From positions 74,516 through 138,515 of IMG/VR virus record IMGVR_UViG_2843020057_000001: 64,000 nucleotides of DNA. The stretch is one strand, 5' to 3'. The notes under the pieces were generated by a model, which made no database searches, was not told the DNA's origin, and worked only from the letters and a program-made list of their open reading frames with translations. Positions 1 to 64,000 of the stretch are shown here, piece by piece (positions within the stretch are counted from its first letter, which is position 1; the number at the start of each line of letters is the position of its first letter). The position numbers and the translations under genes were made by a program. Source of the DNA: a virus (taxonomy: Duplodnaviria; Heunggongvirae; Uroviricota; Caudoviricetes).

Positions 1-723
1 TTAATTAAGCAGTTAGAAAATGAACACAAACAAAGTGTTGGTTATGACAAAATGACCAGGTTAATTAATTTGAGTCAGCAAGTTCCCTATAAGGTGAACA
101 AGAAACGGATTATTCGTATCATGCGAAAGCATGGTATTAAAGCTGACTATCGTCAGCCCAAACATAAGCGTATTCAGGCTCAACAAACTTATGAAGCTGA
201 AAACATTCTTAAACGACAATTTGATCAAAGCGCAGCTAACCAAGTCTGGGTTACGGATACAACTGAGTTAACGTATGGGATTCGACGCAATAAGGTTCGG
301 CTACACGTAGTATTAGATCTGTATGGGCAATATCCAGTAAGTTGGTTAATTACGCCAACGGAAACGGCCAAAGGTGCAATCAAGGTATTTGAACAAGCCA
401 GAGTCAGTGAAGGAGGATTAGCTCCGTTAATCCATACGGATCGTGGTTCAGCATACATATCAAAAGCATTTAATCAATACTTGGCCATTAATGGCACATG
501 TCATAGTTACTCTGCACCAGGTACTCCAGCCGATAATGCAGTAATAGAACATTGGTGGGCAGATTTTAAGGCAATATGGATAGCTCACCTACCTAAAGCA
601 CAGACATTAACAGAATTAGAGCAACAAGTTGAAACAGGCATTACATACTTCACTGAAGAATTTATCTCAGCGAAAAGAAACGACCTTACCGCAGCAGAAT
701 ATCGCTTTGGCAAGGCCAGCTAA
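1..723 (+). mobile_element. IS3-family transposase OrfB (DDE/rve integrase core), 5' end cut by window edge
   Basis: ORF open to base 1. Protein has the rve-core pattern (VWVTDTTE..., HTDRGSAY, ...IEHWW...) typical of IS3/IS150 OrfB. Confidence 0.8.
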
Positions 724-855
724 TTTTCATTATTTAAAGTGTCAACTTGACAGGGCACAGTACCACATAAATAGATTGTCTTTTATACAGAAAAAGCCCA
801 ACGCAAAACACGTAGGACTAATAGATAGAAGAGAGTTTACGATATTCTAACACTC

Positions 856-1218
856 TTATTCTTTGCGGACAATATCATCCCTGATGATTCTTGCACCATA
901 TTCCTGCCGTAAATTAAAGAGTTTTTTCTTAGGGAAGGCATGGGTCAGCACGGGAATATCCCATTCCTTTTGAAATGCCATTAACACCTCAATAAAGTCA
1001 TCATAGCTAAAATCAGAGAAGGGGAGTTGTGCAACAATTGCATTATAAACGCCAGGGTTAAACTTACTATGAGCTTCTACATTGATATTGTATTTCTGAC
1101 TAAGATCGGTAATAGAGGCCCAAAGGTTAAGTTTTCCATGGGTGTGCTGCTTGAAGTCGGCAATGATCTCATTGCCTTTCCTGATTGCTAATCTAACATC
1201 ACGGGTTTGATATTTCAT
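856..1218 (-). CDS. small conserved hypothetical protein (paralog A of 5319..5681)
   Basis: ORF-track start at 1368 is probably too early. The internal Met (MKYQTRDV...) has a GAGG RBS 8 nt upstream. ~65% aa identity to 5319..5681, ending ...GARIIRDDIVRKE in both. Confidence 0.5.
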   Translation of the reverse strand: MKYQTRDVRLAIRKGNEIIADFKQHTHGKLNLWASITDLSQKYNINVEAHSKFNPGVYNAIVAQLPFSDFSYDDFIEVLMAFQKEWDIPVLTHAFPKKKLFNLRQEYGARIIRDDIVRKE

Positions 1219-1285
1219 AATTAAAACCTCGTTTAATAGGAAAACGCTTATGATAAAATAATAAGGCAGGCAAGTTTCAAGGACG

Positions 1286-1965
1286 GTGGCCGACGCGTAT
1301 TTCGGAGGTGGTTCAATGAACTTCACCATTAAGAAAGGGCTGTTGGCACATGAGCGCTTACCAAGCACTTATGCTAATGTTGGCCTTTGCGACCTTCGTG
1401 GTTGCATTGCTGACCTTTATTTTCTCATTTTGTTGAAAATAAAAGATCGTCCTGTTAACTTTGGCCAGTTGCGGACGATCTTTTATTGATTCAATGTAAC
1501 TAGGCCACCGTCTTTTTAACGGGCCTGCTTTTTGTGTATCTATATTATAGCATGAAAGAGGGAAATTGAGTAGTCAGTGAATACTCAGTGATGTGTTCAT
1601 GAGTCTTTCATGCTATAACCAGTCATTAAAATTTTTGTTTTAATGCGAGGGAAATAACCTAAAACAAAAATTTTAATGACAGGTAGATAAACAAGAAAAC
1701 AACTATCCCCTATGGTAGTTGTCAATAGTATCAACCACTGCTCATTCATGTTATAATATAGATACACGAAATGCAGGCCCGTTTCAAAGACGGTGACCTG
1801 GTTACTTAGAACTAATATCGTCCGTAACCGGCCAAAGTTAGTAGGACGGTTTTTTATTATGCACAGAATGTGAAAATAAAAGTCAGCAAAGCAATTATAA
1901 AAGTTGCAAAAGCCAGCATTAACATAAGTGCCTGGTAAGCGCTCATGTGCCGAAAGTCCTTTCAT
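1286..1965. repeat. foldback element: ~165-bp inverted repeats (1326-1492 vs 1798-1962, ~80% id) around a ~300-bp core of nested perfect palindromes
   Basis: Outer IR arm ggccaccgtc...gggcctgc (1503-1528) pairs with gcaggccc...gacggtgacc (1771-1796). Inner 17-bp IR tgtgtatctatattata/tataatatagatacaca. 21-bp IR gtcattaaaatttttgtttta/taaaacaaaaattttaatgac. Hairpin+T-run units gatcgtcc...ggacgatc (1445-1490) and cgtcc...ggacgg-ttttttatt (1818-1862). Confidence 0.6.
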
Positions 1966-2407
1966 TCACTGCAATATCATCTTATAATTGAGATAGCCAC
2001 CAACCAGAGAACCACAAGCAGTGCGCTAACAAGCTGTATGGTATCGATGGATATTATCGATCCTTTCTCTGCGAGGGGGACGAACGACATTAGATCCTGC
2101 ACTACATTATAGTGTGGGGTCTTTTTATATATTAGAAAAGTCCCTTTTGCTATTGGCTCTAGTAAAAGGGACTTAGTGTTGTCGTAACCCTTCTCATATA
2201 GGAAGAGTGTGGCTCAAATGGACTACGCGGCCCAATATCTCTTACCACAATTGTATTATACCACGAGAACAGAACTAGTTTCTTTTCGCTTTCTTTTCAT
2301 TGAGTTAGATTTTTACTCATAAACGCCGTAATAACAGCATCTGTTTCTTTTTATTTTCTTTCGATTACTAAAACTACCAAAAATTATGAAGATTTAGCGT
2401 TAATAAA

Positions 2408-4345
2408 TTATAGTTGTTTAGCAGCGATATAACCCTCGTGAATTGCATCATAAATCTGACGAACATACTTTGAGTCTCCAACATTGAAAACTTGCATATT
2501 TGTTTCTTCAGTTAAGCGGTCATAAAGTTCATGTTGTGGAATAAATCCTGCCGCAGAAATAAGCATATCAGCAGGAATCATTTTTTGATTTCCAAAACGA
2601 TCAACTAAAGTTAGCTTCTTATCAGTTAAACTAGTCGGTCTTAACCCTGTTAACACCTTAATATTGGTTTTGCTAATAGCGTATGCATAAGCACGACTAC
2701 TAGATGATGTTGCTTGATGAGACAAAAAATGATCGGTAACTTCAACAATTGTTACATTCTTACCAGATTTATTTAATTCTAGAGCAGTTTCAGCACCGGT
2801 AATACCTCCACCTATAACAACAATATTCTGACCATTTGCTTTTTGACTACCATTAAGATAATCCATTGCTGAAATAATTGAAGCACCATTTTTTGCACCA
2901 TTAATTTTTAAGTTACGTTCTTTACCACCAATAGCAACTACACAAGCATCAAAATTATCGGCTTTTATATTGTCTACAGTAGCCGTTTCATCAATAACAG
3001 ATATGTTTTTATTATGAGCAATTTCATGGTGATAATATTTTATTAGGTTATTAATGTTTCGCTTATTATCTGGGACGGCCGCTTCAATCATCGCGCCACC
3101 AAGCGCTCTCTTTTCATATAGAGTAACCTTATGTCCGCGCTGAGCAGCGACTAGTGCCGCTTCGCAGCCCCCTGGCCCTGCACCAACAACGGCTACTTTC
3201 TTGGCTTCCTTCGCCTTGGTATGATCATCATTTTCGAAATGGTACAAAGATGGATTAACGGCACAGTGAATAACATTATTACTTAATAAGCCACGATCTA
3301 AGCATCCGACTAGGCAGTTAATGCAGGGAACTATATCTTCAGGATGACCTTCCTGTGCTTTCTTAGCCCACATTGGATCTGCCAACAGTGAACGACCAAG
3401 CGCAACGAAATCTCCGGCTCCCTTTTCGAGCGCATCTTCAGCTTCGATAGGTGTAAAAATATTATGTCCTGCAAAGCAAGGAATGCTTACCGCATCTTGA
3501 ATAGCTTTGGTTTCTTTATTATTAAATTCATTTGGCATTAAAAATTCACGGTCCGAAGTTGCATGTGTACCACAGATTAGATTAATGTGCGAACACCCTG
3601 CTTTTTCAAGTGCTTTTGCTACTTGGATTGTTTCATCTAATGTAATTCCGGCAGGTTCCCAATCTTCTGTAGATAGTTTTACGCCAACTGGAAAGTTAGT
3701 CCCGCATTTCTGCTTAATATTTTGAATGATCTCTAAAAGGAATCGCATTCGGTTATGTAATGACCCACCGTACATATCGGTTCTTTGATTATCATGTGGC
3801 GAAAGGAAATTAGTTGGTAAGCATCCTGCAGCACCATGAATTTCTAAAATTTGAAAACCGGCCTTTTTACAACGTAAGGCTGCATCACCAAATTTTTCCA
3901 CTAGGGAATGAATTTCATCAATTGTTAATGCACGCGGTAATTTTGCACCATGTTGATACCAAGGCTCATAAGTTACTGGTGAAGCAGCAACTACGTCCTC
4001 GCTTCCAACAAAACCAGCGTCACGACCGGGGTGAGCAATCTGCATTCCAGCTACTGCCCCATTTAGTTTGACAGCATCGGCTAGGCGAGATAATCCAGGA
4101 ATAAAACGATCATCATCAGCTCGCAACCCGCAAGATGTCATAGCAACAGGAGTAACGTTATCCATAAAAATTAGACCAGCACCGCCCTTAGCTGCTTGTG
4201 CATATGCCTTGATTTGATCCTCACTTACAGAACCATCAGGATTACCAAGGTATGTGCCCATAGAATTGCGAACAATCCGATTTTTTATCTCCACGTTACC
4301 TATCTTCCCATGCCTAAATAACTTTGGGAAATATTGATTTTTCAT
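2408..4345 (-). CDS. NADH:flavin oxidoreductase, 2-enoate reductase/2,4-dienoyl-CoA-reductase-like (OYE TIM-barrel + 4Fe-4S Cys cluster + FAD/NAD(P) domain)
   Basis: N-terminal Old-Yellow-Enzyme-like FMN domain. Cys motif CINCLVGCLDRGLLSNNVIHCAVNP. GxGxxG VAVVGAGPGGCEAALVAAQRG and a second Rossmann VVIGGGITGAETA. Confidence 0.8.
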   Translation of the reverse strand: MKNQYFPKLFRHGKIGNVEIKNRIVRNSMGTYLGNPDGSVSEDQIKAYAQAAKGGAGLIFMDNVTPVAMTSCGLRADDDRFIPGLSRLADAVKLNGAVAGMQIAHPGRDAGFVGSEDVVAASPVTYEPWYQHGAKLPRALTIDEIHSLVEKFGDAALRCKKAGFQILEIHGAAGCLPTNFLSPHDNQRTDMYGGSLHNRMRFLLEIIQNIKQKCGTNFPVGVKLSTEDWEPAGITLDETIQVAKALEKAGCSHINLICGTHATSDREFLMPNEFNNKETKAIQDAVSIPCFAGHNIFTPIEAEDALEKGAGDFVALGRSLLADPMWAKKAQEGHPEDIVPCINCLVGCLDRGLLSNNVIHCAVNPSLYHFENDDHTKAKEAKKVAVVGAGPGGCEAALVAAQRGHKVTLYEKRALGGAMIEAAVPDNKRNINNLIKYYHHEIAHNKNISVIDETATVDNIKADNFDACVVAIGGKERNLKINGAKNGASIISAMDYLNGSQKANGQNIVVIGGGITGAETALELNKSGKNVTIVEVTDHFLSHQATSSSSRAYAYAISKTNIKVLTGLRPTSLTDKKLTLVDRFGNQKMIPADMLISAAGFIPQHELYDRLTEETNMQVFNVGDSKYVRQIYDAIHEGYIAAKQL

Positions 4346-4479
4346 CGTATAGTCCTCCTTGTCATTAACTTGTATCCGCTTACCTCTCTATTATGTTATA
4401 CTTTGAACAAGTATACAATCAGCGGTCTTAGTAAAGAAGTTGCATAAGCAACTATTGATTAAGAAAGGTTGCAAAAATA

Positions 4480-5052
4480 ATGACTGAAGATATTCGAATA
4501 ATTAAAACAAAAGAGAATATTCAAAATACTTTTATTAATATAATGGCAGAACAAGACTTTGAAAAAATTACTGTAAAAGCAATTACATCTCGTGCACGGA
4601 TAAATAAAAGCACTTTTTATCGAAATTACGCAGATAAATACGATCTTTTTTATAGTATTATTAGCAATTTATTAAGAGAATACAAAGCTACTCTTTCCCC
4701 TGATTTTTTTGAATTAGTAAGCATCGGATCTATTGCCGCAATTGAAAAGGCGATAAATCCAATTATTGATTTTTTTGATCAAAATAAGAGGACCTTATTG
4801 ATTATTCATTCTTGCCAACTATCATCCATACTTTTTGATGGTATGGTAACGGAACTTCATGACGTTTTAATAAAAAAAACGGATAAAAAAGATTCTCTTG
4901 TTAAAAGCTTTTATTGCACTTTAATTGCCAACAACATCCTAACATCCATTAAATGGTGGCATATTTATAATAACCATCGCATGAGCAAAATGGACTTTAT
5001 AAATGTGGTTACAACAACGATTAATGAAGGAATCGTCTCAAGCATTGATTAG
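4480..5052 (+). CDS. TetR/AcrR-family transcriptional regulator
   Basis: N-terminal HTH ...FEKITVKAITSRARINKSTFYRNYADKYDLF... Divergent from the oxidoreductase gene. Confidence 0.8.
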   Translation: MTEDIRIIKTKENIQNTFINIMAEQDFEKITVKAITSRARINKSTFYRNYADKYDLFYSIISNLLREYKATLSPDFFELVSIGSIAAIEKAINPIIDFFDQNKRTLLIIHSCQLSSILFDGMVTELHDVLIKKTDKKDSLVKSFYCTLIANNILTSIKWWHIYNNHRMSKMDFINVVTTTINEGIVSSID

Positions 5053-5318
5053 GCACAGTGGCCTGTAAAGCTTATACTTTAAATAATCAAAGTACAGGAG
5101 GCATATTTCGCTACGGCAAGCTCGTTTTTCGCTGAGTTCGCTGAGATGGCCTTTTCAGTAAAGTCCGTAATATCCGCTTTAACCTGCTGTTCCACTTCCA
5201 TTAATGTCTGTGCTTTAGGGATTTGGCCTAGTTACTTTGAACCAATAAAAGATCGTCCGTAACCAGTCAAAGCTTGTAAGGCGGTCTTTTATTATGTATG
5301 AAAACGAGGTTCTTTATC

Positions 5319-5681
5319 ATGAAAATTCAAACTCGTAATGTAAAACTAGCAATCAAAAAAGGCAATGAAATTATCGCCGACTATAAGCAGCACTCAAATG
5401 GCAAACTCACTCTATGGACATCTATTAACAACCATACTGAGAAATACAATATTACAGCCGAAGCGCAAAGCAAGGTTAAACCTGGTATTACTACCGCGAT
5501 TGTCGCACAACTTCCCTTCTCCGAATTCAAATACGAGGAATATGTCGAGGTGCTTATATCGTTACAAGAGGAATGGGGTATCCCCGTCCTGACACACGTC
5601 TTTCCAAAGGATAAGCTGTACAACCTACGTCAGAAGTATGGTGCTAGAATAATCAGGGATGATATTGTCCGCAAAGAATAA
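5319..5681 (+). CDS. small conserved hypothetical protein (paralog B of 856..1218)
   Basis: Start chosen at MKIQTRNV with a GAGG RBS (aacGAGGttctttatcATG). Upstream hairpin+T-run copy at 5244-5290 matches the 1818-1862 element. 3' flank 5686-5750 matches rc of 780-850. Confidence 0.5.
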   Translation: MKIQTRNVKLAIKKGNEIIADYKQHSNGKLTLWTSINNHTEKYNITAEAQSKVKPGITTAIVAQLPFSEFKYEEYVEVLISLQEEWGIPVLTHVFPKDKLYNLRQKYGARIIRDDIVRKE

Positions 5682-5832
5682 GAGTATTAGAATACCGTAA
5701 ACTCTCTTCTATTATTAGTCCTACACGATTATGTGTGGGGCTTTTTCTATAAACACAAAAACTTCCCAGCAACATTGTTACTGAGAAGCCAGGTTTATAT
5801 TATTTCTTTATAAAAGCTTAGTTTTACAAAGT

Positions 5833-6771
5833 TTAATTTGCAAAATCATCTTTATTGATTCTGTATATGTGATAAGTCTTTTCTACTTCAACTCCTACCC
5901 CATATTGAACCATTAAGTTAGTGAGCATTTCACCATCAATAGTCGTAATGTTTAGGTTTTGTGCTGCTTCTTCTGCACCAGTAGTAAATGATGAAGTGGT
6001 AATAAATACACCTCGATCAGTGTGCTTAAGCTTAACTGCACCGCTAAATGATGTAATCTCGGGTCTACCAACTGGATTATTTGGCGCATACCTTTTAACT
6101 TGCAGATAAACCTTTTGAAGCCCCAGTGCGTCTTGATAAATCACACCGTCAATACCATTGTCATTTGACTTTTGAGTAACGATTGATTGGCCATTTGGCC
6201 CCTTATAGCCCATTCTATTTAGTAGTTCAACCATAAGGCCTTCAAAAGCATACGGATTCATTTCAGTTAGTTTTGCAAGTAATTGATCTTTCAACTCGTC
6301 TGTCTTCTGACTAAACCAGTCTTGAATCAATTCCTCACTAAATGAATTTAGACTTTCTGAAGCGTCACTATTGGTATTCTTAGCTTTAACTAATTTAGTT
6401 TGATGTTGCTTATATAACGGTTCTTCATGGACTACAGCCCTAGTCAAATTCAGCCCATATTTTTTCCAAGCATTTTTTCCAAGTTGAGTTATCTCATATT
6501 CTCCTCTTTTAGGTGAATGTAAATAACCTGCAATTTTTAGATCGCTAAGTGCAAAGCCAGCACGATTTTTAGCAACGTTACCCATATATTTTGAGTTGTA
6601 CTCTTTATTCCTTAACTCATCAGGAAGGTCTAATTCATTTACTGCCGCCGTCTTTAATTCATCAGCTGTCCATAACGGCTTATTCGTAGCGAGCTTCAGA
6701 ATAATGCCTAAATAAGCATCCCAAGTCGGCATACCATCAGAACTATGTTTTAGTGTAGTATAATCAATCAT
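5833..6771 (-). CDS. mrr: Mrr-family restriction endonuclease (Mrr_N winged helix + Mrr_cat)
   Basis: C-terminal PD-(D/E)xK Mrr catalytic region (...GIDGVIYQDALGLQKVYLQVKRY...FITTSSFT). N-terminal Mrr_N-like domain. Confidence 0.7.
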   Translation of the reverse strand: MIDYTTLKHSSDGMPTWDAYLGIILKLATNKPLWTADELKTAAVNELDLPDELRNKEYNSKYMGNVAKNRAGFALSDLKIAGYLHSPKRGEYEITQLGKNAWKKYGLNLTRAVVHEEPLYKQHQTKLVKAKNTNSDASESLNSFSEELIQDWFSQKTDELKDQLLAKLTEMNPYAFEGLMVELLNRMGYKGPNGQSIVTQKSNDNGIDGVIYQDALGLQKVYLQVKRYAPNNPVGRPEITSFSGAVKLKHTDRGVFITTSSFTTGAEEAAQNLNITTIDGEMLTNLMVQYGVGVEVEKTYHIYRINKDDFAN

Positions 6772-7114
6772 TTCTTACCCTTATTTGTATTGCACCTACG
6801 CCAACCAGAAGTAACTAATTCTTTATAATAATATGTGTATCTGACACTTTAACCTTATTACCAACAAGGTCCGCCAAAGTAATCATCTCGTGCCGAGGTA
6901 AGCTTTTGAATTCGAACACTTTAAATCACTTCTTCTCATCATATTTCTCCTATTATTAAGTATAGTCTTAATCAATTCAGTTATACAATAAGAAAAGCTC
7001 CTTGCTATGACTTATAGTAGGGAGCTTCTTTACCTATTTGTCCGCTTCATAAAATATCAGTTTTAATTACATGATATCTTTATAAAAGCAGAGTTTTACA
7101 AAGAGAAAATCCAG

Positions 7115-7486
7115 CTAATTCCAGTCATCATCATTATCCTTATCATCGTAATCATTCAGATAATCATGATAATGAGCATAGTCGTCATTATGATGTTGCA
7201 AAGCATGTAGTGTTTCAATATCCCACAAGGTATCCGAAACAGAATCATGATCAGATTCATCAGGATTATCGTGTGCTTCATTATGAGACGGGTTACGCAT
7301 ATCCTCTCCACTTAGCCAATAGCATATTCGGAAGAAAAGCCAAAGCATAAAATAGCAGATCAAAAAGCCCCCAACAATATAGAAAAGGAACTCCCAAAGA
7401 CCTAGGAATGTGATAATAATTGCCGCAATAATCCCAAACACTAACCAACGGTGGTGAAGTATTTCTTTCTGTTTATTATTTAACAC
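7115..7486 (-). CDS. hypothetical membrane protein with very acidic C-terminal tail
   Basis: Two predicted TM helices followed by a D/E/H-rich tail. No recognisable family. Confidence 0.35.
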   Translation of the reverse strand: MLNNKQKEILHHRWLVFGIIAAIIITFLGLWEFLFYIVGGFLICYFMLWLFFRICYWLSGEDMRNPSHNEAHDNPDESDHDSVSDTLWDIETLHALQHHNDDYAHYHDYLNDYDDKDNDDDWN

Positions 7487-7605
7487 GAGACATTACCTCT
7501 TCCCGACCTTTAACGCTCATTTTAATTATACCACTGTTATATTTTTTAATTGAGTCGAAACGAGTGACAAAAAAGTCTATCATTATCGGTGTTACTAATA
7601 ATTGA

Positions 7606-7974
7606 TCATTGCTCATTATCCGGGGCTGTGAATATGTCAATGATATCTGCCTGTAGATTTAACACCTGCCCGAGCTTTTGAATTATTTTGGCCTGTGTTT
7701 CAGCTATATCAGAATAAAGACCGGTGATTTGGGATGAAAGCTTTTGTCGCTCTTGTAGAACATTAACGGCTGCCTCAGGAAGACCAAATATAGCCGGGTC
7801 TTCAACTTTTTTAATTGCTTGATCCATTTTAGCATCCATTTCAATCAGGCGAGGATCCTTAAGCATTCCTTCATAGTTTTCAACAAGTTGCTTTTGAAAA
7901 TTTATTTGGTCCCATACATCAACAATTTCTTGTTGCTTTGCATTTACCTTTGCATAGATTTCATTTTTATCCAT
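7606..7974 (-). CDS. hypothetical coiled-coil protein, possibly 5th gene of the mod-res operon
   Basis: Starts 48 bp downstream of the SNF2 gene on the same strand. Heptad-like sequence. Confidence 0.4.
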   Translation of the reverse strand: MDKNEIYAKVNAKQQEIVDVWDQINFQKQLVENYEGMLKDPRLIEMDAKMDQAIKKVEDPAIFGLPEAAVNVLQERQKLSSQITGLYSDIAETQAKIIQKLGQVLNLQADIIDIFTAPDNEQ

Positions 7975-8022
7975 AATTTAGCCTCCAAAAATTTATATTG
8001 TAAAACATCCATTTTATAAAGC

Positions 8023-9915
8023 CTACTTATATCTTCCCATTACAACGTCTTTAACTTCTTTAAGATAGTCATCAGTATATTCCGGCACCAGAAGCTGTCC
8101 GTCGATAGCATCAAGCATAACTTTCTCCTTATCTTTTAACTTCTTATAAACCGTATTATCAATAAAGCCCATATGAGCAACATCGCCCTTGGTCATTAAA
8201 TAATAATATCTTGTATACTGATTTGATGGTAAACCAAGGCGATTAATACGATCACGGGATTGTAACATGAAGGTCAGATTAAAATTGTATTCAAAGTAAA
8301 CTGCATCATGTACCGTTTGATGCAGCGATATAGACTCACCCAAAGTGTTAGGATTAGACACTAATACCTGTACATCACCGGTTCGAAAATTATCTATCAT
8401 TCCTTCGCGGTCTTGCTTAGGCGTTGCACCATATATCAAAGTTGTCTTAATTCCCATACTATTAAGAGTATCGGTAATCTTTTGCATAGTGCCAACAAAC
8501 ATTCCCCAGACAAGAACCTTCTTACCTTGACTGACTAGTTTATCAATTAGATCAATGCCCATTTCAAATTTAGGTGCTTCTATTTTTACCAAATCATACT
8601 TTTTATATGCTTCTCCACTACTCATATTTTCTTTTTCAATTGAGGTAGATTGTTTACTCCAAACACCTGAATCAGCGTCAATTAAGCCTAATTCTTTATA
8701 GTTAATATTGGTCGCTAATAATTCAGGATTTGTTGAAGCTTGTAATAACCTAATAAAGGTTGCTAATGCACCATTCTCGTTTTCATAAATTGCTTGTGCT
8801 AGTACCTCCTGATTCTTAGACGGAGCTACTTCTTTAATAATATCTGGATCAGGCTTAGGAACGTGTAAATCTCGTTTATTGGTACGCCAGAAAAACGGGG
8901 ATAGTTTTCTGTTCACATCTTCAGGATCAATATTATTTAAAGTGGTTAAATCCCAGGTAAAGAATGAGGAATATTCATCAGGATACATCAAGTGTAAGAA
9001 ATTATAGATATCCCTAAATCCATTTGGAATAGGGGTCCCAGTAAGCACGTATCGATAATGAGGCGCCTGACTAAGGCTAAGTGCTGCTCTAGCTCTTTGA
9101 CCACCAACACCCTTAACCCGGTGAACTTCATCAAAGACTAACATTGTTTTAGAATCCAGCAGGTCGTTAATAATATTTAACTTGCTTTGTAAAGACTCAT
9201 AATTAATTGTGATTACATCAGCTTGAACCCAATCATGTTTAATGGCTCCAGTATTATTATTGTATTTTTTATCTCGCATATTGAGATAATGAAGTTCTCG
9301 TTTAGGACCAAAGACTGCCTGAAATTCTGTACGCCAAGCAGCAAATGCGTTCAATGGTGAAATTACTAAAAGCTTATTTACCTCATTAACTTTGGGACTG
9401 GATAAATAAGCAAAGGTCCCATACATCATAGCAGTTTTTCCTGCGCCTGGTACTGAAAAATTAGCAGCCCGCTTCATAATTGTCATGAAGAAACTGGCTT
9501 TTTCTTGTTCTGGCTTAAGTGGTCGTGTTATTTCCTGACTAACAACTGATTTAAAGTTTTCAAACTCTTTATGCCAGCGAGGATCTCCGTCCTTGATTGT
9601 AAGCCCAGCCTGACTTTGCTCTTTAATATAGTATTGGCGCTGTTGAACAAACTGATTGAACTTATTACTAGTCTTCACTTCAGGCAAGCCCTTACGTTGT
9701 AAACGTCGGTTAAGCTTCTTTATTAGCTCTAATAATTGAACATATGTTAAGTCACTTTTAAAAGTTCGTTGCTCCGAATTTTCAAAATATGGCGCAAAGA
9801 TAGCTAATCCCCGCTGAGCTGTTTTACTTTCAAGAGTTTTAGCCTCATCATCTATGAGTTGAAACAAGCCATCATTATTTTTAATTATGATTGGACTATC
9901 TGATTTCATCACCAT
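8023..9915 (-). CDS. SNF2-family DEAD/DEAH helicase
   Basis: Walker A GAGKTAMM. DExH FDEVHRVKG. SNF2 motif III LTGTPIPNGFRDIYNFLHLM. C-terminal helicase domain. Start overlaps the stop of the upstream gene. Confidence 0.8.
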   Translation of the reverse strand: MVMKSDSPIIIKNNDGLFQLIDDEAKTLESKTAQRGLAIFAPYFENSEQRTFKSDLTYVQLLELIKKLNRRLQRKGLPEVKTSNKFNQFVQQRQYYIKEQSQAGLTIKDGDPRWHKEFENFKSVVSQEITRPLKPEQEKASFFMTIMKRAANFSVPGAGKTAMMYGTFAYLSSPKVNEVNKLLVISPLNAFAAWRTEFQAVFGPKRELHYLNMRDKKYNNNTGAIKHDWVQADVITINYESLQSKLNIINDLLDSKTMLVFDEVHRVKGVGGQRARAALSLSQAPHYRYVLTGTPIPNGFRDIYNFLHLMYPDEYSSFFTWDLTTLNNIDPEDVNRKLSPFFWRTNKRDLHVPKPDPDIIKEVAPSKNQEVLAQAIYENENGALATFIRLLQASTNPELLATNINYKELGLIDADSGVWSKQSTSIEKENMSSGEAYKKYDLVKIEAPKFEMGIDLIDKLVSQGKKVLVWGMFVGTMQKITDTLNSMGIKTTLIYGATPKQDREGMIDNFRTGDVQVLVSNPNTLGESISLHQTVHDAVYFEYNFNLTFMLQSRDRINRLGLPSNQYTRYYYLMTKGDVAHMGFIDNTVYKKLKDKEKVMLDAIDGQLLVPEYTDDYLKEVKDVVMGRYK

Positions 9916-11206
9916 ATTTGACGAACAACTCCTTACTTAGTTGGTTCAAGTCACGCATATATCTTTGTAACTCTTTTAACTGATCCTCAGTTACTTCGTT
10001 GTAACGTAAACTGCCAATTAACCCACCGTCTTCATTTAGGTCATGGTAGTATTTAACATTCTGCTTAATGTTGCGAATAAACTTATCAACAGATTCACTA
10101 TTACGAGCATTCCGCATATAGGTATCAAAAGTATCTCCTAAAGCTTCAACTGTCTCGTTTTCATCCGTTAAACTTTGCATCAAGTCTGAAGTATCATGTA
10201 TTTCATCATCTTGAAGCGAATCTGATAAATCATCAACCATGTCGGCAACGTCATCATTGAAGTCTTCATTATCTACACTATTTACAATATTTTTACTATA
10301 TTCACGAATATGAGTACGTGCTGTATTACCACTAACTCCGACATGAATTTGATAAAGAATAATCCCAAAATAAGAATTCATGGTTTCATTTTTACGAACT
10401 TGTGATTCTGGATCATCACCAAAGTTTTTGGACAACGATTTCCCCATTTCGTAGAAAAGTGACCAAGCTTTACTTTCCTTAATAATATTGAAATTATTTT
10501 CCGGAGCACCAATAAACTCCAAAAATTTTTTCATATATACAGCACCATCATAATATTTTTTAACTTCAGTGGGTCGCATATGTGAATCAGCCGCATAATC
10601 TGCTTGGGTCATAATTGGATCATCGCCACTGGTGGTCTGGTAGATATCAACAGCCAAATCAACTGGATCATAATCTTGTCGCTCTTCAACACCCATTTGA
10701 ATAGCTAATTCCAATTTTTTGATTTTAGCTCGCTCAGTAGTGTTGTCATATGAGAATGGCAAAACAACAGCTTCAAAATAAACCGTCTTACCAGTATCTT
10801 GATGAATATCGCGTAATGTTGTAAAGCGCCGATTACCATCTACAATTCGTCCATCATCTAATACATAGCCATACACTTGTTGGCCCGCTTCAGTAATAGA
10901 CTTCTTAGTTCTTTTCAAAGCAGTCGGATTATCCTGCTCAATCAACTTAGCTACAAAGTTATTGTATTGAGGATTGTCCTTTTCGTTTGCTGGCTGCAGT
11001 TGACCTTCATATTGTGAAATACCAGTTGCAATCCGGCCATTCTTATCATTGTAGTAAAGGTACTCTAATGGAATCTTGTAGACGTCTAGAGTCTCCGAGC
11101 TCACACCATCAACCTTAATTGGTAATTTCGGCTTAGCTCCTGTTTTCTCTAGTTTCCCTTCTTTAGCTAATTCAATCAATGATAACATTCTAGTCCAACT
11201 CCCCAT
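9896..11206 (-). CDS. ParB/Srx-like nuclease-domain protein
   Basis: N-terminal ParB-N pattern KIPLEYLYYNDKNGR and GxRR box IVDGNRRFTTL. Acidic C-terminal half. Start and stop overlap neighbours (translational coupling). Confidence 0.6.
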   Translation of the reverse strand: MGSWTRMLSLIELAKEGKLEKTGAKPKLPIKVDGVSSETLDVYKIPLEYLYYNDKNGRIATGISQYEGQLQPANEKDNPQYNNFVAKLIEQDNPTALKRTKKSITEAGQQVYGYVLDDGRIVDGNRRFTTLRDIHQDTGKTVYFEAVVLPFSYDNTTERAKIKKLELAIQMGVEERQDYDPVDLAVDIYQTTSGDDPIMTQADYAADSHMRPTEVKKYYDGAVYMKKFLEFIGAPENNFNIIKESKAWSLFYEMGKSLSKNFGDDPESQVRKNETMNSYFGIILYQIHVGVSGNTARTHIREYSKNIVNSVDNEDFNDDVADMVDDLSDSLQDDEIHDTSDLMQSLTDENETVEALGDTFDTYMRNARNSESVDKFIRNIKQNVKYYHDLNEDGGLIGSLRYNEVTEDQLKELQRYMRDLNQLSKELFVKYGDEIR

Positions 11207-14180
11207 TTTCTAATTTATTAATCAAGTCATGTACTTCTTGTTCACTCGTAGCCATACGATAGTAAACCCCTGATTCTCTCAAATGATCAAAATATTTCTG
11301 CTGAATAATACGGATTTCATCATCACCAAGTCGCATATTCTCTGCTTTAGTTTCAATTACAAGATATACTGGCTTATTGCCATGCTCGATCTTAAATATA
11401 AAATCTGGCGTAGTTGTTCCGTTATCAAAACGTGGAATCTTAATAGCCCTCTTAGGTAGTTTTCCAAATACACTAATCTTGGGGCCATATGATCGTTTCA
11501 ATATTTTCAGCTCTGGATCAGCACTGTCATATCGCAGTGGTGGCCGATCATACAGGTATTTCTCATCAGAAGACGAATCGGATTGGTAAACACCCAACAC
11601 ACTTGCTGGCACTGAATCAACAAATTCATGTTTCTTCGCATTATAAACTGAAGTAGACGCTGAGAAATCTAATGGCTCGTAGCTGTATGAAGTTTTAATT
11701 CTCTCATTAAATTGTTTATTAAAAGTATGAATCAAATTGCCCAATGTTTTTTCATTAATGTACTTCTTATTGTTTTTTAAACGCTTAATCGCCTTAATCA
11801 TCAGATTATTCAGTAAATTAACTGATAGGTCTGTTTGCTGGGCTAAAATCTTAAGAAACTTACCATATTTCATTGGTGGATAATCAACGCCATAATCACT
11901 CTGCGTTTCTTTAAGCGAGGCCGAACTATCATTAACGTCAACCTTTTGATGAATCATTTGAGGACGTTGTAAAACAAAGACCTTATTATCACTATCATTG
12001 AAAACATTGCGAGCAACTGTTTCGGCATCTTGATTAACTGATGGAGTAAATTTAATCATCCGACGTTTAGCTAATTGCAACCACAAGTTCTTTAATTGCT
12101 GCCAATTTTGCTTGCGTAGCTTAACATTTGTGCTGTCTTTTGAATTTTTATCTCGAACCTTATCCTTAGCAACTTTAGTTTCTTGGACTAATTCTGGATA
12201 AAGATGACACAACGCATCATAGCCGGTCATCATTTGACCATCTAATTCAACGTTTTCTTTAAATTTGTTAGAACGAGTAATCACATTATGGGCATCTAAA
12301 TCATCAAGTAGCTGGTCCTCATCAAACTTAGGATCAGTTTTTTGTTTAGCTTTAACAATCAGCTTGATCATGTCATCAGTTAATTCTTCTTGGTTCAGTT
12401 TTATCGGTGAATCATCATTAATTTTACCTACTAACTTTTGAGCAAAATCTCGTTCATCATAACCTATTAAGAAAGATAGACGACTCTGCCACTCATCCTG
12501 ATTCAAACGGTGACCAGTTTCATCAACTGGAAGCCGTAAACCACGACCAACTTCCTGAATCTTGTTGATTTCTGAGCCAGAAGTCCGCAACTTAGCAATC
12601 GTAAAGACATTTGGATTATCCCAACCTTCACGTAGCGTCCACTTAGAAAACAGAAAGCGACGAGTAAGCCAGTTACCGTCTTTATCCTTAAAGCTAAGCA
12701 ACTTTTCCTTGTTGTTTAAAATATCCTCAACTTCCGCCTGGATATCCGCATCTGAACTGTCACGATCCTTGCTGAAATAACTGGCATAAACGTTCTGGTG
12801 TTCCGACTGTAAACTCTTCAAGGTAGCCAGTAAAAAGGAATGATACTCTTTTTCTCGGTCATCAATTGCTAATTCATAGTGATCAATTAATGTCTTCAGC
12901 TTTTTAGTTAAAATTTCTTCGAAGTGCTGAGCAAGCCAACCTTTACTATTGTTTTCTGCACGAAAGCTGGAAATACTATCAATGAAGAATAAAGACAAGG
13001 TTTTTATCTTAGGTGCATTATCCCCCGAATTTGGACGCAAGAAGTTCTCCTCTTCCGCCTTAAAATGACAATCTAATGCTTGCGAAATAATCTCATCCTG
13101 ATAATTTTGAGCAAAAGTACCAGGAATCAGCTCCATATCTTTGGACAAAGCTAATCCATTTGATAATTCACGGTCACCGACATAGGTAATATTACCCTCA
13201 AAGCCAGTATCGATGTCCGCTAAATTTTCACCGACGTTCATTGAATAATCTTTACCATCTTTAGTCAAGACTAATTCTTTATTTCTATTTTTAAATTGCT
13301 TGACTTTGTACAAGTTATTAGCTTGTTCTTCCGGCATATCTGGGTAATAGATATCGATTCCCTTAACTAAACCTTGATTAAAGCTATCGACGGCATCCAA
13401 GTTGAACTGAGGTTCACCACGGTAATAATCAATCTTAGTAACCTTGTTTTTGCCACGCCCACTTGTTGTTACCGGGAAAGTAGCCCCAAAGCGGACAATT
13501 AACTGAGGCTTCATCTCTTCAATATCTTTATAGAATTTTTTGCCCCGTGGGAAACGCTGCGGTTCATCAATAATCACCACTGGCCGCGTGGCAGCAATAG
13601 CTTGAAGTGGTTCGGTTTCTCCACCCAAGAGTGTTTGATCAAAAATGTATGGTTTTTTCCTACGTGGCATCATATACATAGAATGGAGCATTCCTTGGTT
13701 AATCAGCAAAACTTCAATTTGGTTAGCATTCTGCCTAGTTGCTTCCACAAATTCAGAAAGCTGAGCTGGGAAGTTACGGCGTCCGGAGCGCGCACTAAAA
13801 TCACCCGCGTTAATAACGTTTAATTGCACTCGGGTATTTTCATAAAATTCACTAAAGTGCTGCTTAGCATAATCACTACTGATAAAACTGCGGGTACCTT
13901 CCTTAATACTTGGACTTGGCACCGCAATCACGAACTTGAATAAGCCATACTTTTGGTGAAGGTCATACATCATCCGGGTGTAAACATAAGTCTTCCCAGT
14001 CCCCGTTTCCATCTTAATGTCAATGTTAGCTTTATCGTTATAACGGTATCTAATCAATGGATTGGCATAGATGTAATTAGCATTTGGGTCATTGGACATG
14101 GTGTCCATACCAGGAAATGCTTTATCAATGGCAGCTAAGGCATCTGTTTGGTGTTGTAAAGTTTCTAGTTTAATCTTCAT
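11190..14180 (-). CDS. res: Type III restriction-modification Res subunit (helicase + C-terminal PD-(D/E)xK nuclease)
   Basis: Walker A METGTGKTY. Motif II VIIDEPQRF. C-terminal nuclease-like PDFIF...LVIETKAENMR. Immediately downstream of mod with a 4-nt gap. Confidence 0.75.
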   Translation of the reverse strand: MKIKLETLQHQTDALAAIDKAFPGMDTMSNDPNANYIYANPLIRYRYNDKANIDIKMETGTGKTYVYTRMMYDLHQKYGLFKFVIAVPSPSIKEGTRSFISSDYAKQHFSEFYENTRVQLNVINAGDFSARSGRRNFPAQLSEFVEATRQNANQIEVLLINQGMLHSMYMMPRRKKPYIFDQTLLGGETEPLQAIAATRPVVIIDEPQRFPRGKKFYKDIEEMKPQLIVRFGATFPVTTSGRGKNKVTKIDYYRGEPQFNLDAVDSFNQGLVKGIDIYYPDMPEEQANNLYKVKQFKNRNKELVLTKDGKDYSMNVGENLADIDTGFEGNITYVGDRELSNGLALSKDMELIPGTFAQNYQDEIISQALDCHFKAEEENFLRPNSGDNAPKIKTLSLFFIDSISSFRAENNSKGWLAQHFEEILTKKLKTLIDHYELAIDDREKEYHSFLLATLKSLQSEHQNVYASYFSKDRDSSDADIQAEVEDILNNKEKLLSFKDKDGNWLTRRFLFSKWTLREGWDNPNVFTIAKLRTSGSEINKIQEVGRGLRLPVDETGHRLNQDEWQSRLSFLIGYDERDFAQKLVGKINDDSPIKLNQEELTDDMIKLIVKAKQKTDPKFDEDQLLDDLDAHNVITRSNKFKENVELDGQMMTGYDALCHLYPELVQETKVAKDKVRDKNSKDSTNVKLRKQNWQQLKNLWLQLAKRRMIKFTPSVNQDAETVARNVFNDSDNKVFVLQRPQMIHQKVDVNDSSASLKETQSDYGVDYPPMKYGKFLKILAQQTDLSVNLLNNLMIKAIKRLKNNKKYINEKTLGNLIHTFNKQFNERIKTSYSYEPLDFSASTSVYNAKKHEFVDSVPASVLGVYQSDSSSDEKYLYDRPPLRYDSADPELKILKRSYGPKISVFGKLPKRAIKIPRFDNGTTTPDFIFKIEHGNKPVYLVIETKAENMRLGDDEIRIIQQKYFDHLRESGVYYRMATSEQEVHDLINKLENGELD

Positions 14181-14183
14181 GGT

Positions 14184-16274
14184 TTAGTACCTCTTGATTA
14201 AAGTTACTTTACTGTCTAGCTGTTTTAAGCCATTTTCCAGTTCACGCAGTTCTGCCACGTTAAAGGAGTAGCCAAAAATAACCACACTTTGGATTTCTAA
14301 TTGACGAGTACCAAGTTGGTTGAGTAATTCTTTAGTTTGGCTTGCTCCCCAACCTTCATTAACCAAGTAAAGTCGATTATCTTCAACTTTATGCGCGGTG
14401 TAGTTATCAAACTTAACTTCTTCAACATCAGCATCAAATGGATAACCATCCTTAGCTAACCATGTAGTCAGAATAGTTTCTTCACCTGTGGCATCCCCAT
14501 CTATTTTTAGGCTTTCACTAGAAAAGCCATCGACCATATTGGTAAACAAGTCAGTGTTGTTTGGATTAAAGTCTTCAATATCTTCCAAGGTTTGCTTAAC
14601 TGGTTTGACAACTCGATAGTGCTTAAAGCTGCCGTCAAAGTCTTCAGGCAAAGTTAGTTCATTATCTTCACGAATCTTTTTAGCAGCACGACGAATACGT
14701 TCACGAGAGATTTCGTCGATGGATTTAAAACCAGCATCATATGCTGCTTTGCCACCTGTAGTAGGTATCTTTTGGCCCCTTTTATCTAAAATGGTTTTTC
14801 CCGTATCTTTATCAACTTTGTAAGTCTTTTCTGGTAACTGAACCATAATAAACTTACGATGTCCACCATCCTCAGCATTAAGTTGCATTACTGCATCTGC
14901 TGTAGTACCTGAGCCTGCAAAAAAATCAAAAACCGTAATATTTTTACTGCTAAACAACGTTAAAAATAATTTGATTAAATCAGTACTCTTTGGTGAAGAA
15001 AATACCTCACGGTTATCAAAAAGTAATTTGAGTTTTTGTTTGGCCTTTGTGGTAGTTAGATCTAGATGATAATCAGTAGGCTTATTGTTAATAATTGCTT
15101 GATACTTTAAATTGGTTACGATACTTTTTAATCTTTTCGTTGTACTAAAATTTTTTTCAAAAATTTTAGTATCTGTAAACTGTAACGAATTAGTTTCAAA
15201 AAGTTCCATAAATTTATCTATAGAGTACGTATTTTCTACAAATTTATTATTTCTTTCTGAAATATATCGAATATATCCTTCACCAATTAATTCATTATCA
15301 ATATCGAGTATGTCCTTCTCTTTTCTAAAATGAATTTTCTGTTTTTCGGGCTGATAGTAAACGCTGTAATGTTTTTTAGAACTGTAGTTAGTAACTACAT
15401 CATTAAATTTATTTTCCCCTACCAGAACGCGTTTTCCGCTATTATGAACGAAATTACCATTCTCATCTTTAATCATTTCTGTAGATCTTTTCGGTATGTT
15501 TTCAATAAATTTAGCTTCATTAATTTTTTTAGCGTATAAGATGGCAAACTCACTGCTAACGGAAATAAACTTAGAGTTTTTTCTGCCTTTAGGATTATTT
15601 TCGACTGATAAATTTCCAATAAAATTATCCTCACCAAACACTTCATCCATTAATAATTTTAAATTGGCTTGTTCATTATCATCTATAGAGACAAACATCA
15701 CGCCTTCATCAGTTAGTAGCCTTTTTGCCAAAGTTAACCTTGGATACATAAATGTCATCCATGCAGAATGACTAGACCTTCCTTGAATACTTTTTAGTCG
15801 TGATAGTTGATCATCGTTAAGTTCAAACATTTCTTTTAACTTATCATCAGAGTATTCAAAATTATCTGGATAAACAAAATCATCTTTACCAGTGTTATAT
15901 GGAGGATCAATATAGATCACATCAACCTTATTTGTATATGCAGTTTGTAAATGTCGTAATACTTCGAGATTATCACCAGTAAAGAACAGGTTATTACTGT
16001 CCTTCCCTTCACCCTTATTTTGTTTCTCATCAGGGACAATCACCGTTGTCGGCATCTCACCTGCTTGACGCCGCGCATAATCTTTACCAATGAAATCTAG
16101 CTGATAACCTTCACTAAGTTCATTGCTGTTCTTTTCTTCTAGTTGCTCCTTGAACTTTTCCAAATCGAAGAAGCCATTTTTATTAAAGAACTCTGGCAAT
16201 TTATCTTTCAATTCATTTAAAAAGGCTGTGTTCGGCTGTACGGATTCATTATATTTTTCAGCATCTGTCTTCAT
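14184..16274 (-). CDS. mod: Type III R-M Mod subunit, N6-adenine DNA methyltransferase (beta class)
   Basis: DPPY motif VIYIDPPYNTG precedes the FxGxG motif FDFFAGSGTTADA (circularly permuted order typical of Type III Mod). Confidence 0.85.
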   Translation of the reverse strand: MKTDAEKYNESVQPNTAFLNELKDKLPEFFNKNGFFDLEKFKEQLEEKNSNELSEGYQLDFIGKDYARRQAGEMPTTVIVPDEKQNKGEGKDSNNLFFTGDNLEVLRHLQTAYTNKVDVIYIDPPYNTGKDDFVYPDNFEYSDDKLKEMFELNDDQLSRLKSIQGRSSHSAWMTFMYPRLTLAKRLLTDEGVMFVSIDDNEQANLKLLMDEVFGEDNFIGNLSVENNPKGRKNSKFISVSSEFAILYAKKINEAKFIENIPKRSTEMIKDENGNFVHNSGKRVLVGENKFNDVVTNYSSKKHYSVYYQPEKQKIHFRKEKDILDIDNELIGEGYIRYISERNNKFVENTYSIDKFMELFETNSLQFTDTKIFEKNFSTTKRLKSIVTNLKYQAIINNKPTDYHLDLTTTKAKQKLKLLFDNREVFSSPKSTDLIKLFLTLFSSKNITVFDFFAGSGTTADAVMQLNAEDGGHRKFIMVQLPEKTYKVDKDTGKTILDKRGQKIPTTGGKAAYDAGFKSIDEISRERIRRAAKKIREDNELTLPEDFDGSFKHYRVVKPVKQTLEDIEDFNPNNTDLFTNMVDGFSSESLKIDGDATGEETILTTWLAKDGYPFDADVEEVKFDNYTAHKVEDNRLYLVNEGWGASQTKELLNQLGTRQLEIQSVVIFGYSFNVAELRELENGLKQLDSKVTLIKRY

Positions 16275-16308
16275 ACATTTTCTCCTTTAATTTGTACTAT
16301 ATCAATAA

Positions 16309-16611
16309 TTACCGCTTTCTAGGATCTTTAATACCAGTAATAGCTTCCATTCCTTCAGTGGTAACTATCCATTGTTTGCCAAATTTACGTATGCTACCTT
16401 CAGGGAATTTCAGAGGATTACTCTTATAAGTCCTTCTTACATAATTTTCAGCATGACCCCAAATTCTAGATGCATCTCCAGCATCCATAATATTTGGATC
16501 ATTAAGGTTAATTTTCATTAAATCACCCCTTAAAGTGCTCACAATATCATGATAGTACCGTATAGTACATATAACAATAGCAAAAAGGATAATAAATAAA
16601 TAAACTCCCAC
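16309..16611 (-). CDS. HTH_17/excisionase-like DNA-binding protein with N-terminal TM anchor (paralog of 16651..16866)
   Basis: ...DPNIMDAGDASRIWGHAENYVRRTYKSNPLKFPEGSIRKFGKQWIVTTEGMEAITG... matches the AlpA/Xis-type winged HTH pattern. Confidence 0.5.
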   Translation of the reverse strand: MGVYLFIILFAIVICTIRYYHDIVSTLRGDLMKINLNDPNIMDAGDASRIWGHAENYVRRTYKSNPLKFPEGSIRKFGKQWIVTTEGMEAITGIKDPRKR

Positions 16612-16650
16612 CCATCTTCTAAGTGAGAGTCTCCTTGTAAAATACTCGTT

Positions 16651-16866
16651 TTACTTATTTTTTCTCGGATCTTTCATACCCGTTATTGCTTCCATTCCTT
16701 TAGTGGTAACAACCCATGCTTGACCAAATTTACGGATTGAACCGCTTGGAAATTTATCTGGATTTTGCTTATAGTATGTTCTTACATACCCATTATTTTT
16801 ACCCCATATCTTGGCTGCCTCTTTGGCATCCATAATATCTGGGGTATCTAAATTTATATCTTCCAT
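16651..16866 (-). CDS. HTH_17/excisionase-like DNA-binding protein
   Basis: ~60% identical to 16309..16611 over the HTH region. Sits upstream of mod on the same strand. Confidence 0.5.
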   Translation of the reverse strand: MEDINLDTPDIMDAKEAAKIWGKNNGYVRTYYKQNPDKFPSGSIRKFGQAWVVTTKGMEAITGMKDPRKNK

Positions 16867-17007
16867 ATATTTTCTCCAAATTATTTAATAATTCAATTAT
16901 ATGTTTAACACGATATCGTGTAAATATAAAAAAAGAGAAATACTGACTGAAAAGTAGTCAGTATTTCTATAAAGAACAAAAAGTTATACAGAAAGTGTGC
17001 AAAATAA

Positions 17008-17289
17008 TTATGCCGCCTGCTCCATTCTAGTCAACTTAGTTCTCATCATTGCGGCTGCATGGCAATAAATTTCATAACAAGGATCATCTTTTTCAAAGAT
17101 TAATGCTTCGTTTAAATTTGGTGTCAAATATACTTCATTAACCTCAACGTTAGAAGTTTTCATACCAAATCTACTCGTTAAGTGCTTACCATCAACTCCA
17201 CATACATATAACTGTCCTACTTTGATTAAATAAAATGTCTCTTTTATAAGGATCACCGTTCCTCTCTTGGGGTATCTAAATAGTCCCAC
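17008..17289 (-). CDS. hypothetical protein
   Basis: ORF only. Confidence 0.3.
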   Translation of the reverse strand: MGLFRYPKRGTVILIKETFYLIKVGQLYVCGVDGKHLTSRFGMKTSNVEVNEVYLTPNLNEALIFEKDDPCYEIYCHAAAMMRTKLTRMEQAA

Positions 17290-17582
17290 AATAGCTGTTT
17301 TACAAATGGTGGAGCCGCATTAAAGTTAATTGCCGGTCGAATTAGCACATCTTTATTATCGCAAATACTAACCTCGACCTGTCCTCCAGCCATTTGTTCT
17401 AATCGTTGTTTAAATTCAGTTGCTAACAATTAACAAACTCCTAACTCATTTCCTTGACTAGAAAGCCAGTCGCAACAATAATTGGGACAATAATAAATAG
17501 GCTAATACCACCATAAGCAACAGTAGATACGCCTAAGAACGCTAAAATTAATAAAAATGAAATAATTGCTGTGTAACTCATG

Positions 17583-17858
17583 TTATGCCACCGCCCAATT
17601 AAATGTTTTTGCTTTTGACCACAAACAATCTAGCTTTCCCCACATCATTTGTTTGTAGTGTTTAGTAGAGTTAATTCCACAAAGATAATCTTTCGCGTCT
17701 TGAAACGAATCAAAAAGCTCGTATTCACAACACATAGTAGATAAGTTTTCTATGAAATGATAGAGCTCTAATGGATTCTCTGTATTTACCACGTCCCAAT
17801 AATCTCTTTTAAGGTACGATGGACTTTCTGAAGTGGGCTGGACTAAAATAATTTTCAT
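17583..17858 (-). CDS. hypothetical protein
   Basis: ORF only, Cys/Trp-rich. Confidence 0.3.
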   Translation of the reverse strand: MKIILVQPTSESPSYLKRDYWDVVNTENPLELYHFIENLSTMCCEYELFDSFQDAKDYLCGINSTKHYKQMMWGKLDCLWSKAKTFNWAVA

Positions 17859-17869
17859 TTATAATCTAC

Positions 17870-18088
17870 CTACCGTCTTACTACTTCGCCATCTACAATA
17901 ATCTTGTAATGGTCCTCGTCAGTATATAAGCGAATAATCCCATCAGACATTTCTAGACGGACACCATTCATATTAACGATACTGCTGCCACATGAATGGT
18001 ATTGATTTAAGTTTTTGCCAGTACCCATGTTAATTGAAATTGCTTCTTGATCTAATACGTTTTTGATTTTTCTAAATAAGTTTTTCAA
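17870..18088 (-). CDS. hypothetical protein
   Basis: ORF only, close-packed with neighbours. Confidence 0.3.
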   Translation of the reverse strand: MKNLFRKIKNVLDQEAISINMGTGKNLNQYHSCGSSIVNMNGVRLEMSDGIIRLYTDEDHYKIIVDGEVVRR

Positions 18089-18120
18089 ATATATTTCTCC
18101 TCTTAAAATATCCGTTTTAT

Positions 18121-18615
18121 CTAGTAGACAGCTCCATCATAAAAATTGAATGACGGCTTATTAAAGTCATAATTTTCTAATTCAGATAGCTTAATAAAGT
18201 TGTCACCAACACCATAAGTCATAAGGTTAATTGGCTTACCCCAGTCTTCATCTGGAATTACAATCAAATTATACTTACCTAATGCACGTGCCATTCCTAA
18301 TTCGACACCCATTCCCACATCTTCTTCTTCGGGAATATAGATAGCTAAGATAACGTCTGACGTTTGAACACCTACACGATCACCATTATAAGTAGCCGTA
18401 CTCCATTCACGATCTTCTAGTAATTCTGGATGTTCATCAACACGTAATCCCTTGTATTGATGTTGAAGTGGAACATAGCTGTTCGGCACATCGACTGTTG
18501 GATTATTTTCAATGGCTTTCATGGCTTCTGAATATGCTTTGTTTTGCTTTTCAGTAAACCAACCTGCGCAAAAATATACTGTCTTACTCTTAATCATTCT
18601 TTTATTCCTCCACAT
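18121..18615 (-). CDS. ndt: nucleoside 2-deoxyribosyltransferase
   Basis: Near-collinear with Lactobacillus NDT: YFCAGWFTEKQNKAY..., SYVPL.HQYKGLRVDEHPE, DVGMGVELGMARALGKYNLIVIPDEDWGKPINLMTYGV, C-terminal ...YDGAVY. Confidence 0.85.
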   Translation of the reverse strand: MWRNKRMIKSKTVYFCAGWFTEKQNKAYSEAMKAIENNPTVDVPNSYVPLQHQYKGLRVDEHPELLEDREWSTATYNGDRVGVQTSDVILAIYIPEEEDVGMGVELGMARALGKYNLIVIPDEDWGKPINLMTYGVGDNFIKLSELENYDFNKPSFNFYDGAVY

Positions 18616-18864
18616 TCATAAATAATATGTATCATTCTTAACCGCCAAAAAGAGTACCAATCGCACACAATTCCCAGAAGCACGCCCATAAGAGAGTCCC
18701 TCCAGAAACATCTTTTTGCTGCCAAATATAAATAGACATCATAATTGGAATAGCTAAGCTTGCTACGCCTTTTACAATAAATGTTCCCATTTATTTACCA
18801 TTTCCTTCTTGAATTAACTAACACCAGCAAACAAAATATTGCTGCGGTGATAACTACCAATACT

Positions 18865-19062
18865 TCATTCTTCATACCTTAGTCCCGCTTTAATAGATTG
18901 CTCAATGCCGTAATTACTTAAATCTAACTTACATACTCGCTTATGTTTACCACATTTACTACACTGATAGATTTCTGACATATTACTTCCGTCCCAGTAT
19001 GGATAATAAATATCATCTAACCATTTATAATCGTGTCTACAAAATAATTGTTTAAGCTGCAT
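18865..19062 (-). CDS. small Zn-ribbon hypothetical protein
   Basis: CxxH...CSKCGKHKRVC motif. Confidence 0.3.
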   Translation of the reverse strand: MQLKQLFCRHDYKWLDDIYYPYWDGSNMSEIYQCSKCGKHKRVCKLDLSNYGIEQSIKAGLRYEE

Positions 19063-19390
19063 TTTTCTTAGCCTTTATAAATTTATCCTGAGTCGCTGAC
19101 TCTTCATATATTGTTTCATCATACTCAAATTTATTTCCATACACTTCAATATTCCCGACAACTTTTTCTGCTTCAGATAAGTATCGGTTGTATCTATTAA
19201 GCTGATATCTGCGGATACGAATTGTGTCATGATCAAACCAATAACGCTCATCATTATTAGTTGCTTCTGCCTCCTTGTCAGCATAGCTTAGCGCTAATTC
19301 ATATGAATCAGTTACCCCAACCACATATTCTGCATAATCGCTATACCAACCACTAGCGTGAATTACTACATAAATGTCTTTTGTTTTCAT
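19052..19390 (-). CDS. hypothetical protein
   Basis: ORF. The alternative-frame ORF 19075..19284 is considered spurious. Confidence 0.35.
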   Translation of the reverse strand: MKTKDIYVVIHASGWYSDYAEYVVGVTDSYELALSYADKEAEATNNDERYWFDHDTIRIRRYQLNRYNRYLSEAEKVVGNIEVYGNKFEYDETIYEESATQDKFIKAKKNAA

Positions 19391-19419
19391 TTATTCTCCT
19401 TATAAAACTGGCATTTTAC

Positions 19420-19623
19420 TTAAAATGGCATGAAAGACATAATGCCATAAATACCCAAAATAATAGGCGTAGACAGCATTACAACACTTTCCGCATTACT
19501 CTTTACATGATTTTCTGATCCGTTATCAACTATTCTTATGGTGAGGTACATCGTTACTTCAATTACTAGTGTTGCAATAATTGGAATTAAGAAATGCTTT
19601 ATCATCAATATTCGCCTTTTCAC
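19420..19623 (-). CDS. small membrane protein
   Basis: Two hydrophobic helices. Confidence 0.3.
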   Translation of the reverse strand: MKRRILMIKHFLIPIIATLVIEVTMYLTIRIVDNGSENHVKSNAESVVMLSTPIILGIYGIMSFMPF

Positions 19624-20405
19624 TTTTCAAAAAATGCAATACTCTTACCAATATGAATAGCACTTAAACCCGGTTTGGAAAACCATAATGTATGAAGCGC
19701 TGTGATCTGACTAGTCAATATCGTGATTAACCAGCTAATAATTTTGTTATATTCATCCTGGGTTAGATCAAAGAATGTGTCATCGTACATTCCTTCTACG
19801 CGAATGAATTGACCATATCGCTTATTTCTCCTTACTCTCAACGAATCAGTTTTAACCTCACGTTTTGCATACCAGTAAAGCGTATAGTCACCATCCTCCA
19901 ACGAGAAGCATGGAATTCCGTATGTATCTAATAGCCGCTCATCGTCTAGGGCTGAATAGTGAGTTATCTTAAATGACGGTTTTACTACATGATTATCAAT
20001 AGCAAGGAATTCTCTATCCGTAGCTTCAATAGAATAATCATCAAACCAACTTATTAACCGTGGATAAGCTCTATAACCTGTGATTTTCGTATAAATTAGT
20101 GTGTTCGTGTTTTTAAGGATTTCACCTTCTGCTGACTGTTGTATCCCACGAAAAACTTTATAAAAATTTCGAGTCATTGGTGCAACTATTCTTGTGGCTC
20201 TTTTCAATATACTGACTTGTTCTTCTGAGATGGGTGAAGCCTCATGTTCTCTAAGCACTTGTTCGGAAAGAATCTGTAATTCCTCTAGAATAGAATTGAC
20301 ATGTTCGAAATTTCTATATAAATCCTTATTTTCTCTTACATCGTCAATAACAGTTTTTAGGGTCTGAAGTCTTGGGTCGTCGAATTCAATTATTGCCTTA
20401 CTCAT
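19620..20405 (-). CDS. hypothetical protein
   Basis: ORF with overlapping start/stop with neighbours. Confidence 0.4.
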   Translation of the reverse strand: MSKAIIEFDDPRLQTLKTVIDDVRENKDLYRNFEHVNSILEELQILSEQVLREHEASPISEEQVSILKRATRIVAPMTRNFYKVFRGIQQSAEGEILKNTNTLIYTKITGYRAYPRLISWFDDYSIEATDREFLAIDNHVVKPSFKITHYSALDDERLLDTYGIPCFSLEDGDYTLYWYAKREVKTDSLRVRRNKRYGQFIRVEGMYDDTFFDLTQDEYNKIISWLITILTSQITALHTLWFSKPGLSAIHIGKSIAFFEK

Positions 20406-20757
20406 TAAAACTCACCGTTCTATCCTTATCTAAGTACACCAAACGAGGCTTAACAGAAATATCAGTCGCTCCTTCATCGCGTTGTTTCAAAACAAAAGCC
20501 CAAGCGTCTATTTCTTCTGAAAAGACATCGGTTTCACGTAATGAACCATAGTCGTCATGAGTTGTGTACTCAGCAATGTAAACACGTTGCATATCTTGTT
20601 TGGGCTTTTTATGTTTCTCATTGTAACGATCAATGACCAATTTTATCGCTTCAACTTGTTCTGAACTAAGTACCAATACATTTGTATCTGCTAAGCCTCC
20701 AAATGTACTGTGAGTAGCAATGGTTCTAACTTCGTTTCGCTCTTTATCAAAATACAT
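20398..20757 (-). CDS. hypothetical protein
   Basis: ORF. Confidence 0.4.
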   Translation of the reverse strand: MYFDKERNEVRTIATHSTFGGLADTNVLVLSSEQVEAIKLVIDRYNEKHKKPKQDMQRVYIAEYTTHDDYGSLRETDVFSEEIDAWAFVLKQRDEGATDISVKPRLVYLDKDRTVSFNE

Positions 20758-20759
20758 CT

Positions 20760-21284
20760 TTAACCCTCCGCAATCTTTTGTTTAGCCTCAGAAATAACCT
20801 GCATACTTCCATCCAGTGTTTTCCTGATTTCATTGAATTCTTTCAATAACTGTTCCCAAGCCACATCAGCAAAACGGTGATTAACATGAGGACTCTTCAT
20901 TCGTTCACAGTAATCCATCATCGCTTGAATATTGTCGTAGATTTTGCCGGCAGTTCGAACTTTCTTCTGCTTTACTAACAAATCTAATGCTTCATTAATA
21001 GCCGATTTAACTTCTGGATTAGTATTCACCTTGAATCCATTATCATCATGCTCATTCTCTGAATAAACAGTAATAACTTGCTTTTGGCGTGTATCAATGA
21101 CAAACACAATATCGTGTAGTCGATACTTTTCACGATTATTATTCTGTTTCTCAACAAATTCACCTTGAGATAATAAACGACTCATCCAACCATCAAATTC
21201 AGTTTTAGTGATATTGAATCGTGTTAAGATTCGTTCTTTAGCATGTTCTGTTACTTTATAAAGCGGAAAGTTCTTGACTCCCAT
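20760..21284 (-). CDS. hypothetical protein
   Basis: ORF. Confidence 0.4.
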   Translation of the reverse strand: MGVKNFPLYKVTEHAKERILTRFNITKTEFDGWMSRLLSQGEFVEKQNNNREKYRLHDIVFVIDTRQKQVITVYSENEHDDNGFKVNTNPEVKSAINEALDLLVKQKKVRTAGKIYDNIQAMMDYCERMKSPHVNHRFADVAWEQLLKEFNEIRKTLDGSMQVISEAKQKIAEG

Positions 21285-21300
21285 CTAAAATCCTCCATTA

Positions 21301-21537
21301 TTACATTCTCATTATGTTATTCAACATCATTGGCGTTGTTGTAATACTGTTTAAGTCATCAAGTTTGCAAGTAAATGATCCATCATTCCCAAAGTCAATC
21401 ATGCATACTCCCTTAATTGGTTCGGTAATATTCTCAACTTTACCCGGAAATGACATAAGTGCTTGATGTTTCAAGCTAATTGTTGTTAGCCAGGCAATGC
21501 TTCCTGTTGGTACTGGTCTCCCTCGAAATGTCTTCAT
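21301..21537 (-). CDS. hypothetical protein
   Basis: ORF. Confidence 0.3.
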   Translation of the reverse strand: MKTFRGRPVPTGSIAWLTTISLKHQALMSFPGKVENITEPIKGVCMIDFGNDGSFTCKLDDLNSITTTPMMLNNIMRM

Positions 21538-21878
21538 TAATTCTCCGCCTTTACTGGTTCAATAATTACTCTATCCCAGTCAATCGCTAAATCTTTTCGT
21601 TTCTTAAATTCATTGATTTCGACTTGTGTGAAGTGAGTTTGGACCTCGCTAGTTTCTTCAGGGGTATTAAGAAAAAATGCTTCACTCTGAAGGACATTTA
21701 AGTATCCTCTTCGATTAGGAAAAACTTGTACAGTATATTTTTGATTACTCAAAATTTGTCCACGAACTTTATAGAGCCAACTTAATGCGTCCTCAACAAG
21801 GATAGTCGGAGTCCCCTCATGCACATCCATGACAGCCTCTAATTGATTAATTTGGTCGTCAATTAATTTCGTATACAT
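21537..21878 (-). CDS. hypothetical protein (paralog of 23174..23590)
   Basis: Shared block YTVQV.P...GYLN...THFTQ..I.E.K......I.WD.V.IEPV. Confidence 0.4.
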   Translation of the reverse strand: MYTKLIDDQINQLEAVMDVHEGTPTILVEDALSWLYKVRGQILSNQKYTVQVFPNRRGYLNVLQSEAFFLNTPEETSEVQTHFTQVEINEFKKRKDLAIDWDRVIIEPVKAEN

Positions 21879-22549
21879 TACTCTTCCACCTCAATTGGCT
21901 TGATAGCTTTAACCCAGTCGGGTGCACTTAGAATATCTTTACCATAAACATATTGCATATTACCGATTGCTTTTGCGTCTTCAGTTTCTAGGCTCGTCAC
22001 CCAAGTATCGTTCACTCTAAAGGCATATAACGTTTGATGAGGAAGCCCAGCCTTTACTGTTCCCTCCATTGGTAAAATATACTTTTTATCTGGATCGATC
22101 TTGGAAGATTCTAACTTGTCCTCTTCATCTCTTAAATGAATTTTGATTCTTAAACCATACTCATCTTCGGGGTCATAAATGTCTACTCTATAACCGTATT
22201 TACGCAATGCTTCCGCTAACCTCTTAATATGATATACTCGAACCATATTGCAGGTAGTACACCACTTGTCTTCATATTCCTTAGTATATTCGAACAATAT
22301 CAAACTATCTTGTTCGTCATTAAGGGCTTTATCGATTGCAACAAACGCGTTGTTTAGCTCTTTAGGCAGTGCTTCTTCTTCAATTTGTTGTAATCGCCCC
22401 GCCGCTTCTTCGGCAGTAATTATATTCTTCTGATATTTGTCTTTTAACTCAAATTCTTTTAACTGATTTCTTATATCATCATAATCTGCCTCTAACCTAT
22501 GAATAATAGGCCAAAGAGACTTAACTTCATTGTTTGTAAATAATCCCAT
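21878..22549 (-). CDS. hypothetical protein (paralog of 23590..24120)
   Basis: Shared C-terminal blocks KKYILPMEGT and P(D/E)WVKAI(K/E)P(I/V)EVE. Confidence 0.4.
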   Translation of the reverse strand: MGLFTNNEVKSLWPIIHRLEADYDDIRNQLKEFELKDKYQKNIITAEEAAGRLQQIEEEALPKELNNAFVAIDKALNDEQDSLILFEYTKEYEDKWCTTCNMVRVYHIKRLAEALRKYGYRVDIYDPEDEYGLRIKIHLRDEEDKLESSKIDPDKKYILPMEGTVKAGLPHQTLYAFRVNDTWVTSLETEDAKAIGNMQYVYGKDILSAPDWVKAIKPIEVEE

Positions 22550-22652
22550 TAAGCTACCTCCTGTAATTCATCACTCCAACAATAAGGGCAAACATTTAAT
22601 TCATCAGTATCTTCGACAAAGAACCGTTCGCCACAATCAAGACAAATACGAA

Positions 22653-22916
22653 TCATTTAAATCTCCTAACTATAATAAAGTTACAAATAATTCCGATAAA
22701 CATGGCAATCAAATAAATCCAAACAGTTATTTTTGATACTAATGCAAAGTTATTTATAGTAGCTGCTATCCATGATGCAATAATTAGCCCTGCAACCATA
22801 ACACTTACTCCATAGCAAAAGCCGGAGAGAAAACTTAACTTATTCAAACTTACTCCTCCACACGAATTGACTTCTTCTTGTTTTCTTTTCGCAAAATATA
22901 CTTTTGAAAGATCCAT
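22653..22916 (-). CDS. small membrane protein
   Basis: Hydrophobic. Confidence 0.3.
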   Translation of the reverse strand: MDLSKVYFAKRKQEEVNSCGGVSLNKLSFLSGFCYGVSVMVAGLIIASWIAATINNFALVSKITVWIYLIAMFIGIICNFIIVRRFK

Positions 22917-23167
22917 TTGTAATGATCTTTAACGTCAGCGAAATTTATTTCATCCATTTTGCATGAGAAATCTTCATATGACATGACTCCCCATTTCCAT
23001 TTTGTAAGGCTTACATTAGCGGGATAAGAGAGAATGTAGAAAAGCAATACAATCAACTCATAAAAAGCAATTCCAAGTAATCTAAGCAATGCTAATATTG
23101 GATAGCATATAGCCAAGGTTAAATTTGCATATGCGAGAATAACTCCTTCTAATACCTTTTTAGACAT
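22850..23167 (-). CDS. small membrane protein
   Basis: Hydrophobic. Overlaps the previous ORF by 67 nt in another frame. Confidence 0.3.
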   Translation of the reverse strand: MSKKVLEGVILAYANLTLAICYPILALLRLLGIAFYELIVLLFYILSYPANVSLTKWKWGVMSYEDFSCKMDEINFADVKDHYKWIFQKYILRKENKKKSIRVEE

Positions 23168-23173
23168 TAGCTA

Positions 23174-23590
23174 TTACTTGTCCTCTACTGGTTCAATCTT
23201 CACGTTGTCCCAATTAATAGCGGCAAAGAATGGATTGTCTTTCATTTCATCAATTTGCGATTGTGTAAAATGGGTTTGATAATCTCCCACATTATTATTC
23301 GGTAATAAGCACCATACCTGTTCACGTCTGTTTAGATTTAAATACCCGTTGCTCTGAGGTAATACTTGAACAGTATATTTAATATTATTTTCTGCTAATT
23401 TAATGCGTTTATGCAGACTATCTCTATACATTGCCATACCAACCATTTGATTAGCCAACAACATTTGATTAATGGTTGAAATGCTTAAGAAATCATCACT
23501 ATCAACGAATTCTTGTAGTTTTTTCATCTTATTTTCTAATTCAAATAATTCAACATTTAATTTTTCAGCATTGATCTCTTTATTGGTCAT
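23174..23590 (-). CDS. hypothetical protein (paralog of 21537..21878)
   Basis: See 21537..21878. Confidence 0.4.
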   Translation of the reverse strand: MTNKEINAEKLNVELFELENKMKKLQEFVDSDDFLSISTINQMLLANQMVGMAMYRDSLHKRIKLAENNIKYTVQVLPQSNGYLNLNRREQVWCLLPNNNVGDYQTHFTQSQIDEMKDNPFFAAINWDNVKIEPVEDK

Positions 23591-24120
23591 TAGCCTTCTA
23601 CCTCCACTGGTTCAATCGCCTTTACCCATTCTGGTGCTTCTTCTAAATCTTTTGCGGTGACCACACGTTCATCCATAATTCCCCCAGCACCAAAAACATG
23701 ACAAATAGTCCAAATACCACGCCTGTTCTTATACGCATAGCCTTGAGTAGTTTCTCCAGGACATCCATGTTCTTCTGTACCTTCCATAGGTAAAATGTAT
23801 TTTTTATTAGGGTCAATAAGCGATTCAGAATCCCAAGATATTGTTACCTTCATTCTTTCATCATCTGGATCACTATTAACTGCGCCTAGGGTTACCGCAT
23901 ACTCATCTTTCATAACCAATTGATTAAATACATAATCAGCCTCTTCAAATCCATCGATAATTTGTTCTGTTTCAAAACGGCCTAGTGATACATTAGCGTG
24001 AATAGCACCATATACCCTTTTTAATGTCTCTTTATAAGCATTCTCTTTCTGTTTTGTTGCTCGTAAATTCGCTTCTTTTGCAGTAATTCGATTAAGTGGA
24101 TCATGCACTATAGTTTCCAT
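23590..24120 (-). CDS. hypothetical protein (paralog of 21878..22549)
   Basis: See 21878..22549. Confidence 0.4.
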   Translation of the reverse strand: METIVHDPLNRITAKEANLRATKQKENAYKETLKRVYGAIHANVSLGRFETEQIIDGFEEADYVFNQLVMKDEYAVTLGAVNSDPDDERMKVTISWDSESLIDPNKKYILPMEGTEEHGCPGETTQGYAYKNRRGIWTICHVFGAGGIMDERVVTAKDLEEAPEWVKAIEPVEVEG

Positions 24121-24917
24121 TAAGCCGTCTCCTTAGCTTCAGCATCATATTCGCCTTCATGGTCAGTAAGCTGTAAATTAGCTAAAGACTCAATTAGTTC
24201 TAAGTGCTTAGCGTTATCAATAGAACCAACTTCTAACAACTTATCGTAAATTTGACGTAAGACGGTCTTTCTATCATCAAGATTTTCCATGAAGTCATAC
24301 TTGTCTCCATCAATAACCAATAATGGAGACTTGTCGTAGGTATGTTTCCAATCTTCGTAATACTCAAGTAAAGTTTTGTAGTAATTGACTAAAGATGGAT
24401 CATTTTCAATTTGTTCATATTCACGGCCACGCTTTTTAATTCGCTTAAGCATAGTCTCATACGAAACATTAATCATAACCATTAAATCAGGAGCCTTTTT
24501 CCCAGGACTAAATTTAGGATATTCTTCCATCATATTGTCTAGAAGTTGTTTATAGATGTCATATTCTTCCTGTGTCGTATTGCCCATATCTGCGTTCATA
24601 CGCATAAAAATGGCGTCTTCGAAGATTGACCTATCCAGGACGTTATTATTGTTTTGCATTGCTTTTTTAATGAGATCGAAACGTCTATTTACAAAAAACA
24701 CCTGTAATACGAACGCAAATGGGTTTGTCGCTTTCATATCCCCTTCCGCTCTCTTCTTTGCCACATCCTCATTTCCCTGATAGAACAATTTCAGCACTGG
24801 ATTGTCCGTTACTGGTTCATAAAATGGTTCTGTTCCTAATTGTTCTGCTAAAATCTTGGTCATCGAGCTTTTGCCGCTCCCAATGATTCCTGACATCGTA
24901 ATCAATATAGTACTCAA
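24120..24917 (-). CDS. deoxynucleoside kinase (dAK/dGK/dCK family)
   Basis: P-loop SGIIGSGKSSMTKIL. ...EPV.DNP.L..FY... and ERS/DR(S)IFED arrangement typical of dNK. Confidence 0.8.
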   Translation of the reverse strand: MSTILITMSGIIGSGKSSMTKILAEQLGTEPFYEPVTDNPVLKLFYQGNEDVAKKRAEGDMKATNPFAFVLQVFFVNRRFDLIKKAMQNNNNVLDRSIFEDAIFMRMNADMGNTTQEEYDIYKQLLDNMMEEYPKFSPGKKAPDLMVMINVSYETMLKRIKKRGREYEQIENDPSLVNYYKTLLEYYEDWKHTYDKSPLLVIDGDKYDFMENLDDRKTVLRQIYDKLLEVGSIDNAKHLELIESLANLQLTDHEGEYDAEAKETA

Positions 24918-24928
24918 TCCTTTCTTAC

Positions 24929-25879
24929 TTAATCACTTATCATTTCATTTTCAATTAATTCTCGGACATATTTTGAGATAATCTTATTTAATCGTTTGCG
25001 CGCCTTCTTCGCATCAAACAATTTCGGTGCATTGCTGCCTTCTTCTTCAATGACATCATTCCACAACGCATTGGCTAGTGGTCTAGCAATATCACCAAAA
25101 TGTTCAAAATCAATTACATCTGGTAAAAGATTTTCATCTTTAAACTTTTCAATCATTTTGGTAATGCGAGCTTCCGTAACTGTCTCATCAATGAACTTCT
25201 CACTTTCGGTCTGAGATGGCTGTGGTTTCTTTTGCTTTCGAGTTTCTTTAAACTTATCAGACACTACCTTTGCGCGAACGCCATCACATTCGATAACTAT
25301 TCCTTCGCCATGATCTGGTTCCTTTGTAATCATTGATCTTCCAACCATCGCATTAATGTCTTCTTTGGTTAAAGTGTAGTTTGCCATACTAACTACATTC
25401 GGCTGTCTTAACCCTACTCGATCGGCAAAAGCAGTACGTTCAAAGAAATTATATTCATGACCGAATAGATCATCATAAAAACTAAAGAAATACCAATGGT
25501 TGTACATTTTTTGTTGATATTCAACTCGATGAGATACCAGCCATTCCCCATAGAGATAGTCATGTGCCTCGTCAATATTCTTATAGAATTCCATTAACTT
25601 TGGAATTAAGACCTCTTGTGCGTATTCGTAAAAGCCTCGCAAAGTATTGTCCTCACTAAGTCTTTGACGATGTGAATAAATTGCAAAGTCAATTTTTCCG
25701 TCCCTTTTAAGAACCTCTATACAACTATTAGCACCATCAATCTTTTCAGTAGCAACATAGTAGTTACCTGCTTTATTCTGTTCTAAAAGACTGGCTACTC
25801 CTTCATGCTTCGAGTTTGCCTCTTCTTGCTCTAAACGGTAAATCTTAGGAAATTTACGATAAGTTAATTCCACGGCCAT
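24929..25879 (-). CDS. Rnl2-family ATP-dependent RNA ligase
   Basis: Nucleotidyltransferase motif I EKIDGAN (KxDG), motif III YGEW, IV EGIVIE, V KVVSDKF, collinear with T4 Rnl2. Start moved to MAVELTY, which has AGGAGG 7 nt upstream. The track start at 25918 lacks an RBS. Confidence 0.8.
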   Translation of the reverse strand: MAVELTYRKFPKIYRLEQEEANSKHEGVASLLEQNKAGNYYVATEKIDGANSCIEVLKRDGKIDFAIYSHRQRLSEDNTLRGFYEYAQEVLIPKLMEFYKNIDEAHDYLYGEWLVSHRVEYQQKMYNHWYFFSFYDDLFGHEYNFFERTAFADRVGLRQPNVVSMANYTLTKEDINAMVGRSMITKEPDHGEGIVIECDGVRAKVVSDKFKETRKQKKPQPSQTESEKFIDETVTEARITKMIEKFKDENLLPDVIDFEHFGDIARPLANALWNDVIEEEGSNAPKLFDAKKARKRLNKIISKYVRELIENEMISD

Positions 25880-26004
25880 CTTTCCTCCTCTTAAATTTTT
25901 GTATACAAAAAGCGTCACCAGATTCTAACTAATCTCGCAAAGTGACGCTTTATTTGTATGTCTCGTTATAAATACGTAATAAAGAATTTCGCTAATAATA
26001 GCTA

Positions 26005-26064
26005 TGAGGTAGATGGGAATCGAACCCATATCCTAGCATGATCTACCAATTGAACTACTACCTC
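26005..26064 (-). ncRNA. 60-nt tRNA-like element lacking a canonical anticodon arm (pseudo/armless tRNA)
   Basis: Perfect 7-bp acceptor GAGGTAG/CTACCTC+A. D-arm GTTC-AATTGGTA-GATC. T-arm ATGGG-TTCGATT-CCCAT. Only 10 nt (CATGCTAGGA) where the anticodon arm should be. Confidence 0.3.
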
Positions 26065-26303
26065 CGTTGATTTAGTATACATTCATCAACGTCCCAAAGA
26101 TCTTATCTCGGCTTCAATTTATCGGAAGTGGAACCTTAGACGCTACGTTTCCTATTTATAGACGGATACACGTCTTCTTCGTTATCATCCACTCTGCCGT
26201 ACACCTTCATTGTGTATGATTGAGCTACTCTAGCACATAATGTGACGATCAATCACGTGCCGGAGGCTGGACTCGAACCAACAACCTGATGATATTCCGA
26301 ATA

Positions 26304-26678
26304 TGGAGTAGACGGGAGTCGAACCCGTGTCCAACCAAATCAGTTTCCAAATACATTTTAGACTTATTAGGATTATGTACTTAACTCTTAAGCTTAGACA
26401 GTCACACAATCATTTTCCAAAGGCTACCTAAACCGATCTAGTTTTATTACTTCATCACAACCAAACTAGCAAACGGCGGACAAAGACCAGAGGGGTGAAA
26501 TATGATAGCTAATATCCTTATCTGGTATCAAAATATTAACCAAGTGCCTATAAGCTAGGCAGCTAAAGCTGTAACTCTATGGTTATTTGCTTTTATATTT
26601 AAATGAAAGTATTTCGGCGTTATCTTCCGTAAGTCGTATTTAGGGCTTTATTTGACTGTCGAATCCATAAACTACCCC
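26304..26678 (-). ncRNA. ssrA: tmRNA (ssrA), tag reading frame ending ...ALAA-stop
   Basis: 5' end GGGGTAGTTTATGGATTCGACAG matches the tmRNA consensus GGGG...GGAUUCGAC. Acceptor GGGGTAG/CTACTCC with G3:U70 and A73 (Ala identity). 3' T-arm ACGGG-TTCGACT-CCCGT. Internal frame GCA AAT AAC CAT AGA GTT ACA GCT TTA GCT GCC TAG (ANNHRVTALAA*). Confidence 0.8.
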
Positions 26679-26740
26679 AGAATAGAGCTTTAAATCATAG
26701 CTCCAAATAATAATTCAAATCGACTTCTTAATGAAGTCTA

Positions 26741-26812
26741 TAACACGTACAGGATTCGAACCCATATCTCCACATTACCATAGTGGTGCTTCCCCATTTA
26801 AACTAACGTGTT
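26741..26812 (-). tRNA. putative tRNA-Thr(GGU), unusual A1-U72
   Basis: Manual fold. Acceptor AACACGT/ACGTGTT+A. D-arm GTTT/AAGC. Anticodon stem CCACT/TGTGG (one mismatch), loop ATGGTAA. T-arm ATGGG-TTCGAAT-CCTGT with wobbles. Confidence 0.45.
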
Positions 26813-27169
26813 ACTTATATATCAAAATATTTCTTGTGGTGGAACCCCTAACAGCTTTTGCCTTATTCCACATTTGTTCCTACTAGCTTCATAGGATGGG
26901 CATAGTCCTTATCCCTGCTAAGGGGCGCTGTCGTTACTCGCTGAATGTTTTGATATGTTCTTGTTAAGGGAGACCCATTTCGAGACCTTAACATCGCTAA
27001 CTTAGAAATCTCCTTTGTTCCTAATGCTAAAGACCGCGGGTGTTTCGGAACTCAGCGAAATTTCACTATTAACTGGTGATCAACCCCACTCACGGATTCC
27101 GCACATGCCTACGCTCCGTCAGCGAATATTGTACCTGTCTTTTATAAAATCCTGATTTTAAAAACAGGA

Positions 27170-27242
27170 TGGACCTTGCAGGACTCGAACCTACGACCGA
27201 GCGGTTATGAGCCGCCTGCTCTACCAACTGAGCTAAAGGTCC
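27170..27242 (-). tRNA. tRNA-Ile2(CAU, lysidine type) / Met-CAU
   Basis: rc reads GGACCTTTAGCTCAGTTGGTAGAGCAGGCGGCTCATAACCGCTCGGTCGTAGGTTCGAGTCCTGCAAGGTCCA. Cloverleaf is canonical. Sequence closely resembles Firmicutes tRNA-Ile(LAU). Confidence 0.85.
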
Positions 27243-27514
27243 AAAATGATAGACCATAAACCGCAAACTTGTCTATCCGTGAGCGTTTAATCCAATCTCA
27301 TATTTGCAACTATGTTTTCGGCAACTAAGCTCACAAGTATAAATGATTACTGCTGACACCAATGATCATTCATATCTGCTGACTCGATAGATGAATATCG
27401 TTACGACTGTGTCAGGTCGCCGTGTTACACCTAACAGGCGGAGGTTGTTTTAGTTAATTAATGTGTGCTTTTTAATTTTCACTGGCACGCAGTAGCACAT
27501 TTAAGGAACTGCAA

Positions 27515-27586
27515 AGCGGTTAACGAGACTCGAACTCGCGACAACAGCTTGGAAGGCTGTGGTTTTACCAGTTAAACTATAACCGC
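27515..27586 (-). tRNA. tRNA-Trp(CCA)
   Basis: rc GCGGTTATAGTTTAACTGGTAAAACCACAGCCTTCCAAGCTGTTGTCGCGAGTTCGAGTCTCGTTAACCGCT. Anticodon stem ACAGC/GCTGT, loop CTTCCAA. Confidence 0.85.
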
Positions 27587-27781
27587 ATTAGAGAGGTGAT
27601 TTATTTATATTCGCAGCTACACCCCACTGCTATCACATGCCAACAATACTAGGCATCCTACCCTACCCTCGTGTTGACTTCGAGACACCAGTTTTACAGT
27701 CTATGTTTCCAAGAACACACTGGATTTACTCTCCGCTCCGTTAAGTGAAATACAATTCTAGCGACGGCACACTAGAACCAA

Positions 27782-27855
27782 CTGCGAATATCGGATTTGA
27801 ACCGATGACACAAGGTTTAACAGACCTCTGCTCTAACCAACTGAGCTAATTCGCA
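27782..27855 (-). tRNA. tRNA-Asn(GUU)
   Basis: rc TGCGAATTAGCTCAGTTGGTTAGAGCAGAGGTCTGTTAAACCTTGTGTCATCGGTTCAAATCCGATATTCGCAG. U1-A72 and G73 as in bacterial tRNA-Asn. Anticodon loop CTGTTAA. Confidence 0.85.
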
Positions 27856-28360
27856 AAATTTAGAGAACACGATTAATCACTTCATATTCTCAAAGTAACA
27901 AGGATAGTTGATTAGTCCTATCGCTGAGGCGCACATTTAAGTACGTTGCTCTCCTTTACATACCAACCACTACATTCAAAGCGTTGACGCTTGCTACTCT
28001 AACTGCCCAGGACAGGATTCGAACCTGCTACCTCAGGGTCAATGTTTTTCAACACGCGCGTGTATCCCTGCGCTCTCGCCAAATATTTCGAGCTACCTAG
28101 ACGTAATAATGTCCACCCAGAAACGTTAGATAGTGAACTAATAAGTTAAGAGCTTGTTGACTGTGCTAAGTATCAGTCTGATTACTCTTAGAGCTTATAT
28201 CTTTTTATGGACATTGACTTAGCAATTCTGTCCGCGATTAATCACTACTATTTCTAGTAGATACCTTCGCATTGCGAAGATGTGGCCTATAACTAGGCAA
28301 ATCATTTTCAGACAGTTCAGTCGATCTTAAGCTGACCATTCTATAAAGAACTATCTGAAA

Positions 28361-28415
28361 TAGTCCTGTTGGGAATCGAACCCAATTAATCTTCCTAGTA
28401 CCATCAGACAGGACT
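28361..28415 (-). ncRNA. 55-nt armless tRNA-like element
   Basis: Perfect acceptor AGTCCTG/CAGGACT+A and T-arm TTGGG-TTCGATT-CCCAA. Only 25 nt between acceptor and T-arm. Shares a CTAGGA core with the 26005-26064 element. Confidence 0.25.
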
Positions 28416-29186
28416 CCAAACATAATACATGTATTTTTTCGTTACACCATCTTTAACGTGCGTGTTGAAAATTGTTACTAAAAGTCGCCGACACGGGACT
28501 ATCTTTCCGAAACCACAATTTAGGGGAGTGGCAATCCCGACAATAAATGTCGATTAAGGAGTCAAAGCTCCACGTTAATCTGATTAATCTTTAACAAGAC
28601 AGCCTCTTTCTTATCTGTCATACCTATTTCTTTTGCATTCTCTGAGCACGTGCTCTCTTGAACACCGAGGTGGGTAATTATGCTGTATTTCGAAGCCCTA
28701 CGTGAGCCGTAATCAGATTATATAAATAAGTTTATTATCTTATCGCTGTTACAACAGCAATTTAAAGATGGAAAACTTTATAAAAGAAGCATTTTACTAA
28801 CAGAAGGCATAAACTGTCATTCTTCCCACTAGCGGTCAGAACTTTTTCTAGACTGCTTTTTTATTTTTCAAATACTCCCGCCAATAACTAGTATGACTTG
28901 CAATCTTGTATTTGTATTATTCAGGGTGTAGATTACCAGAGCACCCGAACCTGCAACCCGAGAATTAAACTCAGCATTAACTTAGGCAATATCTGCATCG
29001 CAGGTAGTCGCACACGCAACCATAGCAATAAGAAGCGTGGCATCAATCACATTACGAGCATTAGAAACTCCTCCAGTTGTGAGTAGGATACCTCGTATAA
29101 ATCACATTACTGCCATTTATACTCAAGCGCTTCAACCGACACACCTGTTGCCGGTTTCCCTATTATACATATCCATATAACAGAAA

Positions 29187-29269
29187 CACCTAGAGAGGGA
29201 TTTGAACCCCCGAACCCGAAGGAACGGTTTTGGAGACCGTCGCGTTTGACCAGACTTCGCTATCTAGGT
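29187..29269 (-). tRNA. 83-nt type-II-like tRNA with anticodon loop CTCCAAA (CCA) and 12-nt variable region
   Basis: Acceptor ACCTAGA/TCTAGGT+G (7 bp perfect). Anticodon stem ACGGT/ACCGT perfect. Variable region TCCTTCGGGTTC with a UUCG-like mini-hairpin. T-arm GGGGG-TTCAAAT-CCCTC. Confidence 0.4.
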
Positions 29270-29424
29270 ATTAATAACGTGCCATGCCAGCGTAAACACG
29301 TTATTAGATCGAATTGAAAAATGTAAAGGTAAAGGTATATGGAAAACATAACCTATTGAACATACGTTAGGTGTTTTTACATTCCAAACGTTTTCCGTCA
29401 TTTGAAACAACCTATTGCTAGGAA

Positions 29425-29493
29425 TTTCGGCAATGGGAATCGAACCACATATCTACACCGCACAATGTTGCTCTACCATTGAGCTATGCCGAA
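29425..29493 (-). ncRNA. tRNA-like element with irregular anticodon arm (possible pseudo-tRNA)
   Basis: Acceptor TTCGGCA/TGCCGAA+A perfect. Canonical D-arm GCTC-AATGGTA-GAGC. T-arm with one bulge. Only 18 nt for anticodon arm plus variable loop. Confidence 0.35.
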
Positions 29494-38826: not shown

Positions 38827-40133
38827 TACAGCTTGACCTTTCTAATTTCAAAACCTTCCTGATTAGCCAAGATGACTCCTTGAGAACGACTAGACTTAGC
38901 ACCTAACTTCTTACTATAATCGTCCATTCCTTTAACAGAACCAAATGTTACTTGAAAACGATTATCGCCAACTTCTAACATGGAAAATCTATGTAAGTGA
39001 CCACCTAATACAGCATCATAGTGCCGGTCATATTGTTCGCCAAGTTCGGCTAATGTTGATTTTTTATTCAAACTATTTCTGTCGCCATGAATAAAAGCAA
39101 ACTGCCAACCTTGGACATTAATATCAGTAAAGTAGCTATCACTTTCGACGAATTCAACATCAGATCCAGCTAGTTCAATCCACATTTTAATAATTTGATT
39201 ACTGATATTTACTGCATGGTCTGAATTAAGATTAGAATTCTTGTCGCCTTGTAGTCTGTCATGATTACCAGCGATACCCCTATAAGTAACTAATTCTACG
39301 TGTTGTCTAACTTTCTGTATGAAATCAATAATTAATTTAGTTACATGTACAATTTGTTCTGATAGTGTCTCTTCTGAGTCATATAAATTCTGATTCCGCA
39401 TATATGCGTGTTCTACAATGTCGCCAAGATTAACAATATCAACGCTATATACCTTATTCTTCTTAATGAGAGCAATAACCTTATTAGCATAATCATTCAA
39501 CAGATATTCAGCTACCTGTGTATCATAATAATTTTCTGGAATATCTACATGTGCGCCGTAGTGAATATCGGACAAGCATACAACCATTGACATGCTCGTA
39601 TCTTGATCTGCTTCTGGCAAAACAACAGGGTTCTCCGCTAATACAAAATCCGTATTTTCTAGCGCCGTTCGTACTTCCTCAATAAGTAATAAATCCTTGT
39701 TTGTTTGACGTACTAACTTCCGAACGACACGACCTTGTTCTTGCATTTCCAACTTCTTACCATTTAGTTCTCCGATTGCACTTTGAATGCTTTTTAACGT
39801 CCCATCGGCAACCAAATTAGCGTGTTCTTTTGCACTAGGAAGTCGTCCCTGTTCCTTTTGGAATCTCTTGATTAACCCACGATAGTTTTCATTGGTATCA
39901 CTATTGGAGAAACCTTCTTCTTGCATTAGCTTCTTATGTTGATACCATGAACAACGTCTCGAAGGAGACATCTTCTGCAATTCCTCTTTAATTCTACTAG
40001 CGGTCAATAGATGTTCTTGTGATACAGAAATGTGTTCGCCTTTTCTATTGACGTAGCTATATTCTTTAGTAGTAATACTCTTTCCCTCCATGAGTTTTAT
40101 TTCTAATATGTACACGAGGAATAACCCTCGCAA
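38826..40133 (-). CDS. Mre11/SbcD-like metallophosphoesterase nuclease with N-terminal extension
   Basis: Calcineurin-like motifs DIHYG.H, NLGDIVE, GNHDR, GGHLH. Confidence 0.65.
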   Translation of the reverse strand: MRGLFLVYILEIKLMEGKSITTKEYSYVNRKGEHISVSQEHLLTASRIKEELQKMSPSRRCSWYQHKKLMQEEGFSNSDTNENYRGLIKRFQKEQGRLPSAKEHANLVADGTLKSIQSAIGELNGKKLEMQEQGRVVRKLVRQTNKDLLLIEEVRTALENTDFVLAENPVVLPEADQDTSMSMVVCLSDIHYGAHVDIPENYYDTQVAEYLLNDYANKVIALIKKNKVYSVDIVNLGDIVEHAYMRNQNLYDSEETLSEQIVHVTKLIIDFIQKVRQHVELVTYRGIAGNHDRLQGDKNSNLNSDHAVNISNQIIKMWIELAGSDVEFVESDSYFTDINVQGWQFAFIHGDRNSLNKKSTLAELGEQYDRHYDAVLGGHLHRFSMLEVGDNRFQVTFGSVKGMDDYSKKLGAKSSRSQGVILANQEGFEIRKVKL

Positions 40134-40154
40134 ATTGAATATGTTTATATTTAA

Positions 40155-41123
40155 TTAAGCAGCTTCTAGCTTATTATCGTTCATGTAAGTAAGAACTTTG
40201 GATTGTTGTTCTTCTGTTAATGTACTCAAACTTCCGCTACCTGTTAGTGCCTTAACTTTCTTGGCAAAGGCTTCCTTTTTATCTTGACCATCTAGTTTTG
40301 ATACATAATCAGCAACCTGGTCTTTAAATGGCATTTCAGACACTACAGTCTCCTCGTATGCTACCTTTGACTTTTCTTTGTCTTTACCAAAATCCTTCAC
40401 AATAACATTGCCCTTATTATCATCAGCGGTAAGACGCTTGGCCCAGTTAGCATATGATGGGTTTTCAATTTCGGCTCCACGCTCATATGTTTCGGTACGA
40501 TCTTTTTCTACAATACCCATGTACTTGCCGTCCTTAACAAATAAACGCAATACAACATCGTAATCAAATTGAGCGTTCTTAGCCATATTAGGCTTTTCCC
40601 CAATCTTAATGCGCTTGTTGTTACCCATATCTTTCATTTCGTCTTGCGCTTGTGCAATAGAAACGATATTAATTCCTTGACTAGCTAACTTAACCTTAAG
40701 ATTTTGTAAGCGACTTTCCAGTTGCTTGATCTTTCCATATGAACGGATAGAAAGATTTGCGTCAAGCACATCTTTACCCTTACGTAATGCTCTTGATTCT
40801 TCAACTTCAATAAGAGCTTCTTGAATATTTTCGTGAATCTTAGTTTCAGAATCGACAATCAATGTATCAAATTCATCAATAGAATCTTCAAGATCGTCTA
40901 ATAAATTACTTAAATCTTCAAATGATTGTGTATCTAAAATACCAACAATGTTTTTAGCACGATCAGTTCCTTCGTACCAAGCGTACCCATCTTCACTATC
41001 AACAGCTACAATCTTGGGAAACGACAGTCCCAATACAGTCTTCCCTGTACCAGATTGACCATAAACAAGCATTTTCAGCCCCTTTTTACGACTGTTGGGC
41101 TTTCTTAACATATCTAAGCTCAT
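40155..41123 (-). CDS. Sak4-like / AAA_24 RecA-fold ATPase
   Basis: N-terminal P-loop LVYGQSGTGKTVL followed by IVDSE... as in phage AAA_24 proteins. Confidence 0.55.
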   Translation of the reverse strand: MSLDMLRKPNSRKKGLKMLVYGQSGTGKTVLGLSFPKIVAVDSEDGYAWYEGTDRAKNIVGILDTQSFEDLSNLLDDLEDSIDEFDTLIVDSETKIHENIQEALIEVEESRALRKGKDVLDANLSIRSYGKIKQLESRLQNLKVKLASQGINIVSIAQAQDEMKDMGNNKRIKIGEKPNMAKNAQFDYDVVLRLFVKDGKYMGIVEKDRTETYERGAEIENPSYANWAKRLTADDNKGNVIVKDFGKDKEKSKVAYEETVVSEMPFKDQVADYVSKLDGQDKKEAFAKKVKALTGSGSLSTLTEEQQSKVLTYMNDNKLEAA

Positions 41124-41162
41124 CCAATAACCCCTTTTATATTTATTCTTTATTTACTTGGA

Positions 41163-42311
41163 TTAATCGTTAAATAAACCACCGAATACGTCTTCTTCTG
41201 TATCAGACGCATCTGCACTATCGTCCTTATTATCTTCTTCAAAGACGCTAGTCCCCTCTTCAATGTCTTCATCATCTTCGACAACAACCAATGCTTCGGG
41301 AGCATACTTATCCGCCATATTAATCTTTGTAACATCGTCCTTTACAATGGTCATAGGGCGCTTAAAAATAACCTTATCTACGCTACGATTACCAATTGTT
41401 TCTTCTTGTTCTAATTGTTCTTCGGTCATAATTCCAAGTTCAATCAATTCCATAACTTCTGGATTACGCTTGATTTCACCCTTGACCTTTTCATAACCAT
41501 GAATAATTTCGTTACGCAATGCGAGTTCACGAACTACACCCTTCTTAACCTTTAAGAAGCGTTCAACTACTTTAATCATGTTTTCAATGTTGTCATCAGT
41601 AGCTTGGAATGCAAATTGTTGTGGGAATGCTAATATCTTCTTAATTTCTTTACCATTTTCCTTGCCAATGTATTGTGGAACGAATGCATTAACGGTAATT
41701 TCGTGATTTTCTCTTAATTGTTTTTCCCAATCACGAGGTAACGCTGTGCTTTCTAATAGGTATGTTTGTCGCATTTCTGCTTCTGGTGCATGTTCTTTTT
41801 CTGTTAAACCAATGCTAGTAATATTGAAACTACGAGAAATTTTTCCGTTGTATCGTTGATATTCAATATTACCACTTACATAAATATCATCACCATCATT
41901 AAGATGTTTAGACATATAATCAATTGCATCTAATTCTGATAGGAATTGTTTGCGAATAAGCTTACCTTTATCATCTTTTTCAAGCGCTACGTTAATATAT
42001 GAAAAGTCAGCAACATTTTTGAGAACTTCTTCATTGTCACGTAAATCCCAATCAATTTCCATATTTGCGTTCGTGTCCTTGTTGAATACATAAATAACAG
42101 GCTTCTTCTTAGAATATCCACCCATCATTTGTACATAAATCGAATTAGTATCACCAATTTTTACAGGAAATGCAACTCGCTTATACACATACCCAGATTG
42201 TGATTCATTCGTGTTCTCTGGGAATGTGTCACTTGAAATACTTGCTTTCCCATAAGCGATAAACTTAGCAATTCCCGTTTGTAATTCTTTTTCTAATTTA
42301 ACCTTTGGCAT
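41163..42311 (-). CDS. hypothetical protein with acidic SSB-like C-terminal tail
   Basis: C-terminus EEDNKDDSADASDTEEDVFGGLFND. Sits beside Sak4-like. No OB-fold motif verified. Confidence 0.3.
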   Translation of the reverse strand: MPKVKLEKELQTGIAKFIAYGKASISSDTFPENTNESQSGYVYKRVAFPVKIGDTNSIYVQMMGGYSKKKPVIYVFNKDTNANMEIDWDLRDNEEVLKNVADFSYINVALEKDDKGKLIRKQFLSELDAIDYMSKHLNDGDDIYVSGNIEYQRYNGKISRSFNITSIGLTEKEHAPEAEMRQTYLLESTALPRDWEKQLRENHEITVNAFVPQYIGKENGKEIKKILAFPQQFAFQATDDNIENMIKVVERFLKVKKGVVRELALRNEIIHGYEKVKGEIKRNPEVMELIELGIMTEEQLEQEETIGNRSVDKVIFKRPMTIVKDDVTKINMADKYAPEALVVVEDDEDIEEGTSVFEEDNKDDSADASDTEEDVFGGLFND

Positions 42312-42927
42312 TAGGTTCCTCCTTGTTTTCCATTAATTCTTTATCAATGATTTTAAACTTCATCATTCGTTCTTTATCGTTATATGTAATTACAGCGACT
42401 TGATTCGCATCTAATTCGTCAAATCCAAACTCTACATCAGAATTTATCCCCGTTTCCTTGTAGAGAGTTTCAAAGTCTGGAGATATATCAATATATGAAG
42501 CATCTATATCAACTTTTACCATTTCCCCGTTATCCGCTTCAATTGAATCATTTGCATCCTTTAATACATTTGACAAGAACTTCTTAAACGTGTCTAGGTC
42601 TAACTTCTTGTCGGTAGAATTCTTAACCTCTGTATTTTCTTTATCCGCCGACTCATCATCTTTTGGCACAGACCAATCCTCTACTTGGTTCATATTGCTA
42701 AACTGAGCCTTGATAATATCGAATCCAGCAGATGCAAGAGCCTTTCTAATCTTTTCGTATTTATCAGCAGCAACGGCTTCTAACAAATCACTATCGCTCT
42801 CTACACCTAGAAACGCCTTTACTCCAGGTATGGATTCTGGTGCAAGAATTTTGGTTAAATCCAAACCAATTTCTAAATCAAATTTATGCGTAAAATTACT
42901 TTTCATTGATAATTTCCCACCAATCAT
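42298..42927 (-). CDS. hypothetical protein
   Basis: ORF. Confidence 0.35.
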   Translation of the reverse strand: MIGGKLSMKSNFTHKFDLEIGLDLTKILAPESIPGVKAFLGVESDSDLLEAVAADKYEKIRKALASAGFDIIKAQFSNMNQVEDWSVPKDDESADKENTEVKNSTDKKLDLDTFKKFLSNVLKDANDSIEADNGEMVKVDIDASYIDISPDFETLYKETGINSDVEFGFDELDANQVAVITYNDKERMMKFKIIDKELMENKEEPNAKG

Positions 42928-43474
42928 CTAATTGTCGATATGTTTTATCTAGGGCACCTGAATTATTTACTACATAAATCTCATTAAATGGGTAGGGCAT
43001 ATCAATTTTACAAAGACCATTATTACCAATCGTATTCATGGTTTCGTCTTGTAAGAACGTCATTTGTAATTCGATATTACGTTCTAAGTCAGATTGTTTA
43101 AACCCTCCGTCTCTATCGTTCAGGCGTGCTTTAGCTACATCCGATGACGTGTAAACGTATAACGGCTTAAATCCTCGTTCTACACAATAATGTGAATATT
43201 CAAGTAGTTTTCTAACATCAGGAATTATCAATGGAACATTTAAATCCTTCGTCTCCCTATCCAACAGATGAATCCAAGTTTCGTGACCAAAGATACTTCT
43301 GACACTCTCACCCAGATCTTGTAGATGGTGTCGTTCTACTTTTTCTGTAGCAAATTGCTCCGCTAACTCATGAATTGAGGAACCTAGTGAATGTTTCACC
43401 GCATTCCCATTATGTAACTTTTCAACAATATAATCTGCAACTGTATCTTTGCCAGATCCAGCGCTAGATGCCAT
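42896..43474 (-). CDS. deoxynucleoside monophosphate kinase (phage dNMP-kinase-like)
   Basis: P-loop SSAGSGKDTVADYI typical of the dNMP kinase family. Confidence 0.55.
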   Translation of the reverse strand: MASSAGSGKDTVADYIVEKLHNGNAVKHSLGSSIHELAEQFATEKVERHHLQDLGESVRSIFGHETWIHLLDRETKDLNVPLIIPDVRKLLEYSHYCVERGFKPLYVYTSSDVAKARLNDRDGGFKQSDLERNIELQMTFLQDETMNTIGNNGLCKIDMPYPFNEIYVVNNSGALDKTYRQLDDWWEIINEK

Positions 43475-43628
43475 TATTGCGATATTCAGACGAATCTCCT
43501 CCTTAATAATTTTAATTATCTTTATTCCTTATTTACTTGTGATATTATATTCTAAAATAAATATCTTGTCACAAAATTTAGGAAATATCCCAGAAAATAA
43601 AAAAGATTAGCTTAATAGCTAATCCAAT

Positions 43629-44912
43629 CTACTGATTAATCTTATTCATTAATTGTTTGCGAAGAGCTGTTATTCTCTTTGTCGCTTTATATACCTTGCC
43701 TTGTTCCTTATCTTTTCTATCATGCCAAAAGTCGTCCATCTGTTTTTCTCCCAACTCAAGATCTTCTTGACTATACATTCCGAAGGCTTTAAAAAGTGAG
43801 AATATAGCTTTTTCTACTGCTTGAAGATCATCAACATCGGGTGTCCCATAACGATCCATGAGCCAATTATTTATATAATCAAGCTGTCCGCTCGTATATA
43901 TTGATTCCTTATTTAAGTAAGTTCTATCTCCATAAATCTCTGTCGCAATTTCACTTAATCTTTTATCAATAACCCATTTTGAAAGAGGCGGAATGGGCGT
44001 TGTAATAATTCTCTTTGGCAACATGATATATGAATCGTCTGTAACAGCAATTTTATTCTTACTATTATCCAATTGTCCTCCAGTTATTCGTAAATTAGAA
44101 ATTGCTCTATCCATATACTCTTTTTCTTTGGGAGTGAATTTGATCTTTCTATCACCATATTGCCCATGGACTGTTAAACAGCCATTTTTATAGTCTCGTA
44201 TTTTCAGATGTGATAATTCGCTATTTTCAACTTTTCTTGTTACACTAACACCCTTAAAGATTAACAATGGAATTATATTATCGGGAGTCGGATACTTAGC
44301 AAGAATTTTGCTGATTAATTCATTGTAAAAAATAATATTTATTTTTCTTTTTCTTACAACTTTTTGTGTTTTTCTACTCCAACCATTGTTATACGAATCC
44401 AGTCCAACATCTTTTAAGATGTTATTTATAGCAAGAGATAATTTACTCAAATAAGAGAACTTTGTCGTTACTGTTTCTACGGTATACTTTTCCAAAAAGA
44501 ACTTTCTTAATTCCTCTATTTCATCTTTGGTAAAATGCAAAAATAATTTTTTCTTCCTTTTCTCAAAAGGGATAACGTCTTCTAGCACCCTCTTTGCTCC
44601 GTAAAAAGTTGAAACACCTTTAGTTGATTGCGTAAAAAGGATAAGTTGCTTTACACAATTAAAGATCTCGTATCTCGGTGAAAAAATCCTATTTTTATCT
44701 TTATTTATAATACTTATTTCAATGTAATTATCTAATTGATGATTGTTAATATTACTAAAAACAAATTTATACAATTCCCCCAGCTCATTTGGGGTTAAAC
44801 TAGGAGAAAGTAAAAGCGTAGCAAGTACGTGTTCATTGTACTTAAAAACGTTTTTAAACTCTTCGAGTCCTTTTTTATTCTTTAGCACTAATTCATACTT
44901 ATACTTTCCCAT
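43629..44912 (-). CDS. hypothetical protein
   Basis: ORF. No recombinase active-site residues recognised. Confidence 0.3.
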   Translation of the reverse strand: MGKYKYELVLKNKKGLEEFKNVFKYNEHVLATLLLSPSLTPNELGELYKFVFSNINNHQLDNYIEISIINKDKNRIFSPRYEIFNCVKQLILFTQSTKGVSTFYGAKRVLEDVIPFEKRKKKLFLHFTKDEIEELRKFFLEKYTVETVTTKFSYLSKLSLAINNILKDVGLDSYNNGWSRKTQKVVRKRKINIIFYNELISKILAKYPTPDNIIPLLIFKGVSVTRKVENSELSHLKIRDYKNGCLTVHGQYGDRKIKFTPKEKEYMDRAISNLRITGGQLDNSKNKIAVTDDSYIMLPKRIITTPIPPLSKWVIDKRLSEIATEIYGDRTYLNKESIYTSGQLDYINNWLMDRYGTPDVDDLQAVEKAIFSLFKAFGMYSQEDLELGEKQMDDFWHDRKDKEQGKVYKATKRITALRKQLMNKINQ

Positions 44913-45035
44913 GAGAAATCTCCTAATTCATTTTTTAATAACCTTTTATGTATTTTACACGATTGCTTTAGTATAAGTTTACTATCACAAATTAGATTTT
45001 TCCATAACAAAAAAGGATTTTTCAGAAAATCCTTT

Positions 45036-46094
45036 TTAACGTGTTATTAGCTTTGATTGTCGTGCAGTCATATAAATTGAACTTTCCATTTCTGGTCGCG
45101 AGTGTATTAGCATTAACAATTGTTCTTTAGAGAGTTTATCAATATCGGAATAATCATAGTCTGCTGTTAAAATTGCAGTTCCTGTCGAGCTAGGGTCTTT
45201 TTGACTATGAATATACTTTTCTGTGGTTGCTATATTTTCATGGTCTAAAAAATCCTTGACCATTAAAATATCTTTAGTTTGGTAGTATAGAGATGTTGCG
45301 GCACCAGCACGCAATGAGTGAGGCGTCAAATGATGGTTTATCTTTTGACTAAATTCCTTGAAATATTCTCGAAGAGCATTTTGAGATAATTCATCGAAGA
45401 CAAAATCATTATCATTATCACGATAAAACAAGTTACGCAACATATCATAATATTCCCTACGCAAATATTTAGTATTAAGTTTCTGCCCCTTATCAATAAC
45501 GTCTAACCGTGCATAGCGTTCACTATTATTTCCTACAACAAATTGAAAATCTATCCATTTAATATGAAATGAGGCATTCACACGAATGCCAGTTTTGTAC
45601 ATAAAATCAACTAATAACGCATATTTTTTACCAAAATTATTATTAATATCATTCTTATATCTCTTTTCACGAAGAAACTTCTTTAATTCCTCCAATTCTT
45701 CTTTAGATATCGCTTCATGATGCTTGACATCATTAGTTTTTAACGATTTATCCGTCAAAACATAATTTAACAGGTTTGTATAATCAATATCACGAAAAAT
45801 CTTTTCACGATTTATCATTTTGATATATGATCTCACTGCTATTAAATGGCCTTTTATTGTTGTATCCTTAACACCTGCTTGTTTTAATGGTGTAACAAAC
45901 TTATTTAATACGTCACTAAATCTTAAATGAAATAAATCATATTGCTCAATCGTCTCAGGTTCTTTCTGAAAAACCATGGAATAGAACAACGTTACTGAAC
46001 TTTTATATTTTTTTATAGTGTTCTCAGACCACAACGAATTGATCCATGTTTGATACACACTACTTACGTCTATTTTCATAATAAATTCCTCCAT
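45036..46094 (-). CDS. tyrosine site-specific recombinase / integrase
   Basis: C-terminal R...HSLRAGAATSLY...TTEKYIH (HxxR, catalytic Tyr). Confidence 0.75.
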   Translation of the reverse strand: MEEFIMKIDVSSVYQTWINSLWSENTIKKYKSSVTLFYSMVFQKEPETIEQYDLFHLRFSDVLNKFVTPLKQAGVKDTTIKGHLIAVRSYIKMINREKIFRDIDYTNLLNYVLTDKSLKTNDVKHHEAISKEELEELKKFLREKRYKNDINNNFGKKYALLVDFMYKTGIRVNASFHIKWIDFQFVVGNNSERYARLDVIDKGQKLNTKYLRREYYDMLRNLFYRDNDNDFVFDELSQNALREYFKEFSQKINHHLTPHSLRAGAATSLYYQTKDILMVKDFLDHENIATTEKYIHSQKDPSSTGTAILTADYDYSDIDKLSKEQLLMLIHSRPEMESSIYMTARQSKLITR

Positions 46095-46215
46095 TCATCC
46101 AAATACGGATTTTATAAACCAATACTAAAAACAGATAACTTTTATATCGTCTATAAATAAGTCAATTTCGAGCATTTAATTTTACTTACTCCCAAATAAA
46201 TGATATAAAAGCTAT

Positions 46216-46253
46216 AATAAAAAACGGAGCCATTTAATACAGCTCCGTTTTTT
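46216..46253. terminator. bidirectional rho-independent terminator
   Basis: aataaaaaaCGGAGCcatttaatacaGCTCCGtttttt. GC stem 6 bp with A-run and T-run. Lies downstream of the mazF-like gene on the minus strand. Confidence 0.6.
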
Positions 46254-46329
46254 CAACATCAATTATATAAATATTTTAATTATAGTTTATAAAATCCGCA
46301 TTTTACCAAAAATTTTTCCGCTGAAAACG

Positions 46330-46677
46330 CTATATACAAAAATCATTAATAACTCGACTAATTTGTCGTTTAACCTTATTAAAATCCTCCAATCGCAATT
46401 TATCCATTGGTAAAGAACGCACTCTTTCACGAGAATAACAATGTATTTGTGTTGTATTTACTCGACCATATATATTTGCATAGTCCTGTAAATTAACGTA
46501 ACCATTAAAATAAGTCCCACCAGAAGTGATCGGCGCTACCATAAGATAATTTGTATTACGATTGTATCGATCGTTAGAAATAATTACCGCTGGATGAATA
46601 CCCTCCATCTCGGTATCTATAGCCGGACTAAAGTCTAAATAAATAATATCTCCCTGCTTATACTGTACTTTACTCAT
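46330..46677 (-). CDS. MazF/PemK-family endoribonuclease toxin
   Basis: GDIIYLDFSP...EGIHPAVIIS...LMVAPITS pattern. Start set at MSKVQY with a GGAGAG RBS. Confidence 0.75.
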   Translation of the reverse strand: MSKVQYKQGDIIYLDFSPAIDTEMEGIHPAVIISNDRYNRNTNYLMVAPITSGGTYFNGYVNLQDYANIYGRVNTTQIHCYSRERVRSLPMDKLRLEDFNKVKRQISRVINDFCI

Positions 46678-46727
46678 AATTCTCTCCATTCTACATTGTA
46701 AAAACGTCATTTTAACGACTACTTATT

Positions 46728-46871
46728 CTAAAAAGAGGACCGCCTAGAATGACGACCCCCTTTTTGGTTGATTTTATTTTTCTTTCCAATTTTTGGAGGA
46801 AAATTTCCTTCCCACCAATCAATACAAATTGCTATTAAGAAACAAACTCCGATAATAATTAAATGCGTCAT
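46728..46871 (-). CDS. 47-aa hydrophobic peptide upstream of mazF-like gene (not in ORF track)
   Basis: Manual translation MTHLIIIGVCFLIAICIDWWEGNFPPKIGKKNKINQKGGRHSRRSSF. Single TM helix then basic tail. Confidence 0.3.
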   Translation of the reverse strand: MTHLIIIGVCFLIAICIDWWEGNFPPKIGKKNKINQKGGRHSRRSSF

Positions 46872-46886
46872 ACGTCATACATTCTC

Positions 46887-47252
46887 CTATAATTTCATAT
46901 ATGCTCTCGAAACGGTTAGATCAGCTAATTTAATACTAAAATTATCAAAATAATCTCGATCATTAATGCTTAAATCGGAATATGGAGTACTATCAAGCCC
47001 ACCAAATGATAATTTTGAAATAATATCTTTTGTAATTTCCACGCGTATATTACCTTTATCCCAGCCAGCAGCAATATTCTCTAACCAATCATCATTTAAT
47101 TCGTAAGCACGAACTCCACCTTCGGGAGCAATAACGCAAAGAAAATTCTTTCCAACGTTACTATTCAAAATTTTCCCAGTTACGCCCATATAGCCACATA
47201 GGTTACTAAAAATCTCTACTGCATCATCAATTAATGTTCTATGTTTCCACAT
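46887..47252 (-). CDS. hypothetical protein
   Basis: ORF. Confidence 0.35.
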   Translation of the reverse strand: MWKHRTLIDDAVEIFSNLCGYMGVTGKILNSNVGKNFLCVIAPEGGVRAYELNDDWLENIAAGWDKGNIRVEITKDIISKLSFGGLDSTPYSDLSINDRDYFDNFSIKLADLTVSRAYMKL

Positions 47253-47520
47253 GATTCTACCCTCCTACATTAATAAATCTGCAATTGCTACCAAAAAGCA
47301 AGCTAACAATAACCCTACCTTTACAAAATTAAAGGCAAAGCCTAATTCTTCACCGATCCGATTAATTAAATTCATGTTAATTCCCTCCTAAATAATAAAG
47401 ACTTCATTTGAATGCTGCCTAGTTTTCTCACTAAACATAATTCAAATGAAGTCTTTTAACTTCTATTGAAATTTCTTTTGTAAAAGACGTTTCAAAGAGC
47501 AAGACAACCGTTGATATAAA

Positions 47521-47934
47521 TTAGTGGTGGTCTTGCTCTTTGATTCGACTTGAATGTTCTTTTAAGAACTTTGCTACTTTAAGCATAATTTCTTCGGTAT
47601 CATCCTGTGTAGTAATACCAAGCATTAAAGCTATACCCTCATCCTTAGTAACTTTGAGATGATAATCATTTTTCATTAAGAATAGCTTTGTAGCAACGTA
47701 AGCTGTTCTTTTATTTCCGTCAGAAAATATATGCTTTTTTGTAATCTTCTGCATCACATACGCGGCTTTAACCCAAATTGTTGGATATAATTCCGTACCA
47801 AAAACAACCATCTGTGGCTGTTCAACTACTAAACTTAAACCTTCCGGGTATTGTAGCCCATAAACTCCTTCACCCGCTTTTCTAATCACCTGTCTATTTA
47901 CAGCTAAAATTTCTTTTTCTGTTAAATATTCCAT
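47521..47934 (-). CDS. doc: Doc/Fic-family toxin (death-on-curing)
   Basis: Fic motif HIFSDGNKRTA. Confidence 0.8.
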   Translation of the reverse strand: MEYLTEKEILAVNRQVIRKAGEGVYGLQYPEGLSLVVEQPQMVVFGTELYPTIWVKAAYVMQKITKKHIFSDGNKRTAYVATKLFLMKNDYHLKVTKDEGIALMLGITTQDDTEEIMLKVAKFLKEHSSRIKEQDHH

Positions 47935-47935
47935 A

Positions 47936-48181
47936 CTACAAATCCTTGAGAGCGTCTATTAAATCAGAGTCTTCATCGAAAATTTTATCTATCATTTTCT
48001 GTGTATCTTTACTTATACTCTCTTTCTTTTTAAATGTTATTACTCGACCATCGGAAGAAATATCTTTTTCATATTCGTCACCTGGTTGAGCGTGCATTTT
48101 TTCTTTGTCACTCTTGGTCAATCGTAAACCAAATGAATTTCCAGATTTAAAAAATTTTGAATTTTCATGAATTTCTTGCAT
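47936..48181 (-). CDS. AbrB/MazE-fold antitoxin partnered with Doc
   Basis: SGNSFGLRLTK swapped-hairpin signature. Stop is 2 nt before the doc start. Confidence 0.6.
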   Translation of the reverse strand: MQEIHENSKFFKSGNSFGLRLTKSDKEKMHAQPGDEYEKDISSDGRVITFKKKESISKDTQKMIDKIFDEDSDLIDALKDL

Positions 48182-48460
48182 AATATCACCTCGTAATTAC
48201 ATTATAGCATATTGGTGATTACAATTTCTCCAATTCTTACTTTTCTAAAAGACGTGTTTTACCGACTATACAAATTGATCTAAGACTTTCGTTTGCTCTT
48301 CTTTGTTAATTCCTAGTTCATATTGGGTGTAGTCATTAAACACTCCATTCTCCGCACTGTCTTTTAATGCCTCCAGAACCACAGTAACTTCAAGTGGTGA
48401 TAATTTTGGCCGTTAATAATAATTTCTGTATCGTATAACCTCATGATAATTTTCTCCATT

Positions 48461-48763
48461 CTAGTAATCGTTCATTAATTCATCAATACTACTTTCAATA
48501 CTTTCCTCTATAGCTGTTGAAATATGTACACCATTATCTTCAATGCAAGTTACAACCCATTCTGCTACAGCAATAATTCGCTCATCACTTACTAGAATAC
48601 TTTCTTCATTTAACTCGTCTACAATCATTTCCTCAAAATCGTCAATCGTGACATCGTCATCATTCTTACCTTCGCCAAATTCTTTAAGTGCTGTTTGTGC
48701 TTGAAGTAGTGCTTCTGCTAATTGTTCTTGAATTTCAACCTTAACCATAATAATTTCCTCCAA
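48461..48763 (-). CDS. small highly acidic protein (DNA-mimic-like candidate)
   Basis: ~30% D/E. No family recognised. Confidence 0.35.
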   Translation of the reverse strand: MEEIIMVKVEIQEQLAEALLQAQTALKEFGEGKNDDDVTIDDFEEMIVDELNEESILVSDERIIAVAEWVVTCIEDNGVHISTAIEESIESSIDELMNDY

Positions 48764-48789
48764 TTCTTACCTTTTCTAAAATATCTGTT

Positions 48790-49035
48790 TTACCAAACTG
48801 CGTTATTAGTTAATTCAATAATTCTCGGCTGACAACCTTCATCTTGCATTCTCCACGAATTCTTATCATCTTGAGACACTTTATCGTATAATTCGTTACA
48901 TTCTCTTAATGTGTCTTTGATATATTCCATCGCCTTTTCATATGTGGTAAAAACCATTGTGTCAAAAATTGATTCTTCCATATCTCTGTCTAAAACTACA
49001 TATACTGAATTTGGTAAAGTTTCCATTTTATTCAC
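48790..49035 (-). CDS. hypothetical small protein
   Basis: ORF. Confidence 0.3.
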   Translation of the reverse strand: MNKMETLPNSVYVVLDRDMEESIFDTMVFTTYEKAMEYIKDTLRECNELYDKVSQDDKNSWRMQDEGCQPRIIELTNNAVW

Positions 49036-49166
49036 ACTCCTAGATTTACTTTTAATGACTGATTTCTCTCGAAAAATTTCTCCACACTCTTAACTTTGTT
49101 TTCTAATATCAAATACATCAACGAAGCCCCATGTTTTACTTAATTCTGACTTAACCAACCTTTCTT

Positions 49167-49388
49167 TTAATCAATGTAAGTTAAATTTGTATCCTCAGGA
49201 TCATTTTTTGAAATGATCATGCAGTAATCAGAATTACGCACAAAAACGGGGTCAATTAAAACATCTTTGTTGTAATCATAAAATTTCCTGCACACATCAA
49301 TTTCTCCTGCTTGATATGTAGCTGCATTTAACTTCAATTGTTGAAATTCTTCAATGGTGAGCGGCTCAAAATCTTCTAATGTTAGCAT
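49167..49388 (-). CDS. hypothetical small protein
   Basis: ORF. Confidence 0.3.
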   Translation of the reverse strand: MLTLEDFEPLTIEEFQQLKLNAATYQAGEIDVCRKFYDYNKDVLIDPVFVRNSDYCMIISKNDPEDTNLTYID

Positions 49389-49417
49389 TCTTCTTCACAC
49401 TACTAAATTTCTTTTTT

Positions 49418-49936
49418 CTAATACAAGTAATCACGGTATTCAACCGAATCATCATTAATCAAATCTAAATCAATATTTCCATTTTCATCAGTTGCGCTTT
49501 TAATAATTTTTGCTTTATTTTCTCGATATGCTTGCTTTAATACTTTAATCCAACGCTTCGGGTGAAGTGCTTCATCTAGCAGTCTTTCACTGTACTGGTC
49601 GATAGGCGCCTTTTCATCAACCGCTTGGTAAACAGTGTCTAATTCATAATCAAAAGCATTGCCCTGTTCTACTGGGTTACAAAACAAGTCAAAATAAAAG
49701 TCCCATAGTACACATGCAATAAATTCTCCCTTAACAGTCTTTTTTTCACGGTACTTATCAGCATAATGTGTAAGCACTGAATCAAATGTAACCCCTGCAC
49801 TAATGAATTTTCTCCGTTGTTCTGGTGTTGCATCATGCCAAGCCTTACTCTTAACTAATTCATTAACACTAAATGGTAGTAAATTTGTATCAATCATCAT
49901 TTTATTCACTCTCCTAAATTTATTTTCTAATATCAA
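49418..49936 (-). CDS. hypothetical protein
   Basis: ORF. Confidence 0.35.
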   Translation of the reverse strand: MILENKFRRVNKMMIDTNLLPFSVNELVKSKAWHDATPEQRRKFISAGVTFDSVLTHYADKYREKKTVKGEFIACVLWDFYFDLFCNPVEQGNAFDYELDTVYQAVDEKAPIDQYSERLLDEALHPKRWIKVLKQAYRENKAKIIKSATDENGNIDLDLINDDSVEYRDYLY

Positions 49937-50108
49937 ATACTATGGAATTTTTCTCCATCTCGTCCAAACCAAATAAGTATTGCCAATCTGGATTAATTTT
50001 CACTACATTCATTGACTTATCAAAGTAACAATAATCGCCTTGACTTTCCTCAAACTTAATCATGTCTTTCCCATTCATCCAAATTGGCTCCATCTTACTC
50101 AGCCTCCT

Positions 50109-50384
50109 TTATTTATTCATTAGTTCGTTCAAGTCAACTGAAATTCTTTTTGGGTCTGATAATTCATTTAACTCTTGTTCCCAAATCTCAATTGACCCTA
50201 CAAGATCATCATCAAATTCATCAGTATCCTCTAAATAATTATTGAATAGCAGCCAATTCTTCAATAATTCTTTTGCCTTATTCAATGAAGTTGCACTAGT
50301 AACATAATCTGATTTACTATCCCAAAATCCCTGTTCATCCACGATTACTACACTGAAAATCTTTTGTTTCTCCATTTTACTCAC
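50109..50384 (-). CDS. hypothetical small acidic protein
   Basis: ORF. Confidence 0.3.
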   Translation of the reverse strand: MSKMEKQKIFSVVIVDEQGFWDSKSDYVTSATSLNKAKELLKNWLLFNNYLEDTDEFDDDLVGSIEIWEQELNELSDPKRISVDLNELMNK

Positions 50385-50406
50385 TCTCCTGAATTATTTT
50401 CCTAAC

Positions 50407-50625
50407 TTAAAATAGCAGTGTTTCTTTCTTAAATTTCCAACCATGCTTTTCAAATTCGTTCATTATCATTTCTGTATCATCGGCATTGTAGTTATACAGG
50501 AATTGTTTCCAATTACTAATTCCCAAACTATTCAATACCTTGATTAACTTCTTCTTGTTAAACCAACATTGATATACGTTGCTTCCTTCTTCCCAGGTAA
50601 CTAATTCCATAAACATAGCTTTCAC
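50407..50625 (-). CDS. hypothetical small protein
   Basis: ORF. Confidence 0.3.
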   Translation of the reverse strand: MKAMFMELVTWEEGSNVYQCWFNKKKLIKVLNSLGISNWKQFLYNYNADDTEMIMNEFEKHGWKFKKETLLF

Positions 50626-50903
50626 TCTCCTAAAATTTCTTTTTCTTCTAACTGTTGTACTTTATATCCAATATTCTCTAATGTTTCAATTGCCTCGGCT
50701 GTTGTCATTTCTAAACCAATTCCAAATGATTCGCCCCACTTTTTTAATTCCTGTTCATTAACTCGCTCTCTAAATCCATCTGCTGTGTCGATTAAATATC
50801 GCAATCTAAAATCACCACCTAAATTTCTTTTAGTACAAACGAATAGGGCAAACCAAACCAAGCCCACCATTTTCTCGTGAAATTGTGAATGGACGGTAAG
50901 CAT
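50622..50903 (-). CDS. hypothetical small protein
   Basis: ORF. Overlaps the next gene by ~70 nt. Confidence 0.25.
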   Translation of the reverse strand: MLTVHSQFHEKMVGLVWFALFVCTKRNLGGDFRLRYLIDTADGFRERVNEQELKKWGESFGIGLEMTTAEAIETLENIGYKVQQLEEKEILGE

Positions 50904-51687
50904 TTTGATAGAATCTAAATGTTAGATTTTCTCGACTACTAAGATATTGTAAACGTTGCTTTAATTTCTTCACGTTGAAATTAATCTCAAACTCATCATT
51001 TACCACTATATTAGTTACAGCAATTGGAAATTCTAAATCTTTTTCCCAGTTAGAATACTTAAGTTTCACCACATTATCTTTTACCAAAAGTGCCACTACT
51101 TCAGTTTTCTTTACTTCTTTGAACTCTTTTGTTAATCCAGGCTTATTAACGATTTTTACTATTTCTTTCAACACTGGAAAAATTTCTTTTTGTTGTACAT
51201 CAAACTTAACGGTTGCATCATTAAGGTATGGTGTAACTCGTACTAAATCTGGATAACCAAACACACTTATATTTTCTCGGCTGTCATCAATAAATTCTTC
51301 ACCACCGCCAACGATTGAAATAATTCCCTTGTACTTTCCATCATTAAATTGAGGGTAAACTCCCAATGTCTTCCCGTATTTCGTCGGTGTCTTAGATAAA
51401 TTCTTTGCAAACTTACCATCAATTAAAAATTCTTTACCAACTAACTCATCTGGAATACTTGCTGCTACATTTGCTCGCTCCAGTACATGGCTATCAGTTG
51501 CTTCTAAAATCAAATTATTTTCTGTAATCCGAACATGAACAAATGTAAGGTTGGGACGATGGTCAGATGGCTTAGCAACAGCAGTCGCCACTTGTCGTAA
51601 TTCTTTCAAAAATTCTTTTGCATTTACAAAAATACCGTTATCTTTATTAATAGTTGCTACGTTGTTTAATAGTGTTTGTGTATTCAT
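50830..51687 (-). CDS. hypothetical protein, possibly sliding-clamp (DnaN)-like
   Basis: N-terminal region LTFVHVRITENNLILEATDSHVLE resembles the beta-clamp domain-1 pattern. Only 285 aa. Weak. Confidence 0.3.
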   Translation of the reverse strand: MNTQTLLNNVATINKDNGIFVNAKEFLKELRQVATAVAKPSDHRPNLTFVHVRITENNLILEATDSHVLERANVAASIPDELVGKEFLIDGKFAKNLSKTPTKYGKTLGVYPQFNDGKYKGIISIVGGGEEFIDDSRENISVFGYPDLVRVTPYLNDATVKFDVQQKEIFPVLKEIVKIVNKPGLTKEFKEVKKTEVVALLVKDNVVKLKYSNWEKDLEFPIAVTNIVVNDEFEINFNVKKLKQRLQYLSSRENLTFRFYQNAYRPFTISRENGGLGLVCPIRLY

Positions 51688-51749
51688 GATAATTACCTCT
51701 TAATAGTGAATTTATTTTTAATGGTGGATTTGTTAATAAAATTTCTTTT

Positions 51750-52022
51750 CTATGCAACTTTTACAATCTCTAAATAATCTAGTTCAATTTCACAAGGCTC
51801 TGTTTCGTTAGGGTATTCATCATCGCCAATCCACTCTGCAATATAGTGTCCCTTTAATTTCATTCCCCACATATCAATGGCAAACTCACAAAATTCTCCA
51901 TCGGGAATATCTGAATTATGCTCGTTATCAATTGCGCACCAAAAATCACAATTAAACTTATCAATATTTTTCTCCGTGACAATTCCGCGACTTTTCTCAA
52001 TAACCAAATCATTCCAGCTCAT
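51750..52022 (-). CDS. hypothetical small acidic protein
   Basis: ORF. Confidence 0.3.
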   Translation of the reverse strand: MSWNDLVIEKSRGIVTEKNIDKFNCDFWCAIDNEHNSDIPDGEFCEFAIDMWGMKLKGHYIAEWIGDDEYPNETEPCEIELDYLEIVKVA

Positions 52023-52044
52023 TTTGATTTCCTCCTAAAATTTC

Positions 52045-52311
52045 TTAATTCTCGAACAATACGCAGAAGTCGTCCGCTGTTTTGTCAATATATTCCTCAG
52101 CAAACTCAACCTCATCATCAATTTTCTTTCCATTGAGTGATGGTAGCCCCTCGCCACTCAACCAATCGTCAAATTCATCTGCTGTCAAAACAGTGGACAT
52201 TAATTCCTCAATACCCTGGCAAAAGATGGTTTCGTCCTTGCCATCCACAATAAAATTCAGAATGTAGCAATCAGCCGGGATTGCGTCAATTCCTGCAAAT
52301 TTGATTATCAT
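52045..52311 (-). CDS. hypothetical small acidic protein
   Basis: ORF. Confidence 0.3.
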   Translation of the reverse strand: MIIKFAGIDAIPADCYILNFIVDGKDETIFCQGIEELMSTVLTADEFDDWLSGEGLPSLNGKKIDDEVEFAEEYIDKTADDFCVLFEN

Positions 52312-52368
52312 GATAATTACCTCTTAATAGTGAATTTATTGTTAATAGTGTTTTTGTTAGGATAATTT

Positions 52369-52662
52369 CTAGTATTCTGAACGACGTAAACCTAGGTAAA
52401 AACATTTTCCATCTGCTGTTTTTCCGAATGACTTATATAGATAATTTCCGTCATCATCTTGGTCGTATTCTTCACCAACACAAAATGTTTGAATAAATTT
52501 AATACCTAATTGACTCTCTAAAATTTCTTTTGTCACTTCCTCTAATGGATATGGTGGCAAAACACAGTACATATCAGAATAGATTTCATGTTCAACTTCT
52601 TGAAATAACTGTGGAGTTAATTCGCCATCTTTATTCCAATCTTTCATCGTATAAATACTCAT
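52369..52662 (-). CDS. hypothetical small protein
   Basis: ORF. Confidence 0.3.
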   Translation of the reverse strand: MSIYTMKDWNKDGELTPQLFQEVEHEIYSDMYCVLPPYPLEEVTKEILESQLGIKFIQTFCVGEEYDQDDDGNYLYKSFGKTADGKCFYLGLRRSEY

Positions 52663-52737
52663 TTCTATTTCCTCACTTTCACAAATGCTGTTATATCAAC
52701 GTTTTCAAGACTAAAATTTCTTTCTAAAATGTCTGTT

Positions 52738-52992
52738 TCACAAATTAGCAATAAATGCTCGTACATCTTCATCATCAAACAAAGTTGGTTTATAGCCACT
52801 GATTAACTCACCATCTGGGTCAAGAATGTCGTAACTAACTGGCTTGCTGTCGTCAATCCAGGTATCTATAACTTCGCCTAAATTGTCTCCCATGTCTTCC
52901 TCTAAGTTATCTAAGTTGACTTCGTGGGTTTCAACGACCGGTACTTGAGCGTTAATGGTATATCCCTTTTGTACAAATTCCTTTAATTCCAT
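52738..52992 (-). CDS. hypothetical small very acidic protein
   Basis: ORF. Confidence 0.3.
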   Translation of the reverse strand: MELKEFVQKGYTINAQVPVVETHEVNLDNLEEDMGDNLGEVIDTWIDDSKPVSYDILDPDGELISGYKPTLFDDEDVRAFIANL

Positions 52993-53068
52993 TTTCTATT
53001 TCCTCACTTTCACAAATTCCGTTATATCAACGTTTTCAAGACTAAAATTTCTTTATAAAATACATGTT

Positions 53069-53413
53069 TTATAATTGAACTAAACTTAGTTTTTCTCGTA
53101 CAATTTCATCTTTAATTCTTTCAGCTTTTTCCCATACGCTGTCGCTGTCTGGATATTTATATTCTGCTGACTTAATAGCCTGTACAATTTCGGTGTAGTA
53201 ATTGGAACAACCTGTACTTCTGTACCACTCTTTTACTCCACCCATTAAATCAATCTGACTTTGTGGCTGCTGCTTAATTTCTTCAATTTGTTGCATATCA
53301 ATTTCAATACTTGATAGCAAACATTCTTTCATTTTTTCTAACTTACTCATTTTTAATATTCTCCGTTCTAATAGTGTTATGCGACTAATTCTTTTTCTCG
53401 TTTCACTGAACAT
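53069..53413 (-). CDS. hypothetical protein
   Basis: ORF. Confidence 0.3.
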   Translation of the reverse strand: MFSETRKRISRITLLERRILKMSKLEKMKECLLSSIEIDMQQIEEIKQQPQSQIDLMGGVKEWYRSTGCSNYYTEIVQAIKSAEYKYPDSDSVWEKAERIKDEIVREKLSLVQL

Positions 53414-54000
53414 TCATAATCAATTGACAAGTCAAAGTCTTGAATAATTCCATTCAGCATATCCAAGTCGTCATCTTCTAAATATCCGACTGGTGTATAA
53501 ATATTTTCTTGATCGTTGTAATATCCAACTGTTCCAGTTGCCAAATCAATTGCTCCGTCAATACGTGCCCAACCAGTGTTTGAAAACCCTAGTAAATAAT
53601 GCTTTTTAGACTTGTCGTAAATCAGACAATCACATTCATTAATAACTGAATAATCACAATATTTTACATACACTTGGTTTTCTCCGACACGTTGAATTAA
53701 TTCAATTTCTTCTCCGTCTACGTCAATATATTGATTTTCTAAAAATTCTTCTGTTAATTCCTTTAATTCTGCTTCGTCAACTGACCATGGATACCATTCT
53801 TCGATTAATTGAGATAATTCAGCAATTGTTTCATACGAACCAACCTTGTTCCACAAAATTCCCATGTCCCAACTTTTTTCTAAAATTACTCCAATTTCAC
53901 CGTTTACTTTTTGCATGATATTTACCCCCGTGATTTTCTTTTCCATCTTGATTTTCTCCAATTCTGTAATTTTTAATACTGGGCACCAATTAGCCACCAT
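53377..54000 (-). CDS. hypothetical protein
   Basis: ORF. Confidence 0.35.
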   Translation of the reverse strand: MVANWCPVLKITELEKIKMEKKITGVNIMQKVNGEIGVILEKSWDMGILWNKVGSYETIAELSQLIEEWYPWSVDEAELKELTEEFLENQYIDVDGEEIELIQRVGENQVYVKYCDYSVINECDCLIYDKSKKHYLLGFSNTGWARIDGAIDLATGTVGYYNDQENIYTPVGYLEDDDLDMLNGIIQDFDLSIDYECSVKREKELVA

Positions 54001-54245
54001 TTACTTCCAGGTAAATCTTCATCATCTCTCCAATTTTCTGACTGGCTATCAATGAATGAACGATAATCACTATCGTTTTCATATTGTTCCCGATCGACTT
54101 CCTCACAACCAATTGCTCCATATTCGTAACCTAAATAACCGGCATTTACGATTTTTGTTGCTAATTCCTCATCACCACTAACTTCCCACTGTACCAACCA
54201 ATCGAATAAGGCTTTTTGTGTTTTCGTCCAAACTGATTTTTCCAT
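53973..54245 (-). CDS. hypothetical small acidic protein
   Basis: ORF. Confidence 0.3.
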   Translation of the reverse strand: MEKSVWTKTQKALFDWLVQWEVSGDEELATKIVNAGYLGYEYGAIGCEEVDREQYENDSDYRSFIDSQSENWRDDEDLPGSKWWLIGAQY

Positions 54246-54283
54246 TTTCTATTTCCTCGCTTTTCCAAAATTTCTTTTTATTC

Positions 54284-54655
54284 CTACCAATTAGGAAAAA
54301 TATATTTTTCTTTCACGATTGTTCTTTTAACTGCTGGATTAGCACAACCAATATTGACCAATTCTCGTTTTTCTACACTTTCACCATCTTCTTGTGGATA
54401 GGCGAAAATTTGAATATCATCTAATTCTTCATCTGTTAATTGTTCCCAATATTCAAGCAATTCATTTTCGTCATAAAACCCTTCAAGTTCATTACCGAAC
54501 CAATCGCAAACACTGAAATACCAGGATTTGCGAATTAACTCACCATCAAAGTAGTCATCTGGCTTAATCCATTTGAAGGTAACGGGATAATTTTCTCGGC
54601 GATAGTGTAATTTTTTCATGATAATTTTCTCCTCAATTATTTCTTTTCTAGTCAA
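54284..54655 (-). CDS. hypothetical acidic protein
   Basis: ORF. Confidence 0.3.
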   Translation of the reverse strand: MTRKEIIEEKIIMKKLHYRRENYPVTFKWIKPDDYFDGELIRKSWYFSVCDWFGNELEGFYDENELLEYWEQLTDEELDDIQIFAYPQEDGESVEKRELVNIGCANPAVKRTIVKEKYIFPNW

Positions 54656-55005
54656 CCTTTGTTAATTCAATTTCTCCATTGGCTACCGCTTCAATAATCC
54701 ACGGATAATTTTCAAGTAATACACGGCCACGGATATGGTCAACACCGCCTCCATGTGTTCCCTTGTAATCAACTCGGTATAATTTCGTTTTGAAGATACG
54801 CATTTTTATTTCCTCCGTTCTATGAAAAATTATTTTTGTTCAATACCTTTGAGTTGACGAATAATTTTCGCTTCGCTCATCATTACCTTGTAATTTGAGT
54901 TGGCTTCTTGTGCTGAATGCACCCAACCCCCAAAGCATACAAGTGCGATAATAGCAAGCATTACAATTGCAATATTTTTCTTCATGATTATCTATCCTCT
55001 GTACT

Positions 55006-55530
55006 TTATAGATTTTCTTCTTTGAATTGACTAATGATTTCATCGGCATGATTGTTAAGCATTTCTTGATAGTCGTATTCGGTCATGCTTTCACAATTAC
55101 CGCAACCGTTAATAAAGATGTAAGGATCAAGCCAATTGTGAATATCGCCAAAGAACACGGCTCGCGCTACTTCTTGCCGTGATGAAAACATGGTGTCAAA
55201 GAAATCATCATCAAAATCGTATACATCCTCACAGCCGGTTGCTTCACGATCATCTAGGGCGTTGTATACATCCTCGATAGTGTCATAGTCCTCGAGTGCT
55301 TCGGCTAATTCATTCAGAGCGTATAAGTTGTCGTATTCACCAATCTTGAAAGGTGCTTCATAATCACTGATAAACCATTCATCGTGGTAACCTTGCTTGC
55401 TATCACCGCCCAGGTCTAACTTGTCCAAAATATCCTTGTTCACATCATCAACTGGCAAAGTTGTCCATTGTCCAGTAAGTTCACCATCGTTGTACTTCGC
55501 TAAGTTTGAAACAAATACTTTAATTTCCAT
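55006..55530 (-). CDS. ardA: ArdA antirestriction protein (DNA mimic, anti-Type I R-M)
   Basis: N-terminus VFVSNLAKYNDGELTGQWTTLPVDD aligns with Tn916 ArdA VYIANLGKYNEGELVGAWFTFPID. ~170 aa and highly acidic. Confidence 0.75.
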   Translation of the reverse strand: MEIKVFVSNLAKYNDGELTGQWTTLPVDDVNKDILDKLDLGGDSKQGYHDEWFISDYEAPFKIGEYDNLYALNELAEALEDYDTIEDVYNALDDREATGCEDVYDFDDDFFDTMFSSRQEVARAVFFGDIHNWLDPYIFINGCGNCESMTEYDYQEMLNNHADEIISQFKEENL

Positions 55531-55603
55531 GATATTTACCCCTTTTTATAATTATATTTATTTTCATTCTTTATTTACTTGTGATTAATAGTGTAAGATT
55601 ACA

Positions 55604-55807
55604 TTAGTTTAGCAAGTTCGTCAATAGTGCCCGTAAAAGTGGGAGGGTCACTGCAATAACAATAACTGCAATGAATGCAGCTAAAATACTGTACTTCTTA
55701 AACTTGATTAGTTTTTTGCTATCCTGTTCTAATTGCTTAATGTATTCTGGATCAACCAACTTGTAATCCTGTTCTGCGTATTTTTGTAGTTCTTTTTGTG
55801 ACATCAT
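55604..55807 (-). CDS. small membrane protein, first gene downstream of the promoter array
   Basis: C-terminal TM helix. Confidence 0.3.
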   Translation of the reverse strand: MMSQKELQKYAEQDYKLVDPEYIKQLEQDSKKLIKFKKYSILAAFIAVIVIAVTLPLLRALLTNLLN

Positions 55808-56343
55808 AATATCAAAACCCTTCTAATTTATTTCAGCGGTTGTTATTAATCGCTTTATATAGAGTCTTATCGTGTTGATAAGGCTCTCTAAAAACAATTA
55901 ATAGTGTCTTTTTCACTTTCATAGGCTTAAACCAAGAATATTAGCAAGTCCCTACTGGTAGTATCACGGTGCCTTTATCTACTATTGATTAGGCGGTTGA
56001 CGTGGAATCACCTACCCCTACCGTACCGGGTTATTTACCAACTTTTGATATTGCGGAGTTGTTCTCAGTTCTACTGAAAGATTGAACCGCGGTTATTAAG
56101 TTTTCAAAGGTCAACGCCCTGATTTTTCGCGTGTCTGTCACCCGCGCGGGTTCCCGTGACGAATTTTAACCTAATGATAGTCTGATATATGGTGTTTCCC
56201 TTGCATTGAACCCTATCCGATATGATGGTCTAGTTATGGTTCGCGCCCCCACCTTTTTCGTGGGCTATCAGTCCCGTGGTAAGTTTTTCGACTTTCAAGG
56301 TCAGTTTTTTGAATTGGTAGCTTTCCAATGTAATCTGAACATT

Positions 56344-56373
56344 TTTATATAGACTTAAGTCTATATAAATCAA
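56344..56373 (-). promoter_or_regulatory. promoter P1 (minus strand, TTGATT-18-TATAAA) with 22-bp perfect palindrome in spacer
   Basis: rc reads ggTTGATTtatatagacttaagtctaTATAAAaa. Confidence 0.5.
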
Positions 56374-56428
56374 CCTTTTGTTTGTTAATCGCTCAAGGTT
56401 TGCGATTGCTTGTTTCTTTACGGCTTTT

Positions 56429-56457
56429 ATTATATAGACTTAAGTCTATATTGTCAA
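56429..56457 (-). promoter_or_regulatory. promoter P2 (minus strand, perfect consensus TTGACA-17-TATAAT, palindromic operator in spacer)
   Basis: rc reads cTTGACAatatagacttaagtctaTATAATaaaagcc. Spacer is exactly 17 nt. Confidence 0.7.
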
Positions 56458-56552
56458 GTCTTAATTTTAGAATTTTTTAGTGGTTGACCTCGGCGACAAG
56501 TAATATAGCTGAGTGAACTCACTTTCAATTCATTTATTAAGTTTGTGCCTTT

Positions 56553-56581
56553 ATTATATAGCCTTAAGTCTATATTGTCAA
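56553..56581 (-). promoter_or_regulatory. promoter P3 (TTGACA-17-TATAAT)
   Basis: Same unit as P2, with one mismatch in the palindrome (tatagccttaagtctata). Confidence 0.7.
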
Positions 56582-56663
56582 GAAGTAATTTTGATTATTT
56601 TTGAAAACCTATGCTAGTTCGATGACTGCTATTTTTGTTTTCTTAATCAACTTTACGGCCTTT

Positions 56664-56692
56664 ATTATATAGCCTTAAGTCTATATTGTCAA
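56664..56692 (-). promoter_or_regulatory. promoter P4 (TTGACA-17-TATAAT)
   Basis: Same unit. Copies are spaced ~111-125 bp. Confidence 0.7.
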
Positions 56693-56705
56693 GAAGTAAT
56701 TTTAG

Positions 56706-56740
56706 AATAAAAAAAACAATAGTAAATGAATACTATTGTT
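56706..56740 (-). terminator. rho-independent terminator of the small ORF 56733..56960
   Basis: Minus strand aacaatagta-ttcatt-tactattgtt followed by ttttttttatt. Confidence 0.55.
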
Positions 56741-56960
56741 GTAAGTCTTTTAAGCGTTGTTCAATATCAGAATGTAATTCTTTTAAGTCGTCAATGTATT
56801 GTAAACGATTTTCGTTAATTGCCTGCGATAGTTTAGTAGACTTTTTAAGATTAACATTAATAAAACCGCGCGCCTGACCCTTGCGGTCCCAGTATGTTTT
56901 TTTCAGTGGATTTTCAGCACGATATTTTTTTGTCGCTTCCTTTTGTGCCTCGCTTACCAT
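56733..56960 (-). CDS. small basic protein, candidate DNA-binding regulator of the palindromic operators
   Basis: 75 aa and K/R-rich. Preceded at 56975-57000 by a partial copy of the repeat unit, with TATAAT at 56994-56999 and a half palindrome. Confidence 0.4.
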   Translation of the reverse strand: MVSEAQKEATKKYRAENPLKKTYWDRKGQARGFINVNLKKSTKLSQAINENRLQYIDDLKELHSDIEQRLKDLQQ

Positions 56961-57040
56961 TTACTCACCCCCTTTTTGTATAGCCTTAAGACTATTATAA
57001 CATACTTACAACCCTAACAGAATATAAAAATAATACCCCT

Positions 57041-57715
57041 TTTTATTTTTATATAAGGAAAGAAAAAAATAATAATGGTATTGATATATATGTATATATG
57101 TATGTATGTATATGTATATGTATGATTGAGTAAGTGAGTGATATATATGTATATGTATATATGTATGTATATGTATGTATGGTTATGTATGTATATATGG
57201 TTGTATATATGGTTGTATATATGTATGTATATATGTATGTATATATGTATATATGTATGTATGTATATGTATGTATATATGTATGTATGGTTGATTGAGT
57301 GAGTGATTGAGTGAATAAGTGAGTTAGTAAGTGAGTGAATAAGTGAGTGAGTGTATGTATGATAACGCTTTCATATGTTATTGTATGATGGATCAAATGA
57401 ATATGTATATGTATTGAGTGAGTTAGTAAGTGAGTTGGCTGGTAGGGTAAACGGTTGTTTATTATATAAGGGGCGTGGATTGAGTTATTAAGTGAGTGAG
57501 TAAGTGATATATATTATTGTGTTTGTTTGATGTGTTTGGTTTATTTGGTCGGTGGTATGGTGTGAGTGTAGTGTAGTGATTAATTAGTGAGTTTGGTTGG
57601 TAGGGTTATTGTGTTAGGTTGGTTGGGAGTGGGTTGGGTAAATATATAGTTTTTTATTATGGTTGGGGGTGTGTTTATTATTATGTTTGTTTGGTGTGAT
57701 AGCTGATTACTATAT
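57041..57715. repeat. ~675-bp strand-asymmetric low-complexity region: top strand essentially C-free, built from (TATG/TGTA)n and (GTGAGTRA)n microsatellite-like repeats and G/T-rich GGTTGG tracts
   Basis: Direct count gives ~11 C residues in ~675 nt. Repeats tatgtatgtatatgtatatg..., gagtgattgagtgaataagtgagt..., ggttggtagggtt...ggttgggagtgggttgggt. Confidence 0.85.
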
Positions 57716-58218
57716 ATCAAATTCGATATATTTAAGTTAGTGAAACGGATATAATAGCCCTAATCATTTTTATATTTATCTTTTTAAAATTACAATTGTA
57801 AACCCCTATAAATAAAATTACCCCTTATCATTAGATAAGGGCTTTATTTTTCTACTGTTAAAAATTAATGTAATCGTTTTCATTAAATAACAGTTATTAT
57901 TTTATATTTTTCTGGCAAATGAACGGGGGTTATTTTACTCAAAACGCCTTAATTTTTAGGGGAATTTTTAGACTAGTTGCTTCACTCACACACCACAAAA
58001 ATATTCCCGTACCTTCCCACTCCACCTCTATCCTCTTCACTCCATATCACCCTATATTAATACCCAAAACACACCCTTTTTACACCCTATTTTCATCACC
58101 CTTAATTCTTGAAAATAATTTTCATAAATTTTCATAATTACCCCTTCTTCTCATATTTCTCCATACAAAAAACAGTCCAAACATACTAACTTAATAGTAC
58201 ATTCAGACCAAAGCTCCC

Positions 58219-58539
58219 CTATATTCTCTTTACATATTCGTTTAAACAAATTATCAATTCAACATCTAATCCATCCATATAGTCATCATATACAGCAGAA
58301 TAATCATCATCAAATTGACTCAAAACATATAATAATACTCCGTTATATATCCTATCAGGACACCTTATTATCCCTTGAATTAATGTCATACTTTCCAATA
58401 AATTATCTTCATATGTTTCTCTGTACTCTTTTTGCAATAGATAATTTAAATACCAGATTAGATCATTGTCTCTATCCTGTCCAATTATATTTATTAGCTT
58501 TTTCACCACTATATTAATGATAGAATTACTGCTGCCCAT
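58219..58539 (-). CDS. hypothetical protein
   Basis: ORF with plausible composition. Only gene in the ~3-kb non-coding block. Confidence 0.35.
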   Translation of the reverse strand: MGSSNSIINIVVKKLINIIGQDRDNDLIWYLNYLLQKEYRETYEDNLLESMTLIQGIIRCPDRIYNGVLLYVLSQFDDDYSAVYDDYMDGLDVELIICLNEYVKRI

Positions 58540-59873
58540 AATCCCGGTTACCTCACGATTAATAATTATTTTAAACGTATGTTCTTTTTATACTATACAC
58601 AAACAATTGTTCGATAGCAACCCTTTATAACAATTGATACATGTATCGTTCTGTGAGATAAAATATAAATTATGTACCATCAAATGATTTAACTTAATAA
58701 AATTTAGCGCAACCATTTTCACGGGTTTATGAAAACAAGAAAATTACCCTCCCCGCTTTCATGTCATTATTTTCATAAAATCTCTAAATTGACCCTTTAA
58801 TATTCTTTCTTAAATCGTCGTAATTACCAATGACTGCATATTGCATTCACAAATTTTCGTCTTCTACATAATCATTCATATTGAAATCAATACTACTTTG
58901 TGAATTTTTCTTCACTAAGTTGAAAAGTTGATTTTTGAAGTCATATATCATTCAAAAATCATTATGAAAACATCGTTTTATGTACACCTAAATATTTTTC
59001 GTTGTTCTCTATTCTATTGGATAAATCTAAAATTCAAGAATTCTAAAATATCCGCACCTTATTACTCATATAACTAACCCTATCGAAACTCCCTATTTTT
59101 CGTTTCAATATTTTTATTCAATTCACTAAATTTTCTCCTCTAAAATGAACCAATACTAAATCCTATTTAATAGGAGCTAGTAGAATATTTTTACAATTAT
59201 TATTCACTTGAGACATCTATTAGTACAACTTCGATAATACAAGTGGTTTCAAACATCTAATTCCAGAAAATTTCACAAACTTAAAAAGGGTGCGGGGTAT
59301 TTTTACTCTAAGAACCTATAATTATATGTTTCGTATTGGTTCATTATTTTCACTCAGACTATTTTTCATAATTCCGCCGCCATTTATCCATTGTAATAGG
59401 AAAAAAACTCTATTTTCTATCACTGCTTTTATTGTCGCTTGTGAAGTCATCAAAAAATGCTGTTTCATTTTTATGTAACTATCCTCGCCTTATTTTTCTC
59501 TTCAAACACAGCCAAACACCAACGTAGAATGGAGTTGACGGGGCATAAATCAAAATTACATTAATTTATCTAAATCATCTTTTAACCCCATTATTCATTG
59601 TTCGTTTTGATTGTTTATGAGCAACAATTATGTAGTTAAATTATCGAAATAGCTATTCTACAAGCCTTTTAAATAGAAAACAGCGATAGCAAATAAATAC
59701 CACCGCTGAAATAATTACGGATTACTTACGTAACCACTTACTAATCTTTTTAATTAAATGTTTAACGTGCTTATTAGGCACAAGGATAATTACTAGGCAC
59801 CAATGCAACATCAGGAGTTACCTCCTTTCTGCACTAATCGGGTTTTCTACGCCCGCACAAATGTGCTTAACAA

Positions 59874-59997
59874 TTGTATCATAGAATTAATATGTTATAA
59901 TATACATAGGATAATTATTAGGCCGTGTGCTCGTGAGTGCTTTCTAGCTCACGAATCGGTTTAACGTGGGGCGCCCTGATAGGCGCTCTTTTTTTAT
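59874..59997 (+). ncRNA. candidate small RNA: consensus promoter (TTGTAT-16-TATAAT, 59874-59901) + two hairpins + intrinsic terminator (59969-59997)
   Basis: cgtgag-tgctttctag-ctcacg hairpin. GGCGCC-ctgata-GGCGCT stem followed by tctttttttatt. Confidence 0.45.
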
Positions 59998-60161
59998 TTA
60001 CAATGTGTTATCAAGAATGATAGATGAATGATTTAATCATTCTTACCAGCTCCATTATTTATATTGAATCATTTTTGAATGACTATTGAATCACTTTATC
60101 ATTCAAAATTATTAGCCTAAGCAATAATAAAAGCTCCAAGTTAATTCTTGGAGCTTATTTT

Positions 60162-60503
60162 TTACAATGATGACATCATATCTAAAGTTGTACTTCCACC
60201 ATCTTCATCATCATCATTCTTATCTTTAGTTTCTTTTGGTTTAGGTTTACTTACAGGTTTTTTTTCTGAAGTTTCAACCATCTTATCAACTATCTTCTCT
60301 TCTCGTTGAACAGACTTGGGGGCTCCATTCAAATTAACATTAACCTGGCTTAATACTGCATTTAAGTAATCACCATCACCAAAATTTGCAACAATTGTCC
60401 TGATTACTGCATCAAATGACCCAGTTTTATTATTTTGGTTTGCTAACCATTTAGCAATATCGCTATTCGAATCATACCTATAAGTAAATGTCTTCATACT
60501 CAT
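60162..60503 (-). CDS. parR: ParR-like adaptor (second gene of parMR operon)
   Basis: Immediately downstream of parM. Small, with a K/P/E-rich disordered tail. Confidence 0.45.
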   Translation of the reverse strand: MSMKTFTYRYDSNSDIAKWLANQNNKTGSFDAVIRTIVANFGDGDYLNAVLSQVNVNLNGAPKSVQREEKIVDKMVETSEKKPVSKPKPKETKDKNDDDEDGGSTTLDMMSSL

Positions 60504-60515
60504 ACTAATTCACCA

Positions 60516-61724
60516 CTATTTAGCGTGATCTACAATAAATTCAAGACCGTCCCTATTCAATGTCTGAGCCTTTTCTTTTGGAATCCAAATTACGGGAACT
60601 ACTTGACCACCGTTAAAGTCTTTTAGCTTATCTTCCAACTTCGTGCGGAGCATTGTTTGGTCTTTCATAGGAATTGATCCACCGCCATGAACGTAAACAA
60701 CTTCAATTGTAGCTCCTGCTTTACGAACAGAACGACTAACTTCAGTCACAATACGGTCACAAAATGGTTCTAATTGTGCATAAACAACCTTTTGTACTGC
60801 CTCATACCGTCCTCTTGATAATGGACTTGGTTTTGTTGCTAAGAATTCTTTTAATTCTGCAACACTGCTAAAGTTGAACTTCTTATCTCTAAGTACCTCA
60901 AGTGCTTCTTCAAGAGCATTATCATATCCTTCTGACAATGAATATGATGCAGATACAAGAGCTTTTCCATTAACAATTACAACAATATCAACTGTTCCGG
61001 CACCAATATCAATAGAAACTACATTTTTGGCTTGGATTAAGTCCTCTGCTTTGACTAAGGAAGCCATTTCTGGATAACGTGTGTCGAAATCTTCTTTAAT
61101 CTTCTTGGTTAAATCTTTATCTTTCCCTGTTGAGATAAATAATTGGGCTGTTTCACCTTCTGTAGCAACAAATACCTTATCAAATTCAATCGTCACCGTA
61201 ATAGGGTTTTTAAAATTATGAAAAGTTACTTGGTGAGTACTTCCTGCATATCGTTCACGATACATATTCTTAGTCTCAATATTGCTACCTTCTTTAACAG
61301 GAAGAGCTGCCGCCATACGGGTATTTACTTTAAGTGGTTCTGATAAGTCTTTACCTTCCTCATATGCTTGTTCTACGGCTGCACCTGCAATCATACTCAA
61401 TGTAAGAATTAAAGAATAGTCACTTTCGGCCTTGCCAGCATAATCATTAATATCGAAATGAGTTAATGGTAAGTTTTGGTCAATGGCATTTTGTCCGATC
61501 AAGAATCGACCTGGCGTCTTTATTGAACTACTAGAAATTGTTACATCCATATGATTAAGAAATTCTTTCATATATTCGTCTTTTTGACTCTTGCTTTCGA
61601 ATTCAACTGGGGAAGCAATATCTTGTTCACGTTCAATGGTAAATACAGATGGGAATTGAATTTCCTTATCGTCAATTATTGCTTTGACTGAGCCATATCC
61701 TAAGTCGTTTGCTGTTTTCATCAT
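60516..61724 (-). CDS. parM: ParM/StbA-family actin-like segregation ATPase
   Basis: Actin-fold phosphate 1 DLGYGSVKA. ~400 aa. ...DIGAGTVD... phosphate 2 and ...VHGGGS... adenosine motif. Confidence 0.75.
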   Translation of the reverse strand: MMKTANDLGYGSVKAIIDDKEIQFPSVFTIEREQDIASPVEFESKSQKDEYMKEFLNHMDVTISSSSIKTPGRFLIGQNAIDQNLPLTHFDINDYAGKAESDYSLILTLSMIAGAAVEQAYEEGKDLSEPLKVNTRMAAALPVKEGSNIETKNMYRERYAGSTHQVTFHNFKNPITVTIEFDKVFVATEGETAQLFISTGKDKDLTKKIKEDFDTRYPEMASLVKAEDLIQAKNVVSIDIGAGTVDIVVIVNGKALVSASYSLSEGYDNALEEALEVLRDKKFNFSSVAELKEFLATKPSPLSRGRYEAVQKVVYAQLEPFCDRIVTEVSRSVRKAGATIEVVYVHGGGSIPMKDQTMLRTKLEDKLKDFNGGQVVPVIWIPKEKAQTLNRDGLEFIVDHAK

Positions 61725-61739
61725 GTTTATTGTCCTCCG

Positions 61740-61870
61740 CTTCGTTTATGATTCTATTATACTGCAATTTGAATGATTTTTGAATGATAATTGCGGTCAT
61801 ATATCATTCATTTAGATTATTATCGTTAATTTTGATTAATATGAATGATATATGAATGATTAAATAAGTC
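61740..61870. repeat. iteron-like TGAATGAT / ATCATTCA repeats upstream of parM (candidate parC centromere)
   Basis: tttgaatgatttttgaatgataatt...atatcattcattt...atatgaatgatatatgaatgatt. Similar repeats at 60003-60110 downstream of parR. Confidence 0.5.
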
Positions 61871-61988
61871 TATATTATATATAACTCACTTAACACAATA
61901 TATTATATACTATATATTTAACATTTACCACTATGGGGTAGTTTTTTATTAAAAAAATAAAAAGGCACTATTTGTGCCGTCTTACTTT

Positions 61989-62333
61989 TTACCCGTTTTT
62001 TAGAGATTTTGACATAAAATCTTTCTCTTCAAGAATTGAGACCATTTTTTCTAACCTAGTTATTTGACTATCATCCAAAGAGGCTTTTTCGGTTTCAATT
62101 AAATGATTAAGCAAGGCTTTCATATTTTTTTCAATTCCTAAATTTAATAATGCAGATAACTCATTTCGAATATGGTTATCCGCTCTTATATTCGCCGGAA
62201 ATGTTACAGATAATACTTGAGGTTCTTCTTTCTCGTTAACTATATCTTCTCTCTTGACTTTATTCCTTACAGAAACTCTTGATCCAGCCTTAAGTTTGGG
62301 TTTCTTTTGTTCCTTTGAATGAGTAAGAGCCAT
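61989..62333 (-). CDS. small centromere-binding ParB/ParG-like protein
   Basis: Downstream of parA with ATG/TAA overlap. N-terminal basic region. Confidence 0.45.
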   Translation of the reverse strand: MALTHSKEQKKPKLKAGSRVSVRNKVKREDIVNEKEEPQVLSVTFPANIRADNHIRNELSALLNLGIEKNMKALLNHLIETEKASLDDSQITRLEKMVSILEEKDFMSKSLKNG

Positions 62334-63181
62334 TATTCTTCAACTCCAATCTTTTTAACTAATTCTTTGGCAACTTCCTTGTATTTATTTTGTGCTCTCT
62401 GATCCCAAACATCATGTGGCCCATCGGTAATTCCAGTTATATCCATACGCTTTACACGTTCCATAAGTCTTATATGATTCTTGAAAACATCATCGCCCCA
62501 CATTTCTTTTGCCTTTTCCAAAATTACCTTATCTACTGCTGCGCCCTTTTTAGAAAGAACTGGAAGTACACCAATAACAACAACATCAGAATCAAACTCA
62601 TCAATTATAGTTGTTTGAATATATTCAACTAGATCTTCAGCTCCATCTAAAGAATGTTGCTGGGTCTGTAAAACAATTATAATGTCATCACAAGCGTAGT
62701 ATGCCGTATCATTTTGTAGACTTAACGTTGGAGGAACATCAATAAAAATAAAATCATATTTTCCTCTCAAATCCCTGTTGATTAGTTTTGAAAGGAATCC
62801 AACCTTATCTTGTTCTGATTTAAAATTATTTTCTAAGTATCGTCCATATAAAGAAAAATCAACTGCATTTGGAATCAAATAAAAATCCTTGGCAATCTCA
62901 ATGACCGTCTTCTCAAGATTCTCATTTTTCTTTATAGCATTCATCAATGTGTTATCAATAACTTCAATCTCATCATCATTTTTACTCTTTGTCTTTAATA
63001 ACAACGAAGTCATATTTGCCTGTGGGTCCAGATCTATTACCAAAGATTTATACCCCATTTTAGATAGATTATAAGCAACTAATGCCGTAGTTGACGTTTT
63101 CCCAACGCCACCTTTTTGGTTGCAAAAAGATATAACTTTAGTCTCCATAATTTTTGCTCCAATCATTTGTTCTAAATCCAT
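62333..63181 (-). CDS. parA: ParA/Soj-family Walker-type partition ATPase
   Basis: Deviant Walker A NQKGGVGKTSTTA. Confidence 0.85.
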   Translation of the reverse strand: MDLEQMIGAKIMETKVISFCNQKGGVGKTSTTALVAYNLSKMGYKSLVIDLDPQANMTSLLLKTKSKNDDEIEVIDNTLMNAIKKNENLEKTVIEIAKDFYLIPNAVDFSLYGRYLENNFKSEQDKVGFLSKLINRDLRGKYDFIFIDVPPTLSLQNDTAYYACDDIIIVLQTQQHSLDGAEDLVEYIQTTIIDEFDSDVVVIGVLPVLSKKGAAVDKVILEKAKEMWGDDVFKNHIRLMERVKRMDITGITDGPHDVWDQRAQNKYKEVAKELVKKIGVEE

Positions 63182-63400
63182 TTTATCAAAACTATCACTT
63201 TGTGTTAAGTGTTAAATATATAATATAGTCCCCCATAATGTTAAATTAACAATGTATAATATATTGTTAACAGTACATAGTGTATTATATATATATTATT
63301 GTGGTAAATATATTATATATAATGCGCAATATATCATGTATTTACCACTAGTTGCATCTCAATATTGACTTTCTTAGATTGAAATGCAATCATGTAGGTA
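63182..63400. promoter_or_regulatory. AT-rich palindromes upstream of parA (candidate operator/parS)
   Basis: ttaacaatgtataatatattgttaa and ggtaaatatattatatataatgcgcaatatatcatgtatttacc inverted repeats. Confidence 0.35.
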
Positions 63401-64000
63401 TAAGAAAAAAGTCCCCCAATGATTATACTGAGGAACTATTCTTTTCTTTGAAGTGTAAATTAATCTCTGTCAAAAAGAGAAATAATTTAACACATATCAA
63501 ACTCTTATACAGATTATTAACTTACACACAAATAATTTAATTAAAATATCAATATCCTCTAAAACCAAAGCCATTCCATCTTTGGTTCCTTTGGAGTTTT
63601 TAAGCTACAGGCAACTGTGTAATTTTTCATAAATTACCAATTGCTATTATCAATAGACTATGATATTTTAAATATATCCACGGAGTGTGATGATTTAGCA
63701 TGATAGAACTAGGCACTCTTGATTGTTAAATCTGAGTACAAAAAAAGAACTAATCGAAATTAGGCAGTTGATTAGTTCTTCCAAATAAGGACAATCTAGT
63801 AATCACTAGATTCAATATAGAATTTAAATACAATAACCAAGCAGAACATTAAAATAATTAATAGTGATTTAGGCGTTAATAGTGTATTCCGCTTAGTACT
63901 TTATATAACTATTATATAGTATTCTGTTGATTTTTCAAGTATTTATACCTTATTTGGTGTACTCAATTTCAATAATTTTTAAGAAATGAGGACAATAATA

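Follow-up and report, generated by a model that had tools for sequence, protein, structure and literature searches.

The window analyzed here, a 64-kb stretch of DNA, derives from a phage-plasmid of Limosilactobacillus reuteri of ~100-130 kb. It encodes RepA_N, ParA/RepC, and ParM/ParR proteins, tRNAs, and a tmRNA, and terminase and tail genes are present in a relative of this phage-plasmid. The parMR genes, a gene for an acidic 106-amino-acid (aa) protein, a set of operators, and perfect sigma-70 promoters are all on the - strand, and two non-coding blocks, A and B, lie between these genes and the operators with their promoters. The 106-aa ORF (58219..58539, - strand), taken from the ORF list, is the last gene before the blocks and has no Pfam or PHROG match. 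The first gene after block A is a 75-aa ORF (56733..56960, - strand; PHROG 2277) with operator copy 5 in its promoter region. In the early control region (56348..56996, - strand), the palindromic operator TATAGRCTTAAGYCTATA occurs five times, and three of these copies sit between the -35 and -10 elements of perfect TTGACA-17-TATAAT promoters (56692, 56581, and 56457). Downstream of these three tandem early promoters come ArdA (55006-55530) and a long series of small genes. Between block A and the 75-aa gene, other lineages also have a 69-aa paralogue that is encoded on the opposite strand and has a terminator of its own. Pfam and PHROG scans of the 106-aa, 75-aa, and 69-aa proteins returned nothing informative on function. 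The structure model of the 106-aa protein was all-helical and of low confidence (pLDDT 64), too poor for a structure search, and that of the 75-aa protein was a confident four-helix structure for which no structural match was found.

The blocks were recognized by their base composition, measured against 20.4% C and 14.6% G for the whole window. Block A (57041..57715) contains 186 A, 10 C, 185 G, and 294 T on the + strand (675 nt), where ~138 C would be expected from the window composition; the preliminary description had counted ~11 C. The C residues are at 57366, 57368, 57372, 57394, 57439, 57452, 57474, 57550, 57703, and 57710, and the longest C-free run is 326 nt (57040-57365). Read on the gene (-) strand, block A is 43% A, 27% C, 1.7% G, and 28% T (690-nt extract). 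Block B (57985..58200) has the opposite bias, with 72 A, 70 C, 4 G, and 70 T on the + strand (216 nt; ~31 G expected), and its gene strand is G-rich and nearly without C. The four G residues, at 58009, 58111, 58175, and 58197, agree with the ~4 reported before. In windows of 200 nt, GC skew is between +0.80 and +1.00 throughout block A and falls to -0.88 in block B. The RNAs that would be transcribed outward from the center (- strand across block A and + strand across block B) have C/G ratios of ~18 over 675 nt and 17.5 over 216 nt. Such strand purity had been called highly unusual. Only blocks A and B contain 150-nt windows with at most 4 G or C in the 64 kb, and the same scan of 49 kb of late genes of a relative found none.

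The two blocks had also been described as mirrored, which is accurate for base composition and inaccurate for the arrangement of G. On the G-rich strand of block A the G residues are dispersed, with GG+ and GGG+ runs below the expectation from composition in 11 of 11 lineages. The same 11 lineages have 19-30 CC+ runs on the gene strand, against 33-39 expected, so that C is dispersed there as well. Block B instead has clustered GGG runs on the gene strand, in excess of expectation, including four copies of AGGGTG at ~58046-58103. Two TTTTCATAA motifs also lie in block B (58119-58137), as does a sequence resembling a + strand promoter directed outward, TTGAAA-18-CATAAT (58109-58138), which is also predicted at the homologous place in the related locus L002. 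The AT-rich spacer between the blocks (57716..57984) has ordinary strand composition.

Tandem Repeats Finder confirmed the (TATG)n, GTGAGTRA-type, and GGTTGG repeats noted previously in block A. The (TATG)n/(TATATATGTATG)n microsatellite, an alternating pyrimidine-purine tract, occupies 57085..57289. It is followed by an array of 8/12-nt units (57292..57353; TGAGTGAGTAAG, with RAGTGART in an 8-nt register), and shorter TGAGTGAGTAAG/8-nt-register copies are found at 57405-57437 and 57475-57507 (reported as (TGAGTGAGTAAG)n at 57481-57507). A GGTTGG-rich 22-mer repeat lies at 57584-57627. Two islands of 45-70 nt are conserved in sequence across lineages (alignment A2): island 2 (57356..57402; CACTTGATCCATCAT(T)ACAATAACATATGAAARCRTTATCAT in gene orientation), which holds four of the ten C residues of block A, and island 1 (57441..57501; TTCACTCACTTAATAACTCAATCCACGCCCCTTATATAATAAA(T/C)AAC in gene orientation), which includes a perfect TATAAT without a good -35 element. 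A candidate promoter inside block A of other lineages, TTGACA-N17-GTAAAT, was rejected because its -10 element matches at three of six positions, the promoter scan did not report it, and it is absent here. The region also has a conserved, non-coding core of ~75 nt (57924..58000; TTTTGTGGTGTGTGAGTGAAGCAACT...TTAAGGCGTTTTGAGTAAAATAACCCCCG in gene orientation; invariant columns 11-87 of alignment A1) that is nearly identical across all three lineages.

Two terminators are predicted in the region, and the blocks flank the second of them, T2. T1 (58173..58210, - strand), directly 3' of the 106-aa ORF, is a terminator-like AU-rich hairpin of 16 pairs followed by a U6 tract and is also predicted in L002. 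T2 (57822..57841), in the spacer, is a GC-containing hairpin of 8 bp (CCCTTATC/GATAAGGG) flanked on each side by T-rich tracts. A terminator is predicted there on either strand, with the better U tract in the + direction; in L002 the prediction is in the antisense direction only. The T2 stem is kept in most lineages, and two sequences show paired changes at three stem positions. Apart from this terminator and small palindromes (TTACAATTGTAA and AATAAC.GTTATT), consensus folding of the spacer gave no convincing conserved RNA structure in the core. Rfam 15 covariance models, run at permissive thresholds over the region, gave sub-threshold matches only; that to mir-297 (48 bits against a threshold of 90), is an artifact of the TG/TA microsatellite.

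No real gene was recognized within the blocks. The 115-aa ORF at 57049-57396 (- strand), already suspected of being a mere translation of the repeats, is a low-complexity read-through of the G-free strand, on which TAA is the only possible stop codon, and is spurious. On ten related contigs, gene calling left the proximal part of block A (locus ~10322-11500) empty. A + strand ORF at 57919-58137 was likewise discarded as coding, since a stop breaks the frame in the L025 lineage and an open frame is the expected by-product of a G-free strand. Readings of the region as a MazF decoy (UACAU), a type III antitoxin repeat, a TRAP- or Hfq-binding site, or a CodY box were dropped, each lacking any supporting feature.

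The asymmetric block pair is a real, conserved non-coding stretch. The same layout was found in 14 of the 16 related loci compared, which represent three lineages, and the block pair keeps its position in related replicons. Assembly artifact, the refutation that had been foreseen, fails: the strand-pure pattern recurs in >15 independent assemblies, complete circular plasmids among them. The layout is kept even in lineages whose 106-aa homologue is only 29-31% identical, which argues against both artifact and drifting junk. Composition is nearly constant, with gene-strand fractions in block A of.40-.45 A,.27-.31 C,.02-.05 G, and.23-.28 T in 15 loci. Length and sequence are hypervariable. Block A ranges from 360 to 690 nt among lineages and can be aligned over 10-84% of its length at 74-92% identity, whereas the 106-aa ORF, block B, and the spacer form a single module that is 98-100% identical in ten related loci. 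The preliminary description had proposed comparing repeat number among isolates. The (TATG)n/(CA/TA)n total is 172 nt here, 32-104 nt in five relatives, and 0 in nine (values of 172, 104, 68, 44, 32, or 0 nt), so this tract is specific to some lineages. Of 42 alignment columns with any G, 69% have it in at most one-quarter of the sequences and 12% are conserved, and the other base in such columns is mostly A. These mismatch spectra are compatible with selection against G and with a G->A mutation bias alike. Relatives lose homology to one another within block A, and the modules on either side of it differ in their histories, as where parMR aligns over ~6-10% of its length while the 106-aa module is 98-100% identical.

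The family appears, from database searches, to be confined to L. reuteri. The exact 106-aa protein is present on 23 contigs. No IMG/VR locus encodes it, and no virome contig carries it. A DNA search of a phage collection at two sensitivities gave no match, and a 19-mer of the core searched against one genome per species gave chance matches only (Bacillus and metagenome-assembled genomes). A general link to ArdA operons was considered and abandoned, since two ArdA-bearing plasmids from Lactobacillaceae, both more distantly related, lack the blocks. The region is likely a trap for assemblers: of 185 index blocks holding the adjacent gene, 84 have no contig of >2 kb that carries that gene. Whichever of the readings below is right, it can serve as a practical marker, and it is a recombination joint, in the plasmids of a species with probiotic use.

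Our best explanation, which we put forward tentatively, is that blocks A and B together with T1 and T2 may form a two-way transcription insulator with Rho-loading zones. Such an insulator would keep the constitutive maintenance genes of the plasmid, parMR and the 106-aa gene, apart from the early operon that the operators repress (the 75-aa ORF, ArdA, and others). The predicted terminators T1 and T2 look leaky, and leaky intrinsic terminators are backed up by Rho in mycobacteria and E. coli (bioRxiv 10.1101/2022.07.21.500918). The constraint would fall on the RNA made past the central hairpin, which is nearly G-free and C-rich in both directions; naked and untranslated, this RNA would load Rho, and read-through would be killed before the next module. 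A single rule, that outward RNA must be G-free, would then generate the mirrored C-free and G-free pattern, and as only composition would matter, the sequence would be free to churn through slippage and recombination. Transcription in both outward directions, Rho action at this site, and selection for that role are what we infer.

The predicted properties of the outward RNAs suit this role. A nearly G-free, C-rich RNA has almost no start codons, no Shine-Dalgarno sequence, and almost no secondary structure. Predicted folding energies were -3.1 kcal per 100 nt for block A (- strand) and -2.9 kcal per 100 nt for block B (+ strand), against -23.1 +/- 3.1 and -21.0 +/- 4.0 kcal per 100 nt in background windows; the inward RNAs gave -22.9, an ordinary value, and -11.9 kcal per 100 nt. 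The outward RNAs contain two and one start codons, the inward RNAs 102 and 23, and no Shine-Dalgarno-like 4-mer was found in either outward RNA. YC dimers number 11.3 and 21.3 per 100 nt (background, 6.3), and a pattern of regularly spaced C (C-N10-12, five times) matches 37 and 16 times. Windows of 78 nt with a C/G ratio of at least 8 make up 0.8% of the gene strand across the 64 kb, and those holding 15 or more C and no more than 2 G are confined there to block A and one other site. The dispersal of C in block A fits spaced C and speaks against elements built from G clusters.

Rho binds unstructured, ribosome-free RNA that is C-rich and G-poor, and RhoTermPredict takes as a rut site a stretch of 78 nt in which C exceeds G and is regularly spaced (PMC6407284). 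Judged by these sequence criteria, the outward RNAs have C>G with spaced C, are unstructured, and are untranslated. They resemble rut regions, as far as is known here from sequence, in lying 3' of terminator hairpins at an operon boundary, and also in being defined by composition and not by sequence. They differ from described rut sites in length, which is ~10 times greater, and in purity, which is much higher (a C/G ratio near 18 across 675 nt); in E. coli, only 37 of ~4,500 RhoTermPredict predictions reach a ratio of 3 or more (PMC6407284). They differ also in forming two zones of opposite polarity around one hairpin, with conserved sequence islands. Rho is expressed in a relative within the Lactobacillaceae, as seen in a Lactiplantibacillus proteome (PMC10927959).

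Several features fit the insulator less well. Rut sites tolerate G, and ~80 nt is enough for them, so 1.5% G over 675 nt goes far beyond what Rho loading should need, a hint that the constraint may be stricter or of another kind. In its (CATA)n part, block A is almost without YC dimers (2-5 per 75 nt), and block B, with the GGG excess on its G-rich strand, is no true mirror of block A. The conserved islands and the enriched ACTCACT motif suggest specific recognition over composition alone. In addition, no + strand gene that would need insulation lies leftward in the window, and the + strand promoter-like sites there are weak. It is possible that the insulator is correct and that its mechanism is stricter than, and unlike, classical Rho loading. 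To our knowledge, Rho-dependent termination has not been studied in this host species, and Rho has been little studied in Gram-positive hosts.

If the insulator reading is true, a function would be written purely in base composition: with one base removed, start codons, Shine-Dalgarno sites, RNA structure, and consensus -35 boxes are lost together. Phage-plasmids must run their maintenance genes while silencing an adjacent, co-oriented early program, and how the two are insulated is, as far as we know, largely uncharted, especially in Gram-positive hosts. The sequence of such an insulator might evolve fast, which would make it a natural test case for Rho-type or other control of read-through in lactobacilli, and it would offer a design principle for synthetic insulators.

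A second, less probable explanation is that the constraint acts on DNA, as in a replication or recombination element such as a lytic origin or another strand-exposing site. Hairpins would then have to be kept out of the strand that runs 5'->3' away from the spacer, or the substrate for a Sak4-like recombinase, RecA, or a single-strand-binding protein would be the G/T-rich strand that points toward the spacer. The polarity is symmetric about the AT-rich spacer with its nearly invariant core, and a Sak4-like annealing protein, a DnaB-like helicase, and a RecD2-like helicase are encoded. By folding logic, the G-free strands would be free of structure as single-stranded DNA too, and the excess purity would be easier to understand if each C on an exposed strand were harmful or a deamination target; deamination alone, however, is insufficient for a G content of 27-28%. 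In a softer version, the low-complexity tract would be a mere recombination joint between gene modules. The recombination tract suggested previously agrees with the homology break in block A and with the discordant flanks, which favor the DNA-level reading in general.

Much of the evidence on origins runs against this explanation. There is no DnaA box in 55900-60700, and the count in the whole window is that expected by chance. The replication genes are 15-20 kb away (helicase and recombination genes at 33-41 kb), and the plasmid origin region is beside repA. In a comparison motivated by the idea of handcuffing, block A shared no repeat with the C-free stretch within repA, only 7-9-nt matches at chance level. 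The skew polarity, with the top strand G-rich on the left and C-rich on the right, is that of a terminus and not of an origin. All Firmicute Chi sequences that we know of contain C and so are impossible on the C-free strand.

An R-loop or transcription-primed origin in particular, one of the roles first proposed, is unsupported. It would require inward promoters, and the + strand matches for a G-rich RNA from block A, at 57005 and 57048, reach 9 of 12 consensus positions. In other lineages the 69-aa gene points toward block A but has its own terminator, and block B is reached by read-through past T1. Long one-strand-G stretches of short degenerate repeats are familiar from immunoglobulin switch regions, ColE1 RNA II, and mitochondrial CSB II, and the T-rich tracts that follow G runs at 57612-57670 recall such R-loop-forming systems. 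Unlike in those regions, G runs in block A are depleted instead of clustered, and neither a convincing promoter for the G-rich RNA nor origin hallmarks are seen in this window. The G-quadruplex-forming potential claimed earlier also proved weak: with the motif defined by four tracts of at least three G and loops of 1-7 nt between them, or by a G4Hunter score clearly exceeding 1.5, we found no four-tract G3 motif on either strand, three two-tetrad motifs in the region, and a maximum G4Hunter score of 1.44 (57612-57646).

A related view, to which we give a little less weight, is that the region is a composition-encoded, strand-specific element with two arms and a conserved core, in which the exposed strand is kept hairpin-free or base-specific. 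It might be a lytic-cycle initiation site, a recombination site, or a single-strand loading site. Such an element, if real, would be a new class in phage-plasmids, and any function at the level of DNA would suggest that phage-plasmids replicate or recombine through a strand-specific step not yet described.

Block A could instead be a protein-binding repeat array (centromere-like sites, iterons, or regulator landing sites), the strand purity being a by-product of a repeated C-free motif, AGTGAGT or RAGTGART; we consider this unlikely. The motif itself is striking: ACTCACT (AGTGAGT on the + strand) and hexamers of its type are 6-13 fold over a first-order Markov model in 11 of 11 lineages, and AGTGAG occurs 11 times in block A and 7 times in the remaining 63 kb. 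The 8/12-nt register, the conserved islands, and a second motif, TTTTCATAA, that clusters at 58119-59371 all favor an array, as does the RepC/DUF5388 adaptor encoded by the plasmid. However, the k-mer counts are inflated by tandem duplication itself, the long tandem array is lineage-specific, and the motif is scattered elsewhere. Parts of block A without the motif are equally G-free, and block B is left unexplained by one motif. Both partition operons, moreover, have candidate sites of their own immediately next to them, as TGAATGAT repeats at 61740-61860 and 60000-60110 and as GTGTTAAG-like 8-mers at 63195-63345 and 61880-61935. The known parallels for such an array are the 8-bp RepB/RepC iterons of pAD1-type systems, cited as TAGTRRR, and of pBMB165-type systems (AT[A]GTGTAA), both short, C-free, and arranged in direct and inverted arrays (PMC9743546 and PMC1626470). 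Block A resembles them in being an array of short repeats without C and in belonging to a RepA_N plasmid with a RepC/DUF5388 gene. Those iterons, in contrast, flank repB-repC directly, whereas block A is ~4.3 kb from parA-repC, which has its own 8-mers. Of the features expected of RepC iterons, tandem repeats of a short unit are found here; a position flanking the operon and retention among relatives are not.

It is somewhat less likely still that the blocks are functionless low-complexity DNA at a module junction, produced by replication slippage and a strand-asymmetric mutation bias, with the purity persisting because repeats copy their own composition. The fast turnover of sequence and length, a microsatellite restricted to some lineages, and the homology break inside block A would all be expected of such DNA. 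The G residues are mostly private variants, as a strong G->A bias would also produce. Against this, the pattern is kept in every lineage examined, including those with neighbors of ~30% identity, in a genome that is capsid-limited and otherwise tightly packed. Unrelated motif families (CATA, ACTCACT, CCAACC, and AAACA) obey the same rule, and C on the gene strand is enriched to 27-31%, beyond a mere lack of G. A second block of opposite polarity lies across a terminator, and nothing alike was seen in the other 110 kb examined.

We regard as very improbable that the spacer is a virion DNA end or packaging start, with G-rich strands running 5'->3' toward the ends, a role also raised in the preliminary description as a packaging or terminal-repeat region. 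The left end of T7 has a repeat-rich terminus, tandem promoters A1-A3, and the anti-restriction gene 0.3 just inside. The window resembles it in having, no more than ~1-2 kb from the spacer, three perfect tandem promoters of host type and then an anti-restriction gene, downstream of a repeat-rich, strand-biased non-coding stretch. The polarity is telomere-like, and a strand-pure stretch cannot hold a palindromic restriction site that contains G or C. Unlike T7, this is a circular plasmid prophage with nothing to indicate a genome end. In a relative, repA and a distance of ~12.6 kb separate the blocks from the terminase and late genes. Contigs of 100-130 kb continue through the site, and IMG/VR holds no virome contig with the adjacent 106-aa protein. 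SP-beta-like phages package by the headful mechanism, beginning at a pac site close to where the late operon starts (PMC8270828). A phase switch, finally, finds no support here, as the (TATG)n tract lies in no real ORF, >50 nt upstream of the promoter of the 75-aa ORF, and outside any -35/-10 spacing; what stands of that earlier suggestion is that tract length varies among isolates, from 0 to 172 nt.

Counting bore out the strand asymmetry reported in the preliminary description. Block A (57041-57715), said to hold about 11 C on its top strand, contains 10 C in 675 nt (A 186, G 185, T 294) with a longest C-free run of 326 nt, and block B (57985-58200) contains 4 G in 216 nt, matching the estimate of about 4. 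The 64-kb window as a whole is 20.4% C and 14.6% G, and in 200-nt windows GC skew was +0.80 to +1.00 over block A and fell to -0.88 in block B. The asymmetry had been called unusual, and a scan in 150-nt windows with a ceiling of four G or C picked out blocks A and B alone in the 64 kb and nothing in 49 kb of a relative's late genes. A tandem-repeat search recovered the repeats named earlier, all in block A: a (TATG)n tract (57085-57289), a (TGAGTGAGTAAG)n array (57292-57353 and 57481-57507), and a GGTTGG-rich unit (57584-57627). The ORF at 57049-57396 is, as proposed, a mere translation of the repeats; its 115 low-complexity codons lie on the G-free strand, on which no stop other than TAA is possible. 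Gene calls on ten related contigs placed no gene over the proximal part of block A. The suggested G-quadruplex potential did not hold up, since the four-tract G3 motif is absent, the motifs present are all of the two-tetrad kind, and G4Hunter scores peak at 1.44. On the gene (minus) strand, block A has its C residues spread out more than its composition would predict in 11 of 11 lineages, whereas block B has an excess of GGG runs, so the mirror symmetry of the blocks is one of composition only.

Read in gene direction, parM-parR (61724-60162, minus strand) comes first, followed by a type-I-toxin-like module, about 1 kb of non-coding DNA, and a 106-aa ORF (58539-58219, minus strand). After it lie the predicted terminator hairpin T1 (58210-58173), block B (58200-57985; minus strand G-rich, C almost absent), a core close to invariant in all lineages (58000-57924), an AT-rich spacer containing hairpin T2 (57841-57822), predicted to terminate on both strands, and block A (57715-57041; minus strand G-free, 27% C). 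Past block A is a 75-aa ORF (56960-56733, minus strand) and past that are five copies of the palindrome TATAGRCTTAAGYCTATA (56348-56996), which occurs nowhere else in the 64 kb (chance expectation, 0.11). Three of the five sit between the -35 and -10 elements of perfect TTGACA-17-TATAAT promoters, which are spaced 111-124 bp apart and point toward ArdA and the many small genes lined up beyond it. The layout recalls promoters A1-A3 and gene 0.3 of phage T7. In other lineages an operator of different sequence occupies this position. Past the tandem promoters and ahead of the first small gene, about 530 nt (55810-56340) are untranslated, and GC reaches 40-47% at about 55900-56300, high for this element (about 35%); an Rfam search of 55810-56340 returned nothing, and the stretch could be a structured leader or non-coding RNA. 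Upstream, 58540-59700 (about 1.1 kb) lacks any annotated function and any ORF of at least 80 aa, although the rest of the element is densely packed. The blocks are not a general companion of ArdA operons, since two more distant ArdA-bearing Lactobacillaceae plasmids had no such blocks.

Positional conservation was assessed in 16 related loci drawn from NCBI, ENA, and Logan assemblies and from complete plasmids. The order of gene, C-free block, hairpin spacer, and G-free block is kept in 14 of them; the other two (L011 and L025) keep block A and have a weaker block B. The layout persists even in a lineage whose 106-aa homologue is 29-31% identical. Block A is nearly constant in composition (gene strand in 15 loci: A.40-.45, C.27-.31, G.02-.05, T.23-.28) and hypervariable in sequence. 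Ten loci match the window at 98-100% identity through the module that comprises the 106-aa gene, block B, and the spacer. For block A, alignments across the 16 loci covered just 10-84% of the length, with identities of 74-92%; the modules to the left and right of block A have discordant histories. Least conserved is (TATG)n, with 172 nt in the window, 32-104 in five loci, and 0 in nine. Where the window has this expansion, many relatives instead encode, on the strand opposite to the 75-aa ORF, a basic paralogue of it with 66-74 aa (69-aa form) that the window lacks. The paralogue gene (11502-11711, minus strand, in locus L002, with equivalents in L004-L007, L012, L014, and L025-L027) sits in the interval separating block A from the early promoters and carries a long-hairpin terminator of its own. 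The two paralogues could constitute a divergent regulatory switch. Within block A, two islands, each about 45-60 nt long (57441-57501 and 57356-57402), are conserved across lineages; a third, found in relatives, is absent from the window. The G residues of block A are for the most part private variants: among 42 alignment columns with any G, 69% have it in at most one-quarter of sequences, with A as the common alternative. This could reflect selection against G or a G-to-A mutation bias, which are inseparable here. Deamination alone would not raise gene-strand C to 27-31%, and that level, with retention over deep divergence in a packed, capsid-limited genome, argues that selection keeps the pattern.

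What both blocks have in common is that RNA heading out from the central hairpin is G-free in either direction. Outward RNAs are predicted to be essentially unstructured (-3.1 and -2.9 kcal per 100 nt for blocks A and B; background windows, -23.1 ± 3.1 and -21.0 ± 4.0), and inward RNAs fold at -22.9, an ordinary value, and -11.9. The outward RNAs have 2 and 1 start codons, versus 102 and 23 in the inward RNAs, no Shine-Dalgarno-like 4-mers, abundant YC dimers, and regularly spaced C. Wherever one strand lacks C altogether, neither TTGACA on either strand nor any G/C-bearing palindrome is possible.

The region is a real, conserved, and unusual feature, and its composition, predicted folding, predicted signals, position, and conservation lead us to propose, tentatively, that it may be a two-way transcription insulator. 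Because the maintenance genes share their reading direction with the repressed early operon, read-through between these modules would have to be stopped. T1 and T2 would terminate part of the transcripts, and the escaping RNA, being naked, untranslatable, unstructured, and C-rich, would suit Rho loading, as it matches the published description of Rho loading sites (PMC6407284). Intrinsic terminators and Rho co-operate in other bacteria (bioRxiv 10.1101/2022.07.21.500918), and a Lactobacillaceae relative expresses Rho (PMC10927959). The closest known likeness is a rut region backing intrinsic terminators, and the three sequence-level rut criteria examined hold here. A function that depends on composition only would explain sequence churn with a fixed base make-up, and one rule applied both ways would explain the mirrored pattern. 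Transcription of the region, Rho action there, and the target of selection are the parts of the insulator proposal that we infer. Several features weigh against it: purity and length go well beyond the needs of a rut site, YC dimers are almost missing from the (CATA)n part of block A, the two blocks are of different kinds, and the conserved islands and a 6-13-fold enrichment of ACTCACT in block A suggest specific recognition.

A more novel replication, recombination, or single-strand element acting at the DNA level is a doubtful though serious alternative. In its favour are the symmetry of the polarity, the conserved core, the breakpoints in homology, and the recombination genes that the phage-plasmid carries, but the skew polarity is of terminus type, inward promoters in the window are weak, and DnaA boxes are absent from the region and G runs depleted, which also counts against the R-loop origin suggested earlier. 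RepA_N plasmids usually carry their origin repeats in the middle of repA. There, the related locus L001 has a conserved 70-nt C-free GT-rich stretch (3564-3633) of TGGATTTA and TGGTTTAG units, kept at the same place in most other loci, but neither specific similarity nor common repeats with block A were found, a further point against the DNA-level reading. It is unlikely that block A is an array of protein-binding repeats; short C-free iterons of RepB/RepC systems look similar, but the tandem form of the array is lineage-specific and both partition operons already have flanking sites. Neutral low-complexity DNA, which we consider somewhat less plausible again, is hard to reconcile with cross-lineage retention and C enrichment. 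A virion end or pac site is very improbable, and the region did not behave as a packaging site by the criteria tested: long contigs traverse the site, the terminase lies about 12.6 kb off in a relative, past repA, and SP-beta relatives package from a pac site where the late operon begins (PMC8270828). The remaining probability is assigned to explanations outside those considered. The phase-variable tract also proposed did not behave as a contingency locus by the criteria tested, nor did the region behave as a centromere flanking a partition operon; it matched no Rfam family.

The partition operons have candidate sites of their own. Direct and inverted TGAATGAT-type repeats on both sides of parM-parR (61740-61860 and 60000-60110) are likely ParR centromere sites. 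GTGTTAAG, TGTTAAAT, and GTGGTAAA-like 8-mers (63195-63345 and 61880-61935) border the parA-DUF5388(RepC) operon on both sides, in the way reported for plasmids of the pAD1 and pBMB165 types; 61869-61934 is a 66-nt run without G. Directly downstream of parMR, a 29-aa ORF, MLHWCLVIILVPNKHVKHLIKKISKWLRK (59722-59811, minus strand), is conserved in a relative and equipped with a strong ribosome-binding site. Its peptide, with one hydrophobic half and a basic tail, is shaped like a type I toxin; a Pfam search gave no match. On the other strand (59873-59996, plus) are a TTGTAT-N17-TATAAT promoter and an 89-nt, well-folded RNA (z = -3.4) with an intrinsic terminator, and together ORF and RNA probably make up a type I toxin-antitoxin addiction module. 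TTTTCATAA occurs 14 times in the window (3.5 expected), with 6 of the 14 clustered in both orientations around the 106-aa gene (58119-59371), and the block B version of L025, from a divergent lineage, has more than eight copies of TTATGAAAA; both motifs may be protein-binding sites.

The window matched nine Limosilactobacillus reuteri plasmids and nothing in the phage collection searched. One matching plasmid (129 kb) carries terminase, tape-measure, holin, and other late genes adjoining a RepA_N replicon; the element is thus a phage-plasmid, roughly 100-130 kb in size, that shows distant SP-beta-like traits, and the searches made found none outside L. reuteri. Genes lie on the minus strand almost throughout from about 5.8 kb to 63 kb, and the window encodes RecD2-like and DnaB-like helicases, a Sak4-like annealing protein, integrases, ArdA, a ParM/Alp7A-like actin, and ParA with its DUF5388/RepC partner. 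An Rfam match to the Listeria sRNA rli28 (1244-1420, plus strand) barely exceeds the gathering score (48.1 versus 45 bits) and is unexpected for a Limosilactobacillus plasmid. A tmRNA (tag peptide ANNHRVTALAA) and eight tRNA genes lie a few hundred bases apart at 26005-29953. Between 8023 and 16274, a type III restriction-modification system (mod, 14184-16274; res, 11190-14180) adjoins an SNF2-family helicase (8023-9915), with a 436-aa ORF of no assigned function nearby.
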